Virus record (IMG/VR): IMGVR_UViG_3300025000_000004
Direction: 5' to 3' (one strand)
Length of the DNA: 64,000 nt
Origin: an uncultured virus (IMG/VR IMGVR_UViG_3300025000_000004)
Lineage: Duplodnaviria; Heunggongvirae; Uroviricota; Caudoviricetes; Crassvirales
In this document: positions 1 through 64,000 of the stretch, piece by piece
How the letters are laid out: every line of letters begins with the position of its first letter
Numbering within the stretch: the first letter of the stretch is position 1
Position numbers and translations under genes: made by a program
The notes under the pieces: model-generated
Seen by the model: the letters and a program-made list of their open reading frames with translations, nothing else
Told to the model about the DNA's origin: nothing
Databases searched by the model: none

Positions 1-10
1 ACGTCAGGGT

Positions 11-769
11 ATGATTGACAATCGTGAGACACTTGGTGGTGTGGAACGCTCTGTAACTCAGTCATCTCATATTACCGAGAAATGGTTTATGATGCATGAT
101 AATACTAAACTGCGTGTGATTGAAACTTTCCTTGAGACTGCGAAATATGCTTGGAGAAATAAAGATAACGAAAAGCTTCAGTATATATCAGATGAAATGT
201 CATCTGTCATAACAGAACTTGATGGAGGACTTTTCAACGAAGCCGATTATGGTATCATGATCAGTAACTCAACCAATGATGCTGAACTTATACAGGCAAT
301 GAAGCAACTTGCTCAGGCAGGTCTTCAGAATGATAAGATCAATTTCAGTGGTCTGATGGATATATACTTATCTGAATCAATGAGTTCTATGAGACGTAAA
401 ATTGAACAGTATGAGGAAGAAGCTCTACAAAGACAGGAACAGCAGATGCAAGCTCAGAATGATGCTGTTCGTGAGGCTGCTCAAATTGAGGCTCAGGATA
501 ATGAAGCTGAACGTGAGCAGAGATATCAAGAGAAAATACTTGATGCTGAGACGAAAATAACAGTTGCAAACATAAATGCTGCAGCTGGTCAGCAGGGTGA
601 AGGAGATAATGGTGAGTCGAGCAAAATAATGTTAGACAAGCTAAAGCAGGATTGGAATAAGTTTGAAAAGGAACTTAAACTGAAGGATAAGGAACTGAAA
701 GAAAAAGAACGTCATAACAGACGAACAGAACAGATAGCAAATAAAAAAGCTATACCAAATAAAAAATAA
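11..769 (+). CDS. Portal protein, C-terminal part (gene begins upstream of window)
   Basis: Frame is open from the window start; Gln/Glu/Lys-rich coiled-coil C-terminus; lies directly before the scaffold-like and MCP genes as in crAss-like phages (synteny inference). Confidence 0.7.
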   Translation: MIDNRETLGGVERSVTQSSHITEKWFMMHDNTKLRVIETFLETAKYAWRNKDNEKLQYISDEMSSVITELDGGLFNEADYGIMISNSTNDAELIQAMKQLAQAGLQNDKINFSGLMDIYLSESMSSMRRKIEQYEEEALQRQEQQMQAQNDAVREAAQIEAQDNEAEREQRYQEKILDAETKITVANINAAAGQQGEGDNGESSKIMLDKLKQDWNKFEKELKLKDKELKEKERHNRRTEQIANKKAIPNKK

Positions 770-779
770 CATCTAATAA

Positions 780-811
780 TTTGTATTAGAATTTTTCTAA
801 GTATATTTTTG
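780..811 (+). promoter_or_regulatory. Bacteroidota sigma-A type promoter (-33 TTTG / -7 TAnnTTTG) for capsid genes
   Basis: TTTG(780-783)-N20-TATTTTTG(804-811), intergenic upstream of 836. Confidence 0.65.
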
Positions 812-835
812 TAAACATTAAAGGAGAAGAAACAA

Positions 836-2089
836 ATGGCAAACGAAAAGAGAGACGAACTTTTCGGTATCAATCTCGGTGAAGGGATGATTGAGATACC
901 GGATAAAGACGAAACTCCTGTATCAGGTAAGGGAGAAACGGGAAAAGAAACAAAGAAAGAACCTGAAAAGATTGATGACAATGTTCTTTTAAATGACGAT
1001 GGATCTTTCGAGATCAACGAATTTAAAGAAACAAAAGAAAAAGATAAAGCTTCGGACGAAGAGGAAGAAGCAGCGATCATTGAAAAAGCTGAAGTTAAGA
1101 AAGGTAAGACTCCCTCCGACGGTGGTTCGAGCGACTCTTCTCCTTCTTCTTCACCATATTTAGCCTTCGCAAAGGACAGAGCCAGTGAGGGGGTCTTACT
1201 TGACTTTAGCGACGAAGACTGGCAGGAATTGGTGGAGAGAAATGACGGAGACGAAGCTCAGGCTCTTCGAGAATTACATCAACTGTCTGTATCTCAAATG
1301 ATAAAGACAGGTGTTGAAAGGTTCAAAGAGTCGCTTACACCTGAAGAAAAGCTTCTTTATGAAGCTAAGGAAAAAGGTCTTCCTGTTGATAAATATTCAA
1401 TTGCAAAACGAAATCAGAGTAAATATGAAAAGATTACTCCTGATCAGTTAAAAGAGAATGTGAATCTGCAAGAAGAAGTGGTTACCAAGTTTCTTGAATT
1501 AAGAGGTTATTCTTCTGAAGAAATAAAAGAAGAAATCGAAGGATACAAGGCACTTGACAATCTTGGAGTTAAAGCAGCGAAAGCTCTTGAAGTCGTTCCC
1601 AAAGCCTACGAAAAGCAGGTAAAGGAGATGGAGACAGAAGCAGTAGCTGCAGATCAGGCTGCAAAGGATAAGATCAGACAGCGTGTTGCAAAGATGAAAT
1701 CTTTGGTTGAAAACACTCCTGAAATTATTCCCGGCATTAAACTGACAAAACCGATAAGAGAGAAAATCATGGAGTCAATGACAGTCCCTGTAGCACAGGA
1801 TAAACAAGGTAATCCGCTTAATCCTGTAATGGCAACGAGGATGAAAAATCCAGAAGGTTTCGAGATGCTGATACATTACTACCATCAGCTCGGACTGTTC
1901 AATATTGACGATAGCGGAAAGATTACTCCCGACTTCAGTAAGATTTCAAAGATCGAAAAAACAAAAGCGGTTGACTCTATGAGGAGTGCGTTTGAAAGTA
2001 AAGAGAACACATCTACAAGCAGAGCAGCAAAACCGAAAACAGAAGATGACGATTTGGATGCATTTGAAAAAGCGTTCAGAAGATTATAA
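836..2089 (+). CDS. Acidic capsid scaffolding/assembly-like protein
   Basis: 417 aa, very Glu/Asp/Lys-rich with a low-complexity N-terminus; between portal and MCP; AAGGAGAAGAAA upstream. Confidence 0.6.
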   Translation: MANEKRDELFGINLGEGMIEIPDKDETPVSGKGETGKETKKEPEKIDDNVLLNDDGSFEINEFKETKEKDKASDEEEEAAIIEKAEVKKGKTPSDGGSSDSSPSSSPYLAFAKDRASEGVLLDFSDEDWQELVERNDGDEAQALRELHQLSVSQMIKTGVERFKESLTPEEKLLYEAKEKGLPVDKYSIAKRNQSKYEKITPDQLKENVNLQEEVVTKFLELRGYSSEEIKEEIEGYKALDNLGVKAAKALEVVPKAYEKQVKEMETEAVAADQAAKDKIRQRVAKMKSLVENTPEIIPGIKLTKPIREKIMESMTVPVAQDKQGNPLNPVMATRMKNPEGFEMLIHYYHQLGLFNIDDSGKITPDFSKISKIEKTKAVDSMRSAFESKENTSTSRAAKPKTEDDDLDAFEKAFRRL

Positions 2090-2127
2090 TAAACAAATAT
2101 TAACAACCCTTTTAAAATGGTTAAAAA

Positions 2128-3588
2128 ATGAGAATTTCACCTTTTCAACTTTATGAATCAGAGGACATAACAGGTCTGGTAACTAAGTCTCACTTAGGTT
2201 ACAGGTTTGGTATTGAACCTCAACAAGCGTCTAAAGTTGCTACTATGATTCATCAGGCGAATCTTGGTGCAACTGTCAACGCATATCTTAATCAATTTCC
2301 TACAGTAACATTCCAGACTGATGATGATTTCACATGGGATATTACAACTAATGGAAAGAAAAACATTCCTCTTGCAAGAGCAGAGGTAACTCTTGGTACA
2401 GCACTTACTGCAGCAGATAAGGCTGGACATAACTACTCAGAATTCTATCTGTATTTCTGGGAAGCTTACTTCACAGACGTTAACCTTATCGTAGGTGAAC
2501 GTAATGAAGTGTATCCTATTCAGGTACTTGAAGATCCTGTAAACGTTGGTGGTCTGTGGAGATACAGAGTACGCCTGCTTACAGGTAACCCGAACCTCTT
2601 CGTTCCGTTTGAAGAACTGGCTGCTGGAAAACGTTTCAGCAAGGACTTCTCACCAGTTGAGAAAGAACTGTCAGTTAAAGGTGGTGGTGTACATTACACG
2701 TTCCCTTACAAAATGATGAATGCATTTACGATGATTCGTATGCAGGATACCATTCCGGGGAATATGATTGAAAGACCTGTTAAATTCTCTTGGATTGATC
2801 CTCAGAGCAAGAAACTCATGACAACATGGATGGACTACCGTTCATATGAGCTTGAAATGCAGTATCAGGACGAGATCAACCACATGCTCGTATACGCTAC
2901 ATCAAATAAAACTGATGATGGTAAATATGTACAGCGTGGTAAATCAGGTAGAGTGATCCAGATGGGTGCTGGTATTAAGCAACAGATGGAAGCTGCAAAC
3001 TATAACACTTATAACGTATTCGATATCAAGAAATTCACTGAAATGCTTCTTGACATGACAGTAGGTAAAGTCGTTATGGGACAACGTGAAGTAACAGTTC
3101 TTACGGGTGAATGGGGAATGTATCAATTCCATGAGGCTCTTGAAAGCTACTCAACCCTTTACACTCCTGCACGTGACACCTTCAGAATCTACAATAAAGG
3201 TAACACTATGGGATTCAGGGGTCAATTCCTTGAGTATATCGGACCTAACGGTATCAAGGTTAACATCGTTCATGATGCTCTGAAAGATGATTTCGCACGT
3301 AACAAAATTTATTATCCCGGAAAACAGGGTCTTGCTGAATCTTATGTATATGACATTCTGAACATGGGTACTTCTGATGGAAGACCTAACGTACAGAAAG
3401 TACAACTTGCTAAGTTCGGTGACATTCGTGGTTACGAACCCGGTCTGCGTGATCCTTTCACAATTGGTCAGGTAAACAGAATCATGGCTAATCCTAAAGA
3501 TGCATGGACAGAGCACAGAGCCTACACAGGTGGAGCTATTGTTTATGATCCTACAAGGACAGCAACATATAAACCGATTATACTTTAA
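2128..3588 (+). CDS. Major capsid protein (crAss-like)
   Basis: 486 aa, codon bias typical of a highly expressed gene; size, position and motifs (GKSGRVIQMGAGIKQQ, FLEYIGPNGIKV, GLRDPF) resemble crAss-like MCPs. Confidence 0.85.
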   Translation: MRISPFQLYESEDITGLVTKSHLGYRFGIEPQQASKVATMIHQANLGATVNAYLNQFPTVTFQTDDDFTWDITTNGKKNIPLARAEVTLGTALTAADKAGHNYSEFYLYFWEAYFTDVNLIVGERNEVYPIQVLEDPVNVGGLWRYRVRLLTGNPNLFVPFEELAAGKRFSKDFSPVEKELSVKGGGVHYTFPYKMMNAFTMIRMQDTIPGNMIERPVKFSWIDPQSKKLMTTWMDYRSYELEMQYQDEINHMLVYATSNKTDDGKYVQRGKSGRVIQMGAGIKQQMEAANYNTYNVFDIKKFTEMLLDMTVGKVVMGQREVTVLTGEWGMYQFHEALESYSTLYTPARDTFRIYNKGNTMGFRGQFLEYIGPNGIKVNIVHDALKDDFARNKIYYPGKQGLAESYVYDILNMGTSDGRPNVQKVQLAKFGDIRGYEPGLRDPFTIGQVNRIMANPKDAWTEHRAYTGGAIVYDPTRTATYKPIIL

Positions 3589-3614
3589 TCATTTAAAAAT
3601 AAGGAGAAGAAAAA

Positions 3615-4565
3615 ATGGCTAAAATAAAAGAAGAAGAAATGATTGAAAAGGGTAAGACGGAAACAGCTAATACAGCATTTCGCTTACCAATAACTAAAGT
3701 CCACGTGAAGCCTATACTCCGTAAAGGAGTATGGCTTCCTGAGGGACACTCAGGGCACTTCATGTACGACAATACGAGTATTATTGTACAAGTTCCGATT
3801 GACAAGTTCACAGGAAGACTGAAGAACCCTTTGACAAAAGATGAACAAACGTTCTTTGAAACAAGTGCTGGTCTTGATCTTAAATCCGGAGATCTGAATC
3901 CTTATAAGAAAGATGATAATTTCTGGACTGATTTCAGGGTAAGAATCAGGAAAAGTGATAGTATCGTAAGTGACAAAACAGTTCTTATGACTCTCGATCT
4001 TAGTGACCCGATACAGTATCTGCAATATAAAGTGTTGTTACTCAACGCTACTCCTGAGGGAGGTATTGTAGCACCAAGTTGGGAGACAAGAGAAGATAGC
4101 GGAACTTATAAAGTTGCTCTGGTTCATGAAGGTCAGCAACATGCAGATAAGGTTAAAAAGGCAGACAAGATGAAACTTGCTTATAAATATGTAGGTAAGA
4201 TTGACTCCTCAGAAGAAGCGATGTACGACTTCCTGACAGTCTACTATCTTGAGAATGCTAAGAGTAAGCGTCCATCTGTTGATTCAGGAAAGGATTTCTA
4301 CTATTCAGAAATTCAGGATCTTATAGATAATGACCTTGATGGTGTTGTTGAAATCATTGAAGATTCAGACAATTACGAATATAAACTGCTTGTTCATAGA
4401 GGTTTAAAGATCGGTGCTTTAAAAATGGTTGGTGGTAACAAACTTGAGACTATTGACGGAATTCCAATTGGTAACAGCCTTTATCAGGCAATACAATGGT
4501 TCAAAGACGATAGACATCAGGATGAATATTTAAGACTGAAAAATCAGATTGAGCTTGCTAAATAA
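3615..4565 (+). CDS. Conserved crAss-like protein downstream of MCP
   Basis: 316 aa with LDLSDPIQYLQYKVL motif; post-MCP position. Confidence 0.6.
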   Translation: MAKIKEEEMIEKGKTETANTAFRLPITKVHVKPILRKGVWLPEGHSGHFMYDNTSIIVQVPIDKFTGRLKNPLTKDEQTFFETSAGLDLKSGDLNPYKKDDNFWTDFRVRIRKSDSIVSDKTVLMTLDLSDPIQYLQYKVLLLNATPEGGIVAPSWETREDSGTYKVALVHEGQQHADKVKKADKMKLAYKYVGKIDSSEEAMYDFLTVYYLENAKSKRPSVDSGKDFYYSEIQDLIDNDLDGVVEIIEDSDNYEYKLLVHRGLKIGALKMVGGNKLETIDGIPIGNSLYQAIQWFKDDRHQDEYLRLKNQIELAK

Positions 4566-5314
4566 TGACAGCACAACAAATGAAATACGAGTTCGACGTT
4601 GGTTATGATCGCATAACCAACTTCGACGCTCCCGGATATAATGAGAAAGAAATTTCTACCTTCCTTACTAAGGCTCAGGAACAATTAGTTCTTGAGCTTT
4701 ACAGGGGTGGAAATCATTATAAAGAGGACTTCAAGAAGAGTCTTAATATGCTGAAGGAAGTTCAGAGTATTATAATCTTTGCAGCAGGTCCTTATCCTAT
4801 GTCATTTGTAGGCGATCTTTCTGCAAATGTTCTTGTAGTTCATAATGAAGTAGCTGAATTAACAACAAATGCTTCTCATGAATATTCTTCAGGAACATTT
4901 ACTAATGTTCAGGTAAAACCAATAGATGATGACTTTTATCATCTTAATAAAAAGAATCCTTTTAAAAAACCATCAGTAAAGAACGATCTGATCTGGAGAC
5001 TTGATTACCACACTACTACAACAAAACAACACGTTTATGTGATAGAAGAGAATTCTACTCTTACAAGAGTCAGAGTTCATTATTACAAAAAACCTTCTCC
5101 TATCATAATTGCTTGGGCAAATTATGTAGTTGGAGACGGAAGCATAGACGGAATAAACTGGTCAACGTATACGGCATCCAGTTTGGATTGTACACTTGAT
5201 CCAATTACCCACAGGGATATAGTGGATAGAGCAATAACGCTTGCATATGCAGCGATACAAGACGATAAAGGTTATCAGATCAATGCCGCACAAGAACAAC
5301 AAAAGAAACAGTAA
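4565..5314 (+). CDS. Head-tail connector/ring protein
   Basis: 249 aa; MTAQQMKYEFDVGYD..EISTFLTKAQ, YYKKPSPII, LDPITHRDIVDRAI resemble crAss ring proteins; coupled to the upstream gene (TAATG). Confidence 0.65.
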   Translation: MTAQQMKYEFDVGYDRITNFDAPGYNEKEISTFLTKAQEQLVLELYRGGNHYKEDFKKSLNMLKEVQSIIIFAAGPYPMSFVGDLSANVLVVHNEVAELTTNASHEYSSGTFTNVQVKPIDDDFYHLNKKNPFKKPSVKNDLIWRLDYHTTTTKQHVYVIEENSTLTRVRVHYYKKPSPIIIAWANYVVGDGSIDGINWSTYTASSLDCTLDPITHRDIVDRAITLAYAAIQDDKGYQINAAQEQQKKQ

Positions 5315-5331
5315 TTTTAATTTAATAGAAA

Positions 5332-5967
5332 ATGAAATCAAGAAAACTCACAAAAGATAATCACACTACAGGTCTGAATTCCGGAGCTGATGCAGTGATT
5401 GTTCGTGGAAAACATTTTAATGATCTGCTTGATGATTTTAATGCTCATATACCAGTTGATGGTGCAGGTAGATTTGAATATATTCTTCCTTATGAAGAGG
5501 ATGGAACTGTTCAGATAGTAGGTCAGGCACAAGATTTTGATTATGCTGCTGCTGATACTCTTACAGCATCAGAAAGCGGAAAGACAATCTGGATACAGGG
5601 TGATAACTCTTCATCAGCAATTGTTCTTCCTCCTGCCGTTCACGGACTTAATTTCAAGTTCAAATGGGCAGCTAATAACACAAATACTATTACAATCACT
5701 ACAGCTGATACAACTGATACAACAGGTGATATGTTCAGAGGAGGTCTTCTGGTCTTTTCAACAACCAACCTAAGTGTATTTATAGAAGCAACAGGTGATG
5801 TCAATAGAATGACATTCGACGATAATCTTGCAAACTCTGCATCAGGTGCAGGTAGCTGGGTTGAAGTAGCTTGTGCTGACGACGGTATATGGATTGTTAC
5901 CGGAGTAATGAACGGTGGAACAGACGTTGACGGAAACGGTTCTGCAATCTTCTCAGATGTAGACTAA
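5332..5967 (+). CDS. Putative virion (capsid decoration-like) protein
   Basis: 211 aa beta-rich ORF in the structural operon. Confidence 0.45.
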   Translation: MKSRKLTKDNHTTGLNSGADAVIVRGKHFNDLLDDFNAHIPVDGAGRFEYILPYEEDGTVQIVGQAQDFDYAAADTLTASESGKTIWIQGDNSSSAIVLPPAVHGLNFKFKWAANNTNTITITTADTTDTTGDMFRGGLLVFSTTNLSVFIEATGDVNRMTFDDNLANSASGAGSWVEVACADDGIWIVTGVMNGGTDVDGNGSAIFSDVD

Positions 5968-5999
5968 TAATGAATTTTAAATTTAATATATAATAAAAA

Positions 6000-7322
6000 A
6001 TGGAAACAACAAAAAATGTAACTCAACTTTTCGTTGCAAAAAACATCGCAAAAACTGCAACTGCAAACCTTGTCATTGATGAAGTGACAGACATTGCAGA
6101 TGGCGAAGTTTGCGTTGTCGATCCAAGGAATAACCTCCAACTGACAACCGCAGGATATCCTGTAGGATTTGATAGTTTCAGGATTTGCCAAAGAAGTGGA
6201 GCAAGACTTATCTTTTCTGACATAGTGAAAGCTGGTACAGTAAAGAGGTTTAGCATCTCTCTTCCTGCAAATAACCTTGCAACTGAACAGATTGATATGG
6301 TTGGTTTCAATGGAACATCTGGTTCAATTGATATCTTTGCTGACAATATCTATACTGTTAGATTGTATATGCTTGAACCGACAATCAGTGGTTTCATGCA
6401 ACAGAAAATTAAAGAAGGCTACTATAAGTCAGGCATTGCTCCTACTCAGTATGACATCGCTAATGGTCTTACAATGAGCCTTATCAAAAATTTCAGCCGT
6501 GAACCGCAAAGAACCAACAGATTTGAAACTGTTTGCGGTGCTGCTGCTACTGCTACTTCCGGTGGTGCAGTCACACTATTTTATGGATCAAATACCATAA
6601 CAGTTCCTGAATCTGCTGGTGGTGCTGCTGATGCAGGTCTTTATAATGCTGATGCAGGTACTCTTGTTGCAGGTGACTTCTTAAGAGTTGGATCTGTTGC
6701 TGTTCTTAGTGCTCCTGTTTACAGAATTGTATCTATTACAGGTGCTGGAACTGCTCTTGCAACTATCGTTCTTGATCGTCCTTTCCAAGGTTCATCAGGT
6801 GCTGTTGCCGCTGCTAACGTAGGTGCTATCACATCAGCTGCAGGTCTTGCTGCTGATTGGGGTCTTAGCATTTCAGGATTTCCTTCAGCTTATGATGGTA
6901 AATTCTTTGGAATGCCTGTTACTTGGGTAACTTCTGTTGATTTCAATGATCTTCAGACAACAACTGTAACTCAACTTTCAGCTGCATCTCCCGGAACTGG
7001 AAACTATGACGTTCTTGCAAGACTTGAAAAAGAACTGCAGGCTGACGAATATGTTTACAGAAGCTTTATTGAAGGTGCTCCTGTTGATCGTGCAGACGTT
7101 CTTACTACAACAACTTATGACGTAGTTGTAGTTGAATATGACGGTATCATCGAGTCAGGTCTTGGAACTCAGGTTCGCTCACCGAAAACTCTGATAATCG
7201 TACAAGCTGGAAACGGTGGTCAGGCAGACGTAGCTGCTATTGGTTGGCTCACACTTCTGAATAACATCATTGTTACTCAATGGGTAACTCCGGGTGCTGC
7301 TGCTCTCGTACCGACAGCTTAA
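6000..7322 (+). CDS. Putative auxiliary capsid/structural protein
   Basis: 440 aa, Ala/Gly/Thr-rich, strong codon bias, followed by a terminator. Confidence 0.55.
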   Translation: METTKNVTQLFVAKNIAKTATANLVIDEVTDIADGEVCVVDPRNNLQLTTAGYPVGFDSFRICQRSGARLIFSDIVKAGTVKRFSISLPANNLATEQIDMVGFNGTSGSIDIFADNIYTVRLYMLEPTISGFMQQKIKEGYYKSGIAPTQYDIANGLTMSLIKNFSREPQRTNRFETVCGAAATATSGGAVTLFYGSNTITVPESAGGAADAGLYNADAGTLVAGDFLRVGSVAVLSAPVYRIVSITGAGTALATIVLDRPFQGSSGAVAAANVGAITSAAGLAADWGLSISGFPSAYDGKFFGMPVTWVTSVDFNDLQTTTVTQLSAASPGTGNYDVLARLEKELQADEYVYRSFIEGAPVDRADVLTTTTYDVVVVEYDGIIESGLGTQVRSPKTLIIVQAGNGGQADVAAIGWLTLLNNIIVTQWVTPGAAALVPTA

Positions 7323-7345
7323 TATCGGTCTTTTACATATATCTT

Positions 7346-7382
7346 GGGAAGGGGAGAATCACTCCCCTCCCTTGATATTTTT
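7346..7382 (+). terminator. Intrinsic terminator after capsid genes
   Basis: GGGA-AGGGGAG..CTCCCCT-CCC hairpin followed by a T-rich tract. Confidence 0.65.
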
Positions 7383-7409
7383 ATAACCTCTATAATATAC
7401 TGATAAGAA

Positions 7410-7811
7410 ATGGATTATACAGAACTGTACGATTATGTAAAAGAATTAAAAGATGATATTAAAGACGTTAAAGCAGACATAAAAGATGTTAAAGAAGACG
7501 TTAAGGGTGTTAAACTTGATGTTAAAAACACCTATGATGAAGTAAAGAAAACAAATGGTCGTTTAAGAGAAGCAGAAGGAGAGATAATTCGTATCGACGG
7601 TATATTAGAAGCTCGTGCTATAACTTGTGGAGAACAATTAAAGAACTTAACTCCTGTTATACCAACGATGAAATTCCTTAATTGGGTTTCTCATAATCCT
7701 AAATTATTTCTTTTTGTTTTTATAGGCGTTATCTTAGGATTAGAAGTACTTGTACAAGAAGCCGTTAAGAATGAATGGATAGGTCAATTACTAAGTTTTG
7801 TTAAACCTTAA
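7410..7811 (+). CDS. Coiled-coil membrane protein, candidate holin/lysis accessory
   Basis: Heptad D[IV]K repeats and one C-terminal TM helix; directly upstream of the endolysin. Confidence 0.45.
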   Translation: MDYTELYDYVKELKDDIKDVKADIKDVKEDVKGVKLDVKNTYDEVKKTNGRLREAEGEIIRIDGILEARAITCGEQLKNLTPVIPTMKFLNWVSHNPKLFLFVFIGVILGLEVLVQEAVKNEWIGQLLSFVKP

Positions 7812-7816
7812 TTGAG

Positions 7817-8305
7817 ATGAGTCATACTTTTGGTGCTAATTCGATGAAGCAACATGAAACCCTTCATAACGATCTACAGCTTATTCTTGATCATACGATC
7901 TTAAAATGTGCTGTAGATTTTTCGTTAATAGAGGGATACAGACCACCAGAAAAGCAGTTTGAGTATTTTAAAAAGGGAAGAAAACAACAGCCTGATGGAT
8001 CATGGGTTGTAGTTAACAAGAAAGATGTAATCACAAATATAGACGGATATAAAGTAAAAGGGAAACATAATTATAATCCGTCCGTTGCTGTTGATATAGC
8101 TGTCTATGTACCTAATAAACCAAAATTAGCTTATGATCTTTCTCATCTTGCTTATATTGCAGGATGTATGATAACGATTGCAAATCAGTTATATGAAGAA
8201 GGAAAGATAAAACATAGGCTTCGTTGGGGAGGTGATTGGGACAGAGATGGTGATCTTACCGATAATATTCTTTTTGATGGTCCACATTTTGAGATTATTT
8301 CTTAA
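7817..8305 (+). CDS. Endolysin, peptidase M15 family (L-Ala-D-Glu peptidase-like)
   Basis: EGYR, KHNYNPSVAVD, RWGGDW and DGPHFE zinc-peptidase motifs. Confidence 0.85.
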   Translation: MSHTFGANSMKQHETLHNDLQLILDHTILKCAVDFSLIEGYRPPEKQFEYFKKGRKQQPDGSWVVVNKKDVITNIDGYKVKGKHNYNPSVAVDIAVYVPNKPKLAYDLSHLAYIAGCMITIANQLYEEGKIKHRLRWGGDWDRDGDLTDNILFDGPHFEIIS

Positions 8306-8355
8306 ATATTTATCAAAAAATGATTATATTTACAAAATTGAATTAAACTATCAAA

Positions 8356-8973
8356 ATGATACCTCTACCAGCAACACCAATAGGACAGACAAGAACTCCA
8401 AGTGTCCCTGAGAGATTGAAGTTATTCGATAAGATTATCGAAAACATTAATGATTTGTTTGCTGAAAGATGGGAAGATTTAAGATTTCCAGCAACTCAAT
8501 TAAAAGTAAATCCTGCTACTAACAGACCTGATTTTGATTTTACTGAAATAAGATATCTGTTTGATGCTACAAGTACTGAAACGTTGTACATGATAGCTCA
8601 GATGCCTCATGGATGGAAAGAAGGAAGTAATATAAGACCTCACGTTCATTGGCAACCTACAACTACAAATACAAATAACGTTTTATGGAGACTCGAATAT
8701 AAATGGACAAACATTAATGAAGTTGATACGGGTATTTGGATATCTCTGGATGTTCTTGATGCATCGACAGGGGTGGTAGGGACACATCAGATAGCTTCTT
8801 TTGGAGAAATTGATGGAACAAATAAAAGAGTCAGTTCAATACTAACTATGAAACTTTCGAGAATGGGAAATGAAGGATCAGATAATTATACAGCTGACAC
8901 TTTATTAAAAGAATTTGATATTCATTATCTTATTGATTCAAATGGAAGCTTAGAAGAATATATAAAAGAATAA
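8356..8973 (+). CDS. Hypothetical virion protein
   Basis: 205 aa ORF in the structural region. Confidence 0.45.
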   Translation: MIPLPATPIGQTRTPSVPERLKLFDKIIENINDLFAERWEDLRFPATQLKVNPATNRPDFDFTEIRYLFDATSTETLYMIAQMPHGWKEGSNIRPHVHWQPTTTNTNNVLWRLEYKWTNINEVDTGIWISLDVLDASTGVVGTHQIASFGEIDGTNKRVSSILTMKLSRMGNEGSDNYTADTLLKEFDIHYLIDSNGSLEEYIKE

Positions 8974-8977
8974 CGAA

Positions 8978-9733
8978 ATGGACCTTAATTTAAGTTTAAG
9001 ATATCAGGAACAGAACGATAATAAAGCAATTGTTCTTACTGATACTACAGATAATTTTGATGACCAAAGTTCTGCAACTACTACAACTATTGTAGCAGGA
9101 GACATGTATGAGATCGCTGTAGCAGGAACATATAATTATACAGTACTTGGAGCAGCAGATAATAACGTTGGAACTCGTTTCGTATCGAATGCCAATGCTA
9201 CAGTTAATCTCGGTGGTAGTGTATATGAGGTAACTGCTGCAATATCCGAGATCATTGGAGTAACACTTGCGGTAACAGTTACCGATAAAAATAACGTATC
9301 AACTTCAAAAGGTACTATAAATCTTCTTACTGAATTTGGTCCTTTTGTAGATCAGGGTGATATGGTTTATACAATAGATGCTGATTTACTTAGTGATCCT
9401 ATTGACTCTCTGCTTACTGACGGATTATATACTTTAGTATATACTATCACAAGTCAGATTGGTATAGGAGATGTAAGAACAGATACATTAAATGTAACTA
9501 TTCTTGTTTATGGTCAGGTCAAAGTTGCAGTATACGAAAAACTTCGTCAGATTCCTACTTACTATATGTGCAATGATGCACGTGCATTATCACGAATTTC
9601 AGAAGCAGACCTCTGTGGAGCATATCTTTCTGGAATAGAAAATTCAGCTTACATAGCAAAAACAGAAGAACTGTTGAATATGTTGGTTGAACTGGATAGT
9701 ATGGTTCTGAATGGAAGTAATATTACATGGTAG
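8978..9733 (+). CDS. Putative tail hub/structural protein
   Basis: 251 aa; DGLYTLVYTI beta-sandwich-like part plus helical C-terminus. Confidence 0.45.
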   Translation: MDLNLSLRYQEQNDNKAIVLTDTTDNFDDQSSATTTTIVAGDMYEIAVAGTYNYTVLGAADNNVGTRFVSNANATVNLGGSVYEVTAAISEIIGVTLAVTVTDKNNVSTSKGTINLLTEFGPFVDQGDMVYTIDADLLSDPIDSLLTDGLYTLVYTITSQIGIGDVRTDTLNVTILVYGQVKVAVYEKLRQIPTYYMCNDARALSRISEADLCGAYLSGIENSAYIAKTEELLNMLVELDSMVLNGSNITW

Positions 9734-9758
9734 TAAATAACAATTAATAAATAATATA

Positions 9759-10070
9759 ATGAAAATACCAAGATCTATTTTAGATATTAATAAACATCCA
9801 ATACCAATATTTCATTTATCAGGATCACAAGATGTTGATGGTACGGGTGCTTCAGCACAAAGTACAGCTATTGATGGTATATTAGTAAGGATAATTGCTA
9901 TTAGTGCTAATATTCGTGTTGCTATTGGATATAATCCTACAGCAATAGCTACAGATATACTCATTCTTCAAAATACTGAATTGTGGCTTCCTATTATAAA
10001 AGGTAGTAAAATTGCTGTCTTAGGTGGAACTGCTAACATTTCTATAGCAGGTGATAATTATAACGACTAA
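9759..10070 (+). CDS. Hypothetical small virion protein
   Basis: 103 aa beta-rich ORF. Confidence 0.45.
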   Translation: MKIPRSILDINKHPIPIFHLSGSQDVDGTGASAQSTAIDGILVRIIAISANIRVAIGYNPTAIATDILILQNTELWLPIIKGSKIAVLGGTANISIAGDNYND

Positions 10071-10081
10071 AATATAATAAA

Positions 10082-10417
10082 ATGGCACTTAGAAAACAAA
10101 CTAAAGCAGGTGATCAATCAGGAGTACTTTTTATTGAGTATATTCCAAAAGTTCCTTTTAATAAACTTTGTACAATAACAGAACATACAGTAATAACAGC
10201 TGATGTTATAACACCTGATACAAAAAATGCTCCTATTGCCGGTAACGGGGCAATTTACAGACTTATAGGTAATGGTACAGCTACTCCTACATTTACAGGA
10301 TTCAATAAAAGTTCAGGTAGTGGTAATTATGATCCTACAGCAGGAGTTGTCAATCTTGTAACGTTCCTGTATGATGGAGTAGATTATTGGTATAATATAG
10401 TTCAACCTGTTGTATAA
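10082..10417 (+). CDS. Hypothetical small tail-associated protein
   Basis: 111 aa; stop overlaps the next start. Confidence 0.45.
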   Translation: MALRKQTKAGDQSGVLFIEYIPKVPFNKLCTITEHTVITADVITPDTKNAPIAGNGAIYRLIGNGTATPTFTGFNKSSGSGNYDPTAGVVNLVTFLYDGVDYWYNIVQPVV

Positions 10418-12018
10418 TGAATATGATGTTAAAACAATGGGTAACGGGAGTTGCCGGAGGAAGCACTGATTGGAGTTCGTACTGGACTACACGAGAACCA
10501 TCGGATGCTGCCGTGACGATTACAAGCGACACAACGGCAACTGTGACGTGGACTGATAGTGCTGAAGCGGGTGCTGATGGTTATAAGGTTTATGCAGGTG
10601 CGGTGTTAAAGGCAACGGTAGCAGTAGGAGCGCAGACGGCTGATGTTACGGGACTGACGACAAACACACAATATACATTTAAGGTTGTTGCTTATAAGGG
10701 TGTAGAAGAAAGTATAGGAGATACCGCAAGTGATTGGACTGCGATGAAAATTCCATTAGCCGCAACGGGTACTGGAGCCGGTGTGGCAAATACGAGATTT
10801 TATTTTAGCGGAGTTAATGTAGTTGTAACATTAGATGGTAATGGTAGATGGTATTCTGATGCGGCAGGTACTTTAAATGAAAGCACATCATATACATTTA
10901 CGGCAGGTTCTTTGGTAACAAGATACCTGAAAGTTACAAGCGGAAATTCAAATATGCTTGTATTTGCAAAAAATAATTTAATTCAATGGGGTAATGCAGG
11001 GTCTGATGGATGGACGGCTTCAACTAATGCCCCAAATATTGCAGCGATGAACTTGTCTGCATTACCATCGTCATTAACTCATATTCAGATATTTGGAAAT
11101 AATACCGTTACGGGAGGTTTTGCATTACTGACAAGTTTGCAGCATTTTAGTTGTTCGGGCAGTAATACTATTAACGGAGTATTAAGCCAACTATCAACTA
11201 CGGTAACATTATTTAATTGTAGTGGTAGTAATACGATTTCAGGTAATTTAAGTTCACTTACAGCATTAACATCACTTAATACCTTTTCTGTATATGGTAC
11301 TAACACTATCACAGGAGACGTTGCATCGCTGCCTGATAGTCTGTTAAAACTTGTGTTATTTGGGTCTAATACAATCAGTGGAGACATAGGAGACTTACCA
11401 CCCGCTATGACATGGTTTGATGTTGTTGGAACAAATACCATCGGGGGTGATCTTGCAGATATGCCGCAAACATTTACGACTGCTTTTTGCAACACTGGAA
11501 CAAATACAATTACAGGAGATATTGCAAACCTGCCGCCAAATCTTATTTACACAATAATTACGGGGTATAATACCTGTTATGGAGATATTGCGGATTTAAG
11601 TGCGGTGATGAGAAGTTTCAATATTCAGGGCTTAAGTCTAATTGATGTCTATACATCAGGGCATACTTTCCCGGCAGTGATGGATACACTCAGATCATCT
11701 CCGGTAAATGGTCATGGATTGGATGTAACTGAAATAACAAACCTACTTATTGATATTGACACATCAACTACATCAGCATGGATCGGCAGTAAAACATTAA
11801 ACTTTGGGGTATATAACGCATCAATGGCTGATACAAGCGATCCGGGTATATGGGGTACATATTCAGGTGTGGATACTCCGTCTGATCTGGCAATAGCATA
11901 TAAGTCATTATCAAAAACTAAAACAGTAACAGTTACACTAACGGGAATAGTCAAACCTGCTGCGACGGGTGACGGCACGGGTTTCCCTGCCGGATTTGGT
12001 GATTGGTATAGAAGTTAG
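10417..12018 (+). CDS. FN3-domain plus leucine-rich-repeat-like protein (candidate receptor-binding protein)
   Basis: FN3 signature (VTW..DGYKVY..VTGLTTNTQYTFKVVAY) followed by ~22-aa repeats GxNTIxGDxxxLP. Confidence 0.65.
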   Translation: MNMMLKQWVTGVAGGSTDWSSYWTTREPSDAAVTITSDTTATVTWTDSAEAGADGYKVYAGAVLKATVAVGAQTADVTGLTTNTQYTFKVVAYKGVEESIGDTASDWTAMKIPLAATGTGAGVANTRFYFSGVNVVVTLDGNGRWYSDAAGTLNESTSYTFTAGSLVTRYLKVTSGNSNMLVFAKNNLIQWGNAGSDGWTASTNAPNIAAMNLSALPSSLTHIQIFGNNTVTGGFALLTSLQHFSCSGSNTINGVLSQLSTTVTLFNCSGSNTISGNLSSLTALTSLNTFSVYGTNTITGDVASLPDSLLKLVLFGSNTISGDIGDLPPAMTWFDVVGTNTIGGDLADMPQTFTTAFCNTGTNTITGDIANLPPNLIYTIITGYNTCYGDIADLSAVMRSFNIQGLSLIDVYTSGHTFPAVMDTLRSSPVNGHGLDVTEITNLLIDIDTSTTSAWIGSKTLNFGVYNASMADTSDPGIWGTYSGVDTPSDLAIAYKSLSKTKTVTVTLTGIVKPAATGDGTGFPAGFGDWYRS

Positions 12019-12049
12019 TGTAGTCGCTGTCAGCCGCTGAAGAAAAAGA

Positions 12050-12985
12050 ATGATGAATATACTGAGACGATATAAGACATTTGAAGAGATCCTCCCTTCG
12101 TTTCTTGCTGAAAAGCAGATACAAGTAGGGCGGAAGTCTTATTTATCGTATACTCGTAAATCAACAGTGTTTAATGAATGGTTACAAGAACAGAGCTTAT
12201 ATGATAAACCAATGCGAAAAATTACAGAACAACATATTGCCGATTTCTTTGTGGCAATAGCTCCCCGTTTTGATCGCCCTACTTGTCAGAAATTCTTTCT
12301 TACATTACGTTCAATATTTAAGTATGCTAAGAAAAAAGGGGAATTGGATATTCTACCATTTGATAAAGAAATGGTTGTTTTCCCACGTAAAGGGAAGGAC
12401 TGTTCGGCAGCATTGATACCATCCCATATAGTTCCAGTACTACTTGATGATATTAAAAAGCATGATCCACAGTTATTTTTAGCATGTATGCTTGAGTTTT
12501 ATTGTGGTATACGACCGGGGAGGGAGGTTCGATTAATACAGGTTCGTAATTTTGATCTTAAAGAAGGTATATTAACTATTGATGCAGAAAAATCTAAAAA
12601 CGGTAAGACTGGTCGAATAACAATGAGTGATGATTTGATTCAGATTTGTAAAGAGTATGGTATTGAAGAAGTTGATTCTAATCTTTATATATTTGGAAAA
12701 AATAAACATTTGGATATCGTTCCGTTATCTGAAAATATGTTGAGATATCGTTTTAATAAGTATCGTGATAAATATGGATTATCACATGATGTAAAGTTAT
12801 ATTCATTTAAACATATTGGAGCAAGTTATTTAGTTCATTCTAAAGTGCTGGATATACTTCAACTTAGAGATCATCTTAGACATTCAAATTTATCAGCTAC
12901 AGAACACTATGTAAAGAAAATAATTGGAGAAAAAAATGAAGCTATTAAAACTCAATTTCCTAATCCTTTAAAAGAAGTTGTATAA
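12050..12985 (+). CDS. Tyrosine recombinase (integrase/XerC-like)
   Basis: CGIRPGRE (catalytic R), KSKNG (K), YSFKH, HLRHSNLSATEHY (H, Y) motifs; N-terminal SAM-like region. Confidence 0.85.
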   Translation: MMNILRRYKTFEEILPSFLAEKQIQVGRKSYLSYTRKSTVFNEWLQEQSLYDKPMRKITEQHIADFFVAIAPRFDRPTCQKFFLTLRSIFKYAKKKGELDILPFDKEMVVFPRKGKDCSAALIPSHIVPVLLDDIKKHDPQLFLACMLEFYCGIRPGREVRLIQVRNFDLKEGILTIDAEKSKNGKTGRITMSDDLIQICKEYGIEEVDSNLYIFGKNKHLDIVPLSENMLRYRFNKYRDKYGLSHDVKLYSFKHIGASYLVHSKVLDILQLRDHLRHSNLSATEHYVKKIIGEKNEAIKTQFPNPLKEVV

Positions 12986-12993
12986 ATAAAGAT

Positions 12994-13305
12994 ATGAGAA
13001 GAGACGAATTTAAACATTTTATCGGATGCATTATAATCTCATGGTTTGTAATGTTATTATTCCATTTACAATGGTCTCCGATTATGTTTGTACATCGACA
13101 AACATATAATTGGGATGCAAGAATATCTATGTTAGTATCAACTTTTATAGCAGGTGCAAAAGAGTTGGTTTGGGATAAATGGTTAGGATTAGGAACACCA
13201 CAACCTTATGATTTCTTTTGGGGTTTTGTTGGAGCAGTTGTTGGTCCTGCTATATGGTTAATTGTTGAAACAATGTTAGGAGTGGCAATGCCTTTTCCTT
13301 GGTAA
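12994..13305 (+). CDS. Small multi-pass membrane protein
   Basis: Three hydrophobic segments; KHF..AKELVWD..DF pattern. Confidence 0.5.
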   Translation: MRRDEFKHFIGCIIISWFVMLLFHLQWSPIMFVHRQTYNWDARISMLVSTFIAGAKELVWDKWLGLGTPQPYDFFWGFVGAVVGPAIWLIVETMLGVAMPFPW

Positions 13306-13314
13306 ATAATAAAA

Positions 13315-13749
13315 ATGAGTTATAATTCTTCAAATAATGATTCAGTAATTCAACTTGGAGAAGGTTCATTTCCTTCTGATCAGGAGTTAGCTACATCTAT
13401 TCCTTTACCTTCATCTGTTCCACCTGACGAATTGGTTCTTACTGAGAATGACGATGCGATTCAAATTCCTGATCAAATACCTGCAGGAGAACAGGTTCTG
13501 ATAGACCCAATAGAGTTAACAGCACCTGTAGTATTTCCTACTGTTATAAGAGGTGACAAATATTATGTGCATACTCAGACAGTAGCATCAGATGTGTGGG
13601 TCATTACTCACAATTTACAAAAGCATCCTGCAATTCATATTGAAGATTCAACTGGACAAGAGATAATTGCAGAGATTGTTCATGTTACAAATAACATAGC
13701 GAGAGTATATTTTGGTGGACTTTACGTTGGAACAGCACATTGTAATTAA
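13315..13749 (+). CDS. Tail-fibre associated protein
   Basis: C-terminal HTQTVASDVWVITHNLQKHP..GTAHCN motif common in phage tail proteins. Confidence 0.55.
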   Translation: MSYNSSNNDSVIQLGEGSFPSDQELATSIPLPSSVPPDELVLTENDDAIQIPDQIPAGEQVLIDPIELTAPVVFPTVIRGDKYYVHTQTVASDVWVITHNLQKHPAIHIEDSTGQEIIAEIVHVTNNIARVYFGGLYVGTAHCN

Positions 13750-13752
13750 GAT

Positions 13753-16599
13753 ATGGCAATTAAATTTGGTAATTCAATAGATTTAAACGGGTATCAGATA
13801 ATGAACTTCAGAGTTCATGTATCTAATGCTGCTCCTTCATCTCCTGATGGTGGATCAATGTGGTTTGATGATATCAATAATATATTAAAATATCATAATG
13901 GTACAACTTGGGTATCACCTGTAACAGCTCCGTCAGTAATAACAAGTACTAATATACCTCAATGGAATGGTACATCAGGACTATTATCCAATGGATTATC
14001 TCTACAAACTACCATAAGAATAGCAGGTGTAGCAACAGATACTGCACTTGTTACAGAGAAAGCAATCAGAGATGCTCTTGATATAATAATTGGTGGTGGT
14101 GGAGGTGTTACAGATCACGGAGCTTTATCAGGACTTGCTGACGATGATCACACTCAATACTACAATCAGACAAGGGGTGATGCAAGATATGCTCTTGTAG
14201 GACATAACCATTCAGGAGTTTATTCTTTAATTGATCATACTCATACAGGAATTTACGAACCTATATTGGGTAATCCTTCAGTTAATGGTTATGTATTATC
14301 TTCTACAACAGGAGGAGTAAGATCATGGGTTGCTCAATCAGGTGGAACTACAGATCATAGTTTATTAACAAATCTACAAGGTGGTACATCTGGGGAATAT
14401 TACCATCTTACAGAAGATTTATATAATACATTTGAATACGTTCCCAATAGTGGTGATCCTTATTTAAGAGTTAAGTTACCGATAGCGTGTGATTATGAGG
14501 TTCAGGCTTATACCGATTTCTCACAATTTCCACCTACGATATGGGAATCAATGCCACTGGCTACTACAACAAGCATTGGTGGTATAATATATACTGCTGC
14601 AGGAACAAGATTTCTCAGAGAAGATGGAACTTGGCAAACTGTAACAAGTGGTAGCAGTATGGTATATCCTGCAGGTTCAGGTATACCGATAGTTGTTAGT
14701 GGTACATCATGGGGTACAACAATCGTTAATAATTCAACAAACTGGAATACAGCATATTCGTGGGGAAATCATGCAGGTCTTTATTCTTTGGTTTCTCATA
14801 ATCACTCAGGAACATATGAACCTTTCATAACTAAATCAACAGGTTATCTCAGATATACAGGTAGTGCATGGGAATTTAGAAATGAAACTTATAGTCTTTC
14901 AAGTCATAATCATGCTCATAATGATTTAACTTCTTTACAAGGTGGTACTACAGGTGAGTATTATCATCTGATAGCAAACATATATAATGCTCTTGAATAT
15001 GTACCCAATAGTGGAGATCCATATCTGAGAGTGAAACTACCTATTGCTTGTGACTATGAGATACAAGCATATACAGATTTTTCTCAGTTTCCTCCCACTA
15101 TCTGGGAAAGTATGCCACTTGCTACATCTACAGCAATAGGAGGAATACAACTTGGTTCAAGCAATGTATTATTTCTCCGTGAAGACGGTACGTGGGCAGC
15201 ACCCCCAAGCGGTAGTGGAATGGTTTATCCAAGTGGAAGTGGAATACCCATAGTATCAAGTGGTATGTCATGGGGTACTACTATTAGTCCTTCTACTGGT
15301 TATCTGAGATATACTGGATCAGCTTGGGAATGGAAGAATGAAACATATTCCTTAAGTTCTCATACCCATAGTGGAGTGTATGAACCAGCTCTTGGCAATC
15401 CATCAGTTACAGGATATGTTCTTTCTTCAACTACCGCAGGTGTAAGATCATGGGTAGCAATGACGGCAGGAGTAACTGATCATGGTGCATTAACAGGATT
15501 AGGAGATGACGATCATACACAATATTATAATCAAACAAGAGGTGACGCAAGATATAGTTTATTAGCTCATAGTCATGGTAGTATTGCATCAGCAGGAACT
15601 ATTTCTGTTGCAGCAATTACTCCTGCAAGTGGAGATTACATTGTTCTTACGGATGCTTCTAATAGTCATTTAGTTTCAAGAGGACCAGTTCTTGGTTCTT
15701 CTACTACTACATATTTAAGGAATGATGGTACGTGGGGTACTCCTGCAGGTACTCTTCCTGTAGATTCTACTTTACTTGATTGGTCTACTGATAGATATCA
15801 ACCTTATGCTGCAGCTGCTACAGGAGCATTTGATACAAGTGCTACTACTCCTACTGGTACAACCAGAATGAATTATGGTGGATATTTTTATGCTACTCAA
15901 TTATATGATGGTGGAACAAGAGTATCTACAATGGGTCATACTCATGCTGAGAGTGCAATTACTTTTACTGATATAACTACAAACAATGCTACAACATCAT
16001 TACATGGTTATCTTCCTAAACTTGGTGGTGGTAGTACTAACTTCCTTAGAGCAGATGGAACTTGGGCAGCTCCTCCGGGAACTTTAACTGGTTCAGGAAC
16101 AAATACATACTTAGCATATTGGTCAGGAGCATCAGCTCTTACAGGCAGCTCAAGTTTGACTTTTGATGGAAGTACATTAAGTATTGGTCAGGGAATTCAT
16201 CTTAATACTCCAAGTACCAATCAAACAGCATCAGGTATTAAGACTACTCTTACAGCAGGAGAGGCACTTGCTTTTGGAAATATGGTCTACATGAAGAATG
16301 ATGGTAAGGTATGGAAAGCTGCTGCTTCAGGTGTTACAACTACTCCTGTAATTGGTATGTGTCTTAATACTGTTTCTGCTAACGGTTCAGCTATTATACT
16401 ATTAAGTGGAAGAGCATATAATACTTCATGGTCTTTAGGTACAGGAGGTGATGAAATTTATCTTACAACAAGTGCAGGAGGTTTTTCAATATCAGCTCCA
16501 AGTGGTGTTACAGGATATGTTATTCAAGTTTTAGGAGTTGTACTATCTGCAACAACTATTTATTTCAATCCGTCACTTAATCAAACAGTGTTAGCATAA
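13753..16599 (+). CDS. Tail fibre protein with internal modular repeats
   Basis: 948 aa, Gly/Ser/Thr-rich; HxH motifs, repeated FLRxDGTW and DHGALxGLxDDDHTQY modules. Confidence 0.75.
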   Translation: MAIKFGNSIDLNGYQIMNFRVHVSNAAPSSPDGGSMWFDDINNILKYHNGTTWVSPVTAPSVITSTNIPQWNGTSGLLSNGLSLQTTIRIAGVATDTALVTEKAIRDALDIIIGGGGGVTDHGALSGLADDDHTQYYNQTRGDARYALVGHNHSGVYSLIDHTHTGIYEPILGNPSVNGYVLSSTTGGVRSWVAQSGGTTDHSLLTNLQGGTSGEYYHLTEDLYNTFEYVPNSGDPYLRVKLPIACDYEVQAYTDFSQFPPTIWESMPLATTTSIGGIIYTAAGTRFLREDGTWQTVTSGSSMVYPAGSGIPIVVSGTSWGTTIVNNSTNWNTAYSWGNHAGLYSLVSHNHSGTYEPFITKSTGYLRYTGSAWEFRNETYSLSSHNHAHNDLTSLQGGTTGEYYHLIANIYNALEYVPNSGDPYLRVKLPIACDYEIQAYTDFSQFPPTIWESMPLATSTAIGGIQLGSSNVLFLREDGTWAAPPSGSGMVYPSGSGIPIVSSGMSWGTTISPSTGYLRYTGSAWEWKNETYSLSSHTHSGVYEPALGNPSVTGYVLSSTTAGVRSWVAMTAGVTDHGALTGLGDDDHTQYYNQTRGDARYSLLAHSHGSIASAGTISVAAITPASGDYIVLTDASNSHLVSRGPVLGSSTTTYLRNDGTWGTPAGTLPVDSTLLDWSTDRYQPYAAAATGAFDTSATTPTGTTRMNYGGYFYATQLYDGGTRVSTMGHTHAESAITFTDITTNNATTSLHGYLPKLGGGSTNFLRADGTWAAPPGTLTGSGTNTYLAYWSGASALTGSSSLTFDGSTLSIGQGIHLNTPSTNQTASGIKTTLTAGEALAFGNMVYMKNDGKVWKAAASGVTTTPVIGMCLNTVSANGSAIILLSGRAYNTSWSLGTGGDEIYLTTSAGGFSISAPSGVTGYVIQVLGVVLSATTIYFNPSLNQTVLA

Positions 16600-16997
16600 T
16601 GGCGATAGCTTCTATAAATAGTATAATTGAAAGTGCAATAGCTTATTTTAATGGAGTTGCAAAAGTAAATATTGGAACTATAGATGGTGAAGCTTTTCCT
16701 GTTGATAGTATTTCTTTGTCTGCTGGAGCATTATATTATGATACCTATGGAGTTGCGTATGTTGATGACTATGTAACAGTTACATCTTCAGGAAATTGGT
16801 CTGCATCTATCCTTAATGACACATATAATATAATAGATTCATTTACAAATAGTGGAGCAAGTGGAGATCCTTTATATGTATCATTATTAAACAACAGTAC
16901 AATTACAGATTGTCATACTGCTACAATAACAGTTACTAAAGGAACTGCAAGTGAAGATTTGATTATTTATCAGGATGGTACAGTTTTAACTTGTTAA
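16599..16997 (+). CDS. Ig/BACON-like small tail protein
   Basis: VTVTSSGNWSA..ATITVTKG..IYQ pattern resembles BACON domains. Confidence 0.45.
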   Translation: MAIASINSIIESAIAYFNGVAKVNIGTIDGEAFPVDSISLSAGALYYDTYGVAYVDDYVTVTSSGNWSASILNDTYNIIDSFTNSGASGDPLYVSLLNNSTITDCHTATITVTKGTASEDLIIYQDGTVLTC

Positions 16998-17001
16998 GGA
17001 T

Positions 17002-20000
17002 ATGGCGACTTATTATGTAAGCAATAGTGGCAACGATGCAAATGCAGGTACTGAGTTATCTCCTTGGGCACATCATCCTTGGATGTCAGGATGGACTGGT
17101 AGTGCTACACTTACTGCTGGTGATACTGTACTTTTAAATAAAGGTGATACTTGGCATGATACTATTACTTTAGCAGCTAATGGTTCTGCTGGTAATCCTA
17201 TTACAATAAGTTCTTATGGTGTAGGAGATAAACCAGTAATTGATGCTTTCACAACTCTTTCCAGTTGGACACAAGTAGGTACTACCTCAGTTTATTATGC
17301 ATCAGCAACATTTGAAGCAGCTCCTCAAATGTTATTATTAGATGGTAGTGTAAGAGAGAAAGGTAGATATCCTAATACTGGATATAGAAGAATAAGTACT
17401 GTTGTAACTACTCCAGCTCCTGCTGTTGGGCAACCTGTAACATTTACTGATGCTACATTACCATCAAGTCCTGATTGGGATGGAGCAGAAATAGTTATAA
17501 GATTTGATAGATGGACACTTCTTAGGTCTGTCATTACAAATCATACTGGAACATCCATTACATTTAATACTCCATACACTTCTTTACCAAGAGTTGGTTG
17601 GGGATATTTCATACAAAATTATCCTGATACTTTAACAGACATTGGTGATTGGTATTATGATTCTGTTAACTCAAGAGTGTATATGCACTTTGGTTCTGAT
17701 GTTCCAGCTGATCATGAGGTTCGTGTAAGCACACTAAACTACTGTATTAACAACACAGGATATCTCAGAACATATAATGTTATTGATGGAATTAATTGTC
17801 AAGGATCAATTAGTGACGCTATTCGCATATGGAATAATGTTACATATATAAATGTTACTAACTGTGATATAGAATATACTGGTGGTGATGGTATATATCA
17901 ACACGGAGGAACAGGAAGTGTCATAGATGGCAATAATATGTCTTACAACAACTATAACGCAATAAATATTTTATACCCAAATACAACTACTATAACAAAT
18001 AATATAGTTACCTATACTGGTAATTATGAGGGATATGCAGATTCAGCAGATGGAAATTGGGGACTTGGAATTATGTGCAAAGGTAGTAATTGTGTTATTA
18101 ATAATAATACACTTACGCACATAGGATATATACCCATAAATTGGGGTGGAGAAAATACTGTTGTAGAGAACAATTACATAGACACTTATTGTTATATTAA
18201 AGATGATGGTGCTGGCATATATGTATTTAATGATAGAACAACTGGTAAAGAAGTAAATGATAATATTGTCCTTAATGCCATAGGTGCAGGAGAAGCTACA
18301 GACTTCCCAACAACTTCATCCGCTAATGGTTTGTATACAGATGGTGGGTCATCAGATGTATCTTTCACTGGTAATATCGTTGGATATATATCAAGACAAG
18401 GATATCACGGAAATCTTCCTGTTAATGTAACTTTAAACGGAAATACATTTTTTGAATGTAAACAGTTTATTGGGTTATGGAAATTTGGTAATGCTGGGTT
18501 CTGGGATGGTACGGGTATTTTCATAAACGGAATGGATATACAAAACAATAAGTTTGTATCAACCATAGCAAATAAAGATTTGCCAGACCTTATAGATTAT
18601 GAAAATAGTGCTGGCGAAATGTACGGCGGCAGCGTTTATGCAGAGGTTGCTCACTTTGGAACTATAGATAATAATTATTATTATACAGATAACGATTGTG
18701 CTGTATATATAATACACGATTCTTATCAATCAAACGCTCCTTATAGTATTGCAAGATGGACAACTGAATTCGGTCATGATGTTAATTCAGTAGTTGTTGA
18801 GCCAGAACCAACATATACTTTAAATTCTATTGGTTCAAACTTACTAACAAATGGAACATTCAATTCTAATATTAGTGGATGGACAGCGTCTTCTGTAGAT
18901 TTAACAGTAGCTTGGGACGTAACTGGAATAGGAGATGGTGGAGCATTGAGAATGACTTCAACTCAAAATAAGTTCTATTGGTGGTGGTGGAGTAATGCTA
19001 ATGCTGTAACTACTCCTATATCAGGTGGTGTGATAGATAGTAGCAAAAACTATATTTTAAGAGTTCTTGGTAAAAGTGCTATTGCTGAAAAAACATTATC
19101 GTTCAGATTGAATTCAACAGGAACTGGATTAGAAATACAAAGATTTTTTACTGTAGGTAATACTAATACACAAAAAGATGTATTGTTAAAGAATCCTGCA
19201 GATATAAGTTCTTCAGCAACTCTTAGAATAGTTGCTTGCGATGATCCTGTTGCAACTTACTTAGACAATGTAGGATTATATGAAGCTAATATAACTGAGA
19301 TAAATAGTAATACATACTTACACTTTGTTTATAACGAAACTTCAAATCCAAAAGCTTATCTGTTATCTTCAACAATGACTGATCTTGAAGGTACATCTTA
19401 TTCTGGAACTATTATCATTAACTCATGGGATAGTTTAGTTTTAATAGGAACTGGTAGTGTATTAGAAACATCTGTAACTCCAAGTAAGGTGCGTAATGGT
19501 TCAACAGTTTGGTCTCCAGCTGATCTTAAACAATATAGTTCTTTTCCAAAATCTGATGATATTACATTAGGTACTACAATTATGGAATGTAGAAATTTAG
19601 GTTTAAGTCATCTACGTCAAGTTGTTGTAGGAGATAGCAGTATGTTACATGCTCTTGGTAATCTTGATGGATCGTTCGTTGCAGGAGGAGAAAAAGGTAA
19701 AGTTAACGCTTGGGCAAGATATAAACCCGGACAGACGGCTTATGATTCAGCTTTACCTGTAGATTGTGATTCAAACCCTACTTTTCAATATACTCCACCG
19801 GGTTCACCTCCGGGAGTAACTTTGGGAGATTTTGCAGGATATTATCATATAGAAGATACTAAACCAACATATTGGGGATCACCGCATCAAGGTACTTATG
19901 TTATATATGGAAATACCGAAATAAGAGGTGGATTATCAAGAGGAAGATTATCTCCTATTCTTTCTTCTGATCCTGAAGATGAAACTTATTGGGATTGGAT

Positions 20001-20622
20001 CAGAATACAATGTTGGCTTAGTGTTGATTCGGGAGCTTACTCTCTTATAAGTACTACAAATATTTATGATTGGCTTGCTGATCCTGCTCCATTACTTTAT
20101 ACGATGGGTGCTCATAGTGAAGTAATAGGTAGTGATTATTCTCTTTGTTTAAGACCAATATACGTTGATCCTGCTGATGGTACTACTCCTCTTGCTGTAT
20201 GTGAAGGTGGTGTAGAGATACTTACTTATCGTAAATGGGGATCAGCAGAAGATATAGCTGATACGTTTACTGTAACTACAAATTCCATTACATCATATGA
20301 CTTAGGTGGTGGATGGATTCATATGCGTATTGACTATGACTTTAATCTTAATAATCTAATGACTAATGCGTTAGATTGTGATGTTAGATTACGTGTACAA
20401 GATAATGATTCTGCTTGGCAACAGGATTTCATAATAGGATATGCTACTCATATAGATGCTGAAAGCTTTGTAAACTTCTCTGATACTGATGTTGAAATAA
20501 CAGAAACTATTGTTGATGATGGTACATGTACAGTATATGTACAAGTAAGTTTTGATAGTGGAGCAAATTGGGTAACTATAGATACTCTTTCGACAACTTT
20601 ACCTTGTTATAATAATATTTAA
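17002..20622 (+). CDS. Right-handed beta-helix tailspike/depolymerase-like protein with a CBM-like domain
   Basis: YYVSNSGNDANAG N-terminus, Asn-rich beta-helix repeats (DDGAGIY, GLYTDGG), NLLTNGTFNSNISGW CBM-like start. Confidence 0.7.
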   Translation: MATYYVSNSGNDANAGTELSPWAHHPWMSGWTGSATLTAGDTVLLNKGDTWHDTITLAANGSAGNPITISSYGVGDKPVIDAFTTLSSWTQVGTTSVYYASATFEAAPQMLLLDGSVREKGRYPNTGYRRISTVVTTPAPAVGQPVTFTDATLPSSPDWDGAEIVIRFDRWTLLRSVITNHTGTSITFNTPYTSLPRVGWGYFIQNYPDTLTDIGDWYYDSVNSRVYMHFGSDVPADHEVRVSTLNYCINNTGYLRTYNVIDGINCQGSISDAIRIWNNVTYINVTNCDIEYTGGDGIYQHGGTGSVIDGNNMSYNNYNAINILYPNTTTITNNIVTYTGNYEGYADSADGNWGLGIMCKGSNCVINNNTLTHIGYIPINWGGENTVVENNYIDTYCYIKDDGAGIYVFNDRTTGKEVNDNIVLNAIGAGEATDFPTTSSANGLYTDGGSSDVSFTGNIVGYISRQGYHGNLPVNVTLNGNTFFECKQFIGLWKFGNAGFWDGTGIFINGMDIQNNKFVSTIANKDLPDLIDYENSAGEMYGGSVYAEVAHFGTIDNNYYYTDNDCAVYIIHDSYQSNAPYSIARWTTEFGHDVNSVVVEPEPTYTLNSIGSNLLTNGTFNSNISGWTASSVDLTVAWDVTGIGDGGALRMTSTQNKFYWWWWSNANAVTTPISGGVIDSSKNYILRVLGKSAIAEKTLSFRLNSTGTGLEIQRFFTVGNTNTQKDVLLKNPADISSSATLRIVACDDPVATYLDNVGLYEANITEINSNTYLHFVYNETSNPKAYLLSSTMTDLEGTSYSGTIIINSWDSLVLIGTGSVLETSVTPSKVRNGSTVWSPADLKQYSSFPKSDDITLGTTIMECRNLGLSHLRQVVVGDSSMLHALGNLDGSFVAGGEKGKVNAWARYKPGQTAYDSALPVDCDSNPTFQYTPPGSPPGVTLGDFAGYYHIEDTKPTYWGSPHQGTYVIYGNTEIRGGLSRGRLSPILSSDPEDETYWDWIRIQCWLSVDSGAYSLISTTNIYDWLADPAPLLYTMGAHSEVIGSDYSLCLRPIYVDPADGTTPLAVCEGGVEILTYRKWGSAEDIADTFTVTTNSITSYDLGGGWIHMRIDYDFNLNNLMTNALDCDVRLRVQDNDSAWQQDFIIGYATHIDAESFVNFSDTDVEITETIVDDGTCTVYVQVSFDSGANWVTIDTLSTTLPCYNNI

Positions 20623-20626
20623 AGCT

Positions 20627-21472
20627 ATGATAGAATTTATAAAAAAGAAGTTAGACACTGTGATATTCAAAGTAAATTTTGTATCTTTGTACAAATTCGT
20701 AAAGAAATATATAGTGCGTAGGAAGAAAGTACCATATGCTCTTGGAGCAATCAAAGATATTGATGATCCAAGAGATATCGTATACAAGGTTCGCAGATAT
20801 AAAGGTCTCCCCGAATCTACTAACAGACAAAATATAAGAAAGTTTTGCCATAGGTATGATCAAAAAAGCTTAGGTAGTTGTGTTGGTCATGGTGTTGCAG
20901 AAGCTTATAGACATGTTTTGAAAGTTAACGGGCAACCTGATTTTGCTCCTTCCAGATTATTTGCTTACTATATAGCAAGAGAAGATAAAAAAAATGATAC
21001 TGGTGCATCTATAAGAAATGCTTTTAAAGCAATTAACAAACTTGGATTGTGTAGTGAGAAGACTATTCCTTATCATATAAATAAGTTTGCTGAAACTCCT
21101 TCACCAGAAGCACTTACTGAAGCATTAGATCATCAGTCAATAAGATATGAAAGACTTCCTCAAACGAAGGAAGCTATTAAGGATACTATATCAAGAGGAT
21201 ATCCTGTTGTATATGGTAAATTATTATATGATAGTTTTATGTCAGAGCAAGTAGCTGAGTCTGGTGAGATTCCTCTGCCTGATAAGAATAACGAAACTCT
21301 TCATGGTGGTCACTGTATGGTTATATTCGATTACGATAAGTACGGTACAGTTGAATTGAACTCATGGGGATTCGATTGGGGTCAAGGTGGTCTATGTCAT
21401 GTTCCTTGGGAGTATGTATTAGACCCTAAGTTATGTATGGATTTTTGGACTTTCTACGTGGTGGAGGGTTAA
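20627..21472 (+). CDS. Papain-like cysteine peptidase (C1A)
   Basis: DQKSLGSCV (Q/C), GGHCM (H) and NSWG..WG (N) catalytic motifs. Confidence 0.85.
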   Translation: MIEFIKKKLDTVIFKVNFVSLYKFVKKYIVRRKKVPYALGAIKDIDDPRDIVYKVRRYKGLPESTNRQNIRKFCHRYDQKSLGSCVGHGVAEAYRHVLKVNGQPDFAPSRLFAYYIAREDKKNDTGASIRNAFKAINKLGLCSEKTIPYHINKFAETPSPEALTEALDHQSIRYERLPQTKEAIKDTISRGYPVVYGKLLYDSFMSEQVAESGEIPLPDKNNETLHGGHCMVIFDYDKYGTVELNSWGFDWGQGGLCHVPWEYVLDPKLCMDFWTFYVVEG

Positions 21473-21507
21473 TATATTAATAAATAATAATTAAAAAAGA
21501 GAAGAAA

Positions 21508-22383
21508 ATGAAAAAGTTTTTTGTAATGATTGCGTTATTTGTAATTGCTTTGTTTGCTTTTGGTCAGACGACTGATTCAACTGCTGTAGTTACTTATAAC
21601 TTTGGTGAATCCCTTATGGAATTTTTAAAAGCTAATATGTGGACATTGGCTTTTGTTATCCTGTATTTCCTTTCTGAATGGATTGGAGAGAGTGAAACTA
21701 TTCCTGAAGGTTCGGTATTGCGTAAAATCGTCAATATCTTATTTGGATTAGTGAAGAAGAAAGCAACTGAGTCTCCGAAGATGAAAGCTATGAAAGCTAA
21801 ACATCAGGAAGAACTTAAAGCAGCAGTAAAACCTGCAGAAGAAAAGAAAGGTAAATCTCCTGTAGGCAAGATGCTTATTATCGCAGTTCTGCTTTCAAGT
21901 TTTACTATTGGTGCTTCTGCTCAAACATTTGGTAAGATGTTCAAGCCTGTAACTGTTGAGACTATCAATGCAGTTCAGATGCAAAAACAAATGAAAGGTG
22001 GATCAGATACTCTTGTAGTAAGTGACAAAGGTGTTCTTATTGCAAGATTTGGTGCAACTGTTCTTGGAGCAAAAACCAATTATGATAAAACATTAGGTTC
22101 GTTTGTAACAGAACCATTTGCAAGATCAGGTTTTGGTGTAACCTTTTCAAACTATATTAACAACGAAGGTGAAGCATTCAATAACTATGGTTTTGGTGCA
22201 TACTTACTTTTCCCGTTAGTATCGGATATTGAAGCACAATATATGTCAGTAATGGTTGACGTATCTGCTCTTCAATTACTTGATTCATTTACATTCAATA
22301 TTGGTGTTGGATACGATATAAATAAAGATCGAACATTTGGAGAGAATTGGTTTATTTCTCCCGGTGTAAAGGTTACGTTCTAA
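21508..22383 (+). CDS. Membrane protein: N-terminal TM region plus C-terminal beta-rich domain
   Basis: Signal peptide, TM helix, second internal signal-like segment, C-terminal ..VKVTF. Confidence 0.5.
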   Translation: MKKFFVMIALFVIALFAFGQTTDSTAVVTYNFGESLMEFLKANMWTLAFVILYFLSEWIGESETIPEGSVLRKIVNILFGLVKKKATESPKMKAMKAKHQEELKAAVKPAEEKKGKSPVGKMLIIAVLLSSFTIGASAQTFGKMFKPVTVETINAVQMQKQMKGGSDTLVVSDKGVLIARFGATVLGAKTNYDKTLGSFVTEPFARSGFGVTFSNYINNEGEAFNNYGFGAYLLFPLVSDIEAQYMSVMVDVSALQLLDSFTFNIGVGYDINKDRTFGENWFISPGVKVTF

Positions 22384-22406
22384 CAATAAATTAACATAAG
22401 ATAAAT

Positions 22407-22446
22407 ACCCCAAGTTGTACATCAACGTGTACAACTTGCGGGTTTT
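22407..22446 (+). terminator. Intrinsic terminator
   Basis: CCC-CAAGTTGTACA/TGTACAACTTG-CGGG stem followed by TTTT. Confidence 0.65.
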
Positions 22447-22469
22447 CCAGCTTAAAATAATAGACTATA

Positions 22470-22751
22470 ATGGCAGCGACACAAGCAGAAATTAATGCTT
22501 ACCTCTATAACATCAGGTCGGCATTCGTATCATACGGAAGTAATCTTGCTAATGCAAGAAGATTAGGAAGAACTGATCTACAATGTTATGAGATGAAGTT
22601 CAGGGTTCTGAAATATCTTGTGCGTATATTAGTAGATTATTTTGACAGTAGTGACTACGAGAATATTAACTTCTTTACAAAAGAAGAAGCACGTGATATA
22701 ATGCAGCATATTAATAATATATGCGGCACTAATCATATGATACAATTATAA
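22470..22751 (+). CDS. Hypothetical protein
   Basis: 93 aa ORF in the operon. Confidence 0.5.
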   Translation: MAATQAEINAYLYNIRSAFVSYGSNLANARRLGRTDLQCYEMKFRVLKYLVRILVDYFDSSDYENINFFTKEEARDIMQHINNICGTNHMIQL

Positions 22752-22769
22752 ATTTAAAAAGAAGAAGAG

Positions 22770-23087
22770 ATGAAATTAAACATTCAAGAAAGGCTAACCT
22801 TGGTGAATTTAGTTCCTGAAAAAGGAAACTTTGTGACAATGAGTATGGTTGAAACATTAAGAGAACTTCTTTATCCTTCAGAAGCTGAAGTTAAAAAGTT
22901 CGATCTCAAGCAGAGTGACAGGGTTCTTACATGGAATAGTGAAGGATCAAAGAAGGTAGAAGTTAAAATTACCGATCCTCAAAAGAAATTCATGATGGAT
23001 ATACTTGAGAAACTTTCAGAAGGAGATAATCTTGACTTTCAACAGTACTCTATTTATAAGAGACTTAAAGAAGAGACAAAAGAATAA
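22770..23087 (+). CDS. Hypothetical protein
   Basis: 105 aa; purine-rich upstream sequence; coupled to the next gene. Confidence 0.5.
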   Translation: MKLNIQERLTLVNLVPEKGNFVTMSMVETLRELLYPSEAEVKKFDLKQSDRVLTWNSEGSKKVEVKITDPQKKFMMDILEKLSEGDNLDFQQYSIYKRLKEETKE

Positions 23088-23776
23088 TGGAAAACGTAAC
23101 ACTTAACCAGATTGCTTACGAGATATTTGAAGCTGTCAGAGGTCATATATCTGATGATGATGACATTTCTATAGAGCAGATTAAAGATATGGTTCATGAC
23201 ACAAGAGCCAGATTACTCAAACAAAAGTTTGACAAGAACCCACGTGTAATAGATAATGCGTTCGTTCAATCTCTTGGTGCTTTGGAAATTGAACCTGTAG
23301 ATTCATCAGCTCATTCATCTATCAAAGCAGGAAGATATATGTACAGAACCAAACTTGAAATTCCTCAGACTATTGTACGACATAATTCTGAAGGAACATT
23401 TACAAGAATAGGTCCTGCTGATAAGCTTGCAGTTGAATATAATTTTCTATCTTATAATCGTGCTTTGTATTCTGGCAATGGAAGATTTAACAAGGACATG
23501 ATTTTTTCTTTTTTAAGAGATAGTAAGATATATATCATAAGCAATAGTGGTCTTTTCCATAAAGGAGTTCAGTTTATTGATGTTGCAGGAGTATTTGAGA
23601 ATCCTTCGCAAGTTGCTAAGTTTCTTGATGTAGCAAACAATTCATTATATTCAGATGATGCAAGGTATCCTATAAGCCGTACAATGAAAGATGATATCAC
23701 CAATCTGATACTCAAAGAAAAATTTGGAATACAAGCTAATGCTCCAAGTGATAACGTAAACGATGGAACGCAATAA
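23087..23776 (+). CDS. Tail ring/structural protein (crAss-like)
   Basis: TLNQIAYEI..SDDDDIS..RARLLKQ, GVFENP and YPIS motifs; position before the IHF-like and tubular genes. Confidence 0.6.
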   Translation: MENVTLNQIAYEIFEAVRGHISDDDDISIEQIKDMVHDTRARLLKQKFDKNPRVIDNAFVQSLGALEIEPVDSSAHSSIKAGRYMYRTKLEIPQTIVRHNSEGTFTRIGPADKLAVEYNFLSYNRALYSGNGRFNKDMIFSFLRDSKIYIISNSGLFHKGVQFIDVAGVFENPSQVAKFLDVANNSLYSDDARYPISRTMKDDITNLILKEKFGIQANAPSDNVNDGTQ

Positions 23777-24272
23777 GTCACGCCATAATGGTATAAATGA
23801 AATCTATAAGTTCTACAAGAAGAATAGTAAGAATCCTGTTGAACAGAAATTGTTTGTATCTCTCTGGAAAGAATTTGCCGATCTAACGACAAATGATATT
23901 GTTGCTGGAAAAGATTTTGTGATGCCGTTTCGTATTGGTGTATTAGGAATACGTAAAAGAAAAATACAGGTTACTCTTAATCCCGATGGAACTATTGATA
24001 AACGTTATCTTCGCCCAGACTGGAAATCAACAAAAGAACTCTGGAAAAGAGATGACGAAGCCAAAGAAAGAAAACAGATAGTATTCCATTTGAATAAACA
24101 TTTTGGTGGGTTTAACTGTAAATGGTTCTGGGATAAGAGTACCTGTTGTATTATAAATCAAACCGCTTACTCACTTGTAATGAGTAGAGAGAATAAAAGA
24201 AAACTTGCGAAAGCAATATTTGAAGGAGAAGTTGATTACTATGAACAGCGTCCAAAGATAATAACAAATTGA
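23763..24272 (+). CDS. IHF/HU-like protein of crAss tail region
   Basis: Basic; FVMPFRIGVLGIRKRK, PDWKSTKELW and HLNKH motifs; conserved position before the tail tubular gene. Confidence 0.65.
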   Translation: MERNKSRHNGINEIYKFYKKNSKNPVEQKLFVSLWKEFADLTTNDIVAGKDFVMPFRIGVLGIRKRKIQVTLNPDGTIDKRYLRPDWKSTKELWKRDDEAKERKQIVFHLNKHFGGFNCKWFWDKSTCCIINQTAYSLVMSRENKRKLAKAIFEGEVDYYEQRPKIITN

Positions 24273-24287
24273 TTTAAAATATAAAAG

Positions 24288-25025
24288 ATGAGTTTAAGTG
24301 GGAAATATATTGATATCACGTATGTTGTTGAACGTTTGTATCGTGATTATGGATTCGATCTCGAAATCAAATTCGATGAACTGGTTGAATGGGTTTGGGA
24401 TGTGATCTCATTAATAGGTGCTCCTACAGCATTTATTGATAAGATTACAGACGGAACAGAAGGAATGCCTGATCCTATTGTAATAGAGAACTATCGTGGT
24501 GTTCTTCCAAGTGATCTTCATCATATAGTTCTTGCAAGAGATTACGATACGAAGATGCCAATGATCTGTAAATCAAGTTCTTTTGTAAAAGATACACAAC
24601 AGTCATACGTAAGGGAATCGCAATACAGTTATATTGTGAATAACAATTATATGTTTACTTCATTTGAATCAGGTGAAGTAGAACTTAATTACAAGGCGTT
24701 TCCTACAAATAACTTAGGAATGCCGATGATTCCTGATGATATCAAATTCGTAATGGCGACTCAGGCATATCTCGCTGAACGTATTGGATTCAGACTTTGG
24801 ATGCAGGAAAAACTTTCAAGAGATAGATACGAGAAACTGGAAATAGAACGTAACTGGTATATTGGTGCAGCTTCAGCTAAAGCTCAAGTTCCTTCAATAG
24901 ACGAAATGGAATCTATCAAGAACAGATTTCTCAGACTTAAGATCAATACTAACTTTCATGATGCTTCATTTACTTATTCTTCTGAGAAAGAAAGATTAAT
25001 ACTACACAATAACAGTGGATACTAA
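24288..25025 (+). CDS. Tail tubular/ring protein (P22 gp4-like)
   Basis: 245 aa; TSFESGEVELNYKAFPT..GMPMIPDD motif; directly before the muzzle gene. Confidence 0.65.
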   Translation: MSLSGKYIDITYVVERLYRDYGFDLEIKFDELVEWVWDVISLIGAPTAFIDKITDGTEGMPDPIVIENYRGVLPSDLHHIVLARDYDTKMPMICKSSSFVKDTQQSYVRESQYSYIVNNNYMFTSFESGEVELNYKAFPTNNLGMPMIPDDIKFVMATQAYLAERIGFRLWMQEKLSRDRYEKLEIERNWYIGAASAKAQVPSIDEMESIKNRFLRLKINTNFHDASFTYSSEKERLILHNNSGY

Positions 25026-28000
25026 TGGCAGAATTCAGAAATACTTTCAGTCAGGGATTAGATCAGGATTCATCAAAGAACAAATATGATAATCTTCATT
25101 ATTTCTCTGCAGAGAATATACGACCTATAACTCAGGACGGTTTAAGTTCCGGGGCAATTGAGAACGTACTTGGTAACTTGCAGCGTCTTTACTGCAATGA
25201 TGGTAGCAGTCACTATGTCATAGGACATACTGTAATAAGAGATCATATCCTGCTTTTTACAACTACTAACAACACGAATACTCCTAATGGAGCATCTACA
25301 GACAGAATCTGGAAAGTAGCAATAAGTTCTATTGAAACACTTGTAGGAGTTAATTTCTATACCTTAAGTAATACAAGATTCCATCTTGGGGGTAACTTAA
25401 TATATACAGGTAGTCTTTATTTCTGTACAGGTAACAAGATACGTTCTGTAGGAAGATTTGAAAATGATGCAATACAGAAGTTATATTGGGTTGACGGATA
25501 TAATAATCTTCGTCATATCAATACTATTCATAACGCAGATACAAATGATCTTACAAACCTTACAGCAGATAAGCTTGAGGTTATCAGTGACTTTATGATT
25601 ACCCGTCCTGAACTTGATTCTTTTGAGGCAGGTAATCTTCGTGCAGGTAAAGTACAATATACTTATCAGTTGTACGTTATTAACGGAGGTGAGACTGTAT
25701 TCAGTCCAATGAGTCATCTTATCAACGTAGTAGGATCAAATGAACAGGCAAGTACTACTGATGCTTACGAAGGAAGTGATCTTGACGAACAGACAGGTAA
25801 AGCCGTTAGATGCACAATTGATATTCAGGCTACAGGTTACAACAGGATAAGAATTGTAGCTGTTCATTACACAACGCTTCAGGCTGATCCTGAAATCAGA
25901 ATCATCGAGGAGAAAGATATATCTCCTACAGGAGGATCAACTTCTTTTGTAGATGCCGGACAAAGCTATGGAAGTCTTACTCTTGAGCAATTAAGAATCC
26001 TTGGAACATATCTGTTTGTTCCGAAAGAGATAAGCGTAAAAGACAATATGCTCTTTCCTGCTAACATTACAGAGACATCTTTCGATATAGACTTTGATGC
26101 AAGGGCATATCGCTTCGCAGGAGCGAGTGGAACATCAACTGATCCCAACTATCAACTCACTGCCGGATTGAGGCGTAAATCGAGAATTTACGATAGTCAA
26201 GGCAATTATTATGAAGGAGACGGAACTAATCCTGTAGGAGTATGGACTGGTAGTGGTTTAGCAAACGTAACAGGATGGGCAAACATACCTGCAGACTTTG
26301 ATGCTATCAATAACTTTAATGATATTGATAATGATGGTGATCATAACTATCGTTTCATGTATCAAGCAGACGGAGTTGTACTTGGAGGCGAAGGACCATA
26401 TATAAAATATACATTCAAAGTTAAGACTGTTGAACTTGACAATAATGCAGGTGTTCAGTATATTAGAGCAGGACTTGAAAGTATTCCTGATAATCCTTCA
26501 TTCACTAATTACGCAAGTCCTTATCAGTGTGCTAAATATCTTGGATATGCAAGAGATGAAGTATATCGTTTCGGTATAGTCTTCTTTGATGATAAAGGTC
26601 GTAGTTCATTTGTCAAATGGATAGGTGATATTCGTATGCCTTCTATAAGTACAGAAGGTAGTATTAATTTATATGATCCTGATGGTGGTAGTCCTACTTG
26701 GCAAACAGATAGAATTGAAGTTCAAGATTATGCCGGTGGTTCAGATTGTGAATATCGTGTATGGATAGATGGTAATCCTGTTCCAACAGGATATGGATAT
26801 ACTTATAATGAAGCAAGTGAAGATGATGCAATGGATGGTATACTTGCTGCTATTTCATTTATATTTGATGTATCAATTTCAAACGTAAACTATGTTAATA
26901 ATACATTTGATATAACTTATGAAATAATTGGTGGATCACATACACTTGATATTCAAAGATGGATTGGAGGATTACAAGTTTCAATTAGTTATGCTACTAC
27001 AAATATTACTCCTTATGCGGGTGCAGGTGGAGAACTTACAAACTTCTCTTCTGTATACTATGATTCTATTGCAGGTAAACTTAAAATGAATATTCTATAT
27101 CCTGAATTTACAGTTAACCTGACAGGAACAGAAGCTGAAGATCTTTCATATCAGATTGTAAGAGTTCGTAGAGAAACTAATGATAGATCAATTCGTGCAC
27201 AAGGAGTTGTAACAGGAACTTATGCTGATAGCAATAACAGACATCCTTATAGTTGGGGGCAGGAAACAGTGTGGAACACTTCTATTGTTTGTTTCAATTC
27301 TCCTGAAGTAGCGTTTAATAAGAATCTTACAAGACAATCAGGAGACAAACTTCAGATTGTTGGAACACTTGGAGAATTACAAAGTGATAATATCAGTAAT
27401 CTGTATCGTAGAAAATACAGAGAGATACTTGCTTTAACTGATCCTCAGGACAGACCAGCAGTTGCTGTAGCCGGAGATGAGTTTTATATTAATAATTTTA
27501 CGGATGTAAATAATGGAATTGTAGTGACAATGGATACCAATGATGCACTTATTGGTTCATATACTTATTCTAAAGTAATGAAAACAAGTGCAGGTGTTGA
27601 TTTGGATGCAGATAAAGGAACAAACTTTGCATGTCAAATAGCTAATACAAGTTGGGCAGCACTCAACTCAGCTGCAGCTACAAGACCTCTTGTTAACTAC
27701 AGACGAAATGTATTTACTTATCAGTACAATGGTAATACTTACGAATCCCGTTCAAGAAACTTCTATATGGCAACAGGAAGGGTTCAGATACTTAACTCAG
27801 CTGTAATCCCTGTATTTGACGGAGACACTTATATTTCTCTCTTTGATTATCTTCATGCAGGATGGGAAGTTCTTTCTGCTACAGGAAGATGTGAAGTGGT
27901 ATACTTTCCTGTAGAAACTTCAATCAACCTTGATCTGAGAATGGATACTTGTTATCATGCTCAGACTGTTGCAGGAGTAGCTGATGCTGAAGTTCAATAT

Positions 28001-29212
28001 ATGAGAGAGCAACAAGGAGTACATGGACCTGCAGCAGAGTACGTACAACCTACAGATTTATATATCTACAATACAGTTTATTCAAAAGAAAATACTACTA
28101 AGATTCATCTGATCAGACCATTCGATTGGTTTGAACAGGTTAAATTTGATACAAGAGTTCTTGCATCTAATGTGAAGATTAATAATGAACTATCAGATAG
28201 TTGGTTGAAGTTTGGAGTTAATTCTTATCTTGATGTTGATCCTCAGTACGGAGAATTGATTGCTCTTATGAACATCAATAATCAAATGTTATTCTTCCAG
28301 CCTAAAGCGTTCGGTACTTTGTCAATCAACGAACGTGCCCTTTTACAAACAAGTTCAATATCACAACTTAGTCTTGGTCGATCAGGAGTTCTCGCAAGGT
28401 TTGATTATGCCAAGACAGAGATGGGAGTTTCTCATCGTGATCATATAGTTCTCAGTCAGAATGGATTATATTGGATTGATGTTATCAATAAAGCAATGTA
28501 TAAGTTTACAGGTGGTCCTGAAGAACTCTCTATGATGAAAGGTATGAGTAGTTATTTCAGAACAAAACTTACAGGTACACTTGTACTCGGAGATATCATT
28601 CTATTCCATGATCCTGCTTATAAAGAAATATCAGTTGTTAGTTCTACTATAGGAAATCAATATCATCTTGTGTACAATGAACTAACTGATTCATTTACAT
28701 CTTTCTATACTTATTATCCTACATATGTTATTAACTACAATGATAAGGTATTAAGTTCAAACAACAAGATTAACTTCTATCGTCATAATGATGCTTCAGC
28801 AAACAGATGTGCATTCTATGGATCAGTTGCTGCTCCATCTAATATTACGTTGATTGTTAATCCGTCTTCAATGGATACAGCCATATTTACTAATCTTGAA
28901 TGGTTAACTGAAGTATACAATGGAGTGGATAATGTCTATAACGAAACATTCACATCTCTTCGTGCAAGTAACGACTATCAGGATACAGGAACAGTAACTC
29001 TTACATATGGAACTACTGTAAAGAGAAGAATGAGAAGATGGAGACACACTATAGGAAGAGCTGCACTTACAGAAACTGGTGCTGCTCAATCTCGCTTAGA
29101 TGCAAGAATGAGAGATACTTACATGAAATTGAAACTTGATTTCAGCAATGCTCTTGCTCGAAAACTTGTAGTTCATGACATAATAACTTTCTTTACAGTA
29201 GCTAATAAATAA
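25025..29212 (+). CDS. Tail stabilization/muzzle protein (P22 gp10-like)
   Basis: 1395 aa; NTFSQGLDQD start, KLYWVDGYN, GYARDEVYRFGIVF, DSWLKF..LDVDPQYG, YNELTDSFTSFY, RMRDTY. Confidence 0.8.
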   Translation: MAEFRNTFSQGLDQDSSKNKYDNLHYFSAENIRPITQDGLSSGAIENVLGNLQRLYCNDGSSHYVIGHTVIRDHILLFTTTNNTNTPNGASTDRIWKVAISSIETLVGVNFYTLSNTRFHLGGNLIYTGSLYFCTGNKIRSVGRFENDAIQKLYWVDGYNNLRHINTIHNADTNDLTNLTADKLEVISDFMITRPELDSFEAGNLRAGKVQYTYQLYVINGGETVFSPMSHLINVVGSNEQASTTDAYEGSDLDEQTGKAVRCTIDIQATGYNRIRIVAVHYTTLQADPEIRIIEEKDISPTGGSTSFVDAGQSYGSLTLEQLRILGTYLFVPKEISVKDNMLFPANITETSFDIDFDARAYRFAGASGTSTDPNYQLTAGLRRKSRIYDSQGNYYEGDGTNPVGVWTGSGLANVTGWANIPADFDAINNFNDIDNDGDHNYRFMYQADGVVLGGEGPYIKYTFKVKTVELDNNAGVQYIRAGLESIPDNPSFTNYASPYQCAKYLGYARDEVYRFGIVFFDDKGRSSFVKWIGDIRMPSISTEGSINLYDPDGGSPTWQTDRIEVQDYAGGSDCEYRVWIDGNPVPTGYGYTYNEASEDDAMDGILAAISFIFDVSISNVNYVNNTFDITYEIIGGSHTLDIQRWIGGLQVSISYATTNITPYAGAGGELTNFSSVYYDSIAGKLKMNILYPEFTVNLTGTEAEDLSYQIVRVRRETNDRSIRAQGVVTGTYADSNNRHPYSWGQETVWNTSIVCFNSPEVAFNKNLTRQSGDKLQIVGTLGELQSDNISNLYRRKYREILALTDPQDRPAVAVAGDEFYINNFTDVNNGIVVTMDTNDALIGSYTYSKVMKTSAGVDLDADKGTNFACQIANTSWAALNSAAATRPLVNYRRNVFTYQYNGNTYESRSRNFYMATGRVQILNSAVIPVFDGDTYISLFDYLHAGWEVLSATGRCEVVYFPVETSINLDLRMDTCYHAQTVAGVADAEVQYMREQQGVHGPAAEYVQPTDLYIYNTVYSKENTTKIHLIRPFDWFEQVKFDTRVLASNVKINNELSDSWLKFGVNSYLDVDPQYGELIALMNINNQMLFFQPKAFGTLSINERALLQTSSISQLSLGRSGVLARFDYAKTEMGVSHRDHIVLSQNGLYWIDVINKAMYKFTGGPEELSMMKGMSSYFRTKLTGTLVLGDIILFHDPAYKEISVVSSTIGNQYHLVYNELTDSFTSFYTYYPTYVINYNDKVLSSNNKINFYRHNDASANRCAFYGSVAAPSNITLIVNPSSMDTAIFTNLEWLTEVYNGVDNVYNETFTSLRASNDYQDTGTVTLTYGTTVKRRMRRWRHTIGRAALTETGAAQSRLDARMRDTYMKLKLDFSNALARKLVVHDIITFFTVANK

Positions 29213-29226
29213 TACTATCTAAAATA

Positions 29227-29258
29227 TTTGGAAGTTATTAATACGTTTATTAATTTTA
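29227..29258 (+). promoter_or_regulatory. Probable Bacteroidota-type promoter for ejection-protein/RNAP genes
   Basis: TTTG-N20-TAATTTTA (one mismatch); flanks ATCTAA.. and ..AAAC are shared with the 780-811 promoter. Confidence 0.45.
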
Positions 29259-29292
29259 CAAACAGGGGAAACTCGATCTAATAATTTTTATT

Positions 29293-30360
29293 ATGCCTGG
29301 AGATAAAAAGAAAGCAGTACAACAAAAGTATTCAGCCTTTATTCGTGATGCTGCTAATAGTGAAGCACTTAAAGAAAAAGCAAGACTCGATTATTATAAT
29401 CAGAGACTTGACAGTACTCTTTATGGACAAGATCTCGATAAATTTAAACAGATGAAACAATCTGTTACGGGAGGTATGCAGAGAAGAGCCGAGTTTGCTG
29501 ACAACTTTATAAAGACAAATAAATTTGAGAGAGAACTCTTTCCTGATCAGATGCGTGAGATACTTGGTGAAGAAGAGTTTGCAGATTATGCCAAGATTAA
29601 ACCAAGATACACTGTAGAGAAACAGGTAGAAGGTACACAGACGACCGATCCTATGATATATGGAATGAGAAATAGTTTTGCTAATCCTCAACCGGGATAT
29701 ATCAGGACAATGACAGACCCAAACAGACAACCAGTTGCAGATTTTCAAATGGATATGGCGTATGATCCTACTAAAGGATATACTCCTACATCAAAGATAG
29801 CTAAAGAATATGAGTATGGTGGGTACATGATGCCTCAGTATGGATTTGGTAGCTGGCTTAAAGAGAATGGTGCAGGTCTTCTTAAAGGAGCAGGATCACT
29901 TATTAAATTAATTCCCGGAGTGGGAACTATTGCTGGTCCTCTTTTAGATGTTGCAGGTAGTGTTGTAGGAGGAATGCAAGCAAATAAACAAGCTCAGGCA
30001 GAAGCAGATGCACAACAAAAGAGTATTGATCAAAAGAAAGTTGCTGATACAAAAGAACAACTCATGCTGGATACTGCTACCCGTAGTCAGAATTTGTTTG
30101 GTGGAGATAAAAATATAAATTACGGAGAAACGTTTGCAATGGGTGGAGACCTCATGATGGGACAATCCCCAATGCAACCGCAAATCACAGAATATTCAGA
30201 GAAGGCTAACTTACATTCGGAAGGTATTGGTGGAGTACCCGTAGATGTAAGAGGTAATCCTACAAAAGTGTCAAAAACATCAGCAGTAGGGATGACAGAA
30301 GGAGGAGAAATCACTTGGAATTCTTATGTTTTTTCAAATAAATTAAAATGTAATGGGTAA
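29293..30360 (+). CDS. Putative internal virion (ejection/cargo) protein
   Basis: YxxGG repeats, Gly-rich amphipathic segment, HSEGIGGVP and EGGE..YVFS motifs. Confidence 0.55.
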   Translation: MPGDKKKAVQQKYSAFIRDAANSEALKEKARLDYYNQRLDSTLYGQDLDKFKQMKQSVTGGMQRRAEFADNFIKTNKFERELFPDQMREILGEEEFADYAKIKPRYTVEKQVEGTQTTDPMIYGMRNSFANPQPGYIRTMTDPNRQPVADFQMDMAYDPTKGYTPTSKIAKEYEYGGYMMPQYGFGSWLKENGAGLLKGAGSLIKLIPGVGTIAGPLLDVAGSVVGGMQANKQAQAEADAQQKSIDQKKVADTKEQLMLDTATRSQNLFGGDKNINYGETFAMGGDLMMGQSPMQPQITEYSEKANLHSEGIGGVPVDVRGNPTKVSKTSAVGMTEGGEITWNSYVFSNKLKCNG

Positions 30361-31042
30361 AAGTTCGCATTTACATAAACTACATAATTATACAGATGAA
30401 GAACTGTCTAAAACAGGAGTGTATGCGATTATATCTAAAGTTAACAATAAGATATATATTGGGTCAGCTTCACATCTGTCAAATGTAAATCCTTCTCATT
30501 CTGGATTTTGGGGAAGATGGAATATGCATTTACAACATTTAAAAAGAAATATTCATCATTCTAAATACTTACAAAGACATTTTAATAAACATGGAATTAA
30601 TTCTTTAAAATTTGAAATATTAGGATTTCATAATCCTGAAGAATGTGAATCTAAAGAATCAGAATATATTATTTTATATAATACTATAGAATTTGGATTC
30701 AACGAAAGTATAGATACTAAACTTAAATCTGGAAAAGAAAATCCAAATTATAAAGATTTAAATAAAAACGATGTTTTACAAAAATATGGTGAAGTAAAAC
30801 ATATAGGCATTACAGCAAAATATTTTAATGTAGGAAAAGAAAAAATATGTACTATTCTTGAAGAGTATAACATTTTAAGACAAAATAGAACATATACTAA
30901 TTTAGATTACAATTCTATATATAATGAATATATAGTTGAAAATCTTTCTGTAAATAAATTAGCACTTAAATATAATGTTGACAAAAACACAATATCCAAT
31001 AACTTTAAAAAACTTGGATATAAAATGAAATACGAAATATAA
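30353..31042 (+). CDS. GIY-YIG homing endonuclease
   Basis: GVYAI..IYIGS, R..H and E..YI..GFN motifs; C-terminal HTH-like repeats; markedly AT-rich compared with neighbours. Confidence 0.85.
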   Translation: MGKSSHLHKLHNYTDEELSKTGVYAIISKVNNKIYIGSASHLSNVNPSHSGFWGRWNMHLQHLKRNIHHSKYLQRHFNKHGINSLKFEILGFHNPEECESKESEYIILYNTIEFGFNESIDTKLKSGKENPNYKDLNKNDVLQKYGEVKHIGITAKYFNVGKEKICTILEEYNILRQNRTYTNLDYNSIYNEYIVENLSVNKLALKYNVDKNTISNNFKKLGYKMKYEI

Positions 31043-32148
31043 TGAAAAAAGAAACATTTGCTGATCGTGCCAAGAAAATCACTCAAAAGTATAAAAGAAG
31101 ACTTGGTGAAAATTTTGATAAGGGTGACCGTCTTGCTATTGAAGCTATGAATCAGGAGCTTTCTGCTCTTAGAGATGAGCAGGAACAGGCAAGAATGGAA
31201 GAACTTGGTGCATCAGAAGGACAGGAAATACCTCAATATGATATTGGTGGTACTTTATTTAATGCATTGAGCAACGTTAAATCAGGTCTGTTTAAAGGTA
31301 TGGGAGGAGGTCCGACATCAAATCCTCAGGATAGACCGGGATTACTTGGAAGATTACTCCAGCCGGGAGGTGAAGGTGATCCTTACAAATCAAGAGTTCC
31401 TTGGATGGGAATGGCATCTCAGATAGCAGGTAATATGCTTATGAACAAAGAGATTGATCTTCCTGAATATAATTACGAAGAATATAAACCCGGACAAGTA
31501 TCACCTAATCTTGTTAACTATGGAAGAGAAAGAGAACAAGTGATGAGAGAACGTGATCAGGCTAATCAAATGGTTATGGGTGCAGCAAGAGGATCAGGTA
31601 GTCAGGCATCACTTATGGAGAATATTCAAGCAGGAGCAACAGGTACTCAAAGAGTTGCAGGTGATCAGTTTGGTCGTAGTCTTGAGACAGAAGGTAATAT
31701 GAATGCTCAGATTATGAATGAATCACAACAGCTTAATGAAGCTAACAGACAACGTGCTTCTGAAATGAATAATCGTAATCAGATGTTTGCTACTAATCTT
31801 GAACGTGAAAATATGATGATTAATGCTGATAGAAAAGATGCAAGAACCTCTGGAATAATGGGAGCTATAACAGGTTACGGAAAAGATAGGATGGCTGCAG
31901 ATCAGTATGATCAGATGCTTGAAATGGCAACTCCTGAAAATTACAGAATGGGTGTTGGTAAAGATAGTCCTTTAAGAAGGTTGTTAGGTGTTTCTCCTAC
32001 AATGAAAAGATTCTTTAATAATACAGGAGATGTGACAAGTGAACCTAAAATGGAAAAAGGTGGACAACTCTCAAGTATTCAATTATTCGGAGATGAGGAA
32101 TATGAAAGATTGATGATGCGTACCAAAAGAAATAAAAACAAGAAGTAA
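31042..32148 (+). CDS. Putative internal virion (ejection/cargo) protein
   Basis: KETFADRAKKI start; Gln/Asn/Met-rich helical body. Confidence 0.55.
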   Translation: MKKETFADRAKKITQKYKRRLGENFDKGDRLAIEAMNQELSALRDEQEQARMEELGASEGQEIPQYDIGGTLFNALSNVKSGLFKGMGGGPTSNPQDRPGLLGRLLQPGGEGDPYKSRVPWMGMASQIAGNMLMNKEIDLPEYNYEEYKPGQVSPNLVNYGREREQVMRERDQANQMVMGAARGSGSQASLMENIQAGATGTQRVAGDQFGRSLETEGNMNAQIMNESQQLNEANRQRASEMNNRNQMFATNLERENMMINADRKDARTSGIMGAITGYGKDRMAADQYDQMLEMATPENYRMGVGKDSPLRRLLGVSPTMKRFFNNTGDVTSEPKMEKGGQLSSIQLFGDEEYERLMMRTKRNKNKK

Positions 32149-34154
32149 TGGCAGAAAGATATAACTATAGCGGAGGTAGAGGAGGTTCTTCGTCAATGTA
32201 TCGTTACAATGAACCATCGGTATCTCAGTACGAATCATTCTTTAATCCTATACCTCTTGAGTTTGTACAGCAGAATTTGCAACAGCATCAGCAGAAATAT
32301 GATGTTGGATATGGAGAAGCTCTTGCAGCAAAAGATATGTATGGCGGTGCAGAAGTTAGTGAGAATGATATAGCTAATAAAAATAAGATTGTTGGTGATT
32401 TCACTAATAATATGGATACTGTAGTTAAAGAAAAATATGGTGGTGATTGGGGTCGTGCTTCAAAAGAAGTTGCTCGTATGGTTACCAGCGTAAGACAAAA
32501 TCCTTTCTGGGATACTGCTAAGATTCTTAAAGAACGTCAAGCAGAAGAAAGAAAACGTACAAGTGAATATGGTAACAATACATTAGTGTTTAAAAGTCTT
32601 ATGGGTCAAGGATCAATTGATCCTGCTACAGGTAAAACTATTACTCCTGACCAATTACAATATGATATTCTTGAAAAAGGTGATTGGAATAAAACGATAC
32701 AAGAAGTAATAGGTAAAATAAATCCTGACTCGAATCCTTATGGGTTATCAAAAGAAGATTTTGGATTTTTAAGAAGTGGTCAGATAACAGAAATATCACC
32801 AACAAAACTTAAAAAAATTGCAGAAGACCCTAATATACAGCAAGCTATTATAAGTGCTCATCCTGAGATGGCAAGAGCTTTTAATGAATTACCTAAACAG
32901 AAATCAAGTCTATTTGGAGAAGATGCTGATACTCTTCAAAAAGGTGTTCAGAATTTAATATACGGTAATATTAATTCACAACAATATAAACAAAATGAAC
33001 AACGACATACACAAGATTGGGAATTAGAAATGCAACGAAAAGCATCTGCTGCTACTACTTCGACAAGTTCATTTGGACCTGCAAGAGAAATGGCTGCATA
33101 TGATACAGGATATGGAACTACAGATGAACAAAAAAGAACTGCAAAAACATTTTTATATGATCAAGATGGGAATCTTAAAGAAAATACTAATGCAACATTT
33201 GGAGTTTTAACTCCTACTGAAAAAGAATTAAATATGGTATATAATCCTTCTGTACTTTCGTCATCTGAAAAAGCAAGGCTTGATTATCAAAATGATTTAT
33301 CAAAATATACTGAAAAAATTAAAGCTGAAAGAGAAGCTGATCCACTTTATCAACAACGTAAAAATCAATTTACGATGATCAAAAATACTGTTGATGATCT
33401 ACGTAAAAACAATTCTGAATTAACAAAAGGAAAATCAGATAGTGAAGTATATAATGCTTTTTTACAAGATAGAGAAGGAAGATATAAGAAATCTCTTGAT
33501 ACAAGTGTTCCTATTTTAAATCCTGTTATTAATGAGGCAGTTGGGGTGTCTGTATCTAATAATATAAATGGAACTGAATTTTTTCTTACCGATGGATCAA
33601 GAGTTACAAGAGATTGGAATGATAAAAAAGGAATAGGATCAATAACAAATATTCCTTATGAAGTGTTTCAAGAGATGATGGTTAAAGGAAAATTTCCTCT
33701 TGCTTATAATATAACAAGAGGATCGAATTATATAGAAATTCCAGTTGTCGAAGGTGATATTAAAAGAACCACAGCAGGAGAAATAGATTGGACTGAAACA
33801 AAAACAAAAGGTAAAAAGACTGTTTATTTTTCTCCTGATAAGCAACTTGCAGGTGTGGCAAAACTTATTCCTCAACTTGATGCAATGCTTAAAGATAGAA
33901 ATACTCAAGCTATAATTCCTGATGATTTTTCTATGTTTGGTATAGAAGGATTTGATAAAAATAAAATTGATTATCGTGGAGATGTGAATAAGCAAGAAGT
34001 TTTCAAGATGCGAAGAGAACAGGGCGAAAATGAATCAGATGAAGCATATCAAAAAAATCCTTATGAATGGTATTCTCTTGATGAAATAAGAGATCATATG
34101 AAAAGTTTTGTAGATACTTATATGAATAATACTTATGGTCAATTTAAACAATAA
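32148..34154 (+). CDS. Putative ejection/RNAP-associated virion protein
   Basis: 668 aa; SQYESFFNPIPLEF N-terminus; directly before the virion RNAP gene. Confidence 0.5.
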   Translation: MAERYNYSGGRGGSSSMYRYNEPSVSQYESFFNPIPLEFVQQNLQQHQQKYDVGYGEALAAKDMYGGAEVSENDIANKNKIVGDFTNNMDTVVKEKYGGDWGRASKEVARMVTSVRQNPFWDTAKILKERQAEERKRTSEYGNNTLVFKSLMGQGSIDPATGKTITPDQLQYDILEKGDWNKTIQEVIGKINPDSNPYGLSKEDFGFLRSGQITEISPTKLKKIAEDPNIQQAIISAHPEMARAFNELPKQKSSLFGEDADTLQKGVQNLIYGNINSQQYKQNEQRHTQDWELEMQRKASAATTSTSSFGPAREMAAYDTGYGTTDEQKRTAKTFLYDQDGNLKENTNATFGVLTPTEKELNMVYNPSVLSSSEKARLDYQNDLSKYTEKIKAEREADPLYQQRKNQFTMIKNTVDDLRKNNSELTKGKSDSEVYNAFLQDREGRYKKSLDTSVPILNPVINEAVGVSVSNNINGTEFFLTDGSRVTRDWNDKKGIGSITNIPYEVFQEMMVKGKFPLAYNITRGSNYIEIPVVEGDIKRTTAGEIDWTETKTKGKKTVYFSPDKQLAGVAKLIPQLDAMLKDRNTQAIIPDDFSMFGIEGFDKNKIDYRGDVNKQEVFKMRREQGENESDEAYQKNPYEWYSLDEIRDHMKSFVDTYMNNTYGQFKQ

Positions 34155-34166
34155 TAGAATTGTATT

Positions 34167-37100
34167 ATGCCAGATAAACCAAGAATTTTAAATCCCTTAG
34201 TTGATAATGCTATTGATCCTGCTACTGGATTAACATCTACAAAACAAAAAAAATCACCTATTAATTTCGATTCGTTAATCGGAACTGCTGCTGTATTATC
34301 AGAAGGTTCACAAGATGTGGGTAATTATTTTGATAGTAAAAGCAGATATGATAATAATATTACAAGAAGTGATTTAGATAATCTTGAACGTGAACGTGCA
34401 TTAAAACAACCTATTGGTGTTAAAGCATTCAATTCTGTTGTAGGAGGTGTTGCGTCAGGTTTGCTTACAGCTGTTGAAGACTTTGGATATATTCTTGATT
34501 TCGATAATAATATTAAGCGTCTGACTGGTGCAGAACAAGTAGAAGAAAACTGGTTGACATCTGCAATGCAGGATACCAAAGAAGGTCTTGAGAAAGCTAT
34601 GCCTATCTATCGTCTTAATAAAGACAAGGTTTTCGATTGGAGTGATCCCGGTTTCTATTTCTCTACTCTTAAAGGTGTTCTTGACAGTGCAGTAGGATTT
34701 GCTATCCCCGGTATGGCTGCATCTAAAGGTATTGGTGCTATTCAGAGAGGGATAAGAATGTCCAAATATCTTGAATTCTTAAAGACAAGTAAAGGAGCAG
34801 AACAAATAATCAATTCTCTTGCATCAGGTTACATTACCAACTTTGGAGAAGGTAAGATGATGGCTGTTGAACAGTTTGAGAATTCAATGAATACACTTCA
34901 ACAAGGTCTTGTTCAGGATATATTTGAACAGTATAAAACATTAAATCCTGATCTTCCTGCTGAAGAGTTATACGGTATGGCTCAGAAAGATGCTCAACAA
35001 CAGCTTAATAATGGATTGAAAAAAGATTTTGAAAATATTGCTGGTAATGAAGCTAATAACTTTATGACTCGCAATAAAGTATTTATGCTTACTGATGCTA
35101 TTGGTTTGCATGGAATACATAAAGGAGCAGGATTTACACGCTCTCTGATTAAAGATAAAGGACTTACTGCTTGGGCAAAGAGATTTGGTGAACTCTCAAG
35201 TGATAATTTATTACTACAAGCTGGTAAGGAAGGAATTGAAGAAATCAGTCAGAACGTTCTTCAGATGGAAGGAGAATATCAGGCTGTCAAGAAAGCAGGA
35301 AGAGATGTTTCTGCTACACCTGATAATCTTGCTGATCGTGTATATCAGTTTGCTACATCAGAACAGGCATTACTTGAAGGTATGATGGGTCTTTTTGGTG
35401 GAGGTCCGCAACGTATTCTTACTGAAGCTGTTTCAGGAAACTTTTCTAAAGGTGCAAAAGATCAGAAGGCTAAACAATATCAAGATCAGCAGGATCAGAT
35501 AGCAAAAAATACAGAATATCTTAATAGTAAACTTGGTAGCTATGCAAGAGCACAGGCGTTACGTGCAGAAGCTATTGCCAAAGGGGAAGATAAACTTGCT
35601 GATTACATTAAAGATAGTCAGTTCTTAACTCTTGCTACTGAGAACTTTGCAAGAGGAACTACTGAAAAACTTGAACGCAGTCTTAAAGATATCGTTGAAG
35701 GAGTAAGTGAAGAAGAACGTATTGCTAATGGATGGGATGAGAACTATCAGGAACAGGCTCAGGAACAACTCGACGAGTTAAAGAGACTTGAGAGTGCATA
35801 TAATAAGTATACCCGTTACGAGAATCAGGCAGAGGTATTTCAGAATCGTGAATCGAGAAGACTTCTTCAGAGAGATAAAGAGAGGCTTGAGAACTACCTT
35901 GAGGATATAGATATGCGTCTTGACATGGAAGCCGATCAGAAAGACCCTGAATTAGTTAAAGAAAAAGGATACATAGAAAGACAACTTAAACGTGTTACTG
36001 AACATATCGGTAACTTCGATAACAGTTATAAGGAAATGACTTCTGCTAAAGCACAGCAGTCGATCAGAAAACAGAAAGAACAAATTATCAAAGATGCACG
36101 TGAGAAAGGTAAGGAGTTAAGAGAGAGAAGAAGAAAACAAGCTCAGGATGCAGCTGCACAAGAAAGAAAGAAAGCAAATGAAAAGAAAAAAGACCTGCAA
36201 GAAGAGGAGAAAAAGGTAAACAAACCATCCAAGAAGAAGGAAGAAGAGGAAGAACCAAAGAAAGCTCCAGATGTTCAACAGGAAGTACCAGAGCCAGATA
36301 TTGAGATATCTGCTCTTTCTGAACCTGTAGAGAACGAAGGTCCTGATGTCGATCAGATAAGTGAACCTGTAGAGGATGAGGTTGCTGTTGATCCTGACAT
36401 CAAAGGAATGAGTGCTGACGAAGTTGTTGATCAGGAGAAAGTAAAGTTATCTCAGGATCAGTTCGACAGCACTTCTGATAAACTATTTGATGACTTTGAA
36501 AAGAACTTTAAACCAGAAGCTCTTATAGAAGGTGAAGGTCTTTCTGAAGCTCAGAAAAGAGTTGGTCTTCTTGAGACTATGATTGAGAAAGCTACAGAGA
36601 TTAAAGGTAAACAAAAAATTACCTTTGATGATCTGATTGATATGCTTCTTGATCGTCACAGAAAGAAGAGAGTTGGAATGTTCTATAACATGATACAGGG
36701 TCTTTGGGTGCAAACTCATCCTAATCATGTATGGATAAACAGTCTTGAAGATCAACTGAATATTACTCCTGATGAACAAAAGGAACTTGATAACAGTAAA
36801 AAGGAATCTAAGACAACTTTCAACGAGCAGTTTACTAATGCTACTGCAGAAGAAGTTAACAAAGAATTTGATCAGATAACAAAAGAAGTTGCACAATCTG
36901 CTAACCCGTCTTCTTCACTTGAAGTTGAATATCTGAGAGTTGAAAGTGGTTCAGGTATAATTGCTTATCTGTCAAGATTATACAGACAGACAAAAGACTT
37001 ATTCTTCGTACAGAGAAAAGACGTTGACAATTATATCAATAGTGAAATTCAGGATAAAGCTATTCTTGATCCTGAGAAATATCCTGTTGGTACGAAAGTT

Positions 37101-40100
37101 ACTCTTGTAGTAGAAGATGATGATAAAGCAAAAGTGTATGTTGATTCATCTACAACAGGTGAGAAGATACGTACAACTTGGGGAGCTAAGAAAGCTTCAT
37201 GGAAAACTAATAGGGTTCTTGGAGAAGAACAGAGATACAAAGAACTTTATGAAGAAGAAGTTCCTATTGCTATATATGTCGGATCGAAGAAGATAGGGTA
37301 TCTTCACGAATCAAGCTGGATTAATTCAATGAACGTTCATGGCGACGTAGCAAAGGATAAAGAGAGAAGCAAGAAGATCAGGAAGTATATAGTTCAGCGT
37401 GGAACATTTGAGACTGCTATATCAGGCAGGACAAGTGGATTCTTATGGAGAGTTGCCAATAAACAACTTATTACTACATCAGAAGCTCTTCCCGATTCTA
37501 ATCTTCCTATCGTCGTAGTTAAGAACGGAAGTTTATACACATCAAGAAATGAAACATACAATGGAAAACTTCTTAACAAGACTGCTTTAAAGGAAGGTAT
37601 AACTTATACAGTTATTCCATCTACTGATGGTCTTATCGCTGTTCCTCTTATGAATAAGAAACTTTCTGAGAATCCTAACATTGCAGCGACGATCAGAAAA
37701 GTTCTGGAGATATACATGACCAACGATACTACTCCTGAAGCTCAATCAATTGTAAATGAAGTCTTTAAGAGTACAGGAAAGAACATAACGACTGCAATTG
37801 GTGTATCAGAGTTCATCAATATGTTTGTTCATATGACAGATGTAGGGAAAGGAAATTTAAATCTTGAAACTTATCTGATAAAGAATTCAACCAATGAACA
37901 ATCTAAAGACGGATTTGCTACATCTTTCCTTCGTGAAGGAGGACTGGACTTACAGTTTGAAACTGCACTCGGAAGAGGAATAAGACCATTAACTGTTTCA
38001 AGAAAGTCTCTTGCAAACTTACCGACTGAAAAACGTAAACTTTTATTTGAAGGTATTGAGAAGAATCTCAATGCAATGTTCATTAACGTTAGTCTGGATT
38101 CAATAGGTGAAGAAAACAGAAACGTTTTTATACTTAATGAAGCTACAAAATCTTATAAGGAACATGTTCGTTCAATGACTAAATCTGCATTTCTTGGTCA
38201 GAATGTTGCAGAAGAAGGTCAACCACCTAAGTATGTATACAATGTACAACCTGTTATTACGCTTGATTTCAATCAGGTAGATAATAATGATGAGCAGACA
38301 GGTAAACCTATTATAGGAAAAGAAGAAAAAGAGGGTTATGAACAAAGACCTTCAGATGAATACGATGCTGATAGATTTGGAGAACAAGCAGAAAAAGAAT
38401 CAGAATCAGAACCAACTGCTCCTAAATATGATAATACCTATGAAGGTGATATGGACTTCACAAGTGATTTTGAAGAAAGTCTTATGCCACGATCAGTTGT
38501 TCCTCTTGGAGATTTAGAAGTTGAAAATATTAAAACTCTTTCTGAAGTAACAGAAGTAGGACAAGATGAGGTAAGAGGAGTTATCATATCTGCATTTGGT
38601 AGTGCCGCTAAACAAGATCAGATTGTTGATTATATACGTTCCAAGATTCTTGATAGAATATTTAAAGAGAAAAGAGTTTCAAGGAATAAGTCATTCAAAG
38701 AAATCCGTTCAACATTTGTAACCAATCTTGATAAACTAAAAGAGAATCTTGCACTTGCAACAGAATCGAATGATCAGATAGCGATTGATCGTTTCACCAA
38801 AGCGATTACAGAGGTTAATCTGATACTTGATAATTGGAATAAACTTGAGAGACTTGTCATCAAGCAAATGAACCGTATTGATAACATTAAGGTTATCGAA
38901 CGTGATGATGATGTAACAGAAGAAGAAGAGGAAGCAGAAAACGAAACTGCTCATTACTCAGAAGCTGCAGTCTTTACAACTCCTCCTACAGATAGGTTAG
39001 CTCCACAGGTTAAACAGTTCCTTTCAGGTATAAGTAAATGGAGAGAAGATCCTAACAATGATGGTAAGTTTATTCCTGATAAGAACTACTTTGGTGCTCA
39101 GAGAACAATGGATTTCTGGGATGTATATAACATTCTTCAGAGAATAACTCCCGGTAGAAGACCAGACTATAATGAGTTGATTCAGGCATTAAGAGAACAT
39201 ACTGATACATTTCCGTTCTTGAATGAGGTAATTACCAAGCTTGAGAATGCTCCACAACAACTTCGTAATCAGTTTGTTTCAGCAATGACAAACCATTATG
39301 TTGATATGAAGTTCGTTACTTTCGGAAGAAACAGCTCAGGATCATTTGAACTTAAAGAACTTGATTCTGATTCAAATGCAATTCAAAGAGTTATACTTAC
39401 TGATTGGAATGGAAAGACACTTGAACGTATCGGAAAGATAAACGTTGAAGGTGACGATATAGTACTCGATCAGGTATTAGCCAATGCATTAATTGCCACA
39501 TGGAAGAGATTTGAAAAGACTCATCAATATTCAGTAGAAGAACTTGCAGGATGGTTTCATCAACTCGGTATTGATCTTACCGAACAGACTTGGAGAGATA
39601 TAGAGAATGGTAAATATAAACATCTCGGTAAAGTTCAGACTCTTCAGAATTTTGTTGAGAATACAGTTATGAAGATTCTCACTAACCAGCTTTCAAAGAT
39701 GGGAGATAGTTCTCTTGTATTAGGCGGAAATAGAATTGTTGATCAGAATGTTGTAAAGTCACTTGCAAAATACGACGCTAAGTATCGTACAAGTTCATTC
39801 AGTAATTCTCACAAATCAGGATTAAAAACTGTTTACTCATACAGTCTTAATAAGTTCTTGGTAAATCGTGTACGTGAGTTAAAAGAAGGAACACTTCTTA
39901 AAACTCTTGCGAAACTTTCTTTCAACGGACAATCTGTATGGGCAAATGCTCTCTCAAACGATCAGAGTGGTTTTAAAGACAACTTTAACCACTGGACAGT
40001 ATCTCTTGAAGCTTTAAAGAGAGAAGGCAGCAAATCGAAGAATAACAGGGAACTAAACAATCTTTCAGAAGCCGAGATAGAACTTGTGAAGATTGCTATG

Positions 40101-43100
40101 CTGCAAGCTGACAGGGAGGACTTGTCAGGAAAGAATCAGCGTATAATCAGAGTTCTCTATCCGACTACATCTGACAAAACAACTGCAATGGGATTAACTG
40201 TTGTGGCTCAGAAACTTGTTCTTGATCCTGACGGAAACATAACTGATGAATCAATTGACGCACTTGTTGATGTTGTAGCACGTCCTGAGATTGAAAGAAT
40301 TAAAATGTTTCAGCTTAAAAACGAAACAAACAAAATAAATCTTAAAGGATATAATAAAGGAGCTTCTCAGTTCCTGATGTTTCCTGAACTTAATACTCTT
40401 ATATGGACTGATAAAGATGGTGTGGTTCAGAAGATGTTCAATGCTAACGGTACTATAAACGGTGATATTGGTTCTCCTGAGTCTATGACAGCTATAAGAA
40501 AAGCTGTAAGAGTACATTTTGATTCTCTGCTTGCTGAGAAACTTGTGATGTGGAATACAAACGGTATTGGTACTAACCCTAAGACCAAAGCATTCCAGTA
40601 TATGCATCAGTCATTCCTGATGGGAACAACTGCAAAAGGAGCTAATCCTCTTGCTCATGTAAACGTACAGGAGAAAGTTAAAGCTGCTGCAACTGATATG
40701 ATATTCCAGTATCTTATTGCAAATGCTGAGATTCATAAGATGTTTACAGGTGATCCTGCACTCTACTACAAACAATCAGCAATTAATAAAGGTAAGGCTA
40801 AGACCAGTTCAGAATATGATTTTGTAGCTGATGCAGAAGAGACATACGCAAATATAAATAAACGTCTTGCTGCTGATATAGCTCCGGGAATGGAACTTGC
40901 ACAGGCTAATGGTGACATGTACACTCAGGCAATTCTTAAAGACTCTGCTTCTGCATCTCTTGCACGTTTTGAAATTACAGAGATTCTTGATGGTAAAGAG
41001 AAAGCAGATAAGGTAAGAGAAGAATGGAAGAAATTTGAGAACGGTGAGATATCTGAGGATCAATTTAATAAGTCTCTCAAAGGACTTATGAGTGAAAAGT
41101 ATTACAGTTTTGATGGTACTGATGCTCAGGAATATGTTACTTGGCAGGAACATCTTCACGTAATGAAACAGTTAGGTGAGATATCTGATGAAGAATACAA
41201 GAGTGCATACGAAACATTAAGCAAGGGAGAAAATCTCGGACATGAACTTATGGGTAAGGTTATGCAACCTATGAAACCAGTTTATGTTGATAACCAGATA
41301 GATGAAGCAAATGATGTAGAAAAAAGAATCTATATTAAATCTTCTGCTTTTGCATTATTCCCTCAACTCACAAGAGGATTATCACTTGATAATCTTCGTC
41401 AGGCAATGGAGAATCAAAAAGTTTCACGTGCTGCATTTATGACAGCTGTTAAACTTGGTGGTATAGACAATGCAGTAGATATATGGGGAGAGAATGGAAC
41501 GATCATATCTCCTGATCAAATATCATTTGAAGGATCAACTCTGACCCTTAACAGAAAAGGTTTCAGAATACAGCAGAGAGTACCTTATGATCCTAAGAAA
41601 TCAATGATTAACAAGGTTACTCAGGCATCTAAGAACCTATTTGTTAATATGCTTGAGGTAGAAGGGTTTGTTTTTGAAGGAAAAGAATATACTGGAGCTG
41701 AACTGCAGCAAATTTATTATGATATATATGGCAGGCTTCATGAGATCGAGAAAGATGCACTTGTAAAAGAAGTAGGATATAATGAGACAACTGGAAAAAT
41801 AGCAGACATCTCTAAACTGAGAACGCTTCTTATACAAGAGTCAAGGGAGAGAGGTTATCCATTATCAGATCAGGAACTTGTCGAACTGGACAAAGAACTT
41901 AAATTTCTTGCATTCTCATCATCTGCAAACAAATATGAATCTCTGCTTAACTCTCTTGTAACCAGTAGGATTATTCGTCTTAAGATGCCGGGGAAATCTT
42001 TCGTACTTGGTTCGGAAGAAGGATTCAAAGGACTGTTAACAGAAACTAAAGAAGAGATTGCTAAGAGAGACGGTATAGTATTTACTTCTGCATATGATCC
42101 TAAGACAGGTCTTAAACCAGCAAGAATAGAAAACGGAGTAAGAAAACCATCTCAGGCTCTTGTTCCTTGGAAATTTAAAACTAAAGACGGAGATAAAGTA
42201 AGTATTACAAGATATATTAAGGATGGTAAGATTGATCTTACAAAAGTTCCTGAAGAAGTTCTGCAGTTATTCGGGATGAGAATTCCTAACCAAGGTCCTA
42301 ACTCACAAGCTTGGATTGAGATTGTTGGTTTCTTACCTGAAGCATCAGGCGATCTTCTTATTGCTACAAGAGATTTTGTAGTACAGATGGGTTCTGACTT
42401 TGACGTAGATAAGCTTTATACATATATGTATGGCTACTACTTTGATAATGAAGGAAATATCAAAATTCATAGAGAGAAAAAAGGAAAGAATGAAGCAGAT
42501 GTAGAGAAGAATAGGATCATTGATATCCATCTTGCTATCCATAAGAATGCTGATAGTCGTGTTCAGTCACAGATTGCAAGTCCTCTTGATACAAAGAGAC
42601 TAAAGAAATTTAGTGGTGATATTACTGAACTGAGAAAGAAAAGAGAAATCTCTGAGTCACCTGAAGGAAGAGCAAGACTTTATACAGGTCTATCTGATGA
42701 TGTTCAGAGACGTAAATTTAAAGAAGGTACGGCAGGTAAGTCTGGTGTTGGTGTATTCTCTCTGGATAATATGTTCAATGCTATTGCCCAAGGGAAAGGA
42801 TTGAAGTTTATGATCAGTTCCAAAGAAGCACTGACACTTCAGATTGGTAAAAAAGTATCTAACGGAGATATGTCAAGAGAATTAACTCTTGATGGTAAGG
42901 ATTATATATCAGACATTATTGCTGAATATCAATCTGCTGCTGTGGATAATGCAAAAGAACCTATCCTTGATAAACTGAATATCAATACTCATACCTTCAA
43001 AGTAATCAAGATACTTAATCAGCTTGGTTTTACAGAAGAGGTTGCTTATATACTTGCTCAGGATATAATTGTTGATTATGTCAACGAACTTGAAAGAATG

Positions 43101-46100
43101 AGCAGTTCAATGGCAGAATTCAATCGTAACAGAGAGGAAGCTGCTTATGCTAAGATACTGGAGAAATATAAAGTTCTGGATTACGATAGCAGAATTCATG
43201 GAAAATTTGCAGCTGAAGAAGCTACTATCGAGAATCTTAAAAAGTATATTGAACTGGGAAGAAAAGCTCCCAACTATGTATATGCTCAGATTGCGATTCT
43301 TGATCTGTTCAGAAGATTGAATGAATACGGACAGAAAATACAGACAGTTCAATCGACACTTAATCCTGACTCACGTGGAGTTGGTAAATCGGTTATGGAG
43401 TCTATCATAAAAGAAGATCAGGTATATGAACTTGTTAATAACACTGACGTTCATATTGCAGGTGTTTCTTCTCTTGTAGGAGATATGAAGATCATTACTG
43501 CTGATATGGAAGCACAATATAAGGCAGAAGGATACTTTGTAAGAAGAAAGAATAATCTGATCTATGCTATCAAATCAAAGACTATAAACGGTCATGCTAT
43601 CACATATGGTCTGTTTACAGCTAATGATATGTGGTCTAACCTGTTTCCTTATCGTGAAGCAGTTCTGGAGACAATGTTCAAGAAGATTGAAAAATTCAGT
43701 AAATCATCAGAGAATAGAATCAATGATAGAGCTGAACGTAGAAAAGACATGTGGAATAACTTTAAATCCTTTGTCTATTCAGGAAGAAATCTTGGACTCT
43801 ATGATACATCCATTACAGCTGAGAGAGAAAGACTTCTCTATGACAGATGGAGAGTGGAAAAGACTTTTGACGAGAAAGGTTTTGATGTAGAGAAAAGAGT
43901 AAGAGTTAAAGAATCACTTGGTTCATTCCTGTTAAAGGTACAAGAAACAGGATTTGCTAAGAACAATCCGTTCATCTCAAAACTTACTGTAGATGTTAAT
44001 ATGACAGGTGGACCTACACTTATCAAATTTAATGCATCTGCAGCTGAGAATCTTGATGAGACAAATATTTATGCCGCAATTGTAGACATGCTGACAAAAA
44101 CGGATGGTACTGGTGCAAGTCCTCTTGTTGGTCAGTTTAACGATAAACCAATAACATTGAGAGAATTAGCTCAGGAACTTATTCTTTACGCTTACATAAC
44201 AGGAGGTATTCAGGAAGCTGTACAGTTTGTTAAGTATATTCCTGCATCTTATCTTGTGACAATGCCTTTTGCAAGTCAGCTTGGAGAAATAAAATTTCTT
44301 GAGAGTCAGTTTGGTGTTGAACCAAATGAAAATCCTCTGATAGATTACTATTATAATATTCCTCCGTTTGTAGAACAGTTTATTCAGCATAATCCAGATC
44401 AAGTTCCGACAATAACATTGGATGACATTGTTGATGGTAATTCAAAATCTTTGATTTCTCTGGTAACATTCAATCTTAAACCTACTACTCTGAAGAGAAT
44501 AGGAGAAGGTATAACATTAAAAATTGATCCTGAGACTGCATCACTGGACTTATATCCTCCTGCTTTTGTTTCCATACAGAATGATAAGGCAGGTAAGAAA
44601 TACAACTTGTATAAGTATGATTACAAGGAAAAGAAATATATACAAATAGATACTCTTGGTTCATTTGCAAACGAAGAATATAATTCAGATGTTCCAAGAC
44701 AGATATCTCTTATTCGTAACAACAAGGCAAATCCTTATGTGAAACAGGAAACTCCTGCACCTAAAACCGGTAATCCTCTTGGGGATATAGTGGATGGTGA
44801 TATGGATATAACTCCTGATATGCTACAGGAAGACAAACAGACTGTAACAGGTATCATTGATTCTCTGAGAAACGGAACGATGAGTGCTGTTAAGAGAACT
44901 GATGGTAAGACTGCTATAAGAGAATTACTTAACGAAGCTAAAGCAAAGACCAAAAATGCTTACTTAGGTCAGCTTGTACAAGAAATATACGATGCGGTTG
45001 ATATACTGCCTGATGCATTCAGTGTTGATTTTACAAACAGAGTTGATACAAGTACAAGTGGATATTATACTCTTACAAAAACTCCACAAGGAGATGAAGC
45101 TCATACTCTTGTACTTAACACTTCAGGATTATCCCAGAAACCAGTTGATGAAATCATAGAAACAATTCTTCATGAGGTTATTCACGGATTTACAGCTTAC
45201 AAAATTAAGCATTACTGGTTTACAAAAATGGGAGATGAAAAGAGTCTCAATAAGATTCTTAAAGATTCTCCTACACTTACAGTTTCTCCAAGAGAGAAAG
45301 AAATCATAGAAAAGATTGAAGTTCTTTGGAGACATGCAAGAAATGTTGTAACTTCGAGTCCTGCAACGAAGAAGGCATATGAACGTTTTATTGATAAGGT
45401 GTTAAGACACGATCAAGGTGAACGTACATCATTTACTAAAGAAGAAGTAGGAACATTTTATGGATTTACAACGTTATCAGAATTTGTTTCTGTTGCTCTC
45501 ACAAATCCTGAGTTTGCACGGATACTTAATGATATTGTAGCTCCTAATAAACAACAAACTGTTCTTCAATCACTTCTGGAAAAACTTTCAAAACTTCTTC
45601 AGGCTATTGTAGGTTTCAACGCAAAAGAAGGAAGCGTGTTAGAACAAACTATTTACAATGTACTTGATCTAATTAACAGAGAAGAATCTTCTGAAAAGAT
45701 AGAAGTACAAGAAGTTGAACAAGTTAAAGAAGAAGTTACAACTGAGACAAAGACATTTGTAGAGAACGGAACATACTATAAATTCACTATAAAGAACGGA
45801 GTTCCTATTGAAGGATCATTTTCACAAGGTAGTCCTAATAACTGGAGACCTTTGAAACCAAGTACGTTATATAGTGCTTATCAGAGATTATCAACTCAAC
45901 CTCAGGGAACAAGAGAGATAAATCCTAAAGCAACTCTTGAGGAGAATCAGATGAAACTTCCCAATGGGACAATCATTACTTTTAATGATGAACAGGTTGC
46001 TGCTCTGGAAGCTCTCAAAGAATGGATGAAGTCAGGTGAAACATACTTTACTCTTAGTGGTTATGCAGGTACAGGTAAGACAACGATTATCAAGAAAGCT

Positions 46101-47660
46101 CTTGATAGTTTCTTACCACGAAGCATTGCAGTAAGTGCTCCTACGCATAAAGCCAAGAGAGTTATTCAGACTACTACAGACAGAACCGGGGTTACAATCC
46201 ACGCTCTTCTGAATATTAAGCCTGATATGGATGTTGAAAATCTTGACCCAAACAATCTTGAGTTTGCACGTGATAAGAACTCAAAGAATCCTCCTAAGAT
46301 TTCTAACTACAGAATGGTTATTATAGATGAAGCGTCAATGATCAATAAAGGATTGTTCAAGTTACTTCTTGCAGAAGCTAAGAAATATGGAACAAGAGTT
46401 ATTTTTATGGGAGATCAGGCTCAGATACCACCTGTAGGAGAGACTATGAGTGAAGTATTTACAAGTCCTGAAGTAAAGCACAAAGCTCATCTTGAGAAGG
46501 TTGAACGTCAGGCTGACGGTAATCCTCTCTTTGTTGTATATGATGCAATCAGAAATGATATCAGCTCACCAAAAGATAAGTTTGATCATGAGACAAAACT
46601 GAATGACAGGGGAGAAGGTATATTCTTTACAGCTAATCACAATACGTTTGCTGAGAAGGTTATTGAAGCATTCACTTCAGAAGAATATGAAGATGATCCT
46701 AATACATTTAAATTAATTACCTACACTAATAAAGTTGGAGACGGTAACGTAGCTTACTGGAACAAAGTCATCAGAACAGCAAGAATGCCTAACGCAAAAC
46801 TCTTTATTGAAGTTGGCGACGTTCTTATGGGATATAAGACTATAGGTAAAGAAGATGAGATTGTTCTTGAGAATGCGGCTGATTATAAAGTTGTTGAACG
46901 TTCAGAACTTATGACTGATACAAAAGGTATTCAGGGATACAAGGTTCTTCTTGAGAATACATTCGATGGTTCAACAACCAGAGTATTCATAGTAAGCAGA
47001 ACACCTGACAATCTTAACAACTATAGGATTAAACTTGCTCAACTTGCTGATGAAGCTAAGAAGAACAGACCAATAATCGGTGGTAGAGCATGGCTTCCTT
47101 ATTTCAGATTCAAAGAATCATATGTGCTTTTTGGAGACATAACAGATGAAGAAGGAAATGTTGCAGTAACAGGCGATATCAATTATGGGTATGCTATCAC
47201 GGCTCATAAATCACAAGGTTCTACTTACAAGACAGTATTTATTGATGAGAACAATCTTAATAAATATGACCAGTGGAGTGAACAGAAACACATGATTGAG
47301 AGAAAAAGAAAGAAACTTCCTCCTCTTACAAAAGAAGATGTTGATACAGAAAGAAATAAGATTAAGTATGTAGCTCTGTCAAGACCTTCACAAAATGCTG
47401 TAGTATTTTCAATGAAAACAACTTCAGAAAAGAATACCTTTGCACAGAAACCTGTAACAAATGTTCCTACAACTGAAGATTGGAAAAAGATGACACAGGA
47501 GATGGAAGGTATGCCACAGGATACTGAACCAACAGATGACGGAAGATTTGATATTGATCAGATGCCGGATGATATAACACCATTCGATAGTTTCGACCCC
47601 AAGTCTATTGTTTCTGATCAGGAAGTAAACGAATTTATGAAACGTTGCAAAGGATTATAG
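34167..47660 (+). CDS. Giant virion RNA polymerase polyprotein with zincin motif and C-terminal SF1B (RecD/Dda-like) helicase
   Basis: RIPNQG and GSDFDVDKL (DxDxD) RNAP motifs; DGTDAQ; HEVIH; GYAGTGKTT, IIDEASM, GDQAQIPPV, YAITAHKSQGSTY and YVALSR helicase motifs. Confidence 0.9.
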   Translation: MPDKPRILNPLVDNAIDPATGLTSTKQKKSPINFDSLIGTAAVLSEGSQDVGNYFDSKSRYDNNITRSDLDNLERERALKQPIGVKAFNSVVGGVASGLLTAVEDFGYILDFDNNIKRLTGAEQVEENWLTSAMQDTKEGLEKAMPIYRLNKDKVFDWSDPGFYFSTLKGVLDSAVGFAIPGMAASKGIGAIQRGIRMSKYLEFLKTSKGAEQIINSLASGYITNFGEGKMMAVEQFENSMNTLQQGLVQDIFEQYKTLNPDLPAEELYGMAQKDAQQQLNNGLKKDFENIAGNEANNFMTRNKVFMLTDAIGLHGIHKGAGFTRSLIKDKGLTAWAKRFGELSSDNLLLQAGKEGIEEISQNVLQMEGEYQAVKKAGRDVSATPDNLADRVYQFATSEQALLEGMMGLFGGGPQRILTEAVSGNFSKGAKDQKAKQYQDQQDQIAKNTEYLNSKLGSYARAQALRAEAIAKGEDKLADYIKDSQFLTLATENFARGTTEKLERSLKDIVEGVSEEERIANGWDENYQEQAQEQLDELKRLESAYNKYTRYENQAEVFQNRESRRLLQRDKERLENYLEDIDMRLDMEADQKDPELVKEKGYIERQLKRVTEHIGNFDNSYKEMTSAKAQQSIRKQKEQIIKDAREKGKELRERRRKQAQDAAAQERKKANEKKKDLQEEEKKVNKPSKKKEEEEEPKKAPDVQQEVPEPDIEISALSEPVENEGPDVDQISEPVEDEVAVDPDIKGMSADEVVDQEKVKLSQDQFDSTSDKLFDDFEKNFKPEALIEGEGLSEAQKRVGLLETMIEKATEIKGKQKITFDDLIDMLLDRHRKKRVGMFYNMIQGLWVQTHPNHVWINSLEDQLNITPDEQKELDNSKKESKTTFNEQFTNATAEEVNKEFDQITKEVAQSANPSSSLEVEYLRVESGSGIIAYLSRLYRQTKDLFFVQRKDVDNYINSEIQDKAILDPEKYPVGTKVTLVVEDDDKAKVYVDSSTTGEKIRTTWGAKKASWKTNRVLGEEQRYKELYEEEVPIAIYVGSKKIGYLHESSWINSMNVHGDVAKDKERSKKIRKYIVQRGTFETAISGRTSGFLWRVANKQLITTSEALPDSNLPIVVVKNGSLYTSRNETYNGKLLNKTALKEGITYTVIPSTDGLIAVPLMNKKLSENPNIAATIRKVLEIYMTNDTTPEAQSIVNEVFKSTGKNITTAIGVSEFINMFVHMTDVGKGNLNLETYLIKNSTNEQSKDGFATSFLREGGLDLQFETALGRGIRPLTVSRKSLANLPTEKRKLLFEGIEKNLNAMFINVSLDSIGEENRNVFILNEATKSYKEHVRSMTKSAFLGQNVAEEGQPPKYVYNVQPVITLDFNQVDNNDEQTGKPIIGKEEKEGYEQRPSDEYDADRFGEQAEKESESEPTAPKYDNTYEGDMDFTSDFEESLMPRSVVPLGDLEVENIKTLSEVTEVGQDEVRGVIISAFGSAAKQDQIVDYIRSKILDRIFKEKRVSRNKSFKEIRSTFVTNLDKLKENLALATESNDQIAIDRFTKAITEVNLILDNWNKLERLVIKQMNRIDNIKVIERDDDVTEEEEEAENETAHYSEAAVFTTPPTDRLAPQVKQFLSGISKWREDPNNDGKFIPDKNYFGAQRTMDFWDVYNILQRITPGRRPDYNELIQALREHTDTFPFLNEVITKLENAPQQLRNQFVSAMTNHYVDMKFVTFGRNSSGSFELKELDSDSNAIQRVILTDWNGKTLERIGKINVEGDDIVLDQVLANALIATWKRFEKTHQYSVEELAGWFHQLGIDLTEQTWRDIENGKYKHLGKVQTLQNFVENTVMKILTNQLSKMGDSSLVLGGNRIVDQNVVKSLAKYDAKYRTSSFSNSHKSGLKTVYSYSLNKFLVNRVRELKEGTLLKTLAKLSFNGQSVWANALSNDQSGFKDNFNHWTVSLEALKREGSKSKNNRELNNLSEAEIELVKIAMLQADREDLSGKNQRIIRVLYPTTSDKTTAMGLTVVAQKLVLDPDGNITDESIDALVDVVARPEIERIKMFQLKNETNKINLKGYNKGASQFLMFPELNTLIWTDKDGVVQKMFNANGTINGDIGSPESMTAIRKAVRVHFDSLLAEKLVMWNTNGIGTNPKTKAFQYMHQSFLMGTTAKGANPLAHVNVQEKVKAAATDMIFQYLIANAEIHKMFTGDPALYYKQSAINKGKAKTSSEYDFVADAEETYANINKRLAADIAPGMELAQANGDMYTQAILKDSASASLARFEITEILDGKEKADKVREEWKKFENGEISEDQFNKSLKGLMSEKYYSFDGTDAQEYVTWQEHLHVMKQLGEISDEEYKSAYETLSKGENLGHELMGKVMQPMKPVYVDNQIDEANDVEKRIYIKSSAFALFPQLTRGLSLDNLRQAMENQKVSRAAFMTAVKLGGIDNAVDIWGENGTIISPDQISFEGSTLTLNRKGFRIQQRVPYDPKKSMINKVTQASKNLFVNMLEVEGFVFEGKEYTGAELQQIYYDIYGRLHEIEKDALVKEVGYNETTGKIADISKLRTLLIQESRERGYPLSDQELVELDKELKFLAFSSSANKYESLLNSLVTSRIIRLKMPGKSFVLGSEEGFKGLLTETKEEIAKRDGIVFTSAYDPKTGLKPARIENGVRKPSQALVPWKFKTKDGDKVSITRYIKDGKIDLTKVPEEVLQLFGMRIPNQGPNSQAWIEIVGFLPEASGDLLIATRDFVVQMGSDFDVDKLYTYMYGYYFDNEGNIKIHREKKGKNEADVEKNRIIDIHLAIHKNADSRVQSQIASPLDTKRLKKFSGDITELRKKREISESPEGRARLYTGLSDDVQRRKFKEGTAGKSGVGVFSLDNMFNAIAQGKGLKFMISSKEALTLQIGKKVSNGDMSRELTLDGKDYISDIIAEYQSAAVDNAKEPILDKLNINTHTFKVIKILNQLGFTEEVAYILAQDIIVDYVNELERMSSSMAEFNRNREEAAYAKILEKYKVLDYDSRIHGKFAAEEATIENLKKYIELGRKAPNYVYAQIAILDLFRRLNEYGQKIQTVQSTLNPDSRGVGKSVMESIIKEDQVYELVNNTDVHIAGVSSLVGDMKIITADMEAQYKAEGYFVRRKNNLIYAIKSKTINGHAITYGLFTANDMWSNLFPYREAVLETMFKKIEKFSKSSENRINDRAERRKDMWNNFKSFVYSGRNLGLYDTSITAERERLLYDRWRVEKTFDEKGFDVEKRVRVKESLGSFLLKVQETGFAKNNPFISKLTVDVNMTGGPTLIKFNASAAENLDETNIYAAIVDMLTKTDGTGASPLVGQFNDKPITLRELAQELILYAYITGGIQEAVQFVKYIPASYLVTMPFASQLGEIKFLESQFGVEPNENPLIDYYYNIPPFVEQFIQHNPDQVPTITLDDIVDGNSKSLISLVTFNLKPTTLKRIGEGITLKIDPETASLDLYPPAFVSIQNDKAGKKYNLYKYDYKEKKYIQIDTLGSFANEEYNSDVPRQISLIRNNKANPYVKQETPAPKTGNPLGDIVDGDMDITPDMLQEDKQTVTGIIDSLRNGTMSAVKRTDGKTAIRELLNEAKAKTKNAYLGQLVQEIYDAVDILPDAFSVDFTNRVDTSTSGYYTLTKTPQGDEAHTLVLNTSGLSQKPVDEIIETILHEVIHGFTAYKIKHYWFTKMGDEKSLNKILKDSPTLTVSPREKEIIEKIEVLWRHARNVVTSSPATKKAYERFIDKVLRHDQGERTSFTKEEVGTFYGFTTLSEFVSVALTNPEFARILNDIVAPNKQQTVLQSLLEKLSKLLQAIVGFNAKEGSVLEQTIYNVLDLINREESSEKIEVQEVEQVKEEVTTETKTFVENGTYYKFTIKNGVPIEGSFSQGSPNNWRPLKPSTLYSAYQRLSTQPQGTREINPKATLEENQMKLPNGTIITFNDEQVAALEALKEWMKSGETYFTLSGYAGTGKTTIIKKALDSFLPRSIAVSAPTHKAKRVIQTTTDRTGVTIHALLNIKPDMDVENLDPNNLEFARDKNSKNPPKISNYRMVIIDEASMINKGLFKLLLAEAKKYGTRVIFMGDQAQIPPVGETMSEVFTSPEVKHKAHLEKVERQADGNPLFVVYDAIRNDISSPKDKFDHETKLNDRGEGIFFTANHNTFAEKVIEAFTSEEYEDDPNTFKLITYTNKVGDGNVAYWNKVIRTARMPNAKLFIEVGDVLMGYKTIGKEDEIVLENAADYKVVERSELMTDTKGIQGYKVLLENTFDGSTTRVFIVSRTPDNLNNYRIKLAQLADEAKKNRPIIGGRAWLPYFRFKESYVLFGDITDEEGNVAVTGDINYGYAITAHKSQGSTYKTVFIDENNLNKYDQWSEQKHMIERKRKKLPPLTKEDVDTERNKIKYVALSRPSQNAVVFSMKTTSEKNTFAQKPVTNVPTTEDWKKMTQEMEGMPQDTEPTDDGRFDIDQMPDDITPFDSFDPKSIVSDQEVNEFMKRCKGL

Positions 47661-47661
47661 A

Positions 47662-50600
47662 ATGAAGGTTTGTCCAAACATAAATACAAAGGAATGGAAG
47701 ATGATGATGGATCATCTGAATGGAAATGAAGCAGAAGCATACAGAGCTTATATTGCTCATGGATACACTATTCCTCCTGTTATATCACTTACTGAGTTCA
47801 AGAAAGCCGTTGGTCTTACATCAGGACGATATTCTGTTACTCAACAGATAAAGATCAACAAGAAGATCAGGGTGTACAATATGCAGAATGGTACATCACA
47901 TTTCGTTCAATGGTCTTTGTATGGGACGGGTGAATTATCTACAGCTGAAGTTCGCTTTAACTATATGCCTGTTAATAAAGAAAGACAGCTTGACAGGGAT
48001 AGAAGAAGAAAGATGATTGGTTATGGATATCTTCAAGAAGTAGAGAGCTTCGAGAATGTTTATACTCCTTCTGAAAGTGAAATGGAAGCAGGCAGGTTTG
48101 AAGACGGAGACTTTCTTCCACCTCTTTATTTTCCTGCAACAGAAATAAAAAGAAGTGGTCCGAAGTTTCGTGCCTTAATTACGTCAAAAGAAGCTGATAG
48201 AAAGGTTCTCTATCAGGATAGGGATAAGTTATATCTTGCCAATAAGAATGCCTCTACGGTCTCAAAAAAGGCTGAAATCGCTGGTAAAATAGCAAGAGTT
48301 AATAAAGCTATCGAGAAGGTCGAAGATGATATTGCAAAATTAAATACTCTTGACAGTCTTCATCAGATCGAGATGTATGCAGAAGAGGATATGAAGACTC
48401 TCGATAAGATATTCTCAAAGACAAATCCTACCCGTCAGGATATCCTTATTGCCCGTCGTATCATTCATATATGGGAAGAAGCAGGAAACTTTGACGGAAC
48501 AAAACCTCATATCTTTTATGATCCTGATGAGTATATGGCTCGTGATAAAGGACTTAATGATATTACTGAGAAATTTGAAGGATGGAGAAAGAGAGCTATT
48601 GCTTACAACACAAGACTGATTGACCTTGAAGAGAAGTTTACAGAAAGAGACGCTAAAGCTACTTTCAGTGGTGTCGATTCAATAAACTTCCAAGAACCTT
48701 TGCCAGACATGAATGCATTCTGGAGCAATGTTCTTGACATATCAGAGGTTGACGATGTAAGATTTCAGGTTGTTCATGCTTGGGTTAAGGAAGCAAACTT
48801 TGCTGCTCACAGAGAATTTACAGTTATCAAAAAGAAAATTGATGATCTTGTTAAGGCTACAGGTCTGAGAAACTTTAACATATATCAACAGACATTCAGT
48901 AACGAAGACGATAATAAGACAGGAGATCTTGTCCATCGTTTTACTCAGGAGTTTCTTGATTGGAAAACTAATATAAAACGTGAAAGGAATAAAGCCAAGC
49001 AACATATGGATACTGACATGCAACGATATGTCAAGGCTAATATTGCTTTCATAGAACAACTCAGAGAGAATACTGAATTCATTGATGCAAGAATATTTTT
49101 TCCTGATTCCAAATTAACTGGTCGTAGCAATCCTACAAAAGAACAACAGGCAGCAGAAGAAGCAAGATTGAAACAATTGCTTGGTGACAAAGGATTTGAA
49201 GAATATTATAATCTTGCCAAGAAACAGGTTGAAGAATTTAAGATACAGAGAGAAGCTCAGAAAGCATTCTACGAATCTGAATTGGGAGAAGCTTCTGATG
49301 ATGCATTTGCAGCTTGGGAAATTTCTAATTCACCATATTTCTACGCAGATTTAATGCAGTATGGGTTTGATAAAGTAACCAATGAGGGTAAACATGCTTA
49401 TCCTACTTTAGCTTATGTTCGTCCTCTTGCAAAACAAGAGAAACATTACGACAATAAGTTCAAAAGAATTGAGGCGAATAAAGAATATCTCGAACTTTAC
49501 AACTACATGAGTGAACTTCTACAAGAATTGAAGCTGTACTTTCCAAATCAGAAAGTAAGCTTTATGCAGATGAATACGATTCCGTATATGTCACGCAAAG
49601 TAGGAGAGATATTTAGTGATGAAGGTGTAAGTGCAGCAATGAGTGCTGTAAAAGATAATATAATAGAATCATTAAGAACCGAAGACCTTTCTACAATCGG
49701 AACTCCTGAAGATACCAAAGAACTTCAGGTTCAGATGATACACAATAATCAGGCAAGAATAAACAACTACATACTCCTTAAGGATACAGAATACAGGACA
49801 ACTCACGATGATAGTCCTGATCCGGAGTTAGTTGAGAAATGGAGAAGACAAGCTATCAGTGAGATAGCAGAAGAGAAATCTTTTGATCTTGACCGTATAT
49901 TAAAGGCTTATGCTTCTACTGCACTGACATACAAACATAAAGCAATGATCGAAGATCAGATTGTGATCATGCAGGATGTTCTTGAAAGAGCAATGGAGAG
50001 AAAAGAGAACGCTGCAGGAGAACAACAGTTTGATAAAGATGGTAATATACTTGCCAAGAAAGGACTTGAAAATCTCAGAAAGATGATGGAGAGTTATCTT
50101 GATGTTGTCTATTGGGGATATTCTACAAGAAATCCTGAAGATAAGATGAAAAGTAAAATTCTTACAAATGATGAGAAAGAAGCGAAAGCTGTTCTTGAGA
50201 AGTCTATGGAAGATTTGAATACATTATTTGATGAAGGTAAGATTGATCAGATTGAATACGATCATCGCAGAGGGGTTATTGAAGATCAGCTTGCAAGTCT
50301 TGGTGGTGTAAAGACATTATCAAAATATGGTGATCTCGTACTTCAGTATATTCAGATAAAAGGTATGGGATGGAACTTGTTTGCAGCATTTGCAAACTTA
50401 GGATTTGGTTTCATATCAAATATAATTGAAGGTTCTGATGGTCGTAACTATTCATACAATAACTTCTGGAAAGCTCAGATGATGGTTCTTAACTCTCTTC
50501 CGGGTGTAAATAAACTTACTCCTAATGGTAACAAAGTAAGAGAGTTAATGTACTATTTTGATGTTCTGAAACAATCAAAGAACGAACTTTACGAATCTTC

Positions 50601-51630
50601 TTCTACAAGACTGTTCAAGAGAATAGGAGACAAACTTGACTGGATAAATCCATATGCACCTCAGTCACGTACTGAGTACATGAACCAAGCTCCTGTTATG
50701 ATCGCTATGATGATGGATCAGAAAGTTAAAAGAACAGTTGATGGTAAAGAGGAAGAGATAAGTATGTGGGATGCTTTTACAACTGACGGTACACTTATAG
50801 ACGGAGTCACAATATCTGACAGGGAACTTACTGATTTCAAAATAAGAGTAGACAAGCTTGTTAAGATGAATCATGGTAACTATGATCCTGATTCAGCAAT
50901 CAGATTTAAAAGAATATGGTTTGGTCGTGCAGTAAGTCAGTTTAGAACTTGGGCATATCAAGGTTTTGCAGAGAGATTCAAAGGAGAATTTAAGGACTTT
51001 GAATTAAAGAATCTAATGACAGGTGAAGATTTTGTTGTACGTAAAGGAAGATATCGCAGTTTTGGTCCTTATTGGGCATATATGCAGGAGCAGAATGGAA
51101 TGATGGGTATGGGAGCTGTATTTAATGGAACATACCAGTTGCTTCGTAAGCTTGTAGGTGCTCATACTACATTTGATCAGATGGTCAAGAATGGTGGAAA
51201 ATTTACAGAGGTAGATGCAGCTAACATGAGAAAGAACATGACTGAGATTGCTCTATATCTGTTTATCACATCACTTGTATTATTACTCAAGAATATTGAT
51301 GCTGATGACGATGATGATGACAAACTCAAGATGGCTCGTACTTTCCTTATCAACCAGATGGGAAGACTTGGTACAGATATTATGTTCTATAGTAATCCTA
51401 TTGAGTTTGAAAGATTATTCAGAAATGCTATTCCTGCATTCACGCTTGTAACAGACGCTGCTAAATTCATAGATTCAGCTTGGACTCTTGTTAGCGGAGG
51501 AGAAGATATCCTTCAAAGTGGTCCGAGTAAAGGAGAAAGCAGAACATGGAGAGACTTTAAGAAGCTTGTTCCGCTTGCAGTACAGATTGAGAAACTACAA
51601 TCGTCAGGTGAACAAGTATACAAAAAATAG
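47662..51630 (+). CDS. Large virion ejection/cargo protein
   Basis: 1322 aa, mainly helical; HGNY..QFRTW motif region; last gene of the + strand module. Confidence 0.6.
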   Translation: MKVCPNINTKEWKMMMDHLNGNEAEAYRAYIAHGYTIPPVISLTEFKKAVGLTSGRYSVTQQIKINKKIRVYNMQNGTSHFVQWSLYGTGELSTAEVRFNYMPVNKERQLDRDRRRKMIGYGYLQEVESFENVYTPSESEMEAGRFEDGDFLPPLYFPATEIKRSGPKFRALITSKEADRKVLYQDRDKLYLANKNASTVSKKAEIAGKIARVNKAIEKVEDDIAKLNTLDSLHQIEMYAEEDMKTLDKIFSKTNPTRQDILIARRIIHIWEEAGNFDGTKPHIFYDPDEYMARDKGLNDITEKFEGWRKRAIAYNTRLIDLEEKFTERDAKATFSGVDSINFQEPLPDMNAFWSNVLDISEVDDVRFQVVHAWVKEANFAAHREFTVIKKKIDDLVKATGLRNFNIYQQTFSNEDDNKTGDLVHRFTQEFLDWKTNIKRERNKAKQHMDTDMQRYVKANIAFIEQLRENTEFIDARIFFPDSKLTGRSNPTKEQQAAEEARLKQLLGDKGFEEYYNLAKKQVEEFKIQREAQKAFYESELGEASDDAFAAWEISNSPYFYADLMQYGFDKVTNEGKHAYPTLAYVRPLAKQEKHYDNKFKRIEANKEYLELYNYMSELLQELKLYFPNQKVSFMQMNTIPYMSRKVGEIFSDEGVSAAMSAVKDNIIESLRTEDLSTIGTPEDTKELQVQMIHNNQARINNYILLKDTEYRTTHDDSPDPELVEKWRRQAISEIAEEKSFDLDRILKAYASTALTYKHKAMIEDQIVIMQDVLERAMERKENAAGEQQFDKDGNILAKKGLENLRKMMESYLDVVYWGYSTRNPEDKMKSKILTNDEKEAKAVLEKSMEDLNTLFDEGKIDQIEYDHRRGVIEDQLASLGGVKTLSKYGDLVLQYIQIKGMGWNLFAAFANLGFGFISNIIEGSDGRNYSYNNFWKAQMMVLNSLPGVNKLTPNGNKVRELMYYFDVLKQSKNELYESSSTRLFKRIGDKLDWINPYAPQSRTEYMNQAPVMIAMMMDQKVKRTVDGKEEEISMWDAFTTDGTLIDGVTISDRELTDFKIRVDKLVKMNHGNYDPDSAIRFKRIWFGRAVSQFRTWAYQGFAERFKGEFKDFELKNLMTGEDFVVRKGRYRSFGPYWAYMQEQNGMMGMGAVFNGTYQLLRKLVGAHTTFDQMVKNGGKFTEVDAANMRKNMTEIALYLFITSLVLLLKNIDADDDDDDKLKMARTFLINQMGRLGTDIMFYSNPIEFERLFRNAIPAFTLVTDAAKFIDSAWTLVSGGEDILQSGPSKGESRTWRDFKKLVPLAVQIEKLQSSGEQVYKK

Positions 51631-51664
51631 AGTCAAGGAATAGAGTAAATTTTTACAGGGAAAT

Positions 51665-51699
51665 AAAAAGGGAGCTACATTTCTGTAACTCCCTTTTTT
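51665..51699. terminator. Bidirectional intrinsic terminator between convergent modules
   Basis: AAAAAGGGAG-ctacatttctgtaa-CTCCCTTTTTT, with A/T tracts on both sides. Confidence 0.8.
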
Positions 51700-51734
51700 G
51701 GGAATATATATAGTGGAAAATCAAGGGCAAAGAG

Positions 51735-51866
51735 CAAGAGAGATTACCAGCGATAGTTGTTTTGAAGCATAATGTAGGGATCGAACCTACGTCATTTTGA
51801 TTAGAATTCAAATGCTCCACCAACTGAGCTAATTGTGCGAAGTAACTATCCTCTTTACTACTCTTG
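51735..51866 (-). ncRNA. Y-like RNA A: tRNA(UCU)-like cloverleaf (51767-51838) with acceptor stem extended by the conserved helix
   Basis: CAAGAG/CTCTTG and GATAGTT/AACTATC stems flank a complete cloverleaf; motif TAGTAA-N4-GATAGTTACTTCG. Confidence 0.7.
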
Positions 51867-51870
51867 TTTG

Positions 51871-51942
51871 TAGCGGGTGGGAGAATTGAACTCCCGACTC
51901 TCAGCCTATGAAACTGCTTATCTACCACTGATATAACCCGCA
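51871..51942 (-). tRNA. tRNA with CAT anticodon (Met/fMet-like; 1:72 unpaired)
   Basis: GCGGGT/ACCCGC acceptor, TATC/GATA D-stem, loop TTCATAG, GGGAG-TTCAATT-CTCCC T-arm. Confidence 0.75.
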
Positions 51943-51948
51943 ATATTA

Positions 51949-52106
51949 AAATTATAGAGAAACCGATAAGACTGTCTTTGTTTATACAAATCCTAAATTT
52001 GTTGCCTGTACCAATTCGGCTATTCCCCCAGTTATTATTAATTAGCGGGGGAACTTGGACTCGAACCAAGAAATCGAAGTAAGTCTCATTCTTACTACTA
52101 TAATTT
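51949..52106 (-). ncRNA. Y-like RNA C: circularly permuted tRNA-Leu(UAG)-like domain joined to the conserved helix at the variable arm
   Basis: Order: AAATTATAG stem, motif, T-arm (CTTGG TTCGAGT CCAAG), TTCCCCC, loop, GGGGGAA, D-arm, ACAAA TTTAGGA TTTGT, AGTCTT, CTATAATTT. Confidence 0.75.
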
Positions 52107-52108
52107 AG

Positions 52109-52257
52109 TGGGGGAGGCTGGAATCGAACCAACTTTTTCATTTTTCAAGATGAAAGGTTTACCTACGAAGTAACTCTCAAAATCACAACTTGTCAACGAC
52201 CCGGTAAGTCCCGGTCTAAAGAGAAAACTCTCAAGAGTGTTTTCAAATTACTCCCCC
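52109..52257 (-). ncRNA. Y-like RNA D: tRNA-like (UGA-type loop) with the conserved helix inserted in place of the D-arm
   Basis: GGGGGAG/CTCCCCC acceptor, GTTGG TTCGATT CCAGC T-arm, TTTCAT/ATGAAA anticodon stem; insert ACTCTT..hairpin..GAGAGTTACTTCG. Confidence 0.7.
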
Positions 52258-52290
52258 GTTTTATTATTTAAAAGAACATGTCAGAAAAAA

Positions 52291-52389
52291 GAAAGAAAAA
52301 AGAAAGAAAAGTGGAAGAGACTGGTTTCTATTAAAGATTTACAAGCTTTTTACGAAGTAAGTCTCTTCCTTACTATTCTTTTTTCTTTC
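52291..52389 (-). ncRNA. Y-like RNA E: conserved helix with no tRNA domain
   Basis: 14-bp GAAAGAAAAAAGAA/TTCTTTTTTCTTTC stem, TAGTAA/ACTTTTCT internal element, GGAAGAGACT/AGTCTCTTCC, TACTTCG; starts just after a promoter. Confidence 0.7.
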
Positions 52390-52394
52390 ATGTA

Positions 52395-52426
52395 CAAATG
52401 TAATATATTAGATTGGATAATCCAAA
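52395..52426 (-). promoter_or_regulatory. Bacteroidota-type promoter driving the Y-like RNA cluster
   Basis: Minus strand TTTG-N20-TACATTTG immediately after the TROVE stop codon. Confidence 0.75.
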
Positions 52427-52429
52427 CTA

Positions 52430-54073
52430 TTATATCACAATTTTTTCAATCTCCTCAACGATTGCTTTATAACCAGCTGTACCTGATGATATTACATCGA
52501 AGATTTTTTCACTCCATCCAGCAATCTGAGTTACGTTTAGATTCTTGTTGAAGACTGTAGTTCCGCTTGTCTGGTGAATATCGACAGAAACAACTTTGAT
52601 ACGAGGATAAAGCTTTCTGAATTCAGAAAACATTTTCTGGAAGCTACCTGAATGATCACCACTACTATGTAATCCATACCATCTGTTGTTCTCACCTATG
52701 ACCATATCAGAGAAAACTATGATGTTATCTACTGGTTTCTTGTCACGGATAAGTTCTCTGAAGAATGTGTAAACACCCTGCTCTGTTCCTCCACCGCATT
52801 CACGACCTTTCTGATACATACGTCTGGTTGTTTGAAGAATTCCTTCTTCTCTGTTAACAGTAAAAGGTAATAGTCTGTCTCCAAATAGTCCAACGTATAC
52901 ACTTGGTTGCTTTGAAAGTAACATTGCTGCAAACACATCTGCGATATCTACACTTGTAGTCTTAGATAAAGCTGATACTAAGCTGCTGCCACCACCATCA
53001 CCTCTCATTGAACCTGAGTGATCAATAAGGATTGCTGTTCTTCCTTCCAGTTCAGGAATATTTGCACAAGAGAGTTCGATTGCTTTTTCAATAGCTGGTA
53101 AAAGCTTTTTTTTGATCGCTTCAAGTTCAGTAGTATTTACCTCTCTTGTTTTGATCTCATCTTCAAATACGATAGAAGATTTATCAGCTTTAGCCGATGC
53201 TTTTAGCATCTCAATCTCATTGTATGCGGACAGGAATCTGAATGGAAGCAGTCTGGACTTCTGAATAGTCTCAGGATTAGTAAGCTGACGTATCGCTTCA
53301 TCAACACTGTCAGGTGCAGAGAGAACAATGTTTCTCAGGTTTCTTAACAGGTTAAAGATAGGCATACCTTTAACGTTATCAAGAACTGATTCGATTGCTT
53401 CTTTCTTAGCTTCCTGAACCTTCTCTTTCGATACAGTACCAGCTTTACTCATTTCTTTTTCAAGAATCTTTGAGCTGTATAGCTTATCAAGTCCCTTACC
53501 ATCTTTAGTCATTAACAGTTTGAACGCTTCAGCATTCTTCTGTGTTGCTTTAGGACGAAACAGGTTAACAAGATCAATCAGACTTATACTACGACCTGAC
53601 ATCTTATACTTATCAATAAGATAAGGATCAAGAGTCTCAAGTTTGGCTTTAAAGCCTTTTCTGATAGCGTTGGAAAATGCTTTCTGTTTCATTACGTTCT
53701 TGTAATAGGAAACAATTTCCGACATGTCATCAGGTCTTACGAGTACTTTCGTATAGAACCTCTTCGCCCATTCTTCTCCACCTATTCTTGGAGCAAGTTC
53801 TCCAGCCAGAAGATGAGAAACAGTTCTCATGTTAGCTTCGGTTCTTGCGTAGATTGCGGTTTTTGCAACGAACAAAGGATCACAGGCTAATGCAGCGTTC
53901 TTAATTCTTTCTACAATTGCCTTTTCAGACTCATAGTAAGACTTCTGAACGAATGTAGTTAGTACTGTTGATACAAGTTCTTCTTTTGGGTCAAGTTTAT
54001 ACGCTTTTTCACCCATAGCGTTTGTCTCAGTAGGAAGATGAGTTCCCACTTTCTTTTCATTGAACTTTGCCAT
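52430..54073 (-). CDS. rsr: Ro60/TROVE domain ribonucleoprotein with vWA domain
   Basis: N-terminal GEKAY..PKEEL, YARTEANMR, RPDDM, LLRNLRNI and SRLLPFRF TROVE motifs; MIDAS DHSGS; FSDM; IAGWSEKIF. Confidence 0.92.
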   Translation of the reverse strand: MAKFNEKKVGTHLPTETNAMGEKAYKLDPKEELVSTVLTTFVQKSYYESEKAIVERIKNAALACDPLFVAKTAIYARTEANMRTVSHLLAGELAPRIGGEEWAKRFYTKVLVRPDDMSEIVSYYKNVMKQKAFSNAIRKGFKAKLETLDPYLIDKYKMSGRSISLIDLVNLFRPKATQKNAEAFKLLMTKDGKGLDKLYSSKILEKEMSKAGTVSKEKVQEAKKEAIESVLDNVKGMPIFNLLRNLRNIVLSAPDSVDEAIRQLTNPETIQKSRLLPFRFLSAYNEIEMLKASAKADKSSIVFEDEIKTREVNTTELEAIKKKLLPAIEKAIELSCANIPELEGRTAILIDHSGSMRGDGGGSSLVSALSKTTSVDIADVFAAMLLSKQPSVYVGLFGDRLLPFTVNREEGILQTTRRMYQKGRECGGGTEQGVYTFFRELIRDKKPVDNIIVFSDMVIGENNRWYGLHSSGDHSGSFQKMFSEFRKLYPRIKVVSVDIHQTSGTTVFNKNLNVTQIAGWSEKIFDVISSGTAGYKAIVEEIEKIVI

Positions 54074-54116
54074 TTAATTAAAGTTTAAGTTACTACTAAT
54101 TTATAATTAGAGAAAA

Positions 54117-54716
54117 TCATCTGTTTCGTTTGTTAACTCGCATGTGATCCGCTTTAATCTTAGGAATGTGATTTATATAAACCACGTTTCTTAATTTTTC
54201 TTCCGATGTCAGTTTTTCACTCACACGTTCGTATTCAGGAGAATCCAACCACTCTTCATATTGCATACTCCCTCTCGTATTATTACATTTCTTACAGGAC
54301 GTAATCAGATTGTCATCTATTGATGGACCTCCTTCTTCCCACAGCACAATATGATCTACTGTAAGAGGAACATGGTCATTGCCACAATAACGACATTTGT
54401 ATCCATCACGCCTGAATACTGCCCAAGACACACTAAGATCTATCTGTCGTGTTGATTTACGAACAATAATCTTTTTATTTGAGTCTCCTGAGACTATTTC
54501 TGTTTCAAGAAGATCAGACTGTCTTACGATTTTATTCCACTCTTCAAGAGTAGGAGTTAAAATCTTCATCATTGTCGGTTCTTCCTGTGCTGGTAACATT
54601 ATCATAAAGTCCTCACTTGTATTACCATAGAGTACTCCTTTAATCTCTAATGAGTTACCTATTTTTAATAGATCAAAGTCTTCAAATTTCATTTTACTGT
54701 TCGATTTTAATTTCAC
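54117..54716 (-). CDS. HNH endonuclease
   Basis: VFRRDGYKCRYCG..LTVDHIV..GG..DNLITSCKKCNNTRG. Confidence 0.88.
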   Translation of the reverse strand: MKLKSNSKMKFEDFDLLKIGNSLEIKGVLYGNTSEDFMIMLPAQEEPTMMKILTPTLEEWNKIVRQSDLLETEIVSGDSNKKIIVRKSTRQIDLSVSWAVFRRDGYKCRYCGNDHVPLTVDHIVLWEEGGPSIDDNLITSCKKCNNTRGSMQYEEWLDSPEYERVSEKLTSEEKLRNVVYINHIPKIKADHMRVNKRNR

Positions 54717-55797
54717 CTTGGTTAATTACTACTTTACCTGTTTTGAGCAGAATATTAGTAGAATCACCTTCGATCAATCTTCCACTACGATAGAAGATAA
54801 CAAAATCACCCTCATATATTCTTGCACCTTGTTGCCAGTATCCATTTTGTTTTACCAGTACAGGATCAAAACCGACTGCCCAATAATCTGACATAGCTAT
54901 ACCCATATCAAATTCTGTAGGAGTACCCCATTGAAGCCTGAATCGGGGAGCAAAATTAATAAAATCCTTGAAATTAGGATTCATTACTTGTGAATGTGTA
55001 TCATATCCCATCTCTCGCCACTGCGTAAGAGTCTTCTGTACTCCTGCTACTATAAAGAGAGGTTCTCCTTTTTCACACCAAAATATATTATAATCACTTT
55101 CAAATCCTTGTAAACAAGCTGTATCCATAACATTTATGTTATAGATACGATTCTTGGTATAGAAGATGTTATTCTTGATCTTGACATACTTTGCATCTGC
55201 AACTGGATTATCATTCTTATACACATCAATTAATCCACGCCAAGTTCCAATACCCGGAGATACGTAAGTAGAATCTTCTGAGTAAAATGTATTATTGTAA
55301 ATTCTTACTCCATTCATTCCTTTTACAACTACTCCTACAGCAGGTGGACTTACTATTATATTATAAGCTACTACCCCTGTAGAATCAGTCATTCCATCAC
55401 TCTTACGAATAATTCCCATTGGAACATGATCAAGGTAATTATACATTATACGAGCATTTGCTTCGTATCCTGTAAAGATACCATGTGTTATAGTGTTCGC
55501 ATTCTGATCTCCTGTCCAGACAAACTTATTACCAGTAATTAAACTGTTAGGAAGAGTATTAACGTATTCTGGATAAATGTTAGTCTCTACTCCTGCCTGA
55601 AGAAGATATCCTCCTGTATTACATGCTTCTACATAGTTATTCTTGAACACAAATGTAGCAAGTTCTCCACGTGGAATACTAATGCCGTTTACGTTTGTAC
55701 AAAGAGTATCTATATATCTTTGACCTTCATAGGTTAAAGTAATTTGACCAAATAAAACAGAAGGGAACAAGAATAATAGTATCAGCAATTTTTTCAT
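54694..55797 (-). CDS. Secreted right-handed beta-helix protein
   Basis: MKKLLILLFLFPSVLFGQ signal peptide; IYNNTF, IKNNIF, SDYNIF repeats; TLTQWREMGYDTHS. Confidence 0.65.
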   Translation of the reverse strand: MKKLLILLFLFPSVLFGQITLTYEGQRYIDTLCTNVNGISIPRGELATFVFKNNYVEACNTGGYLLQAGVETNIYPEYVNTLPNSLITGNKFVWTGDQNANTITHGIFTGYEANARIMYNYLDHVPMGIIRKSDGMTDSTGVVAYNIIVSPPAVGVVVKGMNGVRIYNNTFYSEDSTYVSPGIGTWRGLIDVYKNDNPVADAKYVKIKNNIFYTKNRIYNINVMDTACLQGFESDYNIFWCEKGEPLFIVAGVQKTLTQWREMGYDTHSQVMNPNFKDFINFAPRFRLQWGTPTEFDMGIAMSDYWAVGFDPVLVKQNGYWQQGARIYEGDFVIFYRSGRLIEGDSTNILLKTGKVVINQGEIKIEQ

Positions 55798-56378
55798 TTT
55801 ACAATGTATGAATCATTATTACTTGCAAATATGAATGTACGACCTCCATATCCTGTTTTGGCATGACCCGGAGAAGTTAGTATTGATAGAACTTTTTCAT
55901 CATATTGTCCTATCGGGCGTTGATCTTCTGGAATTCCTGCTGCTTCCCAATCAAAATTAGTATCAAAATATTGTTCTTGTTCAGCTAACATTCTATCTGC
56001 TGCATCATACATACTGTTTATCTTCAGCCAATTATCAGTAAGAAGATTACCTGTCGGAGTAATTGTAGGAGGTTGATTGTCTTTTAATGTAACTAAAAAA
56101 CTTACTTCAGTAAAAAGATCAAAGACATCAGTTGCTCTGATTGTAACAATTACTTCAGGATTTGCGATAGTTAATACAGTTCCTATTGCAGGAGTTTGTG
56201 TGATAGATTTTATACTGCAATTATCTTCCACTATGACATACTCATCTGTAGTATAATCAGGAAGAACAGCTTCACAATTCTGATTCACAAAAAGATATTG
56301 TGGAGGAATTTGTGCTATTAAGCACGTGCAACTGCTTGCAAGCAGCATTACGATTGTTAAAATAAATAGTTTTCTCAT
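55794..56378 (-). CDS. Secreted protein with HYR/Ig-like domain
   Basis: Signal peptide; CEAVLPDY..DNCS..TQTPAIG..VTIRATD..DNQPPTIT. Confidence 0.6.
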   Translation of the reverse strand: MRKLFILTIVMLLASSCTCLIAQIPPQYLFVNQNCEAVLPDYTTDEYVIVEDNCSIKSITQTPAIGTVLTIANPEVIVTIRATDVFDLFTEVSFLVTLKDNQPPTITPTGNLLTDNWLKINSMYDAADRMLAEQEQYFDTNFDWEAAGIPEDQRPIGQYDEKVLSILTSPGHAKTGYGGRTFIFASNNDSYIVK

Positions 56379-56404
56379 AATTGAACAGATTTAATTTATT
56401 AAAT

Positions 56405-56478
56405 TGGTCGCCCCACCAAGACTCGAACTTGAACTCTGAGATCCAAAATCTCATATGCTACCATTACATAATAGGGCA
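56405..56478 (-). tRNA. trnQ: tRNA-Gln(TTG), encoded CCA
   Basis: Cloverleaf; anticodon loop TTTTGGA. Confidence 0.88.
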
Positions 56479-56479
56479 G

Positions 56480-56554
56480 TGCTCAAGGATGGATTTGAAC
56501 CACCGACTCCGAACTTATCAGATTCGTACTCTAACCAAGCTGAGTTACATGAGC
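56480..56554 (-). tRNA. trnI: tRNA-Ile(GAT)
   Basis: Cloverleaf; loop CTGATAA. Confidence 0.9.
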
Positions 56555-56565
56555 ATATTCAGACG

Positions 56566-56817
56566 TTATTCGATCTTCATTGTTTTAAGATCGAATCTTT
56601 TGTATCTTCTTTTTTCATATTCTTCAATCGGAACATTGAATACACTATATAATGCATAAAATGCAACGATAAAACCATGAATAAAGAAAATGACCCGTAA
56701 TAGTTTCCAATTTACTTGAGTTATATCTTCATTAAATATCAAAATTAAACCGAATAATCCAATTAATATTGAAGTTATGAAGATAAAGAACCAAAATAAC
56801 ATTTTTGTTGTTGTCAT
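56566..56817 (-). CDS. Small membrane protein
   Basis: Two TM segments. Confidence 0.5.
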   Translation of the reverse strand: MTTTKMLFWFFIFITSILIGLFGLILIFNEDITQVNWKLLRVIFFIHGFIVAFYALYSVFNVPIEEYEKRRYKRFDLKTMKIE

Positions 56818-56829
56818 TTCTCTTGTATT

Positions 56830-57081
56830 TTAGTGATTACAATCATTCATGTAAAAATCTATTTGACCATCGGCATGTTTTAAAAGATCCTTAAGTCTTT
56901 CGACTTCCTCTTTAAGTTCATTTCTCTGCTGAAGTAGCTCTGTACTTCTAAGAACAGTATAGGCTTCCATAGCATCAAGTGCAACACCAATAGATACTAA
57001 ATGTAAAGGGCAAATTATCTGGCTCATGCTCTTATGCCTTTGAAGTAATTCCTCTGCCTGTTTTCTTTCTTCTGTTGTCAT
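56830..57081 (-). CDS. Hypothetical coiled-coil protein
   Basis: 83 aa ORF. Confidence 0.5.
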   Translation of the reverse strand: MTTEERKQAEELLQRHKSMSQIICPLHLVSIGVALDAMEAYTVLRSTELLQQRNELKEEVERLKDLLKHADGQIDFYMNDCNH

Positions 57082-57191
57082 TTTAACATCCGTTTTTTAT
57101 TGCAAGTATAGCAAACACTACTATTATAGCTATTACACAACCTATAACTACATTTGCTTGGAATTGTCCGTTATCAATATACTTTATCTCT

Positions 57192-57407
57192 TTAACGTTT
57201 TGAATTATACACTTTATTATTTTTCTCACGCCATTGATTATCCCACATATCACGATATGTATTACATCCGCAAGATTGATTGCTTTTTGGCATTATCATA
57301 TTCTTACCTTGTGGATAACGGGAATAATAAGGTTGATATGCATTCTTACTACAGCTTGAAGCTACCAGTAAAAAAAGAACGAAGAGAATAGTAATCGTTT
57401 TCTTCAT
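57192..57407 (-). CDS. Small lipoprotein
   Basis: MKKTITILFVLFLLVASSC lipobox-like signal. Confidence 0.55.
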   Translation of the reverse strand: MKKTITILFVLFLLVASSCSKNAYQPYYSRYPQGKNMIMPKSNQSCGCNTYRDMWDNQWREKNNKVYNSKR

Positions 57408-57438
57408 AGTATTGATTTTAATTATAACTTTATTATAG

Positions 57439-57511
57439 CGGAACGTGAGAGACTCGAACTCTAACCACCTGCGTGACAGGCAGGGATACTAACCATTATA
57501 CGACACGCTCC
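57439..57511 (-). tRNA. trnD: tRNA-Asp(GTC)
   Basis: Cloverleaf; CCTGC CTGTCAC GCAGG. Confidence 0.88.
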
Positions 57512-57515
57512 ATTG

Positions 57516-57588
57516 CACACTGGGAACGGCTCGAACATTCGACCTTCTGTTTTGGAGACAGACATTCTACCAACTGAACTACCAGTGC
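57516..57588 (-). tRNA. trnW: tRNA-Trp(CCA)
   Basis: Cloverleaf; TCTGT CTCCAAA ACAGA. Confidence 0.9.
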
Positions 57589-57593
57589 GTTAG

Positions 57594-57667
57594 TTGACCC
57601 TACCGGGAATGATCCGATGATCCCCTGATTATGAGTCAGGTGCTTTAACCGTCTAAGCTAAGGGTCA
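57594..57667 (-). tRNA. tRNA(CAT), probably Ile2 (lysidine) rather than Met
   Basis: CCTGA CTCATAA TCAGG; atypical T-loop ATCATTC; the operon leader has two ATA codons (inference). Confidence 0.75.
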
Positions 57668-57671
57668 ATAG

Positions 57672-57743
57672 CGGACACAGAAGGAGTCGAACCTACGACC
57701 AATTGGTTAACAGCCAACTGCTCTACCTCTGAGCTATGTGTCC
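57672..57743 (-). tRNA. trnN: tRNA-Asn(GTT)
   Basis: Cloverleaf; loop CTGTTAA. Confidence 0.9.
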
Positions 57744-57749
57744 TTTATA

Positions 57750-57968
57750 TTATCTATCAAGCAATCCAACTATTATCTGAGCAAAAATTATTATTAGTAA
57801 CATCAACAACATAAGTCCTATTGCTAACCCAAGAGGTAACCAAATAGGAGAAAATACCCACCACCAAGAAATATCAATTACATGTGTAAGTTTAAGAACT
57901 ATTAACACTATTGTAACCAATGTCATTGATGGACCAAAATTAATGTTTACTGCTTCTTTGTTGCTCAT
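57750..57968 (-). CDS. Small membrane protein
   Basis: LIVLKLTHVIDISWWWVFSPIW; two TM segments. Confidence 0.6.
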   Translation of the reverse strand: MSNKEAVNINFGPSMTLVTIVLIVLKLTHVIDISWWWVFSPIWLPLGLAIGLMLLMLLIIIFAQIIVGLLDR

Positions 57969-58275
57969 TGTTCTGAGGTTTTAAATGGTCATCACTATAT
58001 GCTCCTAACCATTTCTCTATTCTCATTGATAATTTTACTCCTGAGAGTGAACCTGCAACCGTTCCTAATACATAAGGAACAAATAGCATCCAGTTCATAT
58101 CAGATAGAACGAGTTCACGAAAGGTTAAGAACCAAATTGTATTCGAGAACGTTGCAGCGATAAGATGATATGTCATGTTATTTCTGTTTCTGCTTCTCGA
58201 TACTATACTAAAACTTACATTCTGTATATATGCAAGTATAAGAATTTTTATTGAGGAATAGATCATGTTATACAA
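57940..58275 (-). CDS. Small membrane protein
   Basis: Three hydrophobic segments; YVLGTVAGSLSG. Confidence 0.55.
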   Translation of the reverse strand: MYNMIYSSIKILILAYIQNVSFSIVSRSRNRNNMTYHLIAATFSNTIWFLTFRELVLSDMNWMLFVPYVLGTVAGSLSGVKLSMRIEKWLGAYSDDHLKPQNNEQQRSSKH

Positions 58276-58505
58276 ATTGCGTTAACATCTGCTTTATCTA
58301 TCTCCCCGTCTCCCAACATATTAATGGTGACGATAACATCATCGTTTCTGTCAGAAGATTCAATCTTACAAAGAGTTGGTTCATAATGAACCTTCTTGTA
58401 ATCATTTCCCTCGTCATCAGTTGAAAAGACTACTTCCATATCTTCACGATTAGAAATATCTTTCGTATGATGTTCGATTGCTTTTAAAAATTGTCCTAAA
58501 TTCAT
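58263..58505 (-). CDS. Hypothetical protein (start revised; the track start lies upstream, across the tRNA)
   Basis: MNLGQFL..STDDEGN..NAICIT; ATG at 58505, downstream of tRNA-Ala. Confidence 0.55.
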   Translation of the reverse strand: MNLGQFLKAIEHHTKDISNREDMEVVFSTDDEGNDYKKVHYEPTLCKIESSDRNDDVIVTINMLGDGEIDKADVNAICIT

Positions 58506-58528
58506 AATGTCAAAGAGCATTAAATTAG

Positions 58529-58601
58529 TGGAGTTGAAGGGATTTGAACCCTTATCCTTCACAGTGCAAGTGTGACGCTCAACCAGTTGAGCTACAACCC
58601 C
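58529..58601 (-). tRNA. trnA: tRNA-Ala(TGC)
   Basis: Cloverleaf; G3:U70 pair; loop CTTGCAC. Confidence 0.9.
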
Positions 58602-58605
58602 ATAA

Positions 58606-58717
58606 AGTATAGAAGACAGAATATCGTTCCCCATCAGTGCAAAGCCTCAGCAATTGACCACTTGCATAATGAAATCCTTCGAGGCGATGGACGAATTGCT
58701 CACTCATCTTCTATACT
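58606..58717 (-). ncRNA. Unidentified structured (pseudoknot-capable) RNA between tRNA-Val and tRNA-Ala
   Basis: 11-bp terminal stem AGTATAGAAGA/TCTTCTATACT; CCATC/GATGG; crossing GCCTC/GAGGC and TGCAA/TTGCA. Confidence 0.55.
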
Positions 58718-58794
58718 GGTGCTTCTTGCAGGATTTGAACCTACGACTTCCACCTTGTAAGGGTGGCACTTTCAACCAACTGAGTTAAAGAAGC
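58717..58794 (-). tRNA. trnV: tRNA-Val(TAC), encoded CCA
   Basis: Cloverleaf; CCACC CTTACAA GGTGG. Confidence 0.9.
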
Positions 58795-58826
58795 AATAAA
58801 AAACCCCTGACTTTTGATCAGGGGTT
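58795..58826 (-). terminator. Attenuator terminator of tRNA operon 2
   Basis: AACCCCTGA-TCAAAAG-TCAGGGGTT then TTTTATT, immediately before tRNA-Val. Confidence 0.8.
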
Positions 58827-58851
58827 CTATTTGACTAACATTCTTGTTCAG

Positions 58852-58926
58852 TTATAAATATAGAAATCCCCTGCCAGATCTTTGATCAGCTACTTGATTC
58901 CAAATATTTATGACTACTATGAGCAT
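58852..58926 (-). CDS. Leader peptide 2, MLIVVINIWNQVADQRSGRGFLYL (not in ORF track)
   Basis: ATG 58926 to TAA 58852, between promoter and terminator; its 3' end pairs with the terminator 5' arm. Confidence 0.7.
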   Translation of the reverse strand: MLIVVINIWNQVADQRSGRGFLYL

Positions 58927-58948
58927 TTCAATTCAATTGTTTAAGACG

Positions 58949-58980
58949 CAAATATATGTAATAGATATTTAATCTCCAAA
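58949..58980 (-). promoter_or_regulatory. Bacteroidota-type promoter of tRNA operon 2
   Basis: TTTG-N20-TATATTTG. Confidence 0.8.
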
Positions 58981-59712
58981 TTATCTGCGACCTTTTTCTT
59001 CAGGATAAAGATTTTTTACTGTATCAGACTGCCAATATTTTTTTGTGTAAACATCCATAAGAGTTAATTTACCTTCCCATCCTGCACCCTGATCAAGATT
59101 CCAGACATTGGAAACGTGAACTGGTTTAAGACTCTTATCTGCATAAGATGTAGTTGTATGACCAATAAATACTTCTTTATAACATTCTACTGTATTCTTG
59201 GCTTCATCAGGATGAGTTATATTGAAACTATGATGCATTGATGCTACAGTATACAAATGTCTATCCCACATTAAATCTCCCGGTAATTGTTCACTAATTG
59301 GATATTTCCAAGCAAATCCTCCATGTACAAACAGCATCCCATCAAATTCGTAATAGAAAACAGCTTTAGACAAGAATTTCTCGTGACGTTTAGCTATCTT
59401 ATTTCCTTCCTTTTTAAAGTGTCTGAGATATGCATCAATCGTAGCCTGACCTCCCTGGAGTGTCCATATAGCAGGGACATTACCAAACATAAACCACTGG
59501 TATAACCAATTGTCGTGATTACCCATAATATAGGTAAGATTCTTTATTTTAAGGAGTTCCTCAAAACATTCAGGAACTTCACTCCATCCATCGGCTACAT
59601 CACCAAGGCATATCAGAGTATCTTCTTTATAGTTAAAACTCGATAACTCAAGAACCTGCTTTAATGCTCTGTATGCACCATGTATGTCTCCTATTGCAAA
59701 TACTCTTTTCAT
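58981..59712 (-). CDS. Calcineurin-like metallophosphoesterase (lambda NinI/PrpA-like)
   Basis: GDIHG, LGDVADG, GNHD, FVHGG, GHT and LDQG motifs. Confidence 0.9.
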   Translation of the reverse strand: MKRVFAIGDIHGAYRALKQVLELSSFNYKEDTLICLGDVADGWSEVPECFEELLKIKNLTYIMGNHDNWLYQWFMFGNVPAIWTLQGGQATIDAYLRHFKKEGNKIAKRHEKFLSKAVFYYEFDGMLFVHGGFAWKYPISEQLPGDLMWDRHLYTVASMHHSFNITHPDEAKNTVECYKEVFIGHTTTSYADKSLKPVHVSNVWNLDQGAGWEGKLTLMDVYTKKYWQSDTVKNLYPEEKGRR

Positions 59713-59713
59713 A

Positions 59714-60193
59714 TTATGATAACATTAGTTCAATGTAATTAAATTTATCTCCAAGTGCTTCAGTAATATTAATCTCATTACCTTCAAATCCTCTGAGTTG
59801 ATTATTATACAATAGTATATATTTTGGTACTTTTAATTCTTTTTTTACAAATTTCTTACCTTTCTCGGTAATCTTCCAAAATCCACTTGTTCTGGTTTTT
59901 GTATCATTAGAGTCTTTTTCAAGTTCGTCTATCATTCCCCAATACTTAAGTTTTGATAACTCACTTCCACCAATACCAAAATCTATACCGAGTAAATCAT
60001 TGTAAATGTGAAAATATTCAACATCTGGATTTGATTTACTTTTTCTGTATAAAAGAATTAGAGTTCGTGCCATTGAAGTGTTCAATTTTCGTTTATACAA
60101 TTTAACAAATTGATTACAACAAGGACAAACAACACCTTTTTTATAATTTTCTCTTAAAAATTGTTTTGCTTCTCTTAATGTTTCCATATACAC
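59714..60193 (-). CDS. Hypothetical protein, possible winged-helix DNA binding
   Basis: CPCC; KLKYWGMI..SGFWKITEKG. Confidence 0.55.
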   Translation of the reverse strand: MYMETLREAKQFLRENYKKGVVCPCCNQFVKLYKRKLNTSMARTLILLYRKSKSNPDVEYFHIYNDLLGIDFGIGGSELSKLKYWGMIDELEKDSNDTKTRTSGFWKITEKGKKFVKKELKVPKYILLYNNQLRGFEGNEINITEALGDKFNYIELMLS

Positions 60194-60201
60194 ATTTTTA
60201 G

Positions 60202-60286
60202 CGGAGAATACAGGATTTGAACCTGTACACCGTTTCCGATGGATAGATTAGCAATCTACTGCGATACCAGATTACGCCAATTCTCC
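60202..60286 (-). tRNA. trnS: tRNA-Ser(GCT)
   Basis: Cloverleaf with long variable arm; loop TTGCTAA; G73. Confidence 0.9.
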
Positions 60287-60295
60287 AAACTCTTG

Positions 60296-60625
60296 TTACT
60301 TGCCAACATTAAAAAGTTCAATTAACTCTCTTTTACACAGAAACTGGAATAATGATGCAGCTCTGTTAAATGCTTTACGTTCCTGACCTTTCGGTACTTG
60401 CGTAAGAATAGTAATAACTCCTTTACTATTAAGGTGTTCATTTAATCTTGCTGATGCAAGCCTTCTTCCTTCTGCTTTCACAAAGTTATCATTTTTTGAA
60501 CATATTGCAATACTCATAGTTATTTGATTTGATGTGCAATATCCTGCAATAGTAAACCTGTATGGAAAACATTTATATGTTTCACCGTGAAAGAACAGAA
60601 TCTCTTTGTTTTCTGATTGTTCCAT
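60296..60625 (-). CDS. Hypothetical phage protein
   Basis: 109 aa; CSKNDNFVKAEGRRLA motif. Confidence 0.55.
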   Translation of the reverse strand: MEQSENKEILFFHGETYKCFPYRFTIAGYCTSNQITMSIAICSKNDNFVKAEGRRLASARLNEHLNSKGVITILTQVPKGQERKAFNRAASLFQFLCKRELIELFNVGK

Positions 60626-60647
60626 ATTTATAGTTATTAATTATTTG

Positions 60648-60721
60648 TACACCCGACAGGGATCGAACCTGTAACTTACGGTTTAGAAAACCGTTACTCT
60701 ATCCGATTGAGTTACGGATGC
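60648..60721 (-). tRNA. trnR: tRNA-Arg(TCT)
   Basis: Cloverleaf; ACGGT TTTCTAA ACCGT. Confidence 0.9.
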
Positions 60722-60726
60722 ATAAG

Positions 60727-60811
60727 CGGAGACAGTAGGACTCGAACCCACAGTACCTTGCAGTACTCCAGTTTTCAAGACTGGTGCAATAGCCAATTCT
60801 GCCATATCTCC
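60727..60811 (-). tRNA. trnS: tRNA-Ser(TGA)
   Basis: Cloverleaf with long variable arm; loop CTTGAAA. Confidence 0.9.
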
Positions 60812-60815
60812 ATAG

Positions 60816-60886
60816 ACAGTCTGATAGGACTCGAACCTACGTGAGTGATTTTGCAGACCACTACCTTGCCTCTCGGACACAGACTG
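60816..60886 (-). tRNA. trnC: tRNA-Cys(GCA)
   Basis: Cloverleaf; loop CTGCAAA; U73. Confidence 0.88.
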
Positions 60887-60890
60887 ATAG

Positions 60891-60975
60891 TGGGAAACGA
60901 GGGAATCGAACCCCCACCCTTACGGGACTACGGATTTACAGTCCGCTGCAACTAACCAATAGTTACCTCTTTCCC
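60891..60975 (-). tRNA. trnY: tRNA-Tyr(GTA)
   Basis: Cloverleaf with long variable arm; loop CTGTAAA. Confidence 0.9.
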
Positions 60976-60980
60976 ATTAG

Positions 60981-61052
60981 AGCGTAATGTCGGTCTCGAA
61001 CCGCTTCCTCTGCTTGGAAGGCAGACGCTTTACCAATTAAGCTACATCACGC
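60981..61052 (-). tRNA. trnG: tRNA-Gly(TCC), atypical acceptor/T-stem geometry
   Basis: TCTGC CTTCCAA GCAGA; 8-bp acceptor and shortened T-stem. Confidence 0.8.
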
Positions 61053-61056
61053 ATAA

Positions 61057-61232
61057 AAGTACATTACCATCTCCAGTTTTTATTTATGGTTTGTTCCCCA
61101 TAACCTGTTTCTGTGCACAGAAGAGCAGGAACTTGAACAGGACACTACAGACAAATAGGGTAGCTATCTCCCGAAGCCGTAGTCTGTTTCAACACAACCT
61201 TTCGGAAACGTGTGCTCTGTAGTAATGTACTT
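61057..61232 (-). ncRNA. Unidentified multibranch structured RNA within tRNA operon 1
   Basis: 11-bp terminal stem AAGTACATTAC/GTAATGTACTT enclosing several hairpins. Confidence 0.55.
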
Positions 61233-61234
61233 AG

Positions 61235-61307
61235 TGGAATAAACTGGATTTGAACCAATTTCCCCGGATTTTCAGTCCGGTGCATAGACCATCTCTGCCA
61301 TTATTCC
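61235..61307 (-). tRNA. trnF: tRNA-Phe(GAA)
   Basis: CCGGA CTGAAAA TCCGG. Confidence 0.88.
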
Positions 61308-61313
61308 ATTGAA

Positions 61314-61440
61314 AAGAGAGAGGATTTTATAGCGGTAGACTAATAAACTTATTATCAAACAACTAATCTTCCCATCCCTTAGGTTTGAACCACAGGGGGG
61401 TCTTGTTAATTATTTATTTTTTCAGTTTTACCTCTCTCTT
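61314..61440 (-). ncRNA. Unidentified rod-like RNA within tRNA operon 1
   Basis: AAGAGAGAGG/CCTCTCTCTT terminal stem, AAATAATTAA/TTAGTTGTTT inner stem, apical GGTTCAAACC. Confidence 0.5.
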
Positions 61441-61442
61441 AG

Positions 61443-61515
61443 TACACATAGAAGGAGTCGAACCCTCAACCTATTGATCCGTAGTCAATCGTTCTGTCCA
61501 TTGAACTATATGTGT
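61443..61515 (-). tRNA. trnR: tRNA-Arg(ACG)
   Basis: ATTGA CTACGGA TCAAT. Confidence 0.88.
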
Positions 61516-61518
61516 AAG

Positions 61519-61589
61519 TGACTCCGATTGGAATCGAACCAATGTCTTCGCCTTAAAAGGGCGAGGCTAAACCACTTTGCTACGAAGTC
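61519..61589 (-). tRNA. trnK: tRNA-Lys(TTT)
   Basis: TCGCC CTTTTAA GGCGA. Confidence 0.88.
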
Positions 61590-61990
61590 AATAAATAGTA
61601 AATATCTTTATCCTTTATGTTTGTATCATCTTGTTTAACAACAGGATTTGATATAGGATAAGAATTTGATGTTGATGCATAAGGATTTGAAGTTGATGCA
61701 TACTGAGGCATATAAGGATTTCGAGTATTACCTCTAATAGAACTGTATCTATAATCAAGTTCACGACATAGATGATGTATTTCTTCTGCATTACCTCTCT
61801 CCATTATATCTCTTATTCTTACTTCAGTCTCAGCATCTACTTTAATTCTATACAAAAATTCAGATAAACCCATTCTTTCTACTAACCCTCCATTTGATTG
61901 TTGATATACAACTTCATAAGAGCGTACTTGAAGATTTGGAGAATATTGAGGTTGATAAACTCTTCTAATTTCTACCATGTTAAAGAACAT
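61580..61990 (-). CDS. Hypothetical protein
   Basis: 136 aa with YASTSN repeat; stop codon falls inside the 5' end of tRNA-Lys. Confidence 0.5.
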   Translation of the reverse strand: MFFNMVEIRRVYQPQYSPNLQVRSYEVVYQQSNGGLVERMGLSEFLYRIKVDAETEVRIRDIMERGNAEEIHHLCRELDYRYSSIRGNTRNPYMPQYASTSNPYASTSNSYPISNPVVKQDDTNIKDKDIYYLLTS

Positions 61991-62004
61991 TTAAGTTAAA
62001 CTTG

Positions 62005-62077
62005 AGCTGAAGGCAGGAGTTGAACCCGCAACCATCGGTTTACAAAACCGCTGCTCTACCATTAAAGCTACTCCAGC
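62005..62077 (-). tRNA. trnT: tRNA-Thr(TGT)
   Basis: Cloverleaf; loop TTTGTAA. Confidence 0.9.
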
Positions 62078-62080
62078 AAT

Positions 62081-62111
62081 AAAAAAGGTCCTGCTATTTC
62101 TAACAGGACCT
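62081..62111 (-). terminator. Attenuator terminator of tRNA operon 1
   Basis: AGGTCCTGTTA-GAAA-TAGCAGGACCT then TTTTT, 3 nt before tRNA-Thr. Confidence 0.8.
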
Positions 62112-62165
62112 CTCACCCAACTAAATCTACTAATCACTACTAACAAAAAGCCACTTTCCAGAGAT

Positions 62166-62243
62166 TTAGGTGTATAAGTCCTGTACGACAAGGGTTTTAC
62201 CCTTGCCAGTTTTTGAGGAATATGTACAACTAAATCGTTTCAT
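62166..62243 (-). CDS. Leader peptide 1, MKRFSCTYSSKTGKGKTLVVQDLYT (not in ORF track)
   Basis: ATG 62243 to TAA 62166, 4 nt after the -7 box; its 3' end pairs with the terminator 5' arm. Confidence 0.7.
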   Translation of the reverse strand: MKRFSCTYSSKTGKGKTLVVQDLYT

Positions 62244-62247
62244 GTCG

Positions 62248-62278
62248 CAAATATAAAACATAGGTTTGAGAAATCAAA
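62248..62278 (-). promoter_or_regulatory. Bacteroidota-type promoter of tRNA operon 1
   Basis: TTTG-N19-TATATTTG. Confidence 0.8.
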
Positions 62279-63098
62279 ATAAAATTGAACCTTTTTTATC
62301 CCATGCGGTATATAAATGTCCGTCTGTTTGATAAATTAATGATCTTAGATCACTTTCCTTGCTTGCTTCCTGAATACAATAATCCATAACTGTTACTCCG
62401 ATTCCAAAGAGATCGTGTACTGAAGCTCCGAAAGGAAGAGTACGTACAAGTGTTTTATCATTGCACATTTCCTTCATATCCCTGAGAATATGTTGGTAGA
62501 ATACTTCTGCCTGAGCCTCAATCCATTCTTGTGTCCTTTGAGATTCGTTTGTATTGGTAACATTATCAGGAATGGTAGGAATTCTGAAGGTAAGTTGTGA
62601 AACATTATGATTAAGACAATATCCTATTATGTTCCGGAAAGTTCTTTCTCTCCAATCATGTCCTAAAACGATTGTCAGTCTTACCATAAGATTCTCTTGA
62701 AAAGCTTCGATCATCACATTTCCCAGCTTAAGAAGATCATTAGGTTTTGCGATTGATAGTGCAAGAACATTTAATCCTTTCTTATATAAGGTTGACAAAG
62801 CTGTTTTGCTTGTTATCAGAAATTGTCCATTTGTTTGCAGTTCAATTGGAATATTAGAATTGTTAAAGTACTCAATGATACGTAAAGTATCTGTTGGATT
62901 ATCCAATGGTTCACCTTTTCCTGTAATCAGGATGCTGTTTATTCCACTGAACATTGCTATCGTTTTTACCTTATTAAGATTTCTCCAGTAGAGTTCTTTA
63001 TTATAAGGTATTTCTCCTGTCATTTTACTGATACAGAAAGGACAGTTGTGTACGCAGTTAGGAGTGTTGATACTGATTGTTAAATTATTCGCTTTCAT
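62274..63098 (-). CDS. Radical SAM protein (start revised to MKANNL)
   Basis: CVHNCPFC (CxxxCxxC), ITGKGEP and ELQTNG motifs. Confidence 0.85.
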   Translation of the reverse strand: MKANNLTISINTPNCVHNCPFCISKMTGEIPYNKELYWRNLNKVKTIAMFSGINSILITGKGEPLDNPTDTLRIIEYFNNSNIPIELQTNGQFLITSKTALSTLYKKGLNVLALSIAKPNDLLKLGNVMIEAFQENLMVRLTIVLGHDWRERTFRNIIGYCLNHNVSQLTFRIPTIPDNVTNTNESQRTQEWIEAQAEVFYQHILRDMKEMCNDKTLVRTLPFGASVHDLFGIGVTVMDYCIQEASKESDLRSLIYQTDGHLYTAWDKKGSILF

Positions 63099-63618
63099 AA
63101 TATCTGTATAATGAATGAATATCTGGTCTTTTTTCTTTTGAACCGTCGTATATAACGAAGGTTGCTTTATAATTTGCACCGAGAGATTTAACATGTTCGA
63201 TTATTGTATCGACTGTTCTTCCAGAATAAAAAGAATCATCTATAATAATAACATCCTGACCATTGAAATCTTCTTTAAATGGTTCAAGTGAATCAATAGG
63301 TTCACCATTTCTTAATCCTCCATTGACACCATATACATAATCGTTATCAGCACCATAACATTCGATCCAGTTCTTAAAGAATACACCGAACTTACCTGTT
63401 ACTACATAAATATGTAGTTTATAATCTATGAACTTGTCGATTTTATCATACAAAGATTGAATAATATCCGGGTCTCTTACTGCAATATCAAGGTTCTCAA
63501 AAAATTCTTTTCCCCCTGTATGTAACTGAAGCATTTGTCTGACAACTTCGTTTATTTTAGGGCGAGTGATTTTATTACCAGAATCTTTGGTCTGGTCTGA
63601 AATGGTAAGATTCTTCAT
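63085..63618 (-). CDS. Type I phosphoribosyltransferase-like protein
   Basis: PRPP-binding motif VIIIDDSFYSGRT. Confidence 0.75.
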   Translation of the reverse strand: MKNLTISDQTKDSGNKITRPKINEVVRQMLQLHTGGKEFFENLDIAVRDPDIIQSLYDKIDKFIDYKLHIYVVTGKFGVFFKNWIECYGADNDYVYGVNGGLRNGEPIDSLEPFKEDFNGQDVIIIDDSFYSGRTVDTIIEHVKSLGANYKATFVIYDGSKEKRPDIHSLYRYYESE

Positions 63619-63643
63619 ATATATTTAATTTGGATTAATGTTG

Positions 63644-63725
63644 TGCTCTTAGTCAGACTCGAACTGACACACCTCTCGATATAAGTTCCTAAGACTTACG
63701 TGGCTACCAATTACACCATAAGAGC
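63644..63725 (-). tRNA. trnL: tRNA-Leu(TAG)
   Basis: Cloverleaf with variable arm; TAAGT CTTAGGA ACTTA. Confidence 0.9.
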
Positions 63726-63733
63726 AGTAAAAA

Positions 63734-63961
63734 TTATTTTCCGAATACTTCAGGATGAATAACTCCGTCAATATATCCGAAAAGCATTGCACGTTGCTGT
63801 TGATTTCCAACGAACTTATGTTTTACTTCTTCGCGAAGCTTGTTCCACTCAACAACGTTTGTTGCGGTTTTTAGCTTCTCTGTAAGCTCGATGTTCTTGT
63901 TAATAACTGCTTTCTGTTCTGCATCATTGAAAAACGATCTGTTGTTGTTTACTCTTTCCAT
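63734..63961 (-). CDS. Hypothetical protein
   Basis: 75 aa ORF between tRNA genes. Confidence 0.5.
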   Translation of the reverse strand: MERVNNNRSFFNDAEQKAVINKNIELTEKLKTATNVVEWNKLREEVKHKFVGNQQQRAMLFGYIDGVIHPEVFGK

Positions 63962-64000
63962 CTATATGTTTTTTAATTAATAAATCTGTGCTCTGAGAGA

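Follow-up and report, generated by a model that had tools for sequence, protein, structure and literature searches.

Some leader-peptide attenuators of enterobacterial amino-acid operons are multivalent: the thr leader combines Thr and Ile, and the ilvGMEDA leader combines Ile, Leu and Val. Control by a leader peptide extends to pheST, which is regulated via pheM. The general logic of leader-peptide attenuation is set out in one earlier account (PMC1183508). Another (PMC2965389) describes a His-leader for hisS/hisZ in bacilli and states that, as of 2010, reports of leader peptides were confined to Proteobacteria, Actinobacteria and some Firmicutes. The reason that phages carry tRNA genes, and the control of these genes, are open questions. 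The locus described here lies on the minus strand of a 64-kb stretch of phage DNA (hereafter the window), where two units, each consisting of a promoter, an ORF of 24-25 codons and a terminator, stand ahead of tRNA-Thr and tRNA-Val (Table 1).

The phage and its tRNA blocks

The phage is a member of the Crassvirales, as indicated by its capsid protein and gene content. Its major head protein matches phrog_11589 at 6.9e-94, tblastn against Crassvirales capsid proteins gives 35-38% identity over the full length, and its gene content, with a 4497-aa ORF, fits this assignment. The contig goes on beyond the end of the window and carries a third unit of this kind there. The tRNA-Met gene is located outside the gated blocks; in the relative G002 a plain promoter stands 11 nt ahead of this gene.

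All three transcription units include protein genes, none of which has its own terminator. No strong terminator was found in the gene pair between block 0 and leader 1 ahead of T1, and none was found from the phrog_2693 and NinI-like genes up to T2; the latter two genes are probably co-transcribed with block 1. No strong terminator other than T1 and T2 follows blocks 0 and 1, so these two also serve as operon ends.

Table 1. Features of the tRNA locus. Positions refer to the window unless L001 is given. Genes in parentheses are protein-coding and lie between tRNA genes.
Feature	Position	Strand	Remarks
TTTG, candidate -33 element of P1	62275..62278	-	19 nt upstream of the -7 box; read from sequence
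TATATTTG, candidate -7 box of P1	62248..62255	-	ATG 4 nt downstream
TATATTTG, candidate -7 box of P2	58949..58956	-	TTTG 20 nt upstream
Leader ORF 1	62166..62243	-	25 codons + stop, MKRFSCTYSSKTGKGKTLVVQDLYT; ATG at 62243, stop 62168-62166
List region, leader 1	62193..62240	-	16 codons, exactly K, R, F, S, C, T, Y, G
Leader ORF 2	58852..58926	-	24 codons + stop, MLIVVINIWNQVADQRSGRGFLYL
List region, leader 2	58882..58920	-	13 codons, exactly I, V, N, W, Q, A, D; ATA twice and ATT
Antiterminator strand ACAGGACUU, leader 1 codons 20-23	62176..62184	-	Pairs with terminator 5' arm in MFE fold of RNA truncated before 3' arm
Antiterminator strand GCAGGGGAUUUCU, leader 2 codons 18-22	58862..58874	-	11/12 terminator 5'-arm bases pair within the ORF
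Intrinsic terminator T1	62083..62114	-	14 pairs + U-tract; 6 nt before tRNA-Thr
Intrinsic terminator T2	58800..58828	-	12 pairs + U-tract; 6 nt before tRNA-Val
tRNA block 1	60201..62077	-	Thr-tgt, (136-aa ORF), Lys-ttt, Arg-acg, Phe-gaa, Gly-tcc, Tyr-gta, Cys-gca, Ser-tga, Arg-tct, (109-aa ORF), Ser-gct
tRNA block 2	56405..58794	-	Val-tac, Ala-tgc, (small ORFs), Asn-gtt, CAT, Trp-cca, Asp-gtc, (small ORFs), Ile-gat, Gln-ttg
tRNA-Leu(tag), final tRNA of block 0	63643..63725	-	Rest of block 0 past window end
Block 0 leader	L001 5250-5403		Outside window; Pro, Glu, His, Leu-taa genes also past window end
Phosphoribosyltransferase-domain gene (177 aa) and radical-SAM gene (306 aa)	62274..63618	-	Between block 0 and leader 1
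159-aa protein (phrog_2693) and 243-aa NinI-like metallophosphoesterase	58981..60193	-	Between block 1 and leader 2

Promoters and leader ORFs

The P1 elements were assigned by the Bacteroidota consensus, TTTG / TAnnTTTG, and presumably function as a promoter. The more specific box TATATTTGC occurs three times in the window, twice at leaders, and is found again at the block 0 leader; it sits 4-22 nt before each leader ATG. L001 shows no enrichment of the generic motif TAnnTTTG (29 vs 23.6 expected). The P1 box is so close to the ATG that the mRNA would be leaderless or nearly so. Leaderless mRNAs would arise from two of the three leaders of this genome, and the reading given below assumes that the host translates them.

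An earlier note on this DNA, made from its letters, had described both blocks and the order of elements ahead of them. Its tRNA content and order agree with ours for both blocks, the succession of promoter, short ORF, antiterminator, terminator and tRNA is present, and codons 2-17 of leader 1 and 3-15 of leader 2 specify exactly the eight and seven amino acids that it had claimed. The rule implied by it is followed by a further block and by relatives as well. The unit beyond the window, which is out-of-sample in this respect, has the core LLPLHLEHEP before the tRNA order Pro-Glu-His-Leu-Leu, and units were likewise recovered in relatives.

Leaders in related phages

The capsid protein of G002 is 90% identical to that of this phage; its tRNA order is the same, and its tRNAs are 60-85% identical. 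Three units are present in G002, with the leader cores LHLLPEEP, RFRYTKYSSCKGTSS and VINIWNQIDVDQAI, in which the residues are reordered and the amino-acid sets kept. A third contig, L087, has one unit, with LHLLPEEP before Pro-Glu-His-Leu. The short ORFs recur in all three genomes at a similar length (17-26 codons), and their composition is conserved while residue order is not. All three genomes represent one partition of the amino acids, hence a joint change of block content and leader is not observed among them.

The units co-occur with tRNA arrays. In the syntenic UDG-to-TROVE region of G003 and G004, two complete relatives without arrays, such units are absent. The design was seen in none of six Steigviridae crAss phages examined, so it is lineage-restricted.

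Leader lists match the tRNA blocks

Each list contains only amino acids carried by the tRNAs of the block that follows. Among the runs of set-1 amino acids in the six frames of the window, KRFSCTYSSKTGKGKT, the leader 1 run (16 codons, 8/8 amino acids), is the longest of 29,855, the next being 15, 15 and 14; IVVINIWNQVADQ, the leader 2 run (13 codons, 7/7 amino acids), is the longest of 25,995 set-2 runs, followed by 10 and 9. Among 21,910 set-0 runs in 69.7 kb, the block 0 core ranks second in length, and first among those with all four amino acids. The G002 runs behave similarly: two are the longest of their sets in 23.5 kb, and the four-amino-acid run is again second longest and the longest with all four.

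None of 1,000,000 random 4/8/7 partitions of the 19 amino acids reached the observed summed run length of 39 (largest, 32), and none of 1,000,000 reached the observed match in G002. The match between list and block at the amino-acid level is real and far beyond chance. The lists do not overlap, and in all three blocks of this genome each equals the content of its own block, as had been proposed for the two in the window. Together they comprise 19 amino acids (4 + 8 + 7), and Met alone is absent; because AUG starts every leader, stalling at Met during elongation could not be sensed. The leader ORF is enriched in codons related to the controlled tRNAs in 7/7 leaders.

The idea that the codons themselves list the tRNAs holds for amino acids but fails at the strict codon/anticodon level. 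The leader 1 list of this genome, for example, has no AGA or AGG codon for Arg-tct. Codons cognate by standard wobble are not enriched over genome codon usage (leader 1: 11/16 vs 12.6 expected), and therefore the sensor may read the general supply of amino acids or aminoacyl-tRNAs, not the phage tRNAs specifically. Rare synonymous codons are commoner in the lists (16/84 vs 6.8 expected, P about 0.0005). NNC codons in four-codon boxes would need superwobble by the single UNN tRNA of the phage.

The amino-acid level of the match also suits a switch that senses amino-acid starvation, through uncharged tRNA generally, and acts mainly for the embedded protein genes with the tRNAs as passengers, and the inclusion of such genes in all three transcription units agrees with this. 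The genes in question are those for radical SAM, phosphoribosyltransferase, phosphoesterase and small membrane proteins. We consider this explanation unlikely, although it survives better than those below: the lists equal the tRNA content exactly and show no apparent connection with the embedded proteins, G002 has other embedded genes than this genome while lists and tRNAs are retained, and the relatives that lack arrays also lack units.

Terminators and alternative pairing

Of the 14 terminator-like sites in 50000-64000 (shuffled sequences: mean 6.6), none is as strong as T1 and T2. In 7/7 leaders the terminator has a stem of 11-15 pairs and a tract of 6-8 U, and a spacer of 6-9 nt separates it from the first tRNA. 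Within 10 nt of a tRNA, strong terminators are confined to the leaders (3/3 in this genome, 3/3 in G002 and 1/1 in L087).

In 7/7 leaders the tail of the ORF and the terminator 5' arm are complementary, with duplex p values of 0.002-0.012 each. The duplex is -13.5 kcal/mol for leader 1 (p = 0.0097 vs 3000 genomic windows) and -13.6 kcal/mol for leader 2 (p = 0.0027); Fisher's combined p is 8.5e-10, although those leaders that are homologous are not independent. The MFE fold of the truncated RNA pairs the 5' arm with the last 4-6 ORF codons (codons 15-24) in 6/7 leaders, and 1-3 codons separate the end of the list from the antiterminator strand. Stem and tail differ together between genomes, in leader 1 (GGUCCUG/CAGGAC vs AAGUCCCAU/AUGGGACUU) and in leader 2 (CCCCUG/CAGGGG vs CCCUG/CAGGG). 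By this pairing the antiterminator is mutually exclusive with the terminator and is placed where ribosome position could control it. Leader 1 has a 9-pair hairpin within the ORF that leaves the antiterminator strand unsequestered. No anti-antiterminator (1:2) hairpin was consistent across the seven leaders; in contrast to trp, read-through would therefore be the default for a leader that is not translated.

The proximity of the hairpin end to the mature 5' end of the first tRNA places it inside the RNase P substrate, as expected if translation of the short ORF acted post-transcriptionally, the ribosome governing processing or stability of the pre-tRNA leader (e.g. access of RNase P or RNase E). 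This seems improbable, since every hairpin has the U tract typical of intrinsic terminators and the mutually exclusive pairing follows classic attenuator logic.

Less probable still is that each hairpin simply ends the operon of the protein genes upstream of it, with the tRNAs expressed by leaky read-through and the short ORFs accidental and untranslated. The service of T1 and T2 as operon ends fits this idea, and in the unrelated phage L084 and in cr111_1 (L099) a protein gene is followed by a plain terminator immediately ahead of a tRNA. It leaves unexplained, however, the list/block identity in 7/7 leaders, the conserved complementarity between ORF tail and terminator arm and the shared TATATTTGC box ahead of each ATG.

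A cmscan search of 51000-64000 at E <= 1 returned only tRNAs, freshwater-1 and weak chance matches, with no Trp, His, Leu or Thr leader, T-box or other Rfam leader among them. The least credible account is that the short ORFs, conserved as they are in presence and length, encode functional micropeptides or that the leader binds tRNA directly in a T-box-like manner without a ribosome, because composition and not residue order is kept, the tails are dictated by RNA pairing, no such Rfam leader was matched, and the 10-16 in-frame triplets between AUG and stop point to ribosomal reading.

Proposed mechanism and its meaning

These features suggest, with a probability of roughly three in four, that a ribosome-mediated transcription attenuator, which times the decoding of the listed codons, gates each of the three blocks. 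If its promoters are used, a host-type promoter (TAnnTTTG) would give an RNA starting at or near the AUG of the 24-25-codon ORF. The ribosome would then meet 1-4 start-proximal codons, followed by 10-16 codons drawn solely from the amino acids of the downstream block's tRNAs; the last 4-6 codons would form the antiterminator strand, complementary to the 5' arm of the terminator 6-9 nt before the first tRNA. Provided that the ORF is translated and that transcription and translation are coupled, fast decoding of the list would let the ribosome cover the antiterminator strand and stop codon, the hairpin would form and, were termination efficient, transcription would end. Slow decoding at any listed codon would leave the strand free to pair with the 5' arm, with read-through into the tRNAs and embedded protein genes. 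A unit would thus monitor decoding capacity for 4, 8 or 7 amino acids in the manner of an OR-gate or stopwatch, and the phage would in this way keep its own complete tRNA set under negative feedback.

What would trigger the switch physiologically is a matter for a more tentative proposal, which we hold to be possible rather than likely. The three attenuators together may constitute a sensor of decoding capacity for 19 amino acids, by which the phage would bring its complete, minimal set of tRNAs into play one block at a time when the host tRNA pool fails, as it might after cleavage by host anticodon nucleases or phage-induced loss of host tRNAs. The locus could then be a counter-defence circuit at the level of translation, and the Ro60/TROVE, phosphoesterase and radical-SAM neighbours one RNA-maintenance module. 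A link to anticodon nucleases of the PrrC or PARIS type is speculation. Should tRNA cleavage by host defence prove to be the trigger, the locus would represent a phage counter-defence circuit of a new kind.

The locus offers a concrete and testable logic in which decoding speed feeds back on tRNA supply, per block. With it, the reach of leader-peptide attenuation would grow to include tRNA genes as the product, lists of as many as eight amino acids and phages of a phylum with few documented cases. Synthetic biology would gain compact natural sensors of decoding capacity from it.

Comparison with known attenuators

No published account of leader-peptide attenuators on phage tRNA blocks was found in the literature searched. 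The units resemble the thr and ilvGMEDA attenuators in having a short ORF of regulatory codons, an intrinsic terminator before the first gene, a competing antiterminator, a predicted read-out by ribosome position and more than one amino acid. They differ in that the controlled genes are tRNAs, which are decoders, and not biosynthetic enzymes. The thr and ilvGMEDA leaders have runs of one to three kinds of codons, whereas up to eight amino acids appear here, once or a few times each. The 1:2 anti-antiterminator is not seen, the carrier is a phage of presumed Bacteroidota, and no Rfam leader family is matched. T-box riboswitches share a terminator/antiterminator decision that reports a specific tRNA pool, which is a functional analogy; they bind uncharged tRNA directly via one specifier codon without a ribosome, whereas here a translated ORF would do the sensing. 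With pheST/pheM and hisS/hisZ the units have in common that leader-peptide attenuation would act on the charging and decoding machinery and not on biosynthesis. Those systems respond to one amino acid and control a synthetase, whereas here lists of several amino acids would control whole blocks of tRNAs.

Leader units and tRNA blocks

The earlier note had described two tRNA operons that each begin with a promoter, a small ORF of 24-25 codons (leaders 1 and 2), a terminator (T1 and T2) and then the first tRNA, and all of these elements were recovered in place. Promoter calls are based on the consensus TTTG / TAnnTTTG, which we take to apply here. The generic TAnnTTTG motif is not enriched (29 seen, 23.6 expected); the extended TATATTTGC box has three copies in the window, two of them at leaders, and is present again at leader 0, a third unit beyond the window end. 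Two of this phage's leaders would be leaderless mRNAs. T1 and T2 are the strongest two among 14 terminator-like sites in 50000-64000 (shuffle mean 6.6), and the RNAs of leaders 1 and 2 fold better than 200/200 shuffles each (z = -4.07 and -3.95). After blocks 0 and 1, T1 and T2 are the sole strong terminators, the next being the one that follows the last tRNA and marks the end of the entire tRNA region; each hairpin would therefore close one unit and gate the following one. Leader 0 was reached through a 99,808-bp contig, recovered when metagenomes were scanned for the phosphoesterase gene, which is identical to the window across the shared 15,017 nt and is therefore the same genome continuing beyond the window end.

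Features of the tRNA region and of the genome. Positions are window coordinates unless they refer to L001, a stretch of the same genome that extends beyond the window end. tRNAs were called with ARAGORN, and promoters P1 and P2 were read from the sequence.
Feature	Position	Strand	Description
Leader 0 start	Beyond window end, directly upstream of tRNA-Pro unit		TATATTTG, CATC, ATG
Leader 0 terminator	39-nt spacer after ORF, 7 nt ahead of tRNA-Pro		12-pair hairpin and U-tract
Block 0	Beyond window end; Leu-tag at 63725-63643		Pro-tgg, Glu-ttc, His-gtg, Leu-taa, 75-aa ORF, Leu-tag
Phosphoribosyltransferase-domain protein gene	63085-63618	minus	Embedded in gated units
Radical-SAM protein gene	62274-63194	minus	Embedded in gated units
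P1 of leader 1	Box 62255-62248, ATG 62243	minus	TTTG, 19 nt, TATATTTG, CGAC, ATG
T1	62114-62083	minus	14-pair hairpin and U-tract, 52-nt spacer after leader-1 ORF; then ATT, tRNA-Thr
Block 1	62077-60201	minus	Thr-tgt, Lys-ttt, Arg-acg, Phe-gaa, Gly-tcc, Tyr-gta, Cys-gca, Ser-tga, Arg-tct, Ser-gct
Arg(acg)/Phe spacer	61308-61441	minus	134 nt
Freshwater-1 match	61078-61139	minus	RF02979
Metallophosphoesterase gene	58981-59712	minus	NinI-like, also matches phage RNA-ligase/phosphatase PHROG; embedded in gated units
P2 of leader 2	Box 58956-58949	minus	TTTG, 20 nt, TATATTTG, 22 nt to ORF
Leader-2 ORF	58926-58852	minus	MLIVVINIWNQVADQRSGRGFLYL
T2	58828-58800	minus	12-pair hairpin and U-tract, 24-nt spacer after leader-2 ORF; then ATT, tRNA-Val
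Block 2	58794-56405	minus	Val-tac, Ala-tgc, Asn-gtt, CAT, Trp-cca, Asp-gtc, Ile-gat, Gln-ttg
HNH endonuclease	54117-54716	minus
TROVE/Ro60-like gene	52430-54073	minus	Pfam 1.9e-16, phrog_850 1.9e-37
Non-coding DNA after TROVE/Ro60-like gene	51943-52429	minus	About 490 nt
Strong terminator	51667-51696 (L001 18017-18046)	minus	13 pairs and U-tract, after last tRNA (Arg-tct)
Homing endonuclease	30353-31042	plus
Integrase-like gene	12050-12985	plus	phrog_1, 5.2e-29

The window holds 21 tRNA genes, every one on the minus strand, with small protein ORFs scattered among those of blocks 1 and 2. The phage total is 25 (window 51766-63725 and L001 5410-5725), all 20 amino acids are served, and the 25 make up a minimal set that is complete for decoding, each four-codon box having just one UNN tRNA. 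The tRNA-Met is not within the gated blocks, and in the relative G002 it is preceded by a bare promoter. For the CAT tRNA of block 2, tRNA-Ile2 is a plausible identity. Its acceptor stem UGACCC.. is kept in the window and in G002 with C4-G69 and C5-G68, presumably the TilS determinants, and the leader-2 lists of both include ATA and have no internal ATG.

Match between leader lists and tRNA blocks

The list of a leader is its run of codons drawn from the amino acids of its own block: {L,P,H,E} (set 0), {K,R,F,S,C,T,Y,G} (set 1) or {I,V,N,W,Q,A,D} (set 2). The earlier claim that list and block content are equal and non-overlapping stands, with six-frame run ranks and a partition test in agreement. 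Leader 1 has the longest of the 29,855 set-1 runs in six frames of the window (16 codons, 8/8 amino acids), and leader 2 the longest of 25,995 set-2 runs (13 codons, 7/7 amino acids; next 10 and 9). The next set-1 runs are 15, 15 and 14 codons long, so the length of the leader-1 run is not extreme by itself; the extreme point is that the top set-1 run falls in the one ORF of 25 codons that is flanked by a promoter box and by its own block's terminator. The leader-0 core, LLPLHLEHEP, uses exactly the block-0 amino acids; among 21,910 set-0 runs in 69.7 kb it ranks second in length, and first among those with all four. This unit was invisible to the author of the earlier note, so the extension of the rule to it counts as a passed prediction.

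For the partition test the leader peptides were fixed and 19 amino acids were split at random, 1,000,000 times, into sets of 4, 8 and 7. No split reached the observed summed longest in-set runs (39; largest random 32). Scored against sets 0, 1 and 2, leaders 0, 1 and 2 give 10/2/1, 1/16/4 and 1/6/13 codons. The three lists are mutually disjoint and comprise 19 amino acids in total; Met alone is missing, and every leader starts with AUG.

The match is at the amino-acid level. A strict correspondence of codons and anticodons is not supported: with standard wobble, the block anticodons are cognate to 8/10, 11/16 and 11/13 list codons in leaders 0, 1 and 2 of this phage, against 6.5, 12.6 and 10.9 expected from genome usage, and the leader-1 list has no cognate codon for Arg-tct. 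The list codons TCC, GGC, ACC, ACT, GGT, CTT, CTC, GTC and GCT would need four-way reading by a single UNN tRNA, or host tRNAs. The leaders may therefore gauge overall aminoacyl-tRNA supply instead of phage tRNAs alone. Rare synonymous codons are commoner in the lists than expected (16/84, 6.8 expected, P about 0.0005, with window-genome usage applied to all leaders).

Predicted pairing between ORF tail and terminator

The last 4-6 ORF codons copy the core of the terminator 3' arm in 7/7 leaders, those of two relatives included, and are thus complementary to the terminator 5' arm. For RNAs cut immediately ahead of the 3' arm, the MFE fold joins the 5' arm to ORF codons 15-24 in six of the seven; in the exception, G002 leader 1, it takes another partner though a perfect 9-bp complement is present. 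The tail/arm duplexes have energies of -12.1 to -15.5 kcal/mol, and comparison with 3000 random 27-nt windows from the respective genome gives p = 0.002-0.012 in all seven leaders. Combined by Fisher's method, p is 8.5e-10, for homologous leaders that are not independent. As in classical attenuators, the hairpins of the terminators have the greater stability (-16.2 to -21.6 kcal/mol).

Leader sequences, ORF tails and terminator 5' arms. Codon lists start after the ATG. The tails and arms of G002 leader 0 and L087 leader 0 are similar to those of leader 0 of this phage.
Leader	Sequence	ORF tail	Terminator 5' arm
This phage, leader 0	AAA AGG GTA TTA CTT CCA TTG CAT CTC GAA CAT GAA CCG TTT GAC AAA CAG AGG GTA ATG GAA AAA CTA TAA	CAGAGGGU	ACCCUCUG
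This phage, leader 1	AAA CGA TTT AGT TGT ACA TAT TCC TCA AAA ACT GGC AAG GGT AAA ACC CTT GTC GTA CAG GAC TTA TAC ACC TAA	ACAGGACUU	GGUCCUGU
This phage, leader 2		CAGGGGAUUUCUAU	AUAGAACCCCUG
G002, before Pro (leader 0)	MKVTTLHLLPEEPSKQRVLE
G002, before Thr (leader 1)	MLVRFRYTKYSSCKGTSSARWDFYI	AUGGGACUU	AAGUCCCAU
G002, before Val (leader 2)	MMKTLVINIWNQIDVDQAIYNQGTMY	AAUCAGGG..CUAU	AUAGAACCCUGAUU
L087, before Pro-Glu-His-Leu (with terminator)	MKTTSLHLLPEEPSNRG

This phage and G002 have wholly unlike leader-1 terminator stems, each with an ORF tail that fits it. In the same comparison for leader 2, the C-run is one base shorter, and the G-runs in both tail and 3' arm are shortened accordingly. 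The tails (QD.., RGFLY, QRV, RWDF, NQGT) are off-list because RNA pairing dictates them. The lists end 1-3 codons ahead of the antiterminator strand, so a ribosome stalled within the list would leave the strand free and one at the stop codon would cover it. No 1:2 anti-antiterminator was seen in the leaders, and an untranslated leader should therefore read through.

Leaders in related phages

The phage is placed in the Crassvirales by a crAss-type major head protein (phrog_11589, 6.9e-94), whose identity to GenBank phages is ≤38%. Closer capsid proteins form a graded series in the protein database, and their alignment retrieved 79 IMG/VR loci. In three complete contigs, G002, G003 and G004, the capsid protein is 86-90% identical. 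The 24 tRNAs of G002 follow the window's order, with a tRNA identity of only about 60-85%; G003 and G004 have no array and carry 3 tRNAs and 1 tRNA. The G002 cores (8, 15 and 14 codons) contain all of {L,H,P,E}, 8/8 of set 1 and 7/7 of set 2, in an order unlike that of the window. Its leader 1 has both CGA and AGA, so none of the 10 block-1 tRNAs lacks a cognate codon. In 23.5 kb of G002, no run of the same set is longer than the core for two of the three leaders, and 0/1,000,000 random partitions reach its score of 37 (largest random 31). Another contig, L087, whose UDG is 56% identical, has one leader with its terminator. The syntenic UDG-to-TROVE region of G003 and G004 holds dense protein genes and no sORF-terminator unit; presence of the units thus tracks presence of the tRNA blocks. 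Leader composition is kept across relatives while residue order and nucleotide sequence drift, the signature that would be expected if the codons read by the ribosome matter. The match of leader and array that the earlier note proposed to look for in relatives is kept in G002 (3/3) and L087 (1/1), but all three genomes share one partition, and no matched change of block and leader was seen.

IMG/VR single-protein searches with the phosphoesterase and radical SAM proteins gave no close relatives, and the metagenome scan recovered the window's own contig alone. Alignments of UDG and of a 101-109-aa protein gave just G002, L087 and one 34%-identity contig without nearby tRNAs. A tRNA-Val 21-mer found G002 and an unrelated 146-kb phage, L084, without a leader; a degenerate INIWNQ pattern found G002 and five chance matches in coding DNA (0/5 with tRNAs); and an antiterminator/terminator pattern found G002, L087 and one chance match. 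The 13 further capsid-protein relatives have no tRNAs (G001, G005, G006 and eight of G007-G016) or two each (G007, G008), and Cellulophaga phi14:2 and Flavobacterium FpV4 have none. None of six Steigviridae arrays (crAss001, cr85_1, cr111_1, cr106_1, DAC17, cr126_1) has a leader-plus-terminator unit; with a single array spanning nearly all amino acids, a list test would be powerless in these phages. In four DNA runs every match is to the identical phage (0 differing letters in long pieces) or to unrelated tRNAs, which gives no population variation.

The array of L084, which shares the tRNA-Val 5' end, includes an amber-reading tRNA with a CTA anticodon (7609-7681), which hints at TAG recoding. 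In G002 a 32-codon Lys/Gly/Ser-rich sORF, MAKKSGNKSAPKDKGMGQGKKGSGKKGSCKRK (L081 8249-8350), lies behind a TAACTTTG box and ends 1 nt before the leader-2 ATG; its last 14 residues are all in set 1.

Other elements of the region

A possible fourth unit before tRNA-Met/Arg-tct (L001 17311-17450, MKEKRIVRKRLTS) was rejected as a leader, its 3' part being one instance of a repeated ...CTTACTTCG motif, which in G003 and G004 likewise stands ahead of tRNAs and of pieces resembling them. The non-coding DNA after the TROVE/Ro60-like gene contains tRNA-like half molecules in permuted-tRNA order (T-arm and acceptor 3' strand, then acceptor 5' strand and D-arm) and four copies of the motif ...(G)AGA(C/G)TTACTTCG, which is found directly before tRNAs in G003 and G004 (loci L082 and L083). 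This DNA may be a Y-RNA-like partner of Ro; it has no Rfam match.

The Arg(acg)/Phe spacer is predicted to be a structured RNA. Its fold is closed (z = -4.66; 0/200 shuffles as good), and the terminal stem, AGAGAGAGG.../...CCUCUCUCU, has 10 pairs. The 181-nt spacer from tRNA-Phe to tRNA-Gly holds a match to the Rfam freshwater-1 RNA over the full model length (68 bits, gathering score 72, E = 3e-14). The metallophosphoesterase, radical-SAM and phosphoribosyltransferase-domain proteins may have a role in tRNA repair or modification. Elsewhere the genome has an integrase-like gene and homing and HNH endonucleases.

Proposed mechanism

With units at 3/3 blocks in this phage, 3/3 in G002 and 1/1 in L087, the original observation is confirmed and extended. 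Judged from the sequences, ribosome-mediated transcription attenuation is probably the best explanation of the units (probability about 0.75). A race between ribosome and polymerase would decide the fate of the terminator. If the list is decoded fast, the ribosome would occlude the antiterminator strand during terminator synthesis and transcription would stop 6-9 nt short of the first tRNA. Slow decoding at any listed codon would let the antiterminator form and the tRNA block be transcribed. Each leader would thus apply OR-logic across 4, 8 or 7 amino acids, and since the block supplies tRNAs for exactly the listed amino acids, the loop would be a negative feedback on decoding capacity. The position of tRNA-Met outside the gated blocks, the rare-codon enrichment and the probable tRNA-Ile2 with ATA in the lists are details that fit attenuation. 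The trigger may be host anticodon nucleases or plain supply-and-demand feedback.

Comparison with known systems

The trp, his, thr and ilv attenuators use the leader-peptide logic proposed here, and pheST is under leader-peptide control. E. coli tRNA-Phe genes were considered as a precedent with an attenuator-like leader, but the 105 nt upstream of pheV contain a promoter and neither sORF nor terminator. The locus matches no Rfam leader family or T-box and is thus not a member of those families. In PMC2965389, hisS in bacilli is under leader-peptide control, and leader peptides are said to have been shown until then only in Proteobacteria and Actinobacteria. Searches of the full-text literature outside subscription journals found leader-peptide attenuation described neither for tRNA genes nor for phage tRNA arrays. 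The leader-peptide control of pheST and of hisS in bacilli is close to the phage units; closest in logic are the multivalent thr and ilvGMEDA attenuators.

What the first reader, a model, noticed from the sequence alone, without database searches (positions are those of the whole stretch)
58795..58980. Attenuator 2: sORF MLIVVINIWNQVADQ... matches all eight downstream tRNAs
Seen: codons ATA GTA GTC ATA AAT ATT TGG AAT CAA GTA GCT GAT CAA cover Ile2(CAU), Val(UAC), Asn, Ile(GAU), Trp, Gln(UUG), Ala(UGC) and Asp; only CTC (codon 2) is unmatched. A GATC-AAA-GATC hairpin follows, with the same AAA loop as in leader 1. Next, CAGGGG-AT-TTCTAT pairs with ATAGAA-CCCCTG, the terminator's 5' arm. The logic matches attenuator 1 with unrelated sequence, which argues for selection on mechanism. 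The two ATA codons imply the CAT tRNA at 57594 is a lysidine-type Ile2 (inference).
Basis: partly seen in the sequence, partly recalled or inferred. Interest (0 to 1): 0.9.

Follow-up and report, generated by a model that had tools for sequence, protein, structure and literature searches.

The report
Leader-peptide attenuator gating phage tRNA genes
A crAss-like phage puts a tiny translated test gene, written in the amino acids of the eight tRNAs that follow it, and a switchable transcription stop in front of those tRNA genes, so it probably makes them mainly when ribosomes read those codons slowly.

Summary
A 24-codon sORF (58926..58852, minus strand) lies between a Bacteroidota-type promoter box and a strong intrinsic terminator that ends one base before tRNA-Val. 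Thirteen consecutive codons use only the amino acids of the eight downstream tRNAs. This is the longest such run among 1245 sORFs in the window.

The RNA has the classical 1:2 / 2:3 / 3:4 attenuator layout in silico. Five further distinct homologous leaders in other contigs keep frame, length, stop position, helices and amino-acid set.

Two sequence-unrelated leaders, before the Thr..Ser and Pro/Glu/His/Leu clusters, each match their own cluster. In total 7 of 7 leader-cluster units rank first for their own set.

Best reading: ribosome-mediated attenuation that couples tRNA transcription to decoding demand. The match is stronger by amino acid than by strict codon. Nothing is shown experimentally, and no RNA data exist.

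Five literature searches found no account of tRNA genes controlled this way. This scan has noted the same kind of element on other DNA, in at least 98 genomes.

The Ile2 assignment of the CAT tRNA is plausible but unproven.

The parts
58949..58980 (-). Promoter-like site of Bacteroidota type. TTTG lies at 58980..58977, followed by a 20-nt spacer and TATATTTG at 58956..58949. It starts one base after the stop codon of the upstream phosphatase-like gene.
   Evidence: Pattern TTTG-N18-21-TANNTTTG: 4 matches in the window against 2.0 expected, so the count alone is not significant. All 4 lie between ORFs and point at downstream genes. The consensus is as quoted in PMC7366714 (passages). A TAnnTTT[G/A] box lies upstream of 9 of 11 leaders.
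58852..58926 (-). Leader sORF of 24 codons plus TAA: MLIVVINIWNQVADQRSGRGFLYL.
   Evidence: Homologous ORFs of 24-25 codons with the stop at the same place relative to region 2 are present in 6 relatives.
58882..58920 (-). Regulatory codons 3-15 (ATA GTA GTC ATA AAT ATT TGG AAT CAA GTA GCT GAT CAA). They use only amino acids carried by the eight downstream tRNAs.
   Evidence: The run of 13 ranks 1 of 1245 sORFs.
58896..58916 (-). Region 1: the 5' strand of the ORF-internal helix P1 (anti-antiterminator).
   Evidence: MFE and centroid fold, (z = -3.80; 0 of 200 shuffles fold as well). On 7 homologues P1 is 85.9% paired, has 7 pairs changed on both sides, and slid controls give 36-52%.
58873..58890 (-). 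Apical hairpin of P1.
58849..58873 (-). Region 2: the 3' end of the sORF plus the stop codon. It pairs either with region 1 (P1) or, through CAGGGGAUUUCUAU (58873..58860), with region 3 (antiterminator).
   Evidence: In one search the duplex energy is -16.3 kcal/mol, with p = 0.0023 against 3000 random 33-mers of the window.
58817..58830 (-). Region 3: AUAGAACCCCUGAU. It is the 3' strand of the antiterminator and the 5' arm of the terminator.
58795..58828 (-). Intrinsic terminator: a 12-pair stem (58828..58800) with a 5-nt loop and the tail UUUUUUAUU, which ends one base before tRNA-Val.
   Evidence: 12 pairs, 5 of them G-C. (hairpin about -17 kcal/mol).
56405..58794 (-). The controlled unit: tRNA-Val(tac), Ala(tgc), Asn(gtt), CAT (probable Ile2), Trp(cca), Asp(gtc), Ile(gat) and Gln(ttg), with small ORFs between them.

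Best explanation
This is a ribosome-mediated (leader-peptide) transcription attenuator that gates a phage tRNA operon.

The host-type RNA polymerase starts at the TTTG/TATATTTG promoter and transcribes a 24-codon leader. Codons 3-15 sample every amino acid carried by the eight tRNAs downstream.

If decoding is fast, the ribosome runs to the TAA and covers region 2. If there is no ribosome at all, region 1 holds region 2 in helix P1. In both cases the 3:4 terminator forms and transcription stops one base before tRNA-Val.

If the ribosome stalls on any sampler codon because the matching charged tRNA (host plus phage) is short, it melts P1 but leaves region 2 free. Region 2 then pairs with the terminator's 5' arm as that arm emerges. 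The terminator cannot form, and the polymerase reads into the tRNA genes.

The new tRNAs relieve the stall, which closes a negative feedback loop.

Shown in silico: the parts, their mutually exclusive pairings, their conservation, and the codon-set match. Inferred: translation of the sORF, stalling, termination efficiency, and the physiological trigger.
For: 1. Codon-set match. The run of 13 own-set residues ranks 1 of 1245 window sORFs, and the next best is 9. P is about 1.8e-5.

2. Independent replication of the logic. The leader before the Thr..Ser(gct) cluster has a run of 16 from {T,K,R,F,G,Y,C,S} and also ranks 1 of 1245. In relative G002 three terminators each abut a tRNA, and all 3 of their leaders rank 1 of 274 sORFs for their own set. 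These include a Pro/Glu/His/Leu leader, MKVTTLHLLPEEPSKQRVLE. In L070, 2 of 2 leaders rank 1 of 188. The cross-matrix shows own-set runs of 8-18 against 0-6 for the other sets.

3. Architecture. In all 11 leaders the full-length MFE is P1 plus terminator. When the transcript is cut before the terminator's 3' arm and 30 nt or more of region 1 are masked, the 2:3 antiterminator forms in 10 of 10 L1/L2 leaders. The antiterminator duplex beats random 33-mers at p <= 0.009 in 10 of 11 leaders, with 0.043 in the eleventh. The fold z-score is -3.80 for this leader and -4.17 for leader 1.

4. Conservation. 7 distinct L2 leaders keep the ATG, a 24-25 codon frame and the stop position. P1 is 85.9% paired with 7 pairs changed on both sides. 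Terminator and antiterminator arms differ between relatives yet stay complementary.

5. Substitution pattern. At leader positions 5-18, 16 of 17 residue states at variable positions stay in the tRNA set although they are chemically unlike (V/N/I, D/I/N, I/V/D). Outside that segment only 5 of 22 do.

6. Placement. The terminator leaves no room for a separate promoter for tRNA-Val, so the tRNAs depend on read-through.

7. No Rfam family, including T-box and the known leaders, matches the leader.
Against: - No expression data exist. No RNA run holds the sequence, and the phage is uncultured.
- By strict Crick wobble the run is only 7 codons (best in the window is 8), and leader 1 is not among the top strict runs. 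The signal is therefore at the amino-acid level, or it needs extended U34 wobble.
- With the first 42 nt masked but the whole leader present, the terminator stays in the MFE in 9 of 11 leaders. The antiterminator must therefore win kinetically, as in classical attenuators.
- The promoter pattern count is not significant on its own: 4 against 2.0 expected, and 18 of 100 shuffles reach 4. No box was found for 2 of 11 leaders.
- In 5 relatives the box lies only 7 nt before the ATG, which implies near-leaderless mRNAs. 5' UTRs shorter than 10 nt were about 3.7% of all 5' UTRs in B. thetaiotaomicron (PMC7366714, passage).
- The 7 L2 sequences are close kin, so their conservation is not seven independent events.
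- The conserved ATA-TGG-AAY-CAR core is also part of helix P1, so its conservation cannot be credited to coding alone.
- crAss001, with 23 tRNAs, shows no such element, and two close relatives with 1-3 tRNAs lack it.
Confidence: 0.8

Rival explanations
1. The element is an ordinary factor-independent terminator that ends the upstream phosphatase-like operon, plus a meaningless chance sORF. The tRNAs would be made by leaky read-through.
For: The hairpin lies about 150 nt after the stop of the upstream gene, and the upstream genes are co-oriented. An open frame of 24 codons is not rare in 36% GC DNA.
Against: The own-set run ranks 1 of 1245 here, and 7 of 7 leader-cluster units rank first in three genomes. 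The ORF's frame, length and stop position are conserved. The ORF's 3' end is complementary to the terminator's 5' arm in 11 of 11 leaders. Substitutions preserve the amino-acid set.
Confidence: 0.03
2. The sORF encodes a conserved micro-protein with a job of its own, and the RNA hairpins merely stabilise or terminate its mRNA.
For: The peptide core NIWNQ.D..QA is conserved in 7 homologues.
Against: Three leaders unrelated in sequence each carry the amino acids of their own tRNA cluster. Replacements are chemically non-conservative yet stay within the set. The three leader-1 peptides share composition but not residue order. The conserved core nucleotides are one strand of helix P1.
Confidence: 0.05
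3. The switch depends on translation but has a different input or output. It might sense general ribosome availability or speed, or amino-acid starvation, rather than the supply of these particular tRNAs. Alternatively it might act through RNA processing, stability or Rho rather than intrinsic termination.
For: The match is better by amino acid than by strict codon. Charged-tRNA shortage caused by amino-acid limitation would give the same stall. Small ORFs lie inside the operon.
Against: Partitioning the amino acids into three disjoint leader/cluster sets is hard to explain by a general sensor. The hairpin plus U6 tail is a textbook intrinsic terminator. In the 6 relatives 14-17 of 24 codons are strict matches, against 7.3 expected.
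Confidence: 0.1
4. The leader RNA senses tRNA directly, as a T-box does, without translation.
For: Terminator and antiterminator alternatives sit upstream of translation-related genes.
Against: No T-box or other Rfam family matches at E <= 1. Eight different tRNAs would need eight specifiers. The conserved ATG, frame and stop are unexplained by this model.
Confidence: 0.02

Closest known systems
Multivalent leader-peptide attenuators of enterobacterial amino-acid operons: thrL (Thr/Ile), ilvL of ilvGMEDA (Leu/Val/Ile) and the ilvBN leader; also trpL, hisL, leuL and pheL. These names and their properties are recalled; only PMC3082878 on pheL was seen, as a search listing.
   Same: The order is promoter, short ORF carrying regulatory codons, then a 1:2 / 2:3 / 3:4 set of alternative helices in which the ORF's 3' end is region 2, then an intrinsic terminator before the first structural gene. 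Read-through happens on ribosome stalling.
   Different: The controlled genes are tRNAs, so the product directly relieves the stall, not biosynthetic enzymes. The leader samples 7 amino acids (8 tRNAs) with 1-3 codons each instead of tandem runs of one to three amino acids. It lies in a crAss-like phage of a probable Bacteroidota host. There is no sequence or Rfam similarity.
pheM leader of the E. coli pheST operon, which encodes phenylalanyl-tRNA synthetase (recalled).
   Same: Leader-peptide attenuation is applied to a component of the translation apparatus.
   Different: The target is a synthetase, with a single amino acid sensed. Here tRNA genes themselves are the target and many amino acids are sensed.
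T-box riboswitches (Rfam RF00230).
   Same: A terminator/antiterminator decision is driven by tRNA status upstream of translation-related genes.
   Different: T-boxes bind one uncharged tRNA directly and need no translation. No T-box match was found, and here an ORF with conserved frame is central.
Earlier notes of this scan on other phage genomes, under the title leader-peptide attenuator gating phage tRNA genes: e1-2978539, e1-5985818, e1-6072339 and others.
   Same: They describe the same logic: a leader written in the amino acids of the following tRNA cluster, plus a switchable terminator. Several concern Bacteroidota-type phages.
   Different: They lie on other DNA. No look-alike stretch of this leader is in the scan's index. 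Those notes are unchecked AI notes and I did not test them.

Membership tests
Leader-peptide (ribosome-mediated) transcription attenuator | A short ORF lies in the transcribed leader between the promoter and the first structural gene. | tested here: met
   The 24-codon sORF 58926..58852 lies between the promoter-like box 58980..58949 and tRNA-Val at 58794. It is conserved in 6 relatives.
Leader-peptide (ribosome-mediated) transcription attenuator | The leader is enriched in codons whose decoding reports on the controlled genes' product. | tested here: met
   The run of 13 own-set codons ranks 1 of 1245. 7 of 7 units rank first for their own set in three genomes. The signal is weaker under strict wobble.
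Leader-peptide (ribosome-mediated) transcription attenuator | A factor-independent terminator lies before the first structural gene. | tested here: met
   A 12-pair stem with a UUUUUUAUU tail ends one base before tRNA-Val. This is a pattern match only; its activity is untested.
Leader-peptide (ribosome-mediated) transcription attenuator | An antiterminator excludes the terminator, and its 5' strand lies in the ORF's 3' end, so a ribosome at the stop codon masks it. | tested here: met
   The duplex energy is -16.3 kcal/mol (p = 0.0023) here, and p <= 0.009 in 10 of 11 leaders.
Leader-peptide (ribosome-mediated) transcription attenuator | An anti-antiterminator (1:2) overlaps the regulatory codons. 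| tested here: met
   Covariation is shown.
Leader-peptide (ribosome-mediated) transcription attenuator | Termination responds to translation of the leader and to the supply of charged tRNA. | not testable with these tools
   No RNA run holds the sequence, and the phage is uncultured.
T-box riboswitch | Stem I with a specifier loop, and the conserved T-box antiterminator sequence (covariance model RF00230). | tested here: not met
   No Rfam match falls in 58795..58980 at E <= 1.
Known Rfam leader families (Trp, His, Leu, Thr and Phe leaders and similar) | A match to the family's covariance model. | tested here: not met
   Only tRNA-type hits and unrelated weak hits were returned.
tRNA-Ile2 (lysidine, anticodon CAU), considered for the tRNA at 57667..57593 | Ile-type rather than Met-type identity elements. 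The recalled E. coli TilS determinants are C4:G69 and C5:G68. An isotype-specific model score would be the proper test. | tested here: inconclusive
   - C4:G69 and C5:G68 are present.
- The other CAT tRNA (51942..51870) has a U1.U72 mismatch with G2:C71 and C3:G70.
- This tRNA gives the best antisense match to RF04354, at 37.2 bits here and 32.1 bits in G002, while the other CAT tRNA is not listed. That model probably covers antisense plastid trnI-CAU, which is my inference.
- ATA makes up 460 of 1225 Ile codons in the 35 ORFs of at least 150 aa.
- No isotype model was available.

The most novel reading that the evidence does not exclude
The phage runs a modular, demand-driven tRNA supply. Three sequence-unrelated leader-peptide attenuators each monitor a disjoint set of amino acids: {P,E,H,L}, {T,K,R,F,G,Y,C,S} and {V,A,N,I,W,D,Q}. 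Together with a separate Met tRNA these sets cover all 20 amino acids. Each attenuator switches on only the tRNA operon that can cure the stall it detects, so the tRNA products feed back on their own transcription. Such a circuit would let the phage respond to a codon-usage mismatch, or to host tRNA depletion or cleavage during infection, and it would be a class of tRNA gene regulation not described in print.
Probability: 0.55. Interest if true: 0.9.

Novelty: new variant of a known kind. Interest (0 to 1): 0.8.

Why it matters
tRNA genes are generally thought to be controlled by growth rate or to run constitutively, and phage tRNA arrays are usually discussed only as codon-usage or anti-defence cargo. 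A leader peptide that samples the very codons read by the downstream tRNAs would be a direct sensor of decoding capacity, with the tRNAs themselves as both output and feedback signal.

It extends a textbook mechanism (attenuation) to a new class of target and to Bacteroidota-type phages, where leader-peptide attenuation is barely documented.

It gives a testable answer to when and why phages express their tRNAs.

It also offers a compact natural part, about 190 nt, for building codon-specific translation sensors.

Tried and rejected
- The whole genome of the window is not held. The part of the genome upstream of 64000, where a Pro/Glu/His/Leu leader is expected by analogy with G002, could therefore not be read. 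The metagenome copy L072 does not reach beyond the window, and its record is not held for further fetching.
- The upstream phosphatase-like protein found no relatives in viral contigs.
- A distant blastn of 58500-59800 against GenBank phages found only tRNA-level hits and one 206-nt gene match in LR756500.1. That record's local tRNAs (5 in L001) were not examined for leaders, and a scan call on L001 exceeded the size limit and was not repeated.
- A degenerate pattern for VINIWNQ in viral contigs gave 6 loci. Only G002 carries a leader; the other 5 are chance matches inside genes with no tRNAs.
- The junction 26-mer gave only G002.
- The tRNA-Pro 24-mer gave 59 loci, of which 1 (G002) has a leader. 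The rest are host-like tRNA-Pro contexts, so no second example of the cluster-0 leader was obtained.
- Of the 11 metagenome loci, 4 (L065, L066, L068, L069) are unrelated tRNA contexts without this leader.
- Close relatives G003 (3 tRNAs) and G004 (1 tRNA) have no leader or terminator.
- The nearest held record, G001, has no match.
- In crAss001 the only coding-strand terminator-like hit in the tRNA array (4156-4172, 5 pairs, between two tRNAs) does not abut a tRNA.
- No RNA holder is listed for the region, and read laying was not used.
- For the G002 cluster-0 leader my truncation script mis-set the terminator arms, so its antiterminator rests on the duplex test alone.
- The MAFFT alignment A3 is out of register in the terminator. 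Covariation was therefore counted only for P1, and terminator and antiterminator conservation rests on per-sequence folds.

Full report
WHAT IS THERE

The window is part of a crAss-like phage. Its major head protein is 36-38% identical to those of crAss001, IAS virus and other Crassvirales, with hosts Bacteroides, Flavobacterium and Cellulophaga. The DNA occurs in groundwater and soil metagenomes.

From about 64 kb down to 51.6 kb everything is on the minus strand, including 21 tRNA genes.

The finding covers the 186-nt gap between the stop of a NinI-like phosphatase gene (58981) and tRNA-Val(tac) at 58794. On the minus strand the gap holds, in order:
- TTTG-N20-TATATTTG at 58980..58949;
- a 24-codon ORF at 58926..58852, MLIVVINIWNQVADQRSGRGFLYL;
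- a 23-nt spacer;
- a 12-pair hairpin at 58828..58800 followed by UUUUUUAUU, which runs up to the first base of tRNA-Val.

THE CODON OBSERVATION

Downstream lie Val-tac, Ala-tgc, Asn-gtt, CAT, Trp-cca, Asp-gtc, Ile-gat and Gln-ttg. Codons 3-15 of the ORF use only Ile, Val, Asn, Trp, Gln, Ala and Asp.

I listed all 1245 six-frame sORFs of 12-80 aa in the window and measured the longest run of residues from {V,A,N,I,W,D,Q}. This ORF is first with 13, and the next best has 9. With the phage's own codon usage such a run has P about 1.8e-5.

Under strict Crick wobble the run falls to 7, against a best of 8 in the window. GTC and GCT need extended U34 wobble, and ATA needs a lysidine tRNA. In the relatives the Ala codon is GCG, and 14-17 of 24 codons are strict matches against 7.3 expected.

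THE SAME LOGIC, INDEPENDENTLY

The only other strong minus-strand terminator in 50-64 kb (62114..62083) abuts tRNA-Thr. It is preceded by a sORF whose run KRFSCTYSSKTGKGKT (16 residues) comes from {T,K,R,F,G,Y,C,S}, the amino acids of the ten tRNAs that follow. It too ranks 1 of 1245. Its TATATTTG box overlaps the first ATG, so the second ATG (MKRFSC...) is the likelier start.

A 99.8-kb IMG/VR relative, G002, has 90% head-protein identity and a tRNA region only 71-86% identical, and then only within the tRNAs. It has the same tRNA order and three terminators, each directly before a tRNA. Its three leaders are:
- MKVTTLHLLPEEPSKQRVLE, before Pro/Glu/His/Leu;
- MLVRFRYTKYSSCKGTSSARWDFYI, before Thr..Ser;
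- M(M)KTLVINIWNQIDVDQAIYNQGTMY, before Val..Gln.

Each ranks 1 of 274 sORFs of that locus for its own set. In a metagenome relative, L070, 2 of 2 leaders rank 1 of 188. So 7 of 7 leader/terminator/cluster units match their own cluster.

The three sets are disjoint and, with a separate Met tRNA, cover all 20 amino acids.

HOMOLOGUES OF THIS LEADER

A metagenome scan with the tRNA-Val 5' 21-mer gave 11 loci. Seven carry the leader: one is identical to the window, one is a partial twin of L071, and five are distinct. Four are unrelated tRNA contexts without it.

With G002 this gives 7 distinct sequences. All have the ATG, 24-25 codons, and a stop (TAA or TAG) at the same place relative to the downstream helix.

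At positions 5-18, 16 of 17 residue states at variable positions remain in the tRNA set, even though the exchanges are chemically unlike (V/N/I, D/I/N, I/V/D). Outside that segment only 5 of 22 do. The three leader-1 peptides share composition but not order. This is what selection on which tRNA is called predicts. It is not what selection on a folded peptide predicts.

RNA STRUCTURE

In all 11 leaders the full-length minimum-energy fold is a long ORF-internal helix (P1, regions 1:2) plus the terminator (3:4). For this leader z = -3.80, with 0 of 200 shuffles folding as well; for leader 1 z = -4.17.

I cut the transcript before the terminator's 3' arm and masked region 1 to mimic a stalled ribosome. 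The ORF's 3' end then pairs with the terminator's 5' arm in 10 of 10 L1/L2 leaders. That duplex is stronger than for 3000 random 33-mers of the window at p = 0.0003-0.009 in 10 of 11 leaders and 0.043 in one.

The terminator arms differ between relatives (CCCCUGA/UCAGGGG; CCCUGAUU/AGUCAGGG; CCCCGAUC/GGUCGGGG), and region 2 changes with them.

P1 is 85.9% paired over 7 sequences, with 7 pairs changed on both sides. Slid controls give 36-52%.

One caveat: with the whole leader present and only 42 nt masked, the terminator remains the MFE in 9 of 11 leaders. The antiterminator must therefore win co-transcriptionally.

PROMOTER

TTTG-N18-21-TAnnTTTG matches the sigma-ABfr consensus quoted in PMC7366714 (passages read). 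The window has 4 matches against 2.0 expected, which is not significant by count. All four lie between ORFs and face downstream genes, and two are the leaders.

A TAnnTTT[G/A] box precedes 9 of 11 leaders. In 5 relatives it ends 7 nt before the ATG, implying near-leaderless leaders. The same paper reports that about 3.7% of B. thetaiotaomicron 5' UTRs are shorter than 10 nt.

MECHANISM

This is the classical layout.
- No ribosome: P1 plus the terminator form, and transcription stops.
- Ribosome at the stop codon: region 2 is covered, the terminator forms, and transcription stops.
- Ribosome stalled on codons 3-15: P1 is melted and region 2 is free, so the antiterminator forms and the polymerase reads into the tRNAs.

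Because the terminator's tail touches tRNA-Val, there is no room for another promoter. The tRNAs depend on read-through. That the read-through 5' leader is then removed by RNase P is my inference.

The output, tRNAs for exactly the sampled codons, should relieve the stall, giving negative feedback. Translation, stalling and termination are all inferred.

THE CAT tRNA

The tRNA at 57667..57593 has C4:G69 and C5:G68, which I recall as E. coli TilS determinants. The window's other CAT tRNA (51942..51870) has a U1.U72 mismatch with G2:C71 and C3:G70.

The first tRNA is the best antisense hit to RF04354 both here and in G002, and the other CAT tRNA is not listed. I infer that this model covers antisense plastid trnI-CAU. 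The margins are small.

ATA is 460 of 1225 Ile codons in the 35 ORFs of at least 150 aa, and all 7 leaders contain ATA. The Ile2 assignment is likely but not shown.

COMPARISON AND NOVELTY

No Rfam family matches the leader. The working principle is that of multivalent enterobacterial attenuators such as thrL and ilvL (recalled), but the target is a tRNA operon.

Five full-text searches returned nothing describing leader-peptide attenuation of tRNA genes. These were listings and abstracts only. Subscription-only papers are not covered.

This scan has already noted the same kind of element on other DNA: 103 notes in at least 98 genomes, one marked as checked later and standing. None is on this genome or on look-alike sequence.

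The element is not universal. crAss001 and two close relatives with few tRNAs lack it.

VERDICT

The element is a new variant of a known mechanism and is of high interest, pending any experiment.

Noticed in passing
window 62278..62078 (-): This is 'attenuator 1'. It has a TTTG-N19-TATATTTG box, the sORF MKRFSCTYSSKTGKGKTLVVQDLYT (second ATG, 62243; the first ATG at 62261 overlaps the -7 box), P1/AT/T helices, and a 14-pair terminator at 62114..62083 that ends just before tRNA-Thr. The own-set run of 16 ranks 1 of 1245, and z = -4.17.
   Followed up: yes
L054 (G002) 634-774 (+): This is a third leader, MKVTTLHLLPEEPSKQRVLE, with a 15-pair terminator directly before tRNA-Pro/Glu/His/Leu. By synteny the window's genome should carry its counterpart beyond position 64000, which could not be read.
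   Followed up: partly
window 52426..51838 (-); also L062 (G003) and L063 (G004): A further promoter-like box lies at 52426..52395 and is followed by a short ORF, MKEKRIVRKRLTS. The motif TTACTTCG occurs 4 times in the window, all in this region, against 1.4 expected in the whole window. The extended form is roughly TAGYAAGGA..CTTACTTCG. One copy ends exactly at the 5' end of tRNA-Arg(tct), and two precede tRNA 3'-half-like pieces (GGTTCGA.TCC...CCCCC). The same motif directly precedes tRNAs in relatives G003 and G004, which have no leaders. It may be a different promoter or a processing signal for tRNAs.
   Followed up: partly
window 61139..61078 (-): There is a match to Rfam freshwater-1 RNA (RF02979) at 68 bits, just under the gathering score of 72 (E = 2.9e-14). 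It lies inside tRNA cluster 1, between tRNA-Phe and tRNA-Gly.
   Followed up: no
window 51942..51870 (-): The second CAT tRNA has a U1.U72 mismatch at the top of the acceptor stem, which is initiator-like. It lacks the three G-C pairs of an initiator anticodon stem.
   Followed up: partly
L054 775-798; L075-L133: The first 24 nt of the phage tRNA-Pro are identical to a tRNA-Pro found in 58 other IMG/VR contigs. Most of these sit behind a TTACCTTTGC Bacteroides-type promoter or at contig ends. This is consistent with a Bacteroidota host or with host-derived tRNA.
   Followed up: partly
window 56566..58520 (-): Several small ORFs of 56-111 aa, some hydrophobic or lipoprotein-like, are interleaved with the tRNAs of cluster 2. 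They would be co-regulated by the attenuator.
   Followed up: no
L135 (crAss001) 1683-5807: The 23 annotated tRNAs of cultured phage crAss001 are not preceded by any terminator that abuts a tRNA on the coding strand. This model phage therefore seems to lack the system.
   Followed up: partly

Follow-up and report, generated by a model that had tools for sequence, protein, structure and literature searches.

A probable multivalent leader-peptide attenuator ahead of tRNA genes in a crAss-like phage

Introduction

Transcription attenuation by a translated leader is classically described for the amino-acid operons trp, his, leu, pheA, thr and ilvGMEDA and for pheST. A short leader ORF lies just after the promoter. 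In the trp type the regulatory codons are in segment 1, the stop codon is in or near segment 2, the pairings 1:2, 2:3 and 3:4 exclude one another, and an intrinsic terminator lies ahead of the structural genes. The his and phe leaders contain long codon runs, and the thr and ilvGMEDA leaders sense several amino acids together. T-box riboswitches also make a terminator/antiterminator decision that depends on tRNA status, but their ligand is the uncharged tRNA itself, recognised by a specifier codon and the T-box bulge, and no translation is needed.

The tRNA genes themselves are textbook cases of growth-rate and stringent control, not of attenuation. The published roles of phage tRNAs are codon supply and escape from tRNA-cleaving defence. 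A full-text literature search, with most subscription journals outside its scope, found no description of leader-peptide attenuation of tRNA genes. Among crAss-like phages, cr111_1 (MT774387) has clustered tRNAs with small ORFs near a Ro60-like gene. For Flavobacterium, one study reports that amino-acid operons are likely preceded by leader-peptide attenuators (PMC9723704).

Here we describe an element, unit 1, that precedes a tRNA block in a 64,000-nucleotide stretch of DNA from an uncultured virus (hereafter the window). Unit 1 resembles the amino-acid operon and pheST attenuators in its short leader ORF just after the promoter, the trp type in its four segments and in the terminator ahead of the genes, and the thr and ilvGMEDA leaders in that it would sense several amino acids together. 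In contrast with the amino-acid and pheST attenuators, it would gate tRNA genes rather than biosynthetic or synthetase genes, and the loop would be closed directly by the product tRNA and not via amino-acid synthesis. Its leader samples eight amino acids, mostly one to three times each, unlike leaders built on runs of a single codon. Unlike the known attenuators, such units are phage-borne, occur in two or three copies that partition the tRNA repertoire, and end 2-3 nt from the first tRNA. The window shares with cr111_1 a Crassvirales-type genome, clustered tRNAs with small ORFs and a Ro60-like gene nearby. The head of the cr111_1 array, however, consists of a promoter and a 13-codon sORF and has no hairpin with a T-run; that array covers nearly all amino acids, so no leader match can be scored.

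Results

Genomic setting

The window looks crAss-like (Crassvirales-type). Its major head protein (2128-3588) matches phrog_11589 and shares 37% identity with capsid proteins from uncultured crAss-like phages, and a 4497-aa ORF ends the plus-strand structural block. The minus strand carries all 21 tRNA genes, within 51.7-63.7 kb. DNA of the window was found in 15 DNA sequencing runs from six studies of groundwater and soil, with no RNA run among them, and contigs from four of these runs show no variant within either of the two window units.

Unit 1 is located on the minus strand between a radical-SAM gene and tRNA-Thr (62077-62004); coordinates of the other features are given in Table 1. The block behind it reads tRNA-Thr(TGT), a 136-aa ORF, Lys(TTT), Arg(ACG), Phe(GAA), Gly(TCC), Tyr(GTA), Cys(GCA), Ser(TGA), Arg(TCT), a 109-aa ORF and Ser(GCT), that is, ten tRNAs for eight amino acids before the next promoter. 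Boxes of the TAnnTTTG type occur between terminator 1 and unit 2 only at 60488 and 59491, both inside ORFs. Within the block, between tRNA-Phe and tRNA-Gly (61078-61139, minus strand), there is a near-threshold match to the Rfam freshwater-1 RNA (68 bits against a gathering score of 72, E = 2e-14); this RNA has no match at E <= 0.01 in G002, the related phage described below.

Table 1. Features of units 1 and 2 in the window, and leaders of the three units of the related phage G002
Feature	Position	Strand	Details
Radical-SAM gene	62274-63194	minus	Pfam PF04055; gene upstream of unit 1
-33-like TTTG, unit 1	62275-62278	minus	by sequence; overlaps the radical-SAM stop codon; 19-nt spacer to -7 box
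-7 box TATATTTG, unit 1	62248-62255	minus	Bacteroidota sigma-A type (TAnnTTTG)
Leader ORF 1, MKRFSCTYSSKTGKGKTLVVQDLYT	62166-62243	minus	25 codons; stop TAA 62168-62166; regulatory codons 2-17
Segment 1, GAUUUAGUUGUA	62225-62236	minus	inside codons 3-6; 11 bp with segment 2 in the full-length MFE structure
Internal hairpin	62186-62208	minus	arms UGGCAAGGGU/ACCCUUGUCG; GGCAAGGGT-AAA-ACCCTTGTC at 62206-62186; seen in every fold
Segment 2 (antiterminator 5' strand), ACAGGACUU, CACCUAAAUC	62163-62184	minus	contains the stop codon 62168-62166
Segment 3 (antiterminator 3' strand), AGAUUUAG, UUGGGUG, AGGUCCUGU	62103-62127	minus	3' part is the terminator 5' arm; prefix folds
Intrinsic terminator, unit 1	62081-62114	minus	14-bp stem 62114-62083, GAAA loop, T6 ending at 62081
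Putatively gated block behind unit 1	60201-62077	minus	tRNA genes and two ORFs
Promoter, unit 2	58949-58980	minus	TTTG 58980-58977, 20-nt spacer, TATATTTG 58956-58949
Leader ORF 2, MLIVVINIWNQVADQRSGRGFLYL	58852-58926	minus	13 consecutive residues from Val/Ala/Asn/Met/Trp/Asp/Ile/Gln
Antiterminator 3' strand and terminator, unit 2	58798-58830	minus	12-bp stem 58828-58800, T6, ATT, tRNA-Val at 58794
Block behind unit 2	56405-58794	minus	tRNA-Val, Ala, Asn, Met(CAT), Trp, Asp, Ile, Gln; small ORFs between
G002 unit 0, leader MKVTTLHLLPEEPSKQRVLE			before Pro, Glu, His, Leu; 8-residue set run, set background 0.19
G002 unit 1, leader MLVRFRYTKYSSCKGTSSARWDFYI			ahead of the set of ten tRNAs that also follows window unit 1; 15-residue set run
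G002 unit 2, leader MKTLVINIWNQIDVDQAIYNQGTMY			before Val...Gln; 14-residue set run

Promoter and translation start of unit 1

According to PMC7366714, the Bacteroidota promoter consensus is TAnnTTTG with a TTTG near -33. By sequence, unit 1 has a promoter of this sigma-A class, with TATATTTG as the box and TTTG 19 nt upstream of it. The box TATATTTGCG is common to unit 1 and unit 2 (58956).

The ATG of the leader ORF at 62243 follows the -7 box after only 4 nt (CGAC). In Flavobacterium psychrophilum the sigma-A box spans -12 to -5 (PMC9723704), so that +1 of unit 1 would fall on the A of the ATG. An mRNA that starts there would belong to a rare class in Bacteroidota: the published figures are 5.5% leaderless mRNAs for F. 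psychrophilum and 3.7% 5' UTRs shorter than 10 nt for B. thetaiotaomicron (PMC9723704, PMC7366714). The distance from box to ATG is 18-131 nt in the four other units, namely unit 2 of the window and the three units of G002. The G002 orthologue of leader 1 has its ATG 24 nt after the box, and leaderlessness is therefore not conserved. The first-pass annotation had called the sORF of unit 1 probably leaderless; the 4-nt gap and the published box position agree with this for the window, but the property is absent from the orthologue.

The leader matches the downstream tRNAs

The short ORF that closely follows the -7 box of unit 1 has a biased composition. Residues 2-17 (KRFSCTYSSKTGKGKT) are without exception amino acids carried by the ten tRNAs behind the leader, {T,K,R,F,G,Y,C,S}. 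The set has a background frequency of 0.414 in the long ORFs of the window, and a run of 16 residues has P = 7e-7 per start. Among the 2345 ATGs of the window, counted on both strands, leader 1 has the longest N-terminal set run (the next best is 12), and it is the sole 16/16 among the 1109 ATGs with 16 open codons. The run contains no residue of the unit 2 set and, conversely, the run of leader 2 contains none of the unit 1 set.

At the codon level, under strict wobble rules, nine of the first 12 codons of leader 1 are cognate (P = 0.0029), and the misses are TCC, ACT and GGC. Two caveats raised from the sequence at the outset are correct: the Gly codons are GGC and GGT although the tRNA-Gly has the anticodon UCC, and there is no AGA codon for tRNA-Arg(TCT). 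Over the five units the regulatory codons are in every case enriched for the relevant amino acids, and the strict codon-level P values for the first 12 codons are 0.0029, 0.043, 0.00024, 0.00039 and 0.043. The strict codon-level matches are thus more modest than those at the amino-acid level.

Alternative RNA structures of unit 1

In the unconstrained fold of the full-length RNA, segment 1 (GAUUUAGUUGUA, 62236-62225) pairs with UACACCUAAAUC (62174-62163) in segment 2, and the internal hairpin and the terminator are both formed. The 1:2 pairing had not been annotated before and completes the classical trp-type layout of four segments: the regulatory codons overlap with segment 1, and segment 2 includes the stop codon. 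When only the transcript up to the terminator loop is folded, ACAGGACUU (62184-62176) pairs with AGGUCCUGU (62111-62103) over 9 bp and CACCUAA pairs with UUGGGUG over a further 7 bp; the terminator 5' arm is thereby taken up. The antiterminator thus shares a strand with the terminator, and this arrangement covaries with G002 (see below). The sequence GAUUUAGUUG is present twice, at 62236-62227 in segment 1 and at 62126-62117 in segment 3, each copy being complementary to segment 2. Either segment 1 or segment 3 can serve as the partner of segment 2, and segment 3 can pair with segment 2 or contribute to the terminator.

The terminator is followed by ATT and then by tRNA-Thr at 62077. It separates leader 1 from the tRNA genes, and as its T-run ends 3 nt before the first of them, tRNA-Thr would be made by read-through only. 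In the region 55000-64000 there are 11 terminator-like sites, against 3.7 +/- 1.7 in shuffled sequences; the two strongest directly precede tRNA-Thr and tRNA-Val, each terminator being followed by TTTTTTATT ahead of its tRNA. The 173-nt stretch of unit 1 folds at -53.6 kcal/mol (z = -3.85), and none of 200 shuffles was as good. The internal hairpin might possibly serve as a pause hairpin.

The effect of a ribosome was modelled as a footprint of 30 nt. When it was placed on codons 3-11, segment 2 paired with ten of the 14 nt of the terminator 5' arm. Placed on the stop codon instead, it masked segment 2 and left only weak pairing partners. The energy of the antiterminator duplex of unit 1 was matched by 45 of 1000 shuffles; for the five units, the best duplex between leader and terminator 5' arm was reached by 45, 30, 45, 2 and 16 of 1000 dinucleotide shuffles. 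Every scenario favours the terminator at equilibrium, and read-through must therefore depend on kinetic trapping. Classical attenuators are likewise understood as kinetic.

These data confirm every element that had been named for unit 1 from the sequence. The -7 box, the 25-codon ORF and the internal hairpin are all present on the minus strand, an antiterminator that sequesters the terminator 5' arm is seen in the prefix folds, and the terminator before tRNA-Thr has 14 pairs and a T-run. As for the two conformers, the alternative pairings exist in the prefix and footprint folds, and the terminator is favoured at equilibrium everywhere.

A search of 62081-62278 against 4227 Rfam families gave no match at E <= 1, T-box included, which speaks against a T-box riboswitch. 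Unlike a T-box, the phage element carries an ORF in which many different codons occur.

A second unit in the window

A second unit of the same design is found at 58956-58795. Its box lies just past the stop codon of the upstream metallophosphatase gene, and 13 of 14 residues of its leader belong to {V,A,N,M,W,D,I,Q}, which makes it the unique top score among 1181 open ATG windows. The folds and the footprint results are like those of unit 1. The ATA codons of leader 2 require a lysidine tRNA; by sequence, the CAT-anticodon tRNA of this block is either tRNA-Met or lysidine-Ile, and in the latter case the ATA codons would be cognate. Two further boxes, 57942 and 56747, fall within the unit 2 block, and its counterpart in G002 has two as well (9301 and 11747). 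It is possible that these are internal promoters.

The metallophosphatase is a calcineurin-like phosphoesterase (58981-59712, minus strand; PF00149) encoded between the two tRNA blocks, with a weak PHROG match to the phosphoesterase part of an RNA ligase family.

The design is conserved in a related phage

A search with the capsid protein retrieved 43 IMG/VR loci, of which three belong to complete genomes. One relative, G002, has a genome of 99,795 bp and a major capsid protein 90% identical to that of the window. It shows 24 tRNA matches in the same order as in the window, preceded by a Pro-Glu-His-Leu block, and it carries three units (Table 1). The design was therefore found in two genomes and five units, of which the orthologous ones are not independent.

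The set-matched runs of the G002 leaders (8, 15 and 14 residues) have P of about 2e-6 each. Strictly cognate codons make up seven of the first 12 in unit 0 (P = 0.00024). In unit 1 there are 11 consecutive strictly cognate codons, and these include AGA, which is missing in leader 1 of the window. The leader 1 peptides of the two phages have very different sequences drawn from the same amino-acid set, and proteins encoded within the arrays share 32% identity or are unrelated. As leader 1 and the array proteins have diverged and the set match has been kept, composition is conserved where sequence is not. Unit 1 of G002 also sits behind a different upstream gene.

The structures are conserved as well. 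The full-length MFE structure contains the 1:2 pairing and the terminator in all five units, and with a footprint on codons 3-11, again in all five, a segment located 4-20 nt upstream of the stop codon pairs with 9-11 nt of the terminator 5' arm. Between the unit 1 orthologues, the antiterminator 5' strand changes from ACAGGACU in the window to AUGGGACU in G002, the terminator 5' arm from AGGUCCUGU to AAGUCCCAU and the terminator 3' arm from CAGGACC to UGGGACU. Three interacting strands have thus changed together in a compensatory way and both helices are kept. In the ribosome-free prefix fold of G002 unit 1 the terminator arm pairs with segment 1 and not with segment 2, and in G002 unit 2 with a ribosome on the stop codon a second partner stays free.

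Taken together, the four-segment anatomy and the repetition of the design in unit 2 and in three G002 units, each with a set-matched leader, support the attenuator reading that was first put forward for unit 1.

At the window edge (63962-64000, minus strand) the first minus-strand bases, TCTCTCAGAGCACA..., resemble the 3' end of a cut-off tRNA. G002 has its Pro-Glu-His-Leu block with its own attenuator-like unit at the corresponding place, which suggests that a third unit may lie just outside the window. G002 also has a 34-codon Lys/Gly-rich sORF, MIMAKKSGNKSAPKDKGMGQGKKGSGKKGSCKRK, between a -7 box at 8164 and leader 2 (locus L164, 8194-8298).

Other relatives and other phage tRNA arrays

In two further relatives, G003 and G004, whose major capsid proteins are 86% and 90% identical, the tRNA array is missing and the few tRNAs present lie in a Ro/Y-RNA-like locus. 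In the nearest record, G001, the region of unit 1 is outside the coverage. The tRNA arrays of cr111_1 and of the metagenomic phages L047/L048, L063, L066 and L167 have no codon-matched leader with a terminator. Five other phages thus have arrays without such units, and the design is not universal.

Pattern searches were also made. Exact-pattern scans of viral_contigs with the internal hairpin and with the terminator gave 0 loci each. A pattern of promoter, gap, terminator and tail gave 12 loci, all of them unrelated chance matches, and an 18-mer from after tRNA-Thr gave seven matches in genome_contigs, all in unrelated bacteria. In viral_contigs, a 21-mer of tRNA-Val matched nothing but G002 and a single unrelated phage of 146 kb; genome_contigs yielded 0 loci. 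The pattern T6-ATT-GC-tRNA had at least 117 matches; among 80 loci, five have a tRNA at the junction, all of them single tRNAs. GenBank phages matched on tRNA sequence only.

The 146-kb IMG/VR phage (L167, 8609-8681) shares the 5' half of tRNA-Val, and its array has a tRNA with a CTA anticodon (amber suppressor type), which suggests TAG recoding in that phage.

The radical-SAM family (274-306 aa) has 420 relatives at E <= 0.001. Used as a single-protein anchor, the radical-SAM protein found no relative. An alignment of the family gave 26 loci in viral_contigs, at no more than 53% identity (no more than 42% over the full length) and none with this array, and at least 80 loci in metagenome_contigs, with no more than 47% identity among the matches listed. 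As proteins, relatives at 52-68% identity occur on contigs of 45-105 kb. Relatives adjoin tRNA arrays in several unrelated metagenomic phages (L047, L048, L063 and L066), and this adjacency hints at a tRNA-related function.

Finally, a Ro60/TROVE-like protein is encoded at 52430-54073 (minus strand) of the window and is 49% identical to proteins of the crAss-like phages cr111_1 and csAssE-Sib. Beside this gene (52402-51760, minus strand) there is a promoter, TACATTTG, at 52402, followed by several tRNA-like modules. Each module is preceded by TTACTTCG, and the series ends in tRNA-Met and tRNA-Arg. Modules flanked by TTACTTCG are also present in G003, G004 and csAssE-Sib. Judged by sequence, gene and modules together look like a phage Ro/Y-RNA (YrlA-like) locus. 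An HNH endonuclease gene (54117-54716, minus strand) lies near the Ro gene, and the phosphoesterase, the endonuclease and the Ro region may form an RNA maintenance module.

Discussion

We propose that unit 1 is a ribosome-mediated, trp-type transcription attenuator with a multivalent leader peptide that gates a phage tRNA operon, and we put the probability of this reading at roughly three in four. In the proposed mechanism the host RNA polymerase would start at the Bacteroidota-type promoter and a ribosome would translate the 25-codon leader. Codons 2-17 would sample the amino acids of the ten downstream tRNAs, the first ten codons being mostly exact cognate codons. Slow decoding at any such codon would hold the ribosome on segment 1, so that segment 2 could pair with the nascent segment 3; this pairing would sequester the terminator 5' arm, and the polymerase would continue into tRNA-Thr and the rest of the block. 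With fast decoding, the ribosome at the stop codon would cover segment 2 and the terminator would form. If the leader were not translated, the pairings 1:2 and 3:4 would form and transcription would stop too. The outcome would be a demand-driven and self-limiting synthesis of one tRNA subset, while unit 2 would serve a second, non-overlapping subset. The set-matched leader and the switchable terminator would thus probably let the phage make those tRNAs only when its ribosomes are short of them.

Any slow step in the translation of the leader would operate a four-segment layout. In the leader a given codon is present just one to three times, unlike in the his and phe leaders, and the strict codon matches are only moderately significant. 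These points would fit a switch that is coupled to translation but reports general capacity (ribosome availability, host shut-off or initiation rate), with the codon match as a by-product of phage codon preference. We consider this unlikely, as codon preference cannot explain non-overlapping leader sets that each coincide with their own tRNA block (units 1 and 2 of the window; units 0, 1 and 2 of G002). The transcript of about 165 nt from promoter to terminator could also function as a small RNA, in trans or as a decoy, its ORF being incidental or secondary and the tRNAs arising from leaky read-through. In favour of this, unit 1 combines a promoter of its own and a strong terminator with a highly structured RNA (z = -3.85), and attenuated leaders that act in trans are known from other bacteria. 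Such a role would, however, leave unexplained the set-matched leaders of five units, the position of the stop codon in segment 2 and the covariation of three strands. No Rfam family matches it at E <= 1, and we regard it as quite improbable as the sole explanation; a small-RNA role and attenuation are not mutually exclusive.

The reading of unit 1 as an ordinary terminator or insulator of the radical-SAM operon, with the sORF and the alternative pairings there by chance, is disfavoured and to us very improbable. Terminators do abut tRNAs elsewhere, as in the five single-tRNA cases among the 80 T6-ATT-GC loci, and the tRNA-Leu(TAG) of G002 is also preceded by a hairpin and a T-run. However, a consensus promoter lies between the radical-SAM stop codon and the sORF, and unit 1 is kept in G002 despite the different upstream gene. 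Additionally, the rank-1 composition statistics, the shuffle tests and the covariation speak against chance.

The interpretation of unit 1 as an attenuator can be extended to the phage as a whole. With somewhat less confidence, we still think it likely that the tRNA repertoire of the phage is divided among separately gated operons, each behind a codon-matched 'test peptide' and each transcribed only when ribosomes stall for those tRNAs. The units would then act as a sensor of host tRNA depletion or cleavage, as in host shut-off or under anticodon-nuclease defences, with a matched resupply, and no earlier case of tRNA genes under leader-peptide attenuation would be known.

The idea is readily testable by codon swaps in a reporter. 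Multivalent leaders would serve as compact sensors of specific tRNA pools in synthetic biology, and for annotation such units offer a rule by which functional sub-operons can be found in phage tRNA arrays. If the interpretation is true, a leader that samples the codons of its own downstream tRNAs forms a direct product-feedback loop on decoding capacity. It would show that phages regulate their tRNA genes and do not merely carry them, and it would tie phage tRNAs to the sensing of host tRNA damage in the conflict between phage and host.
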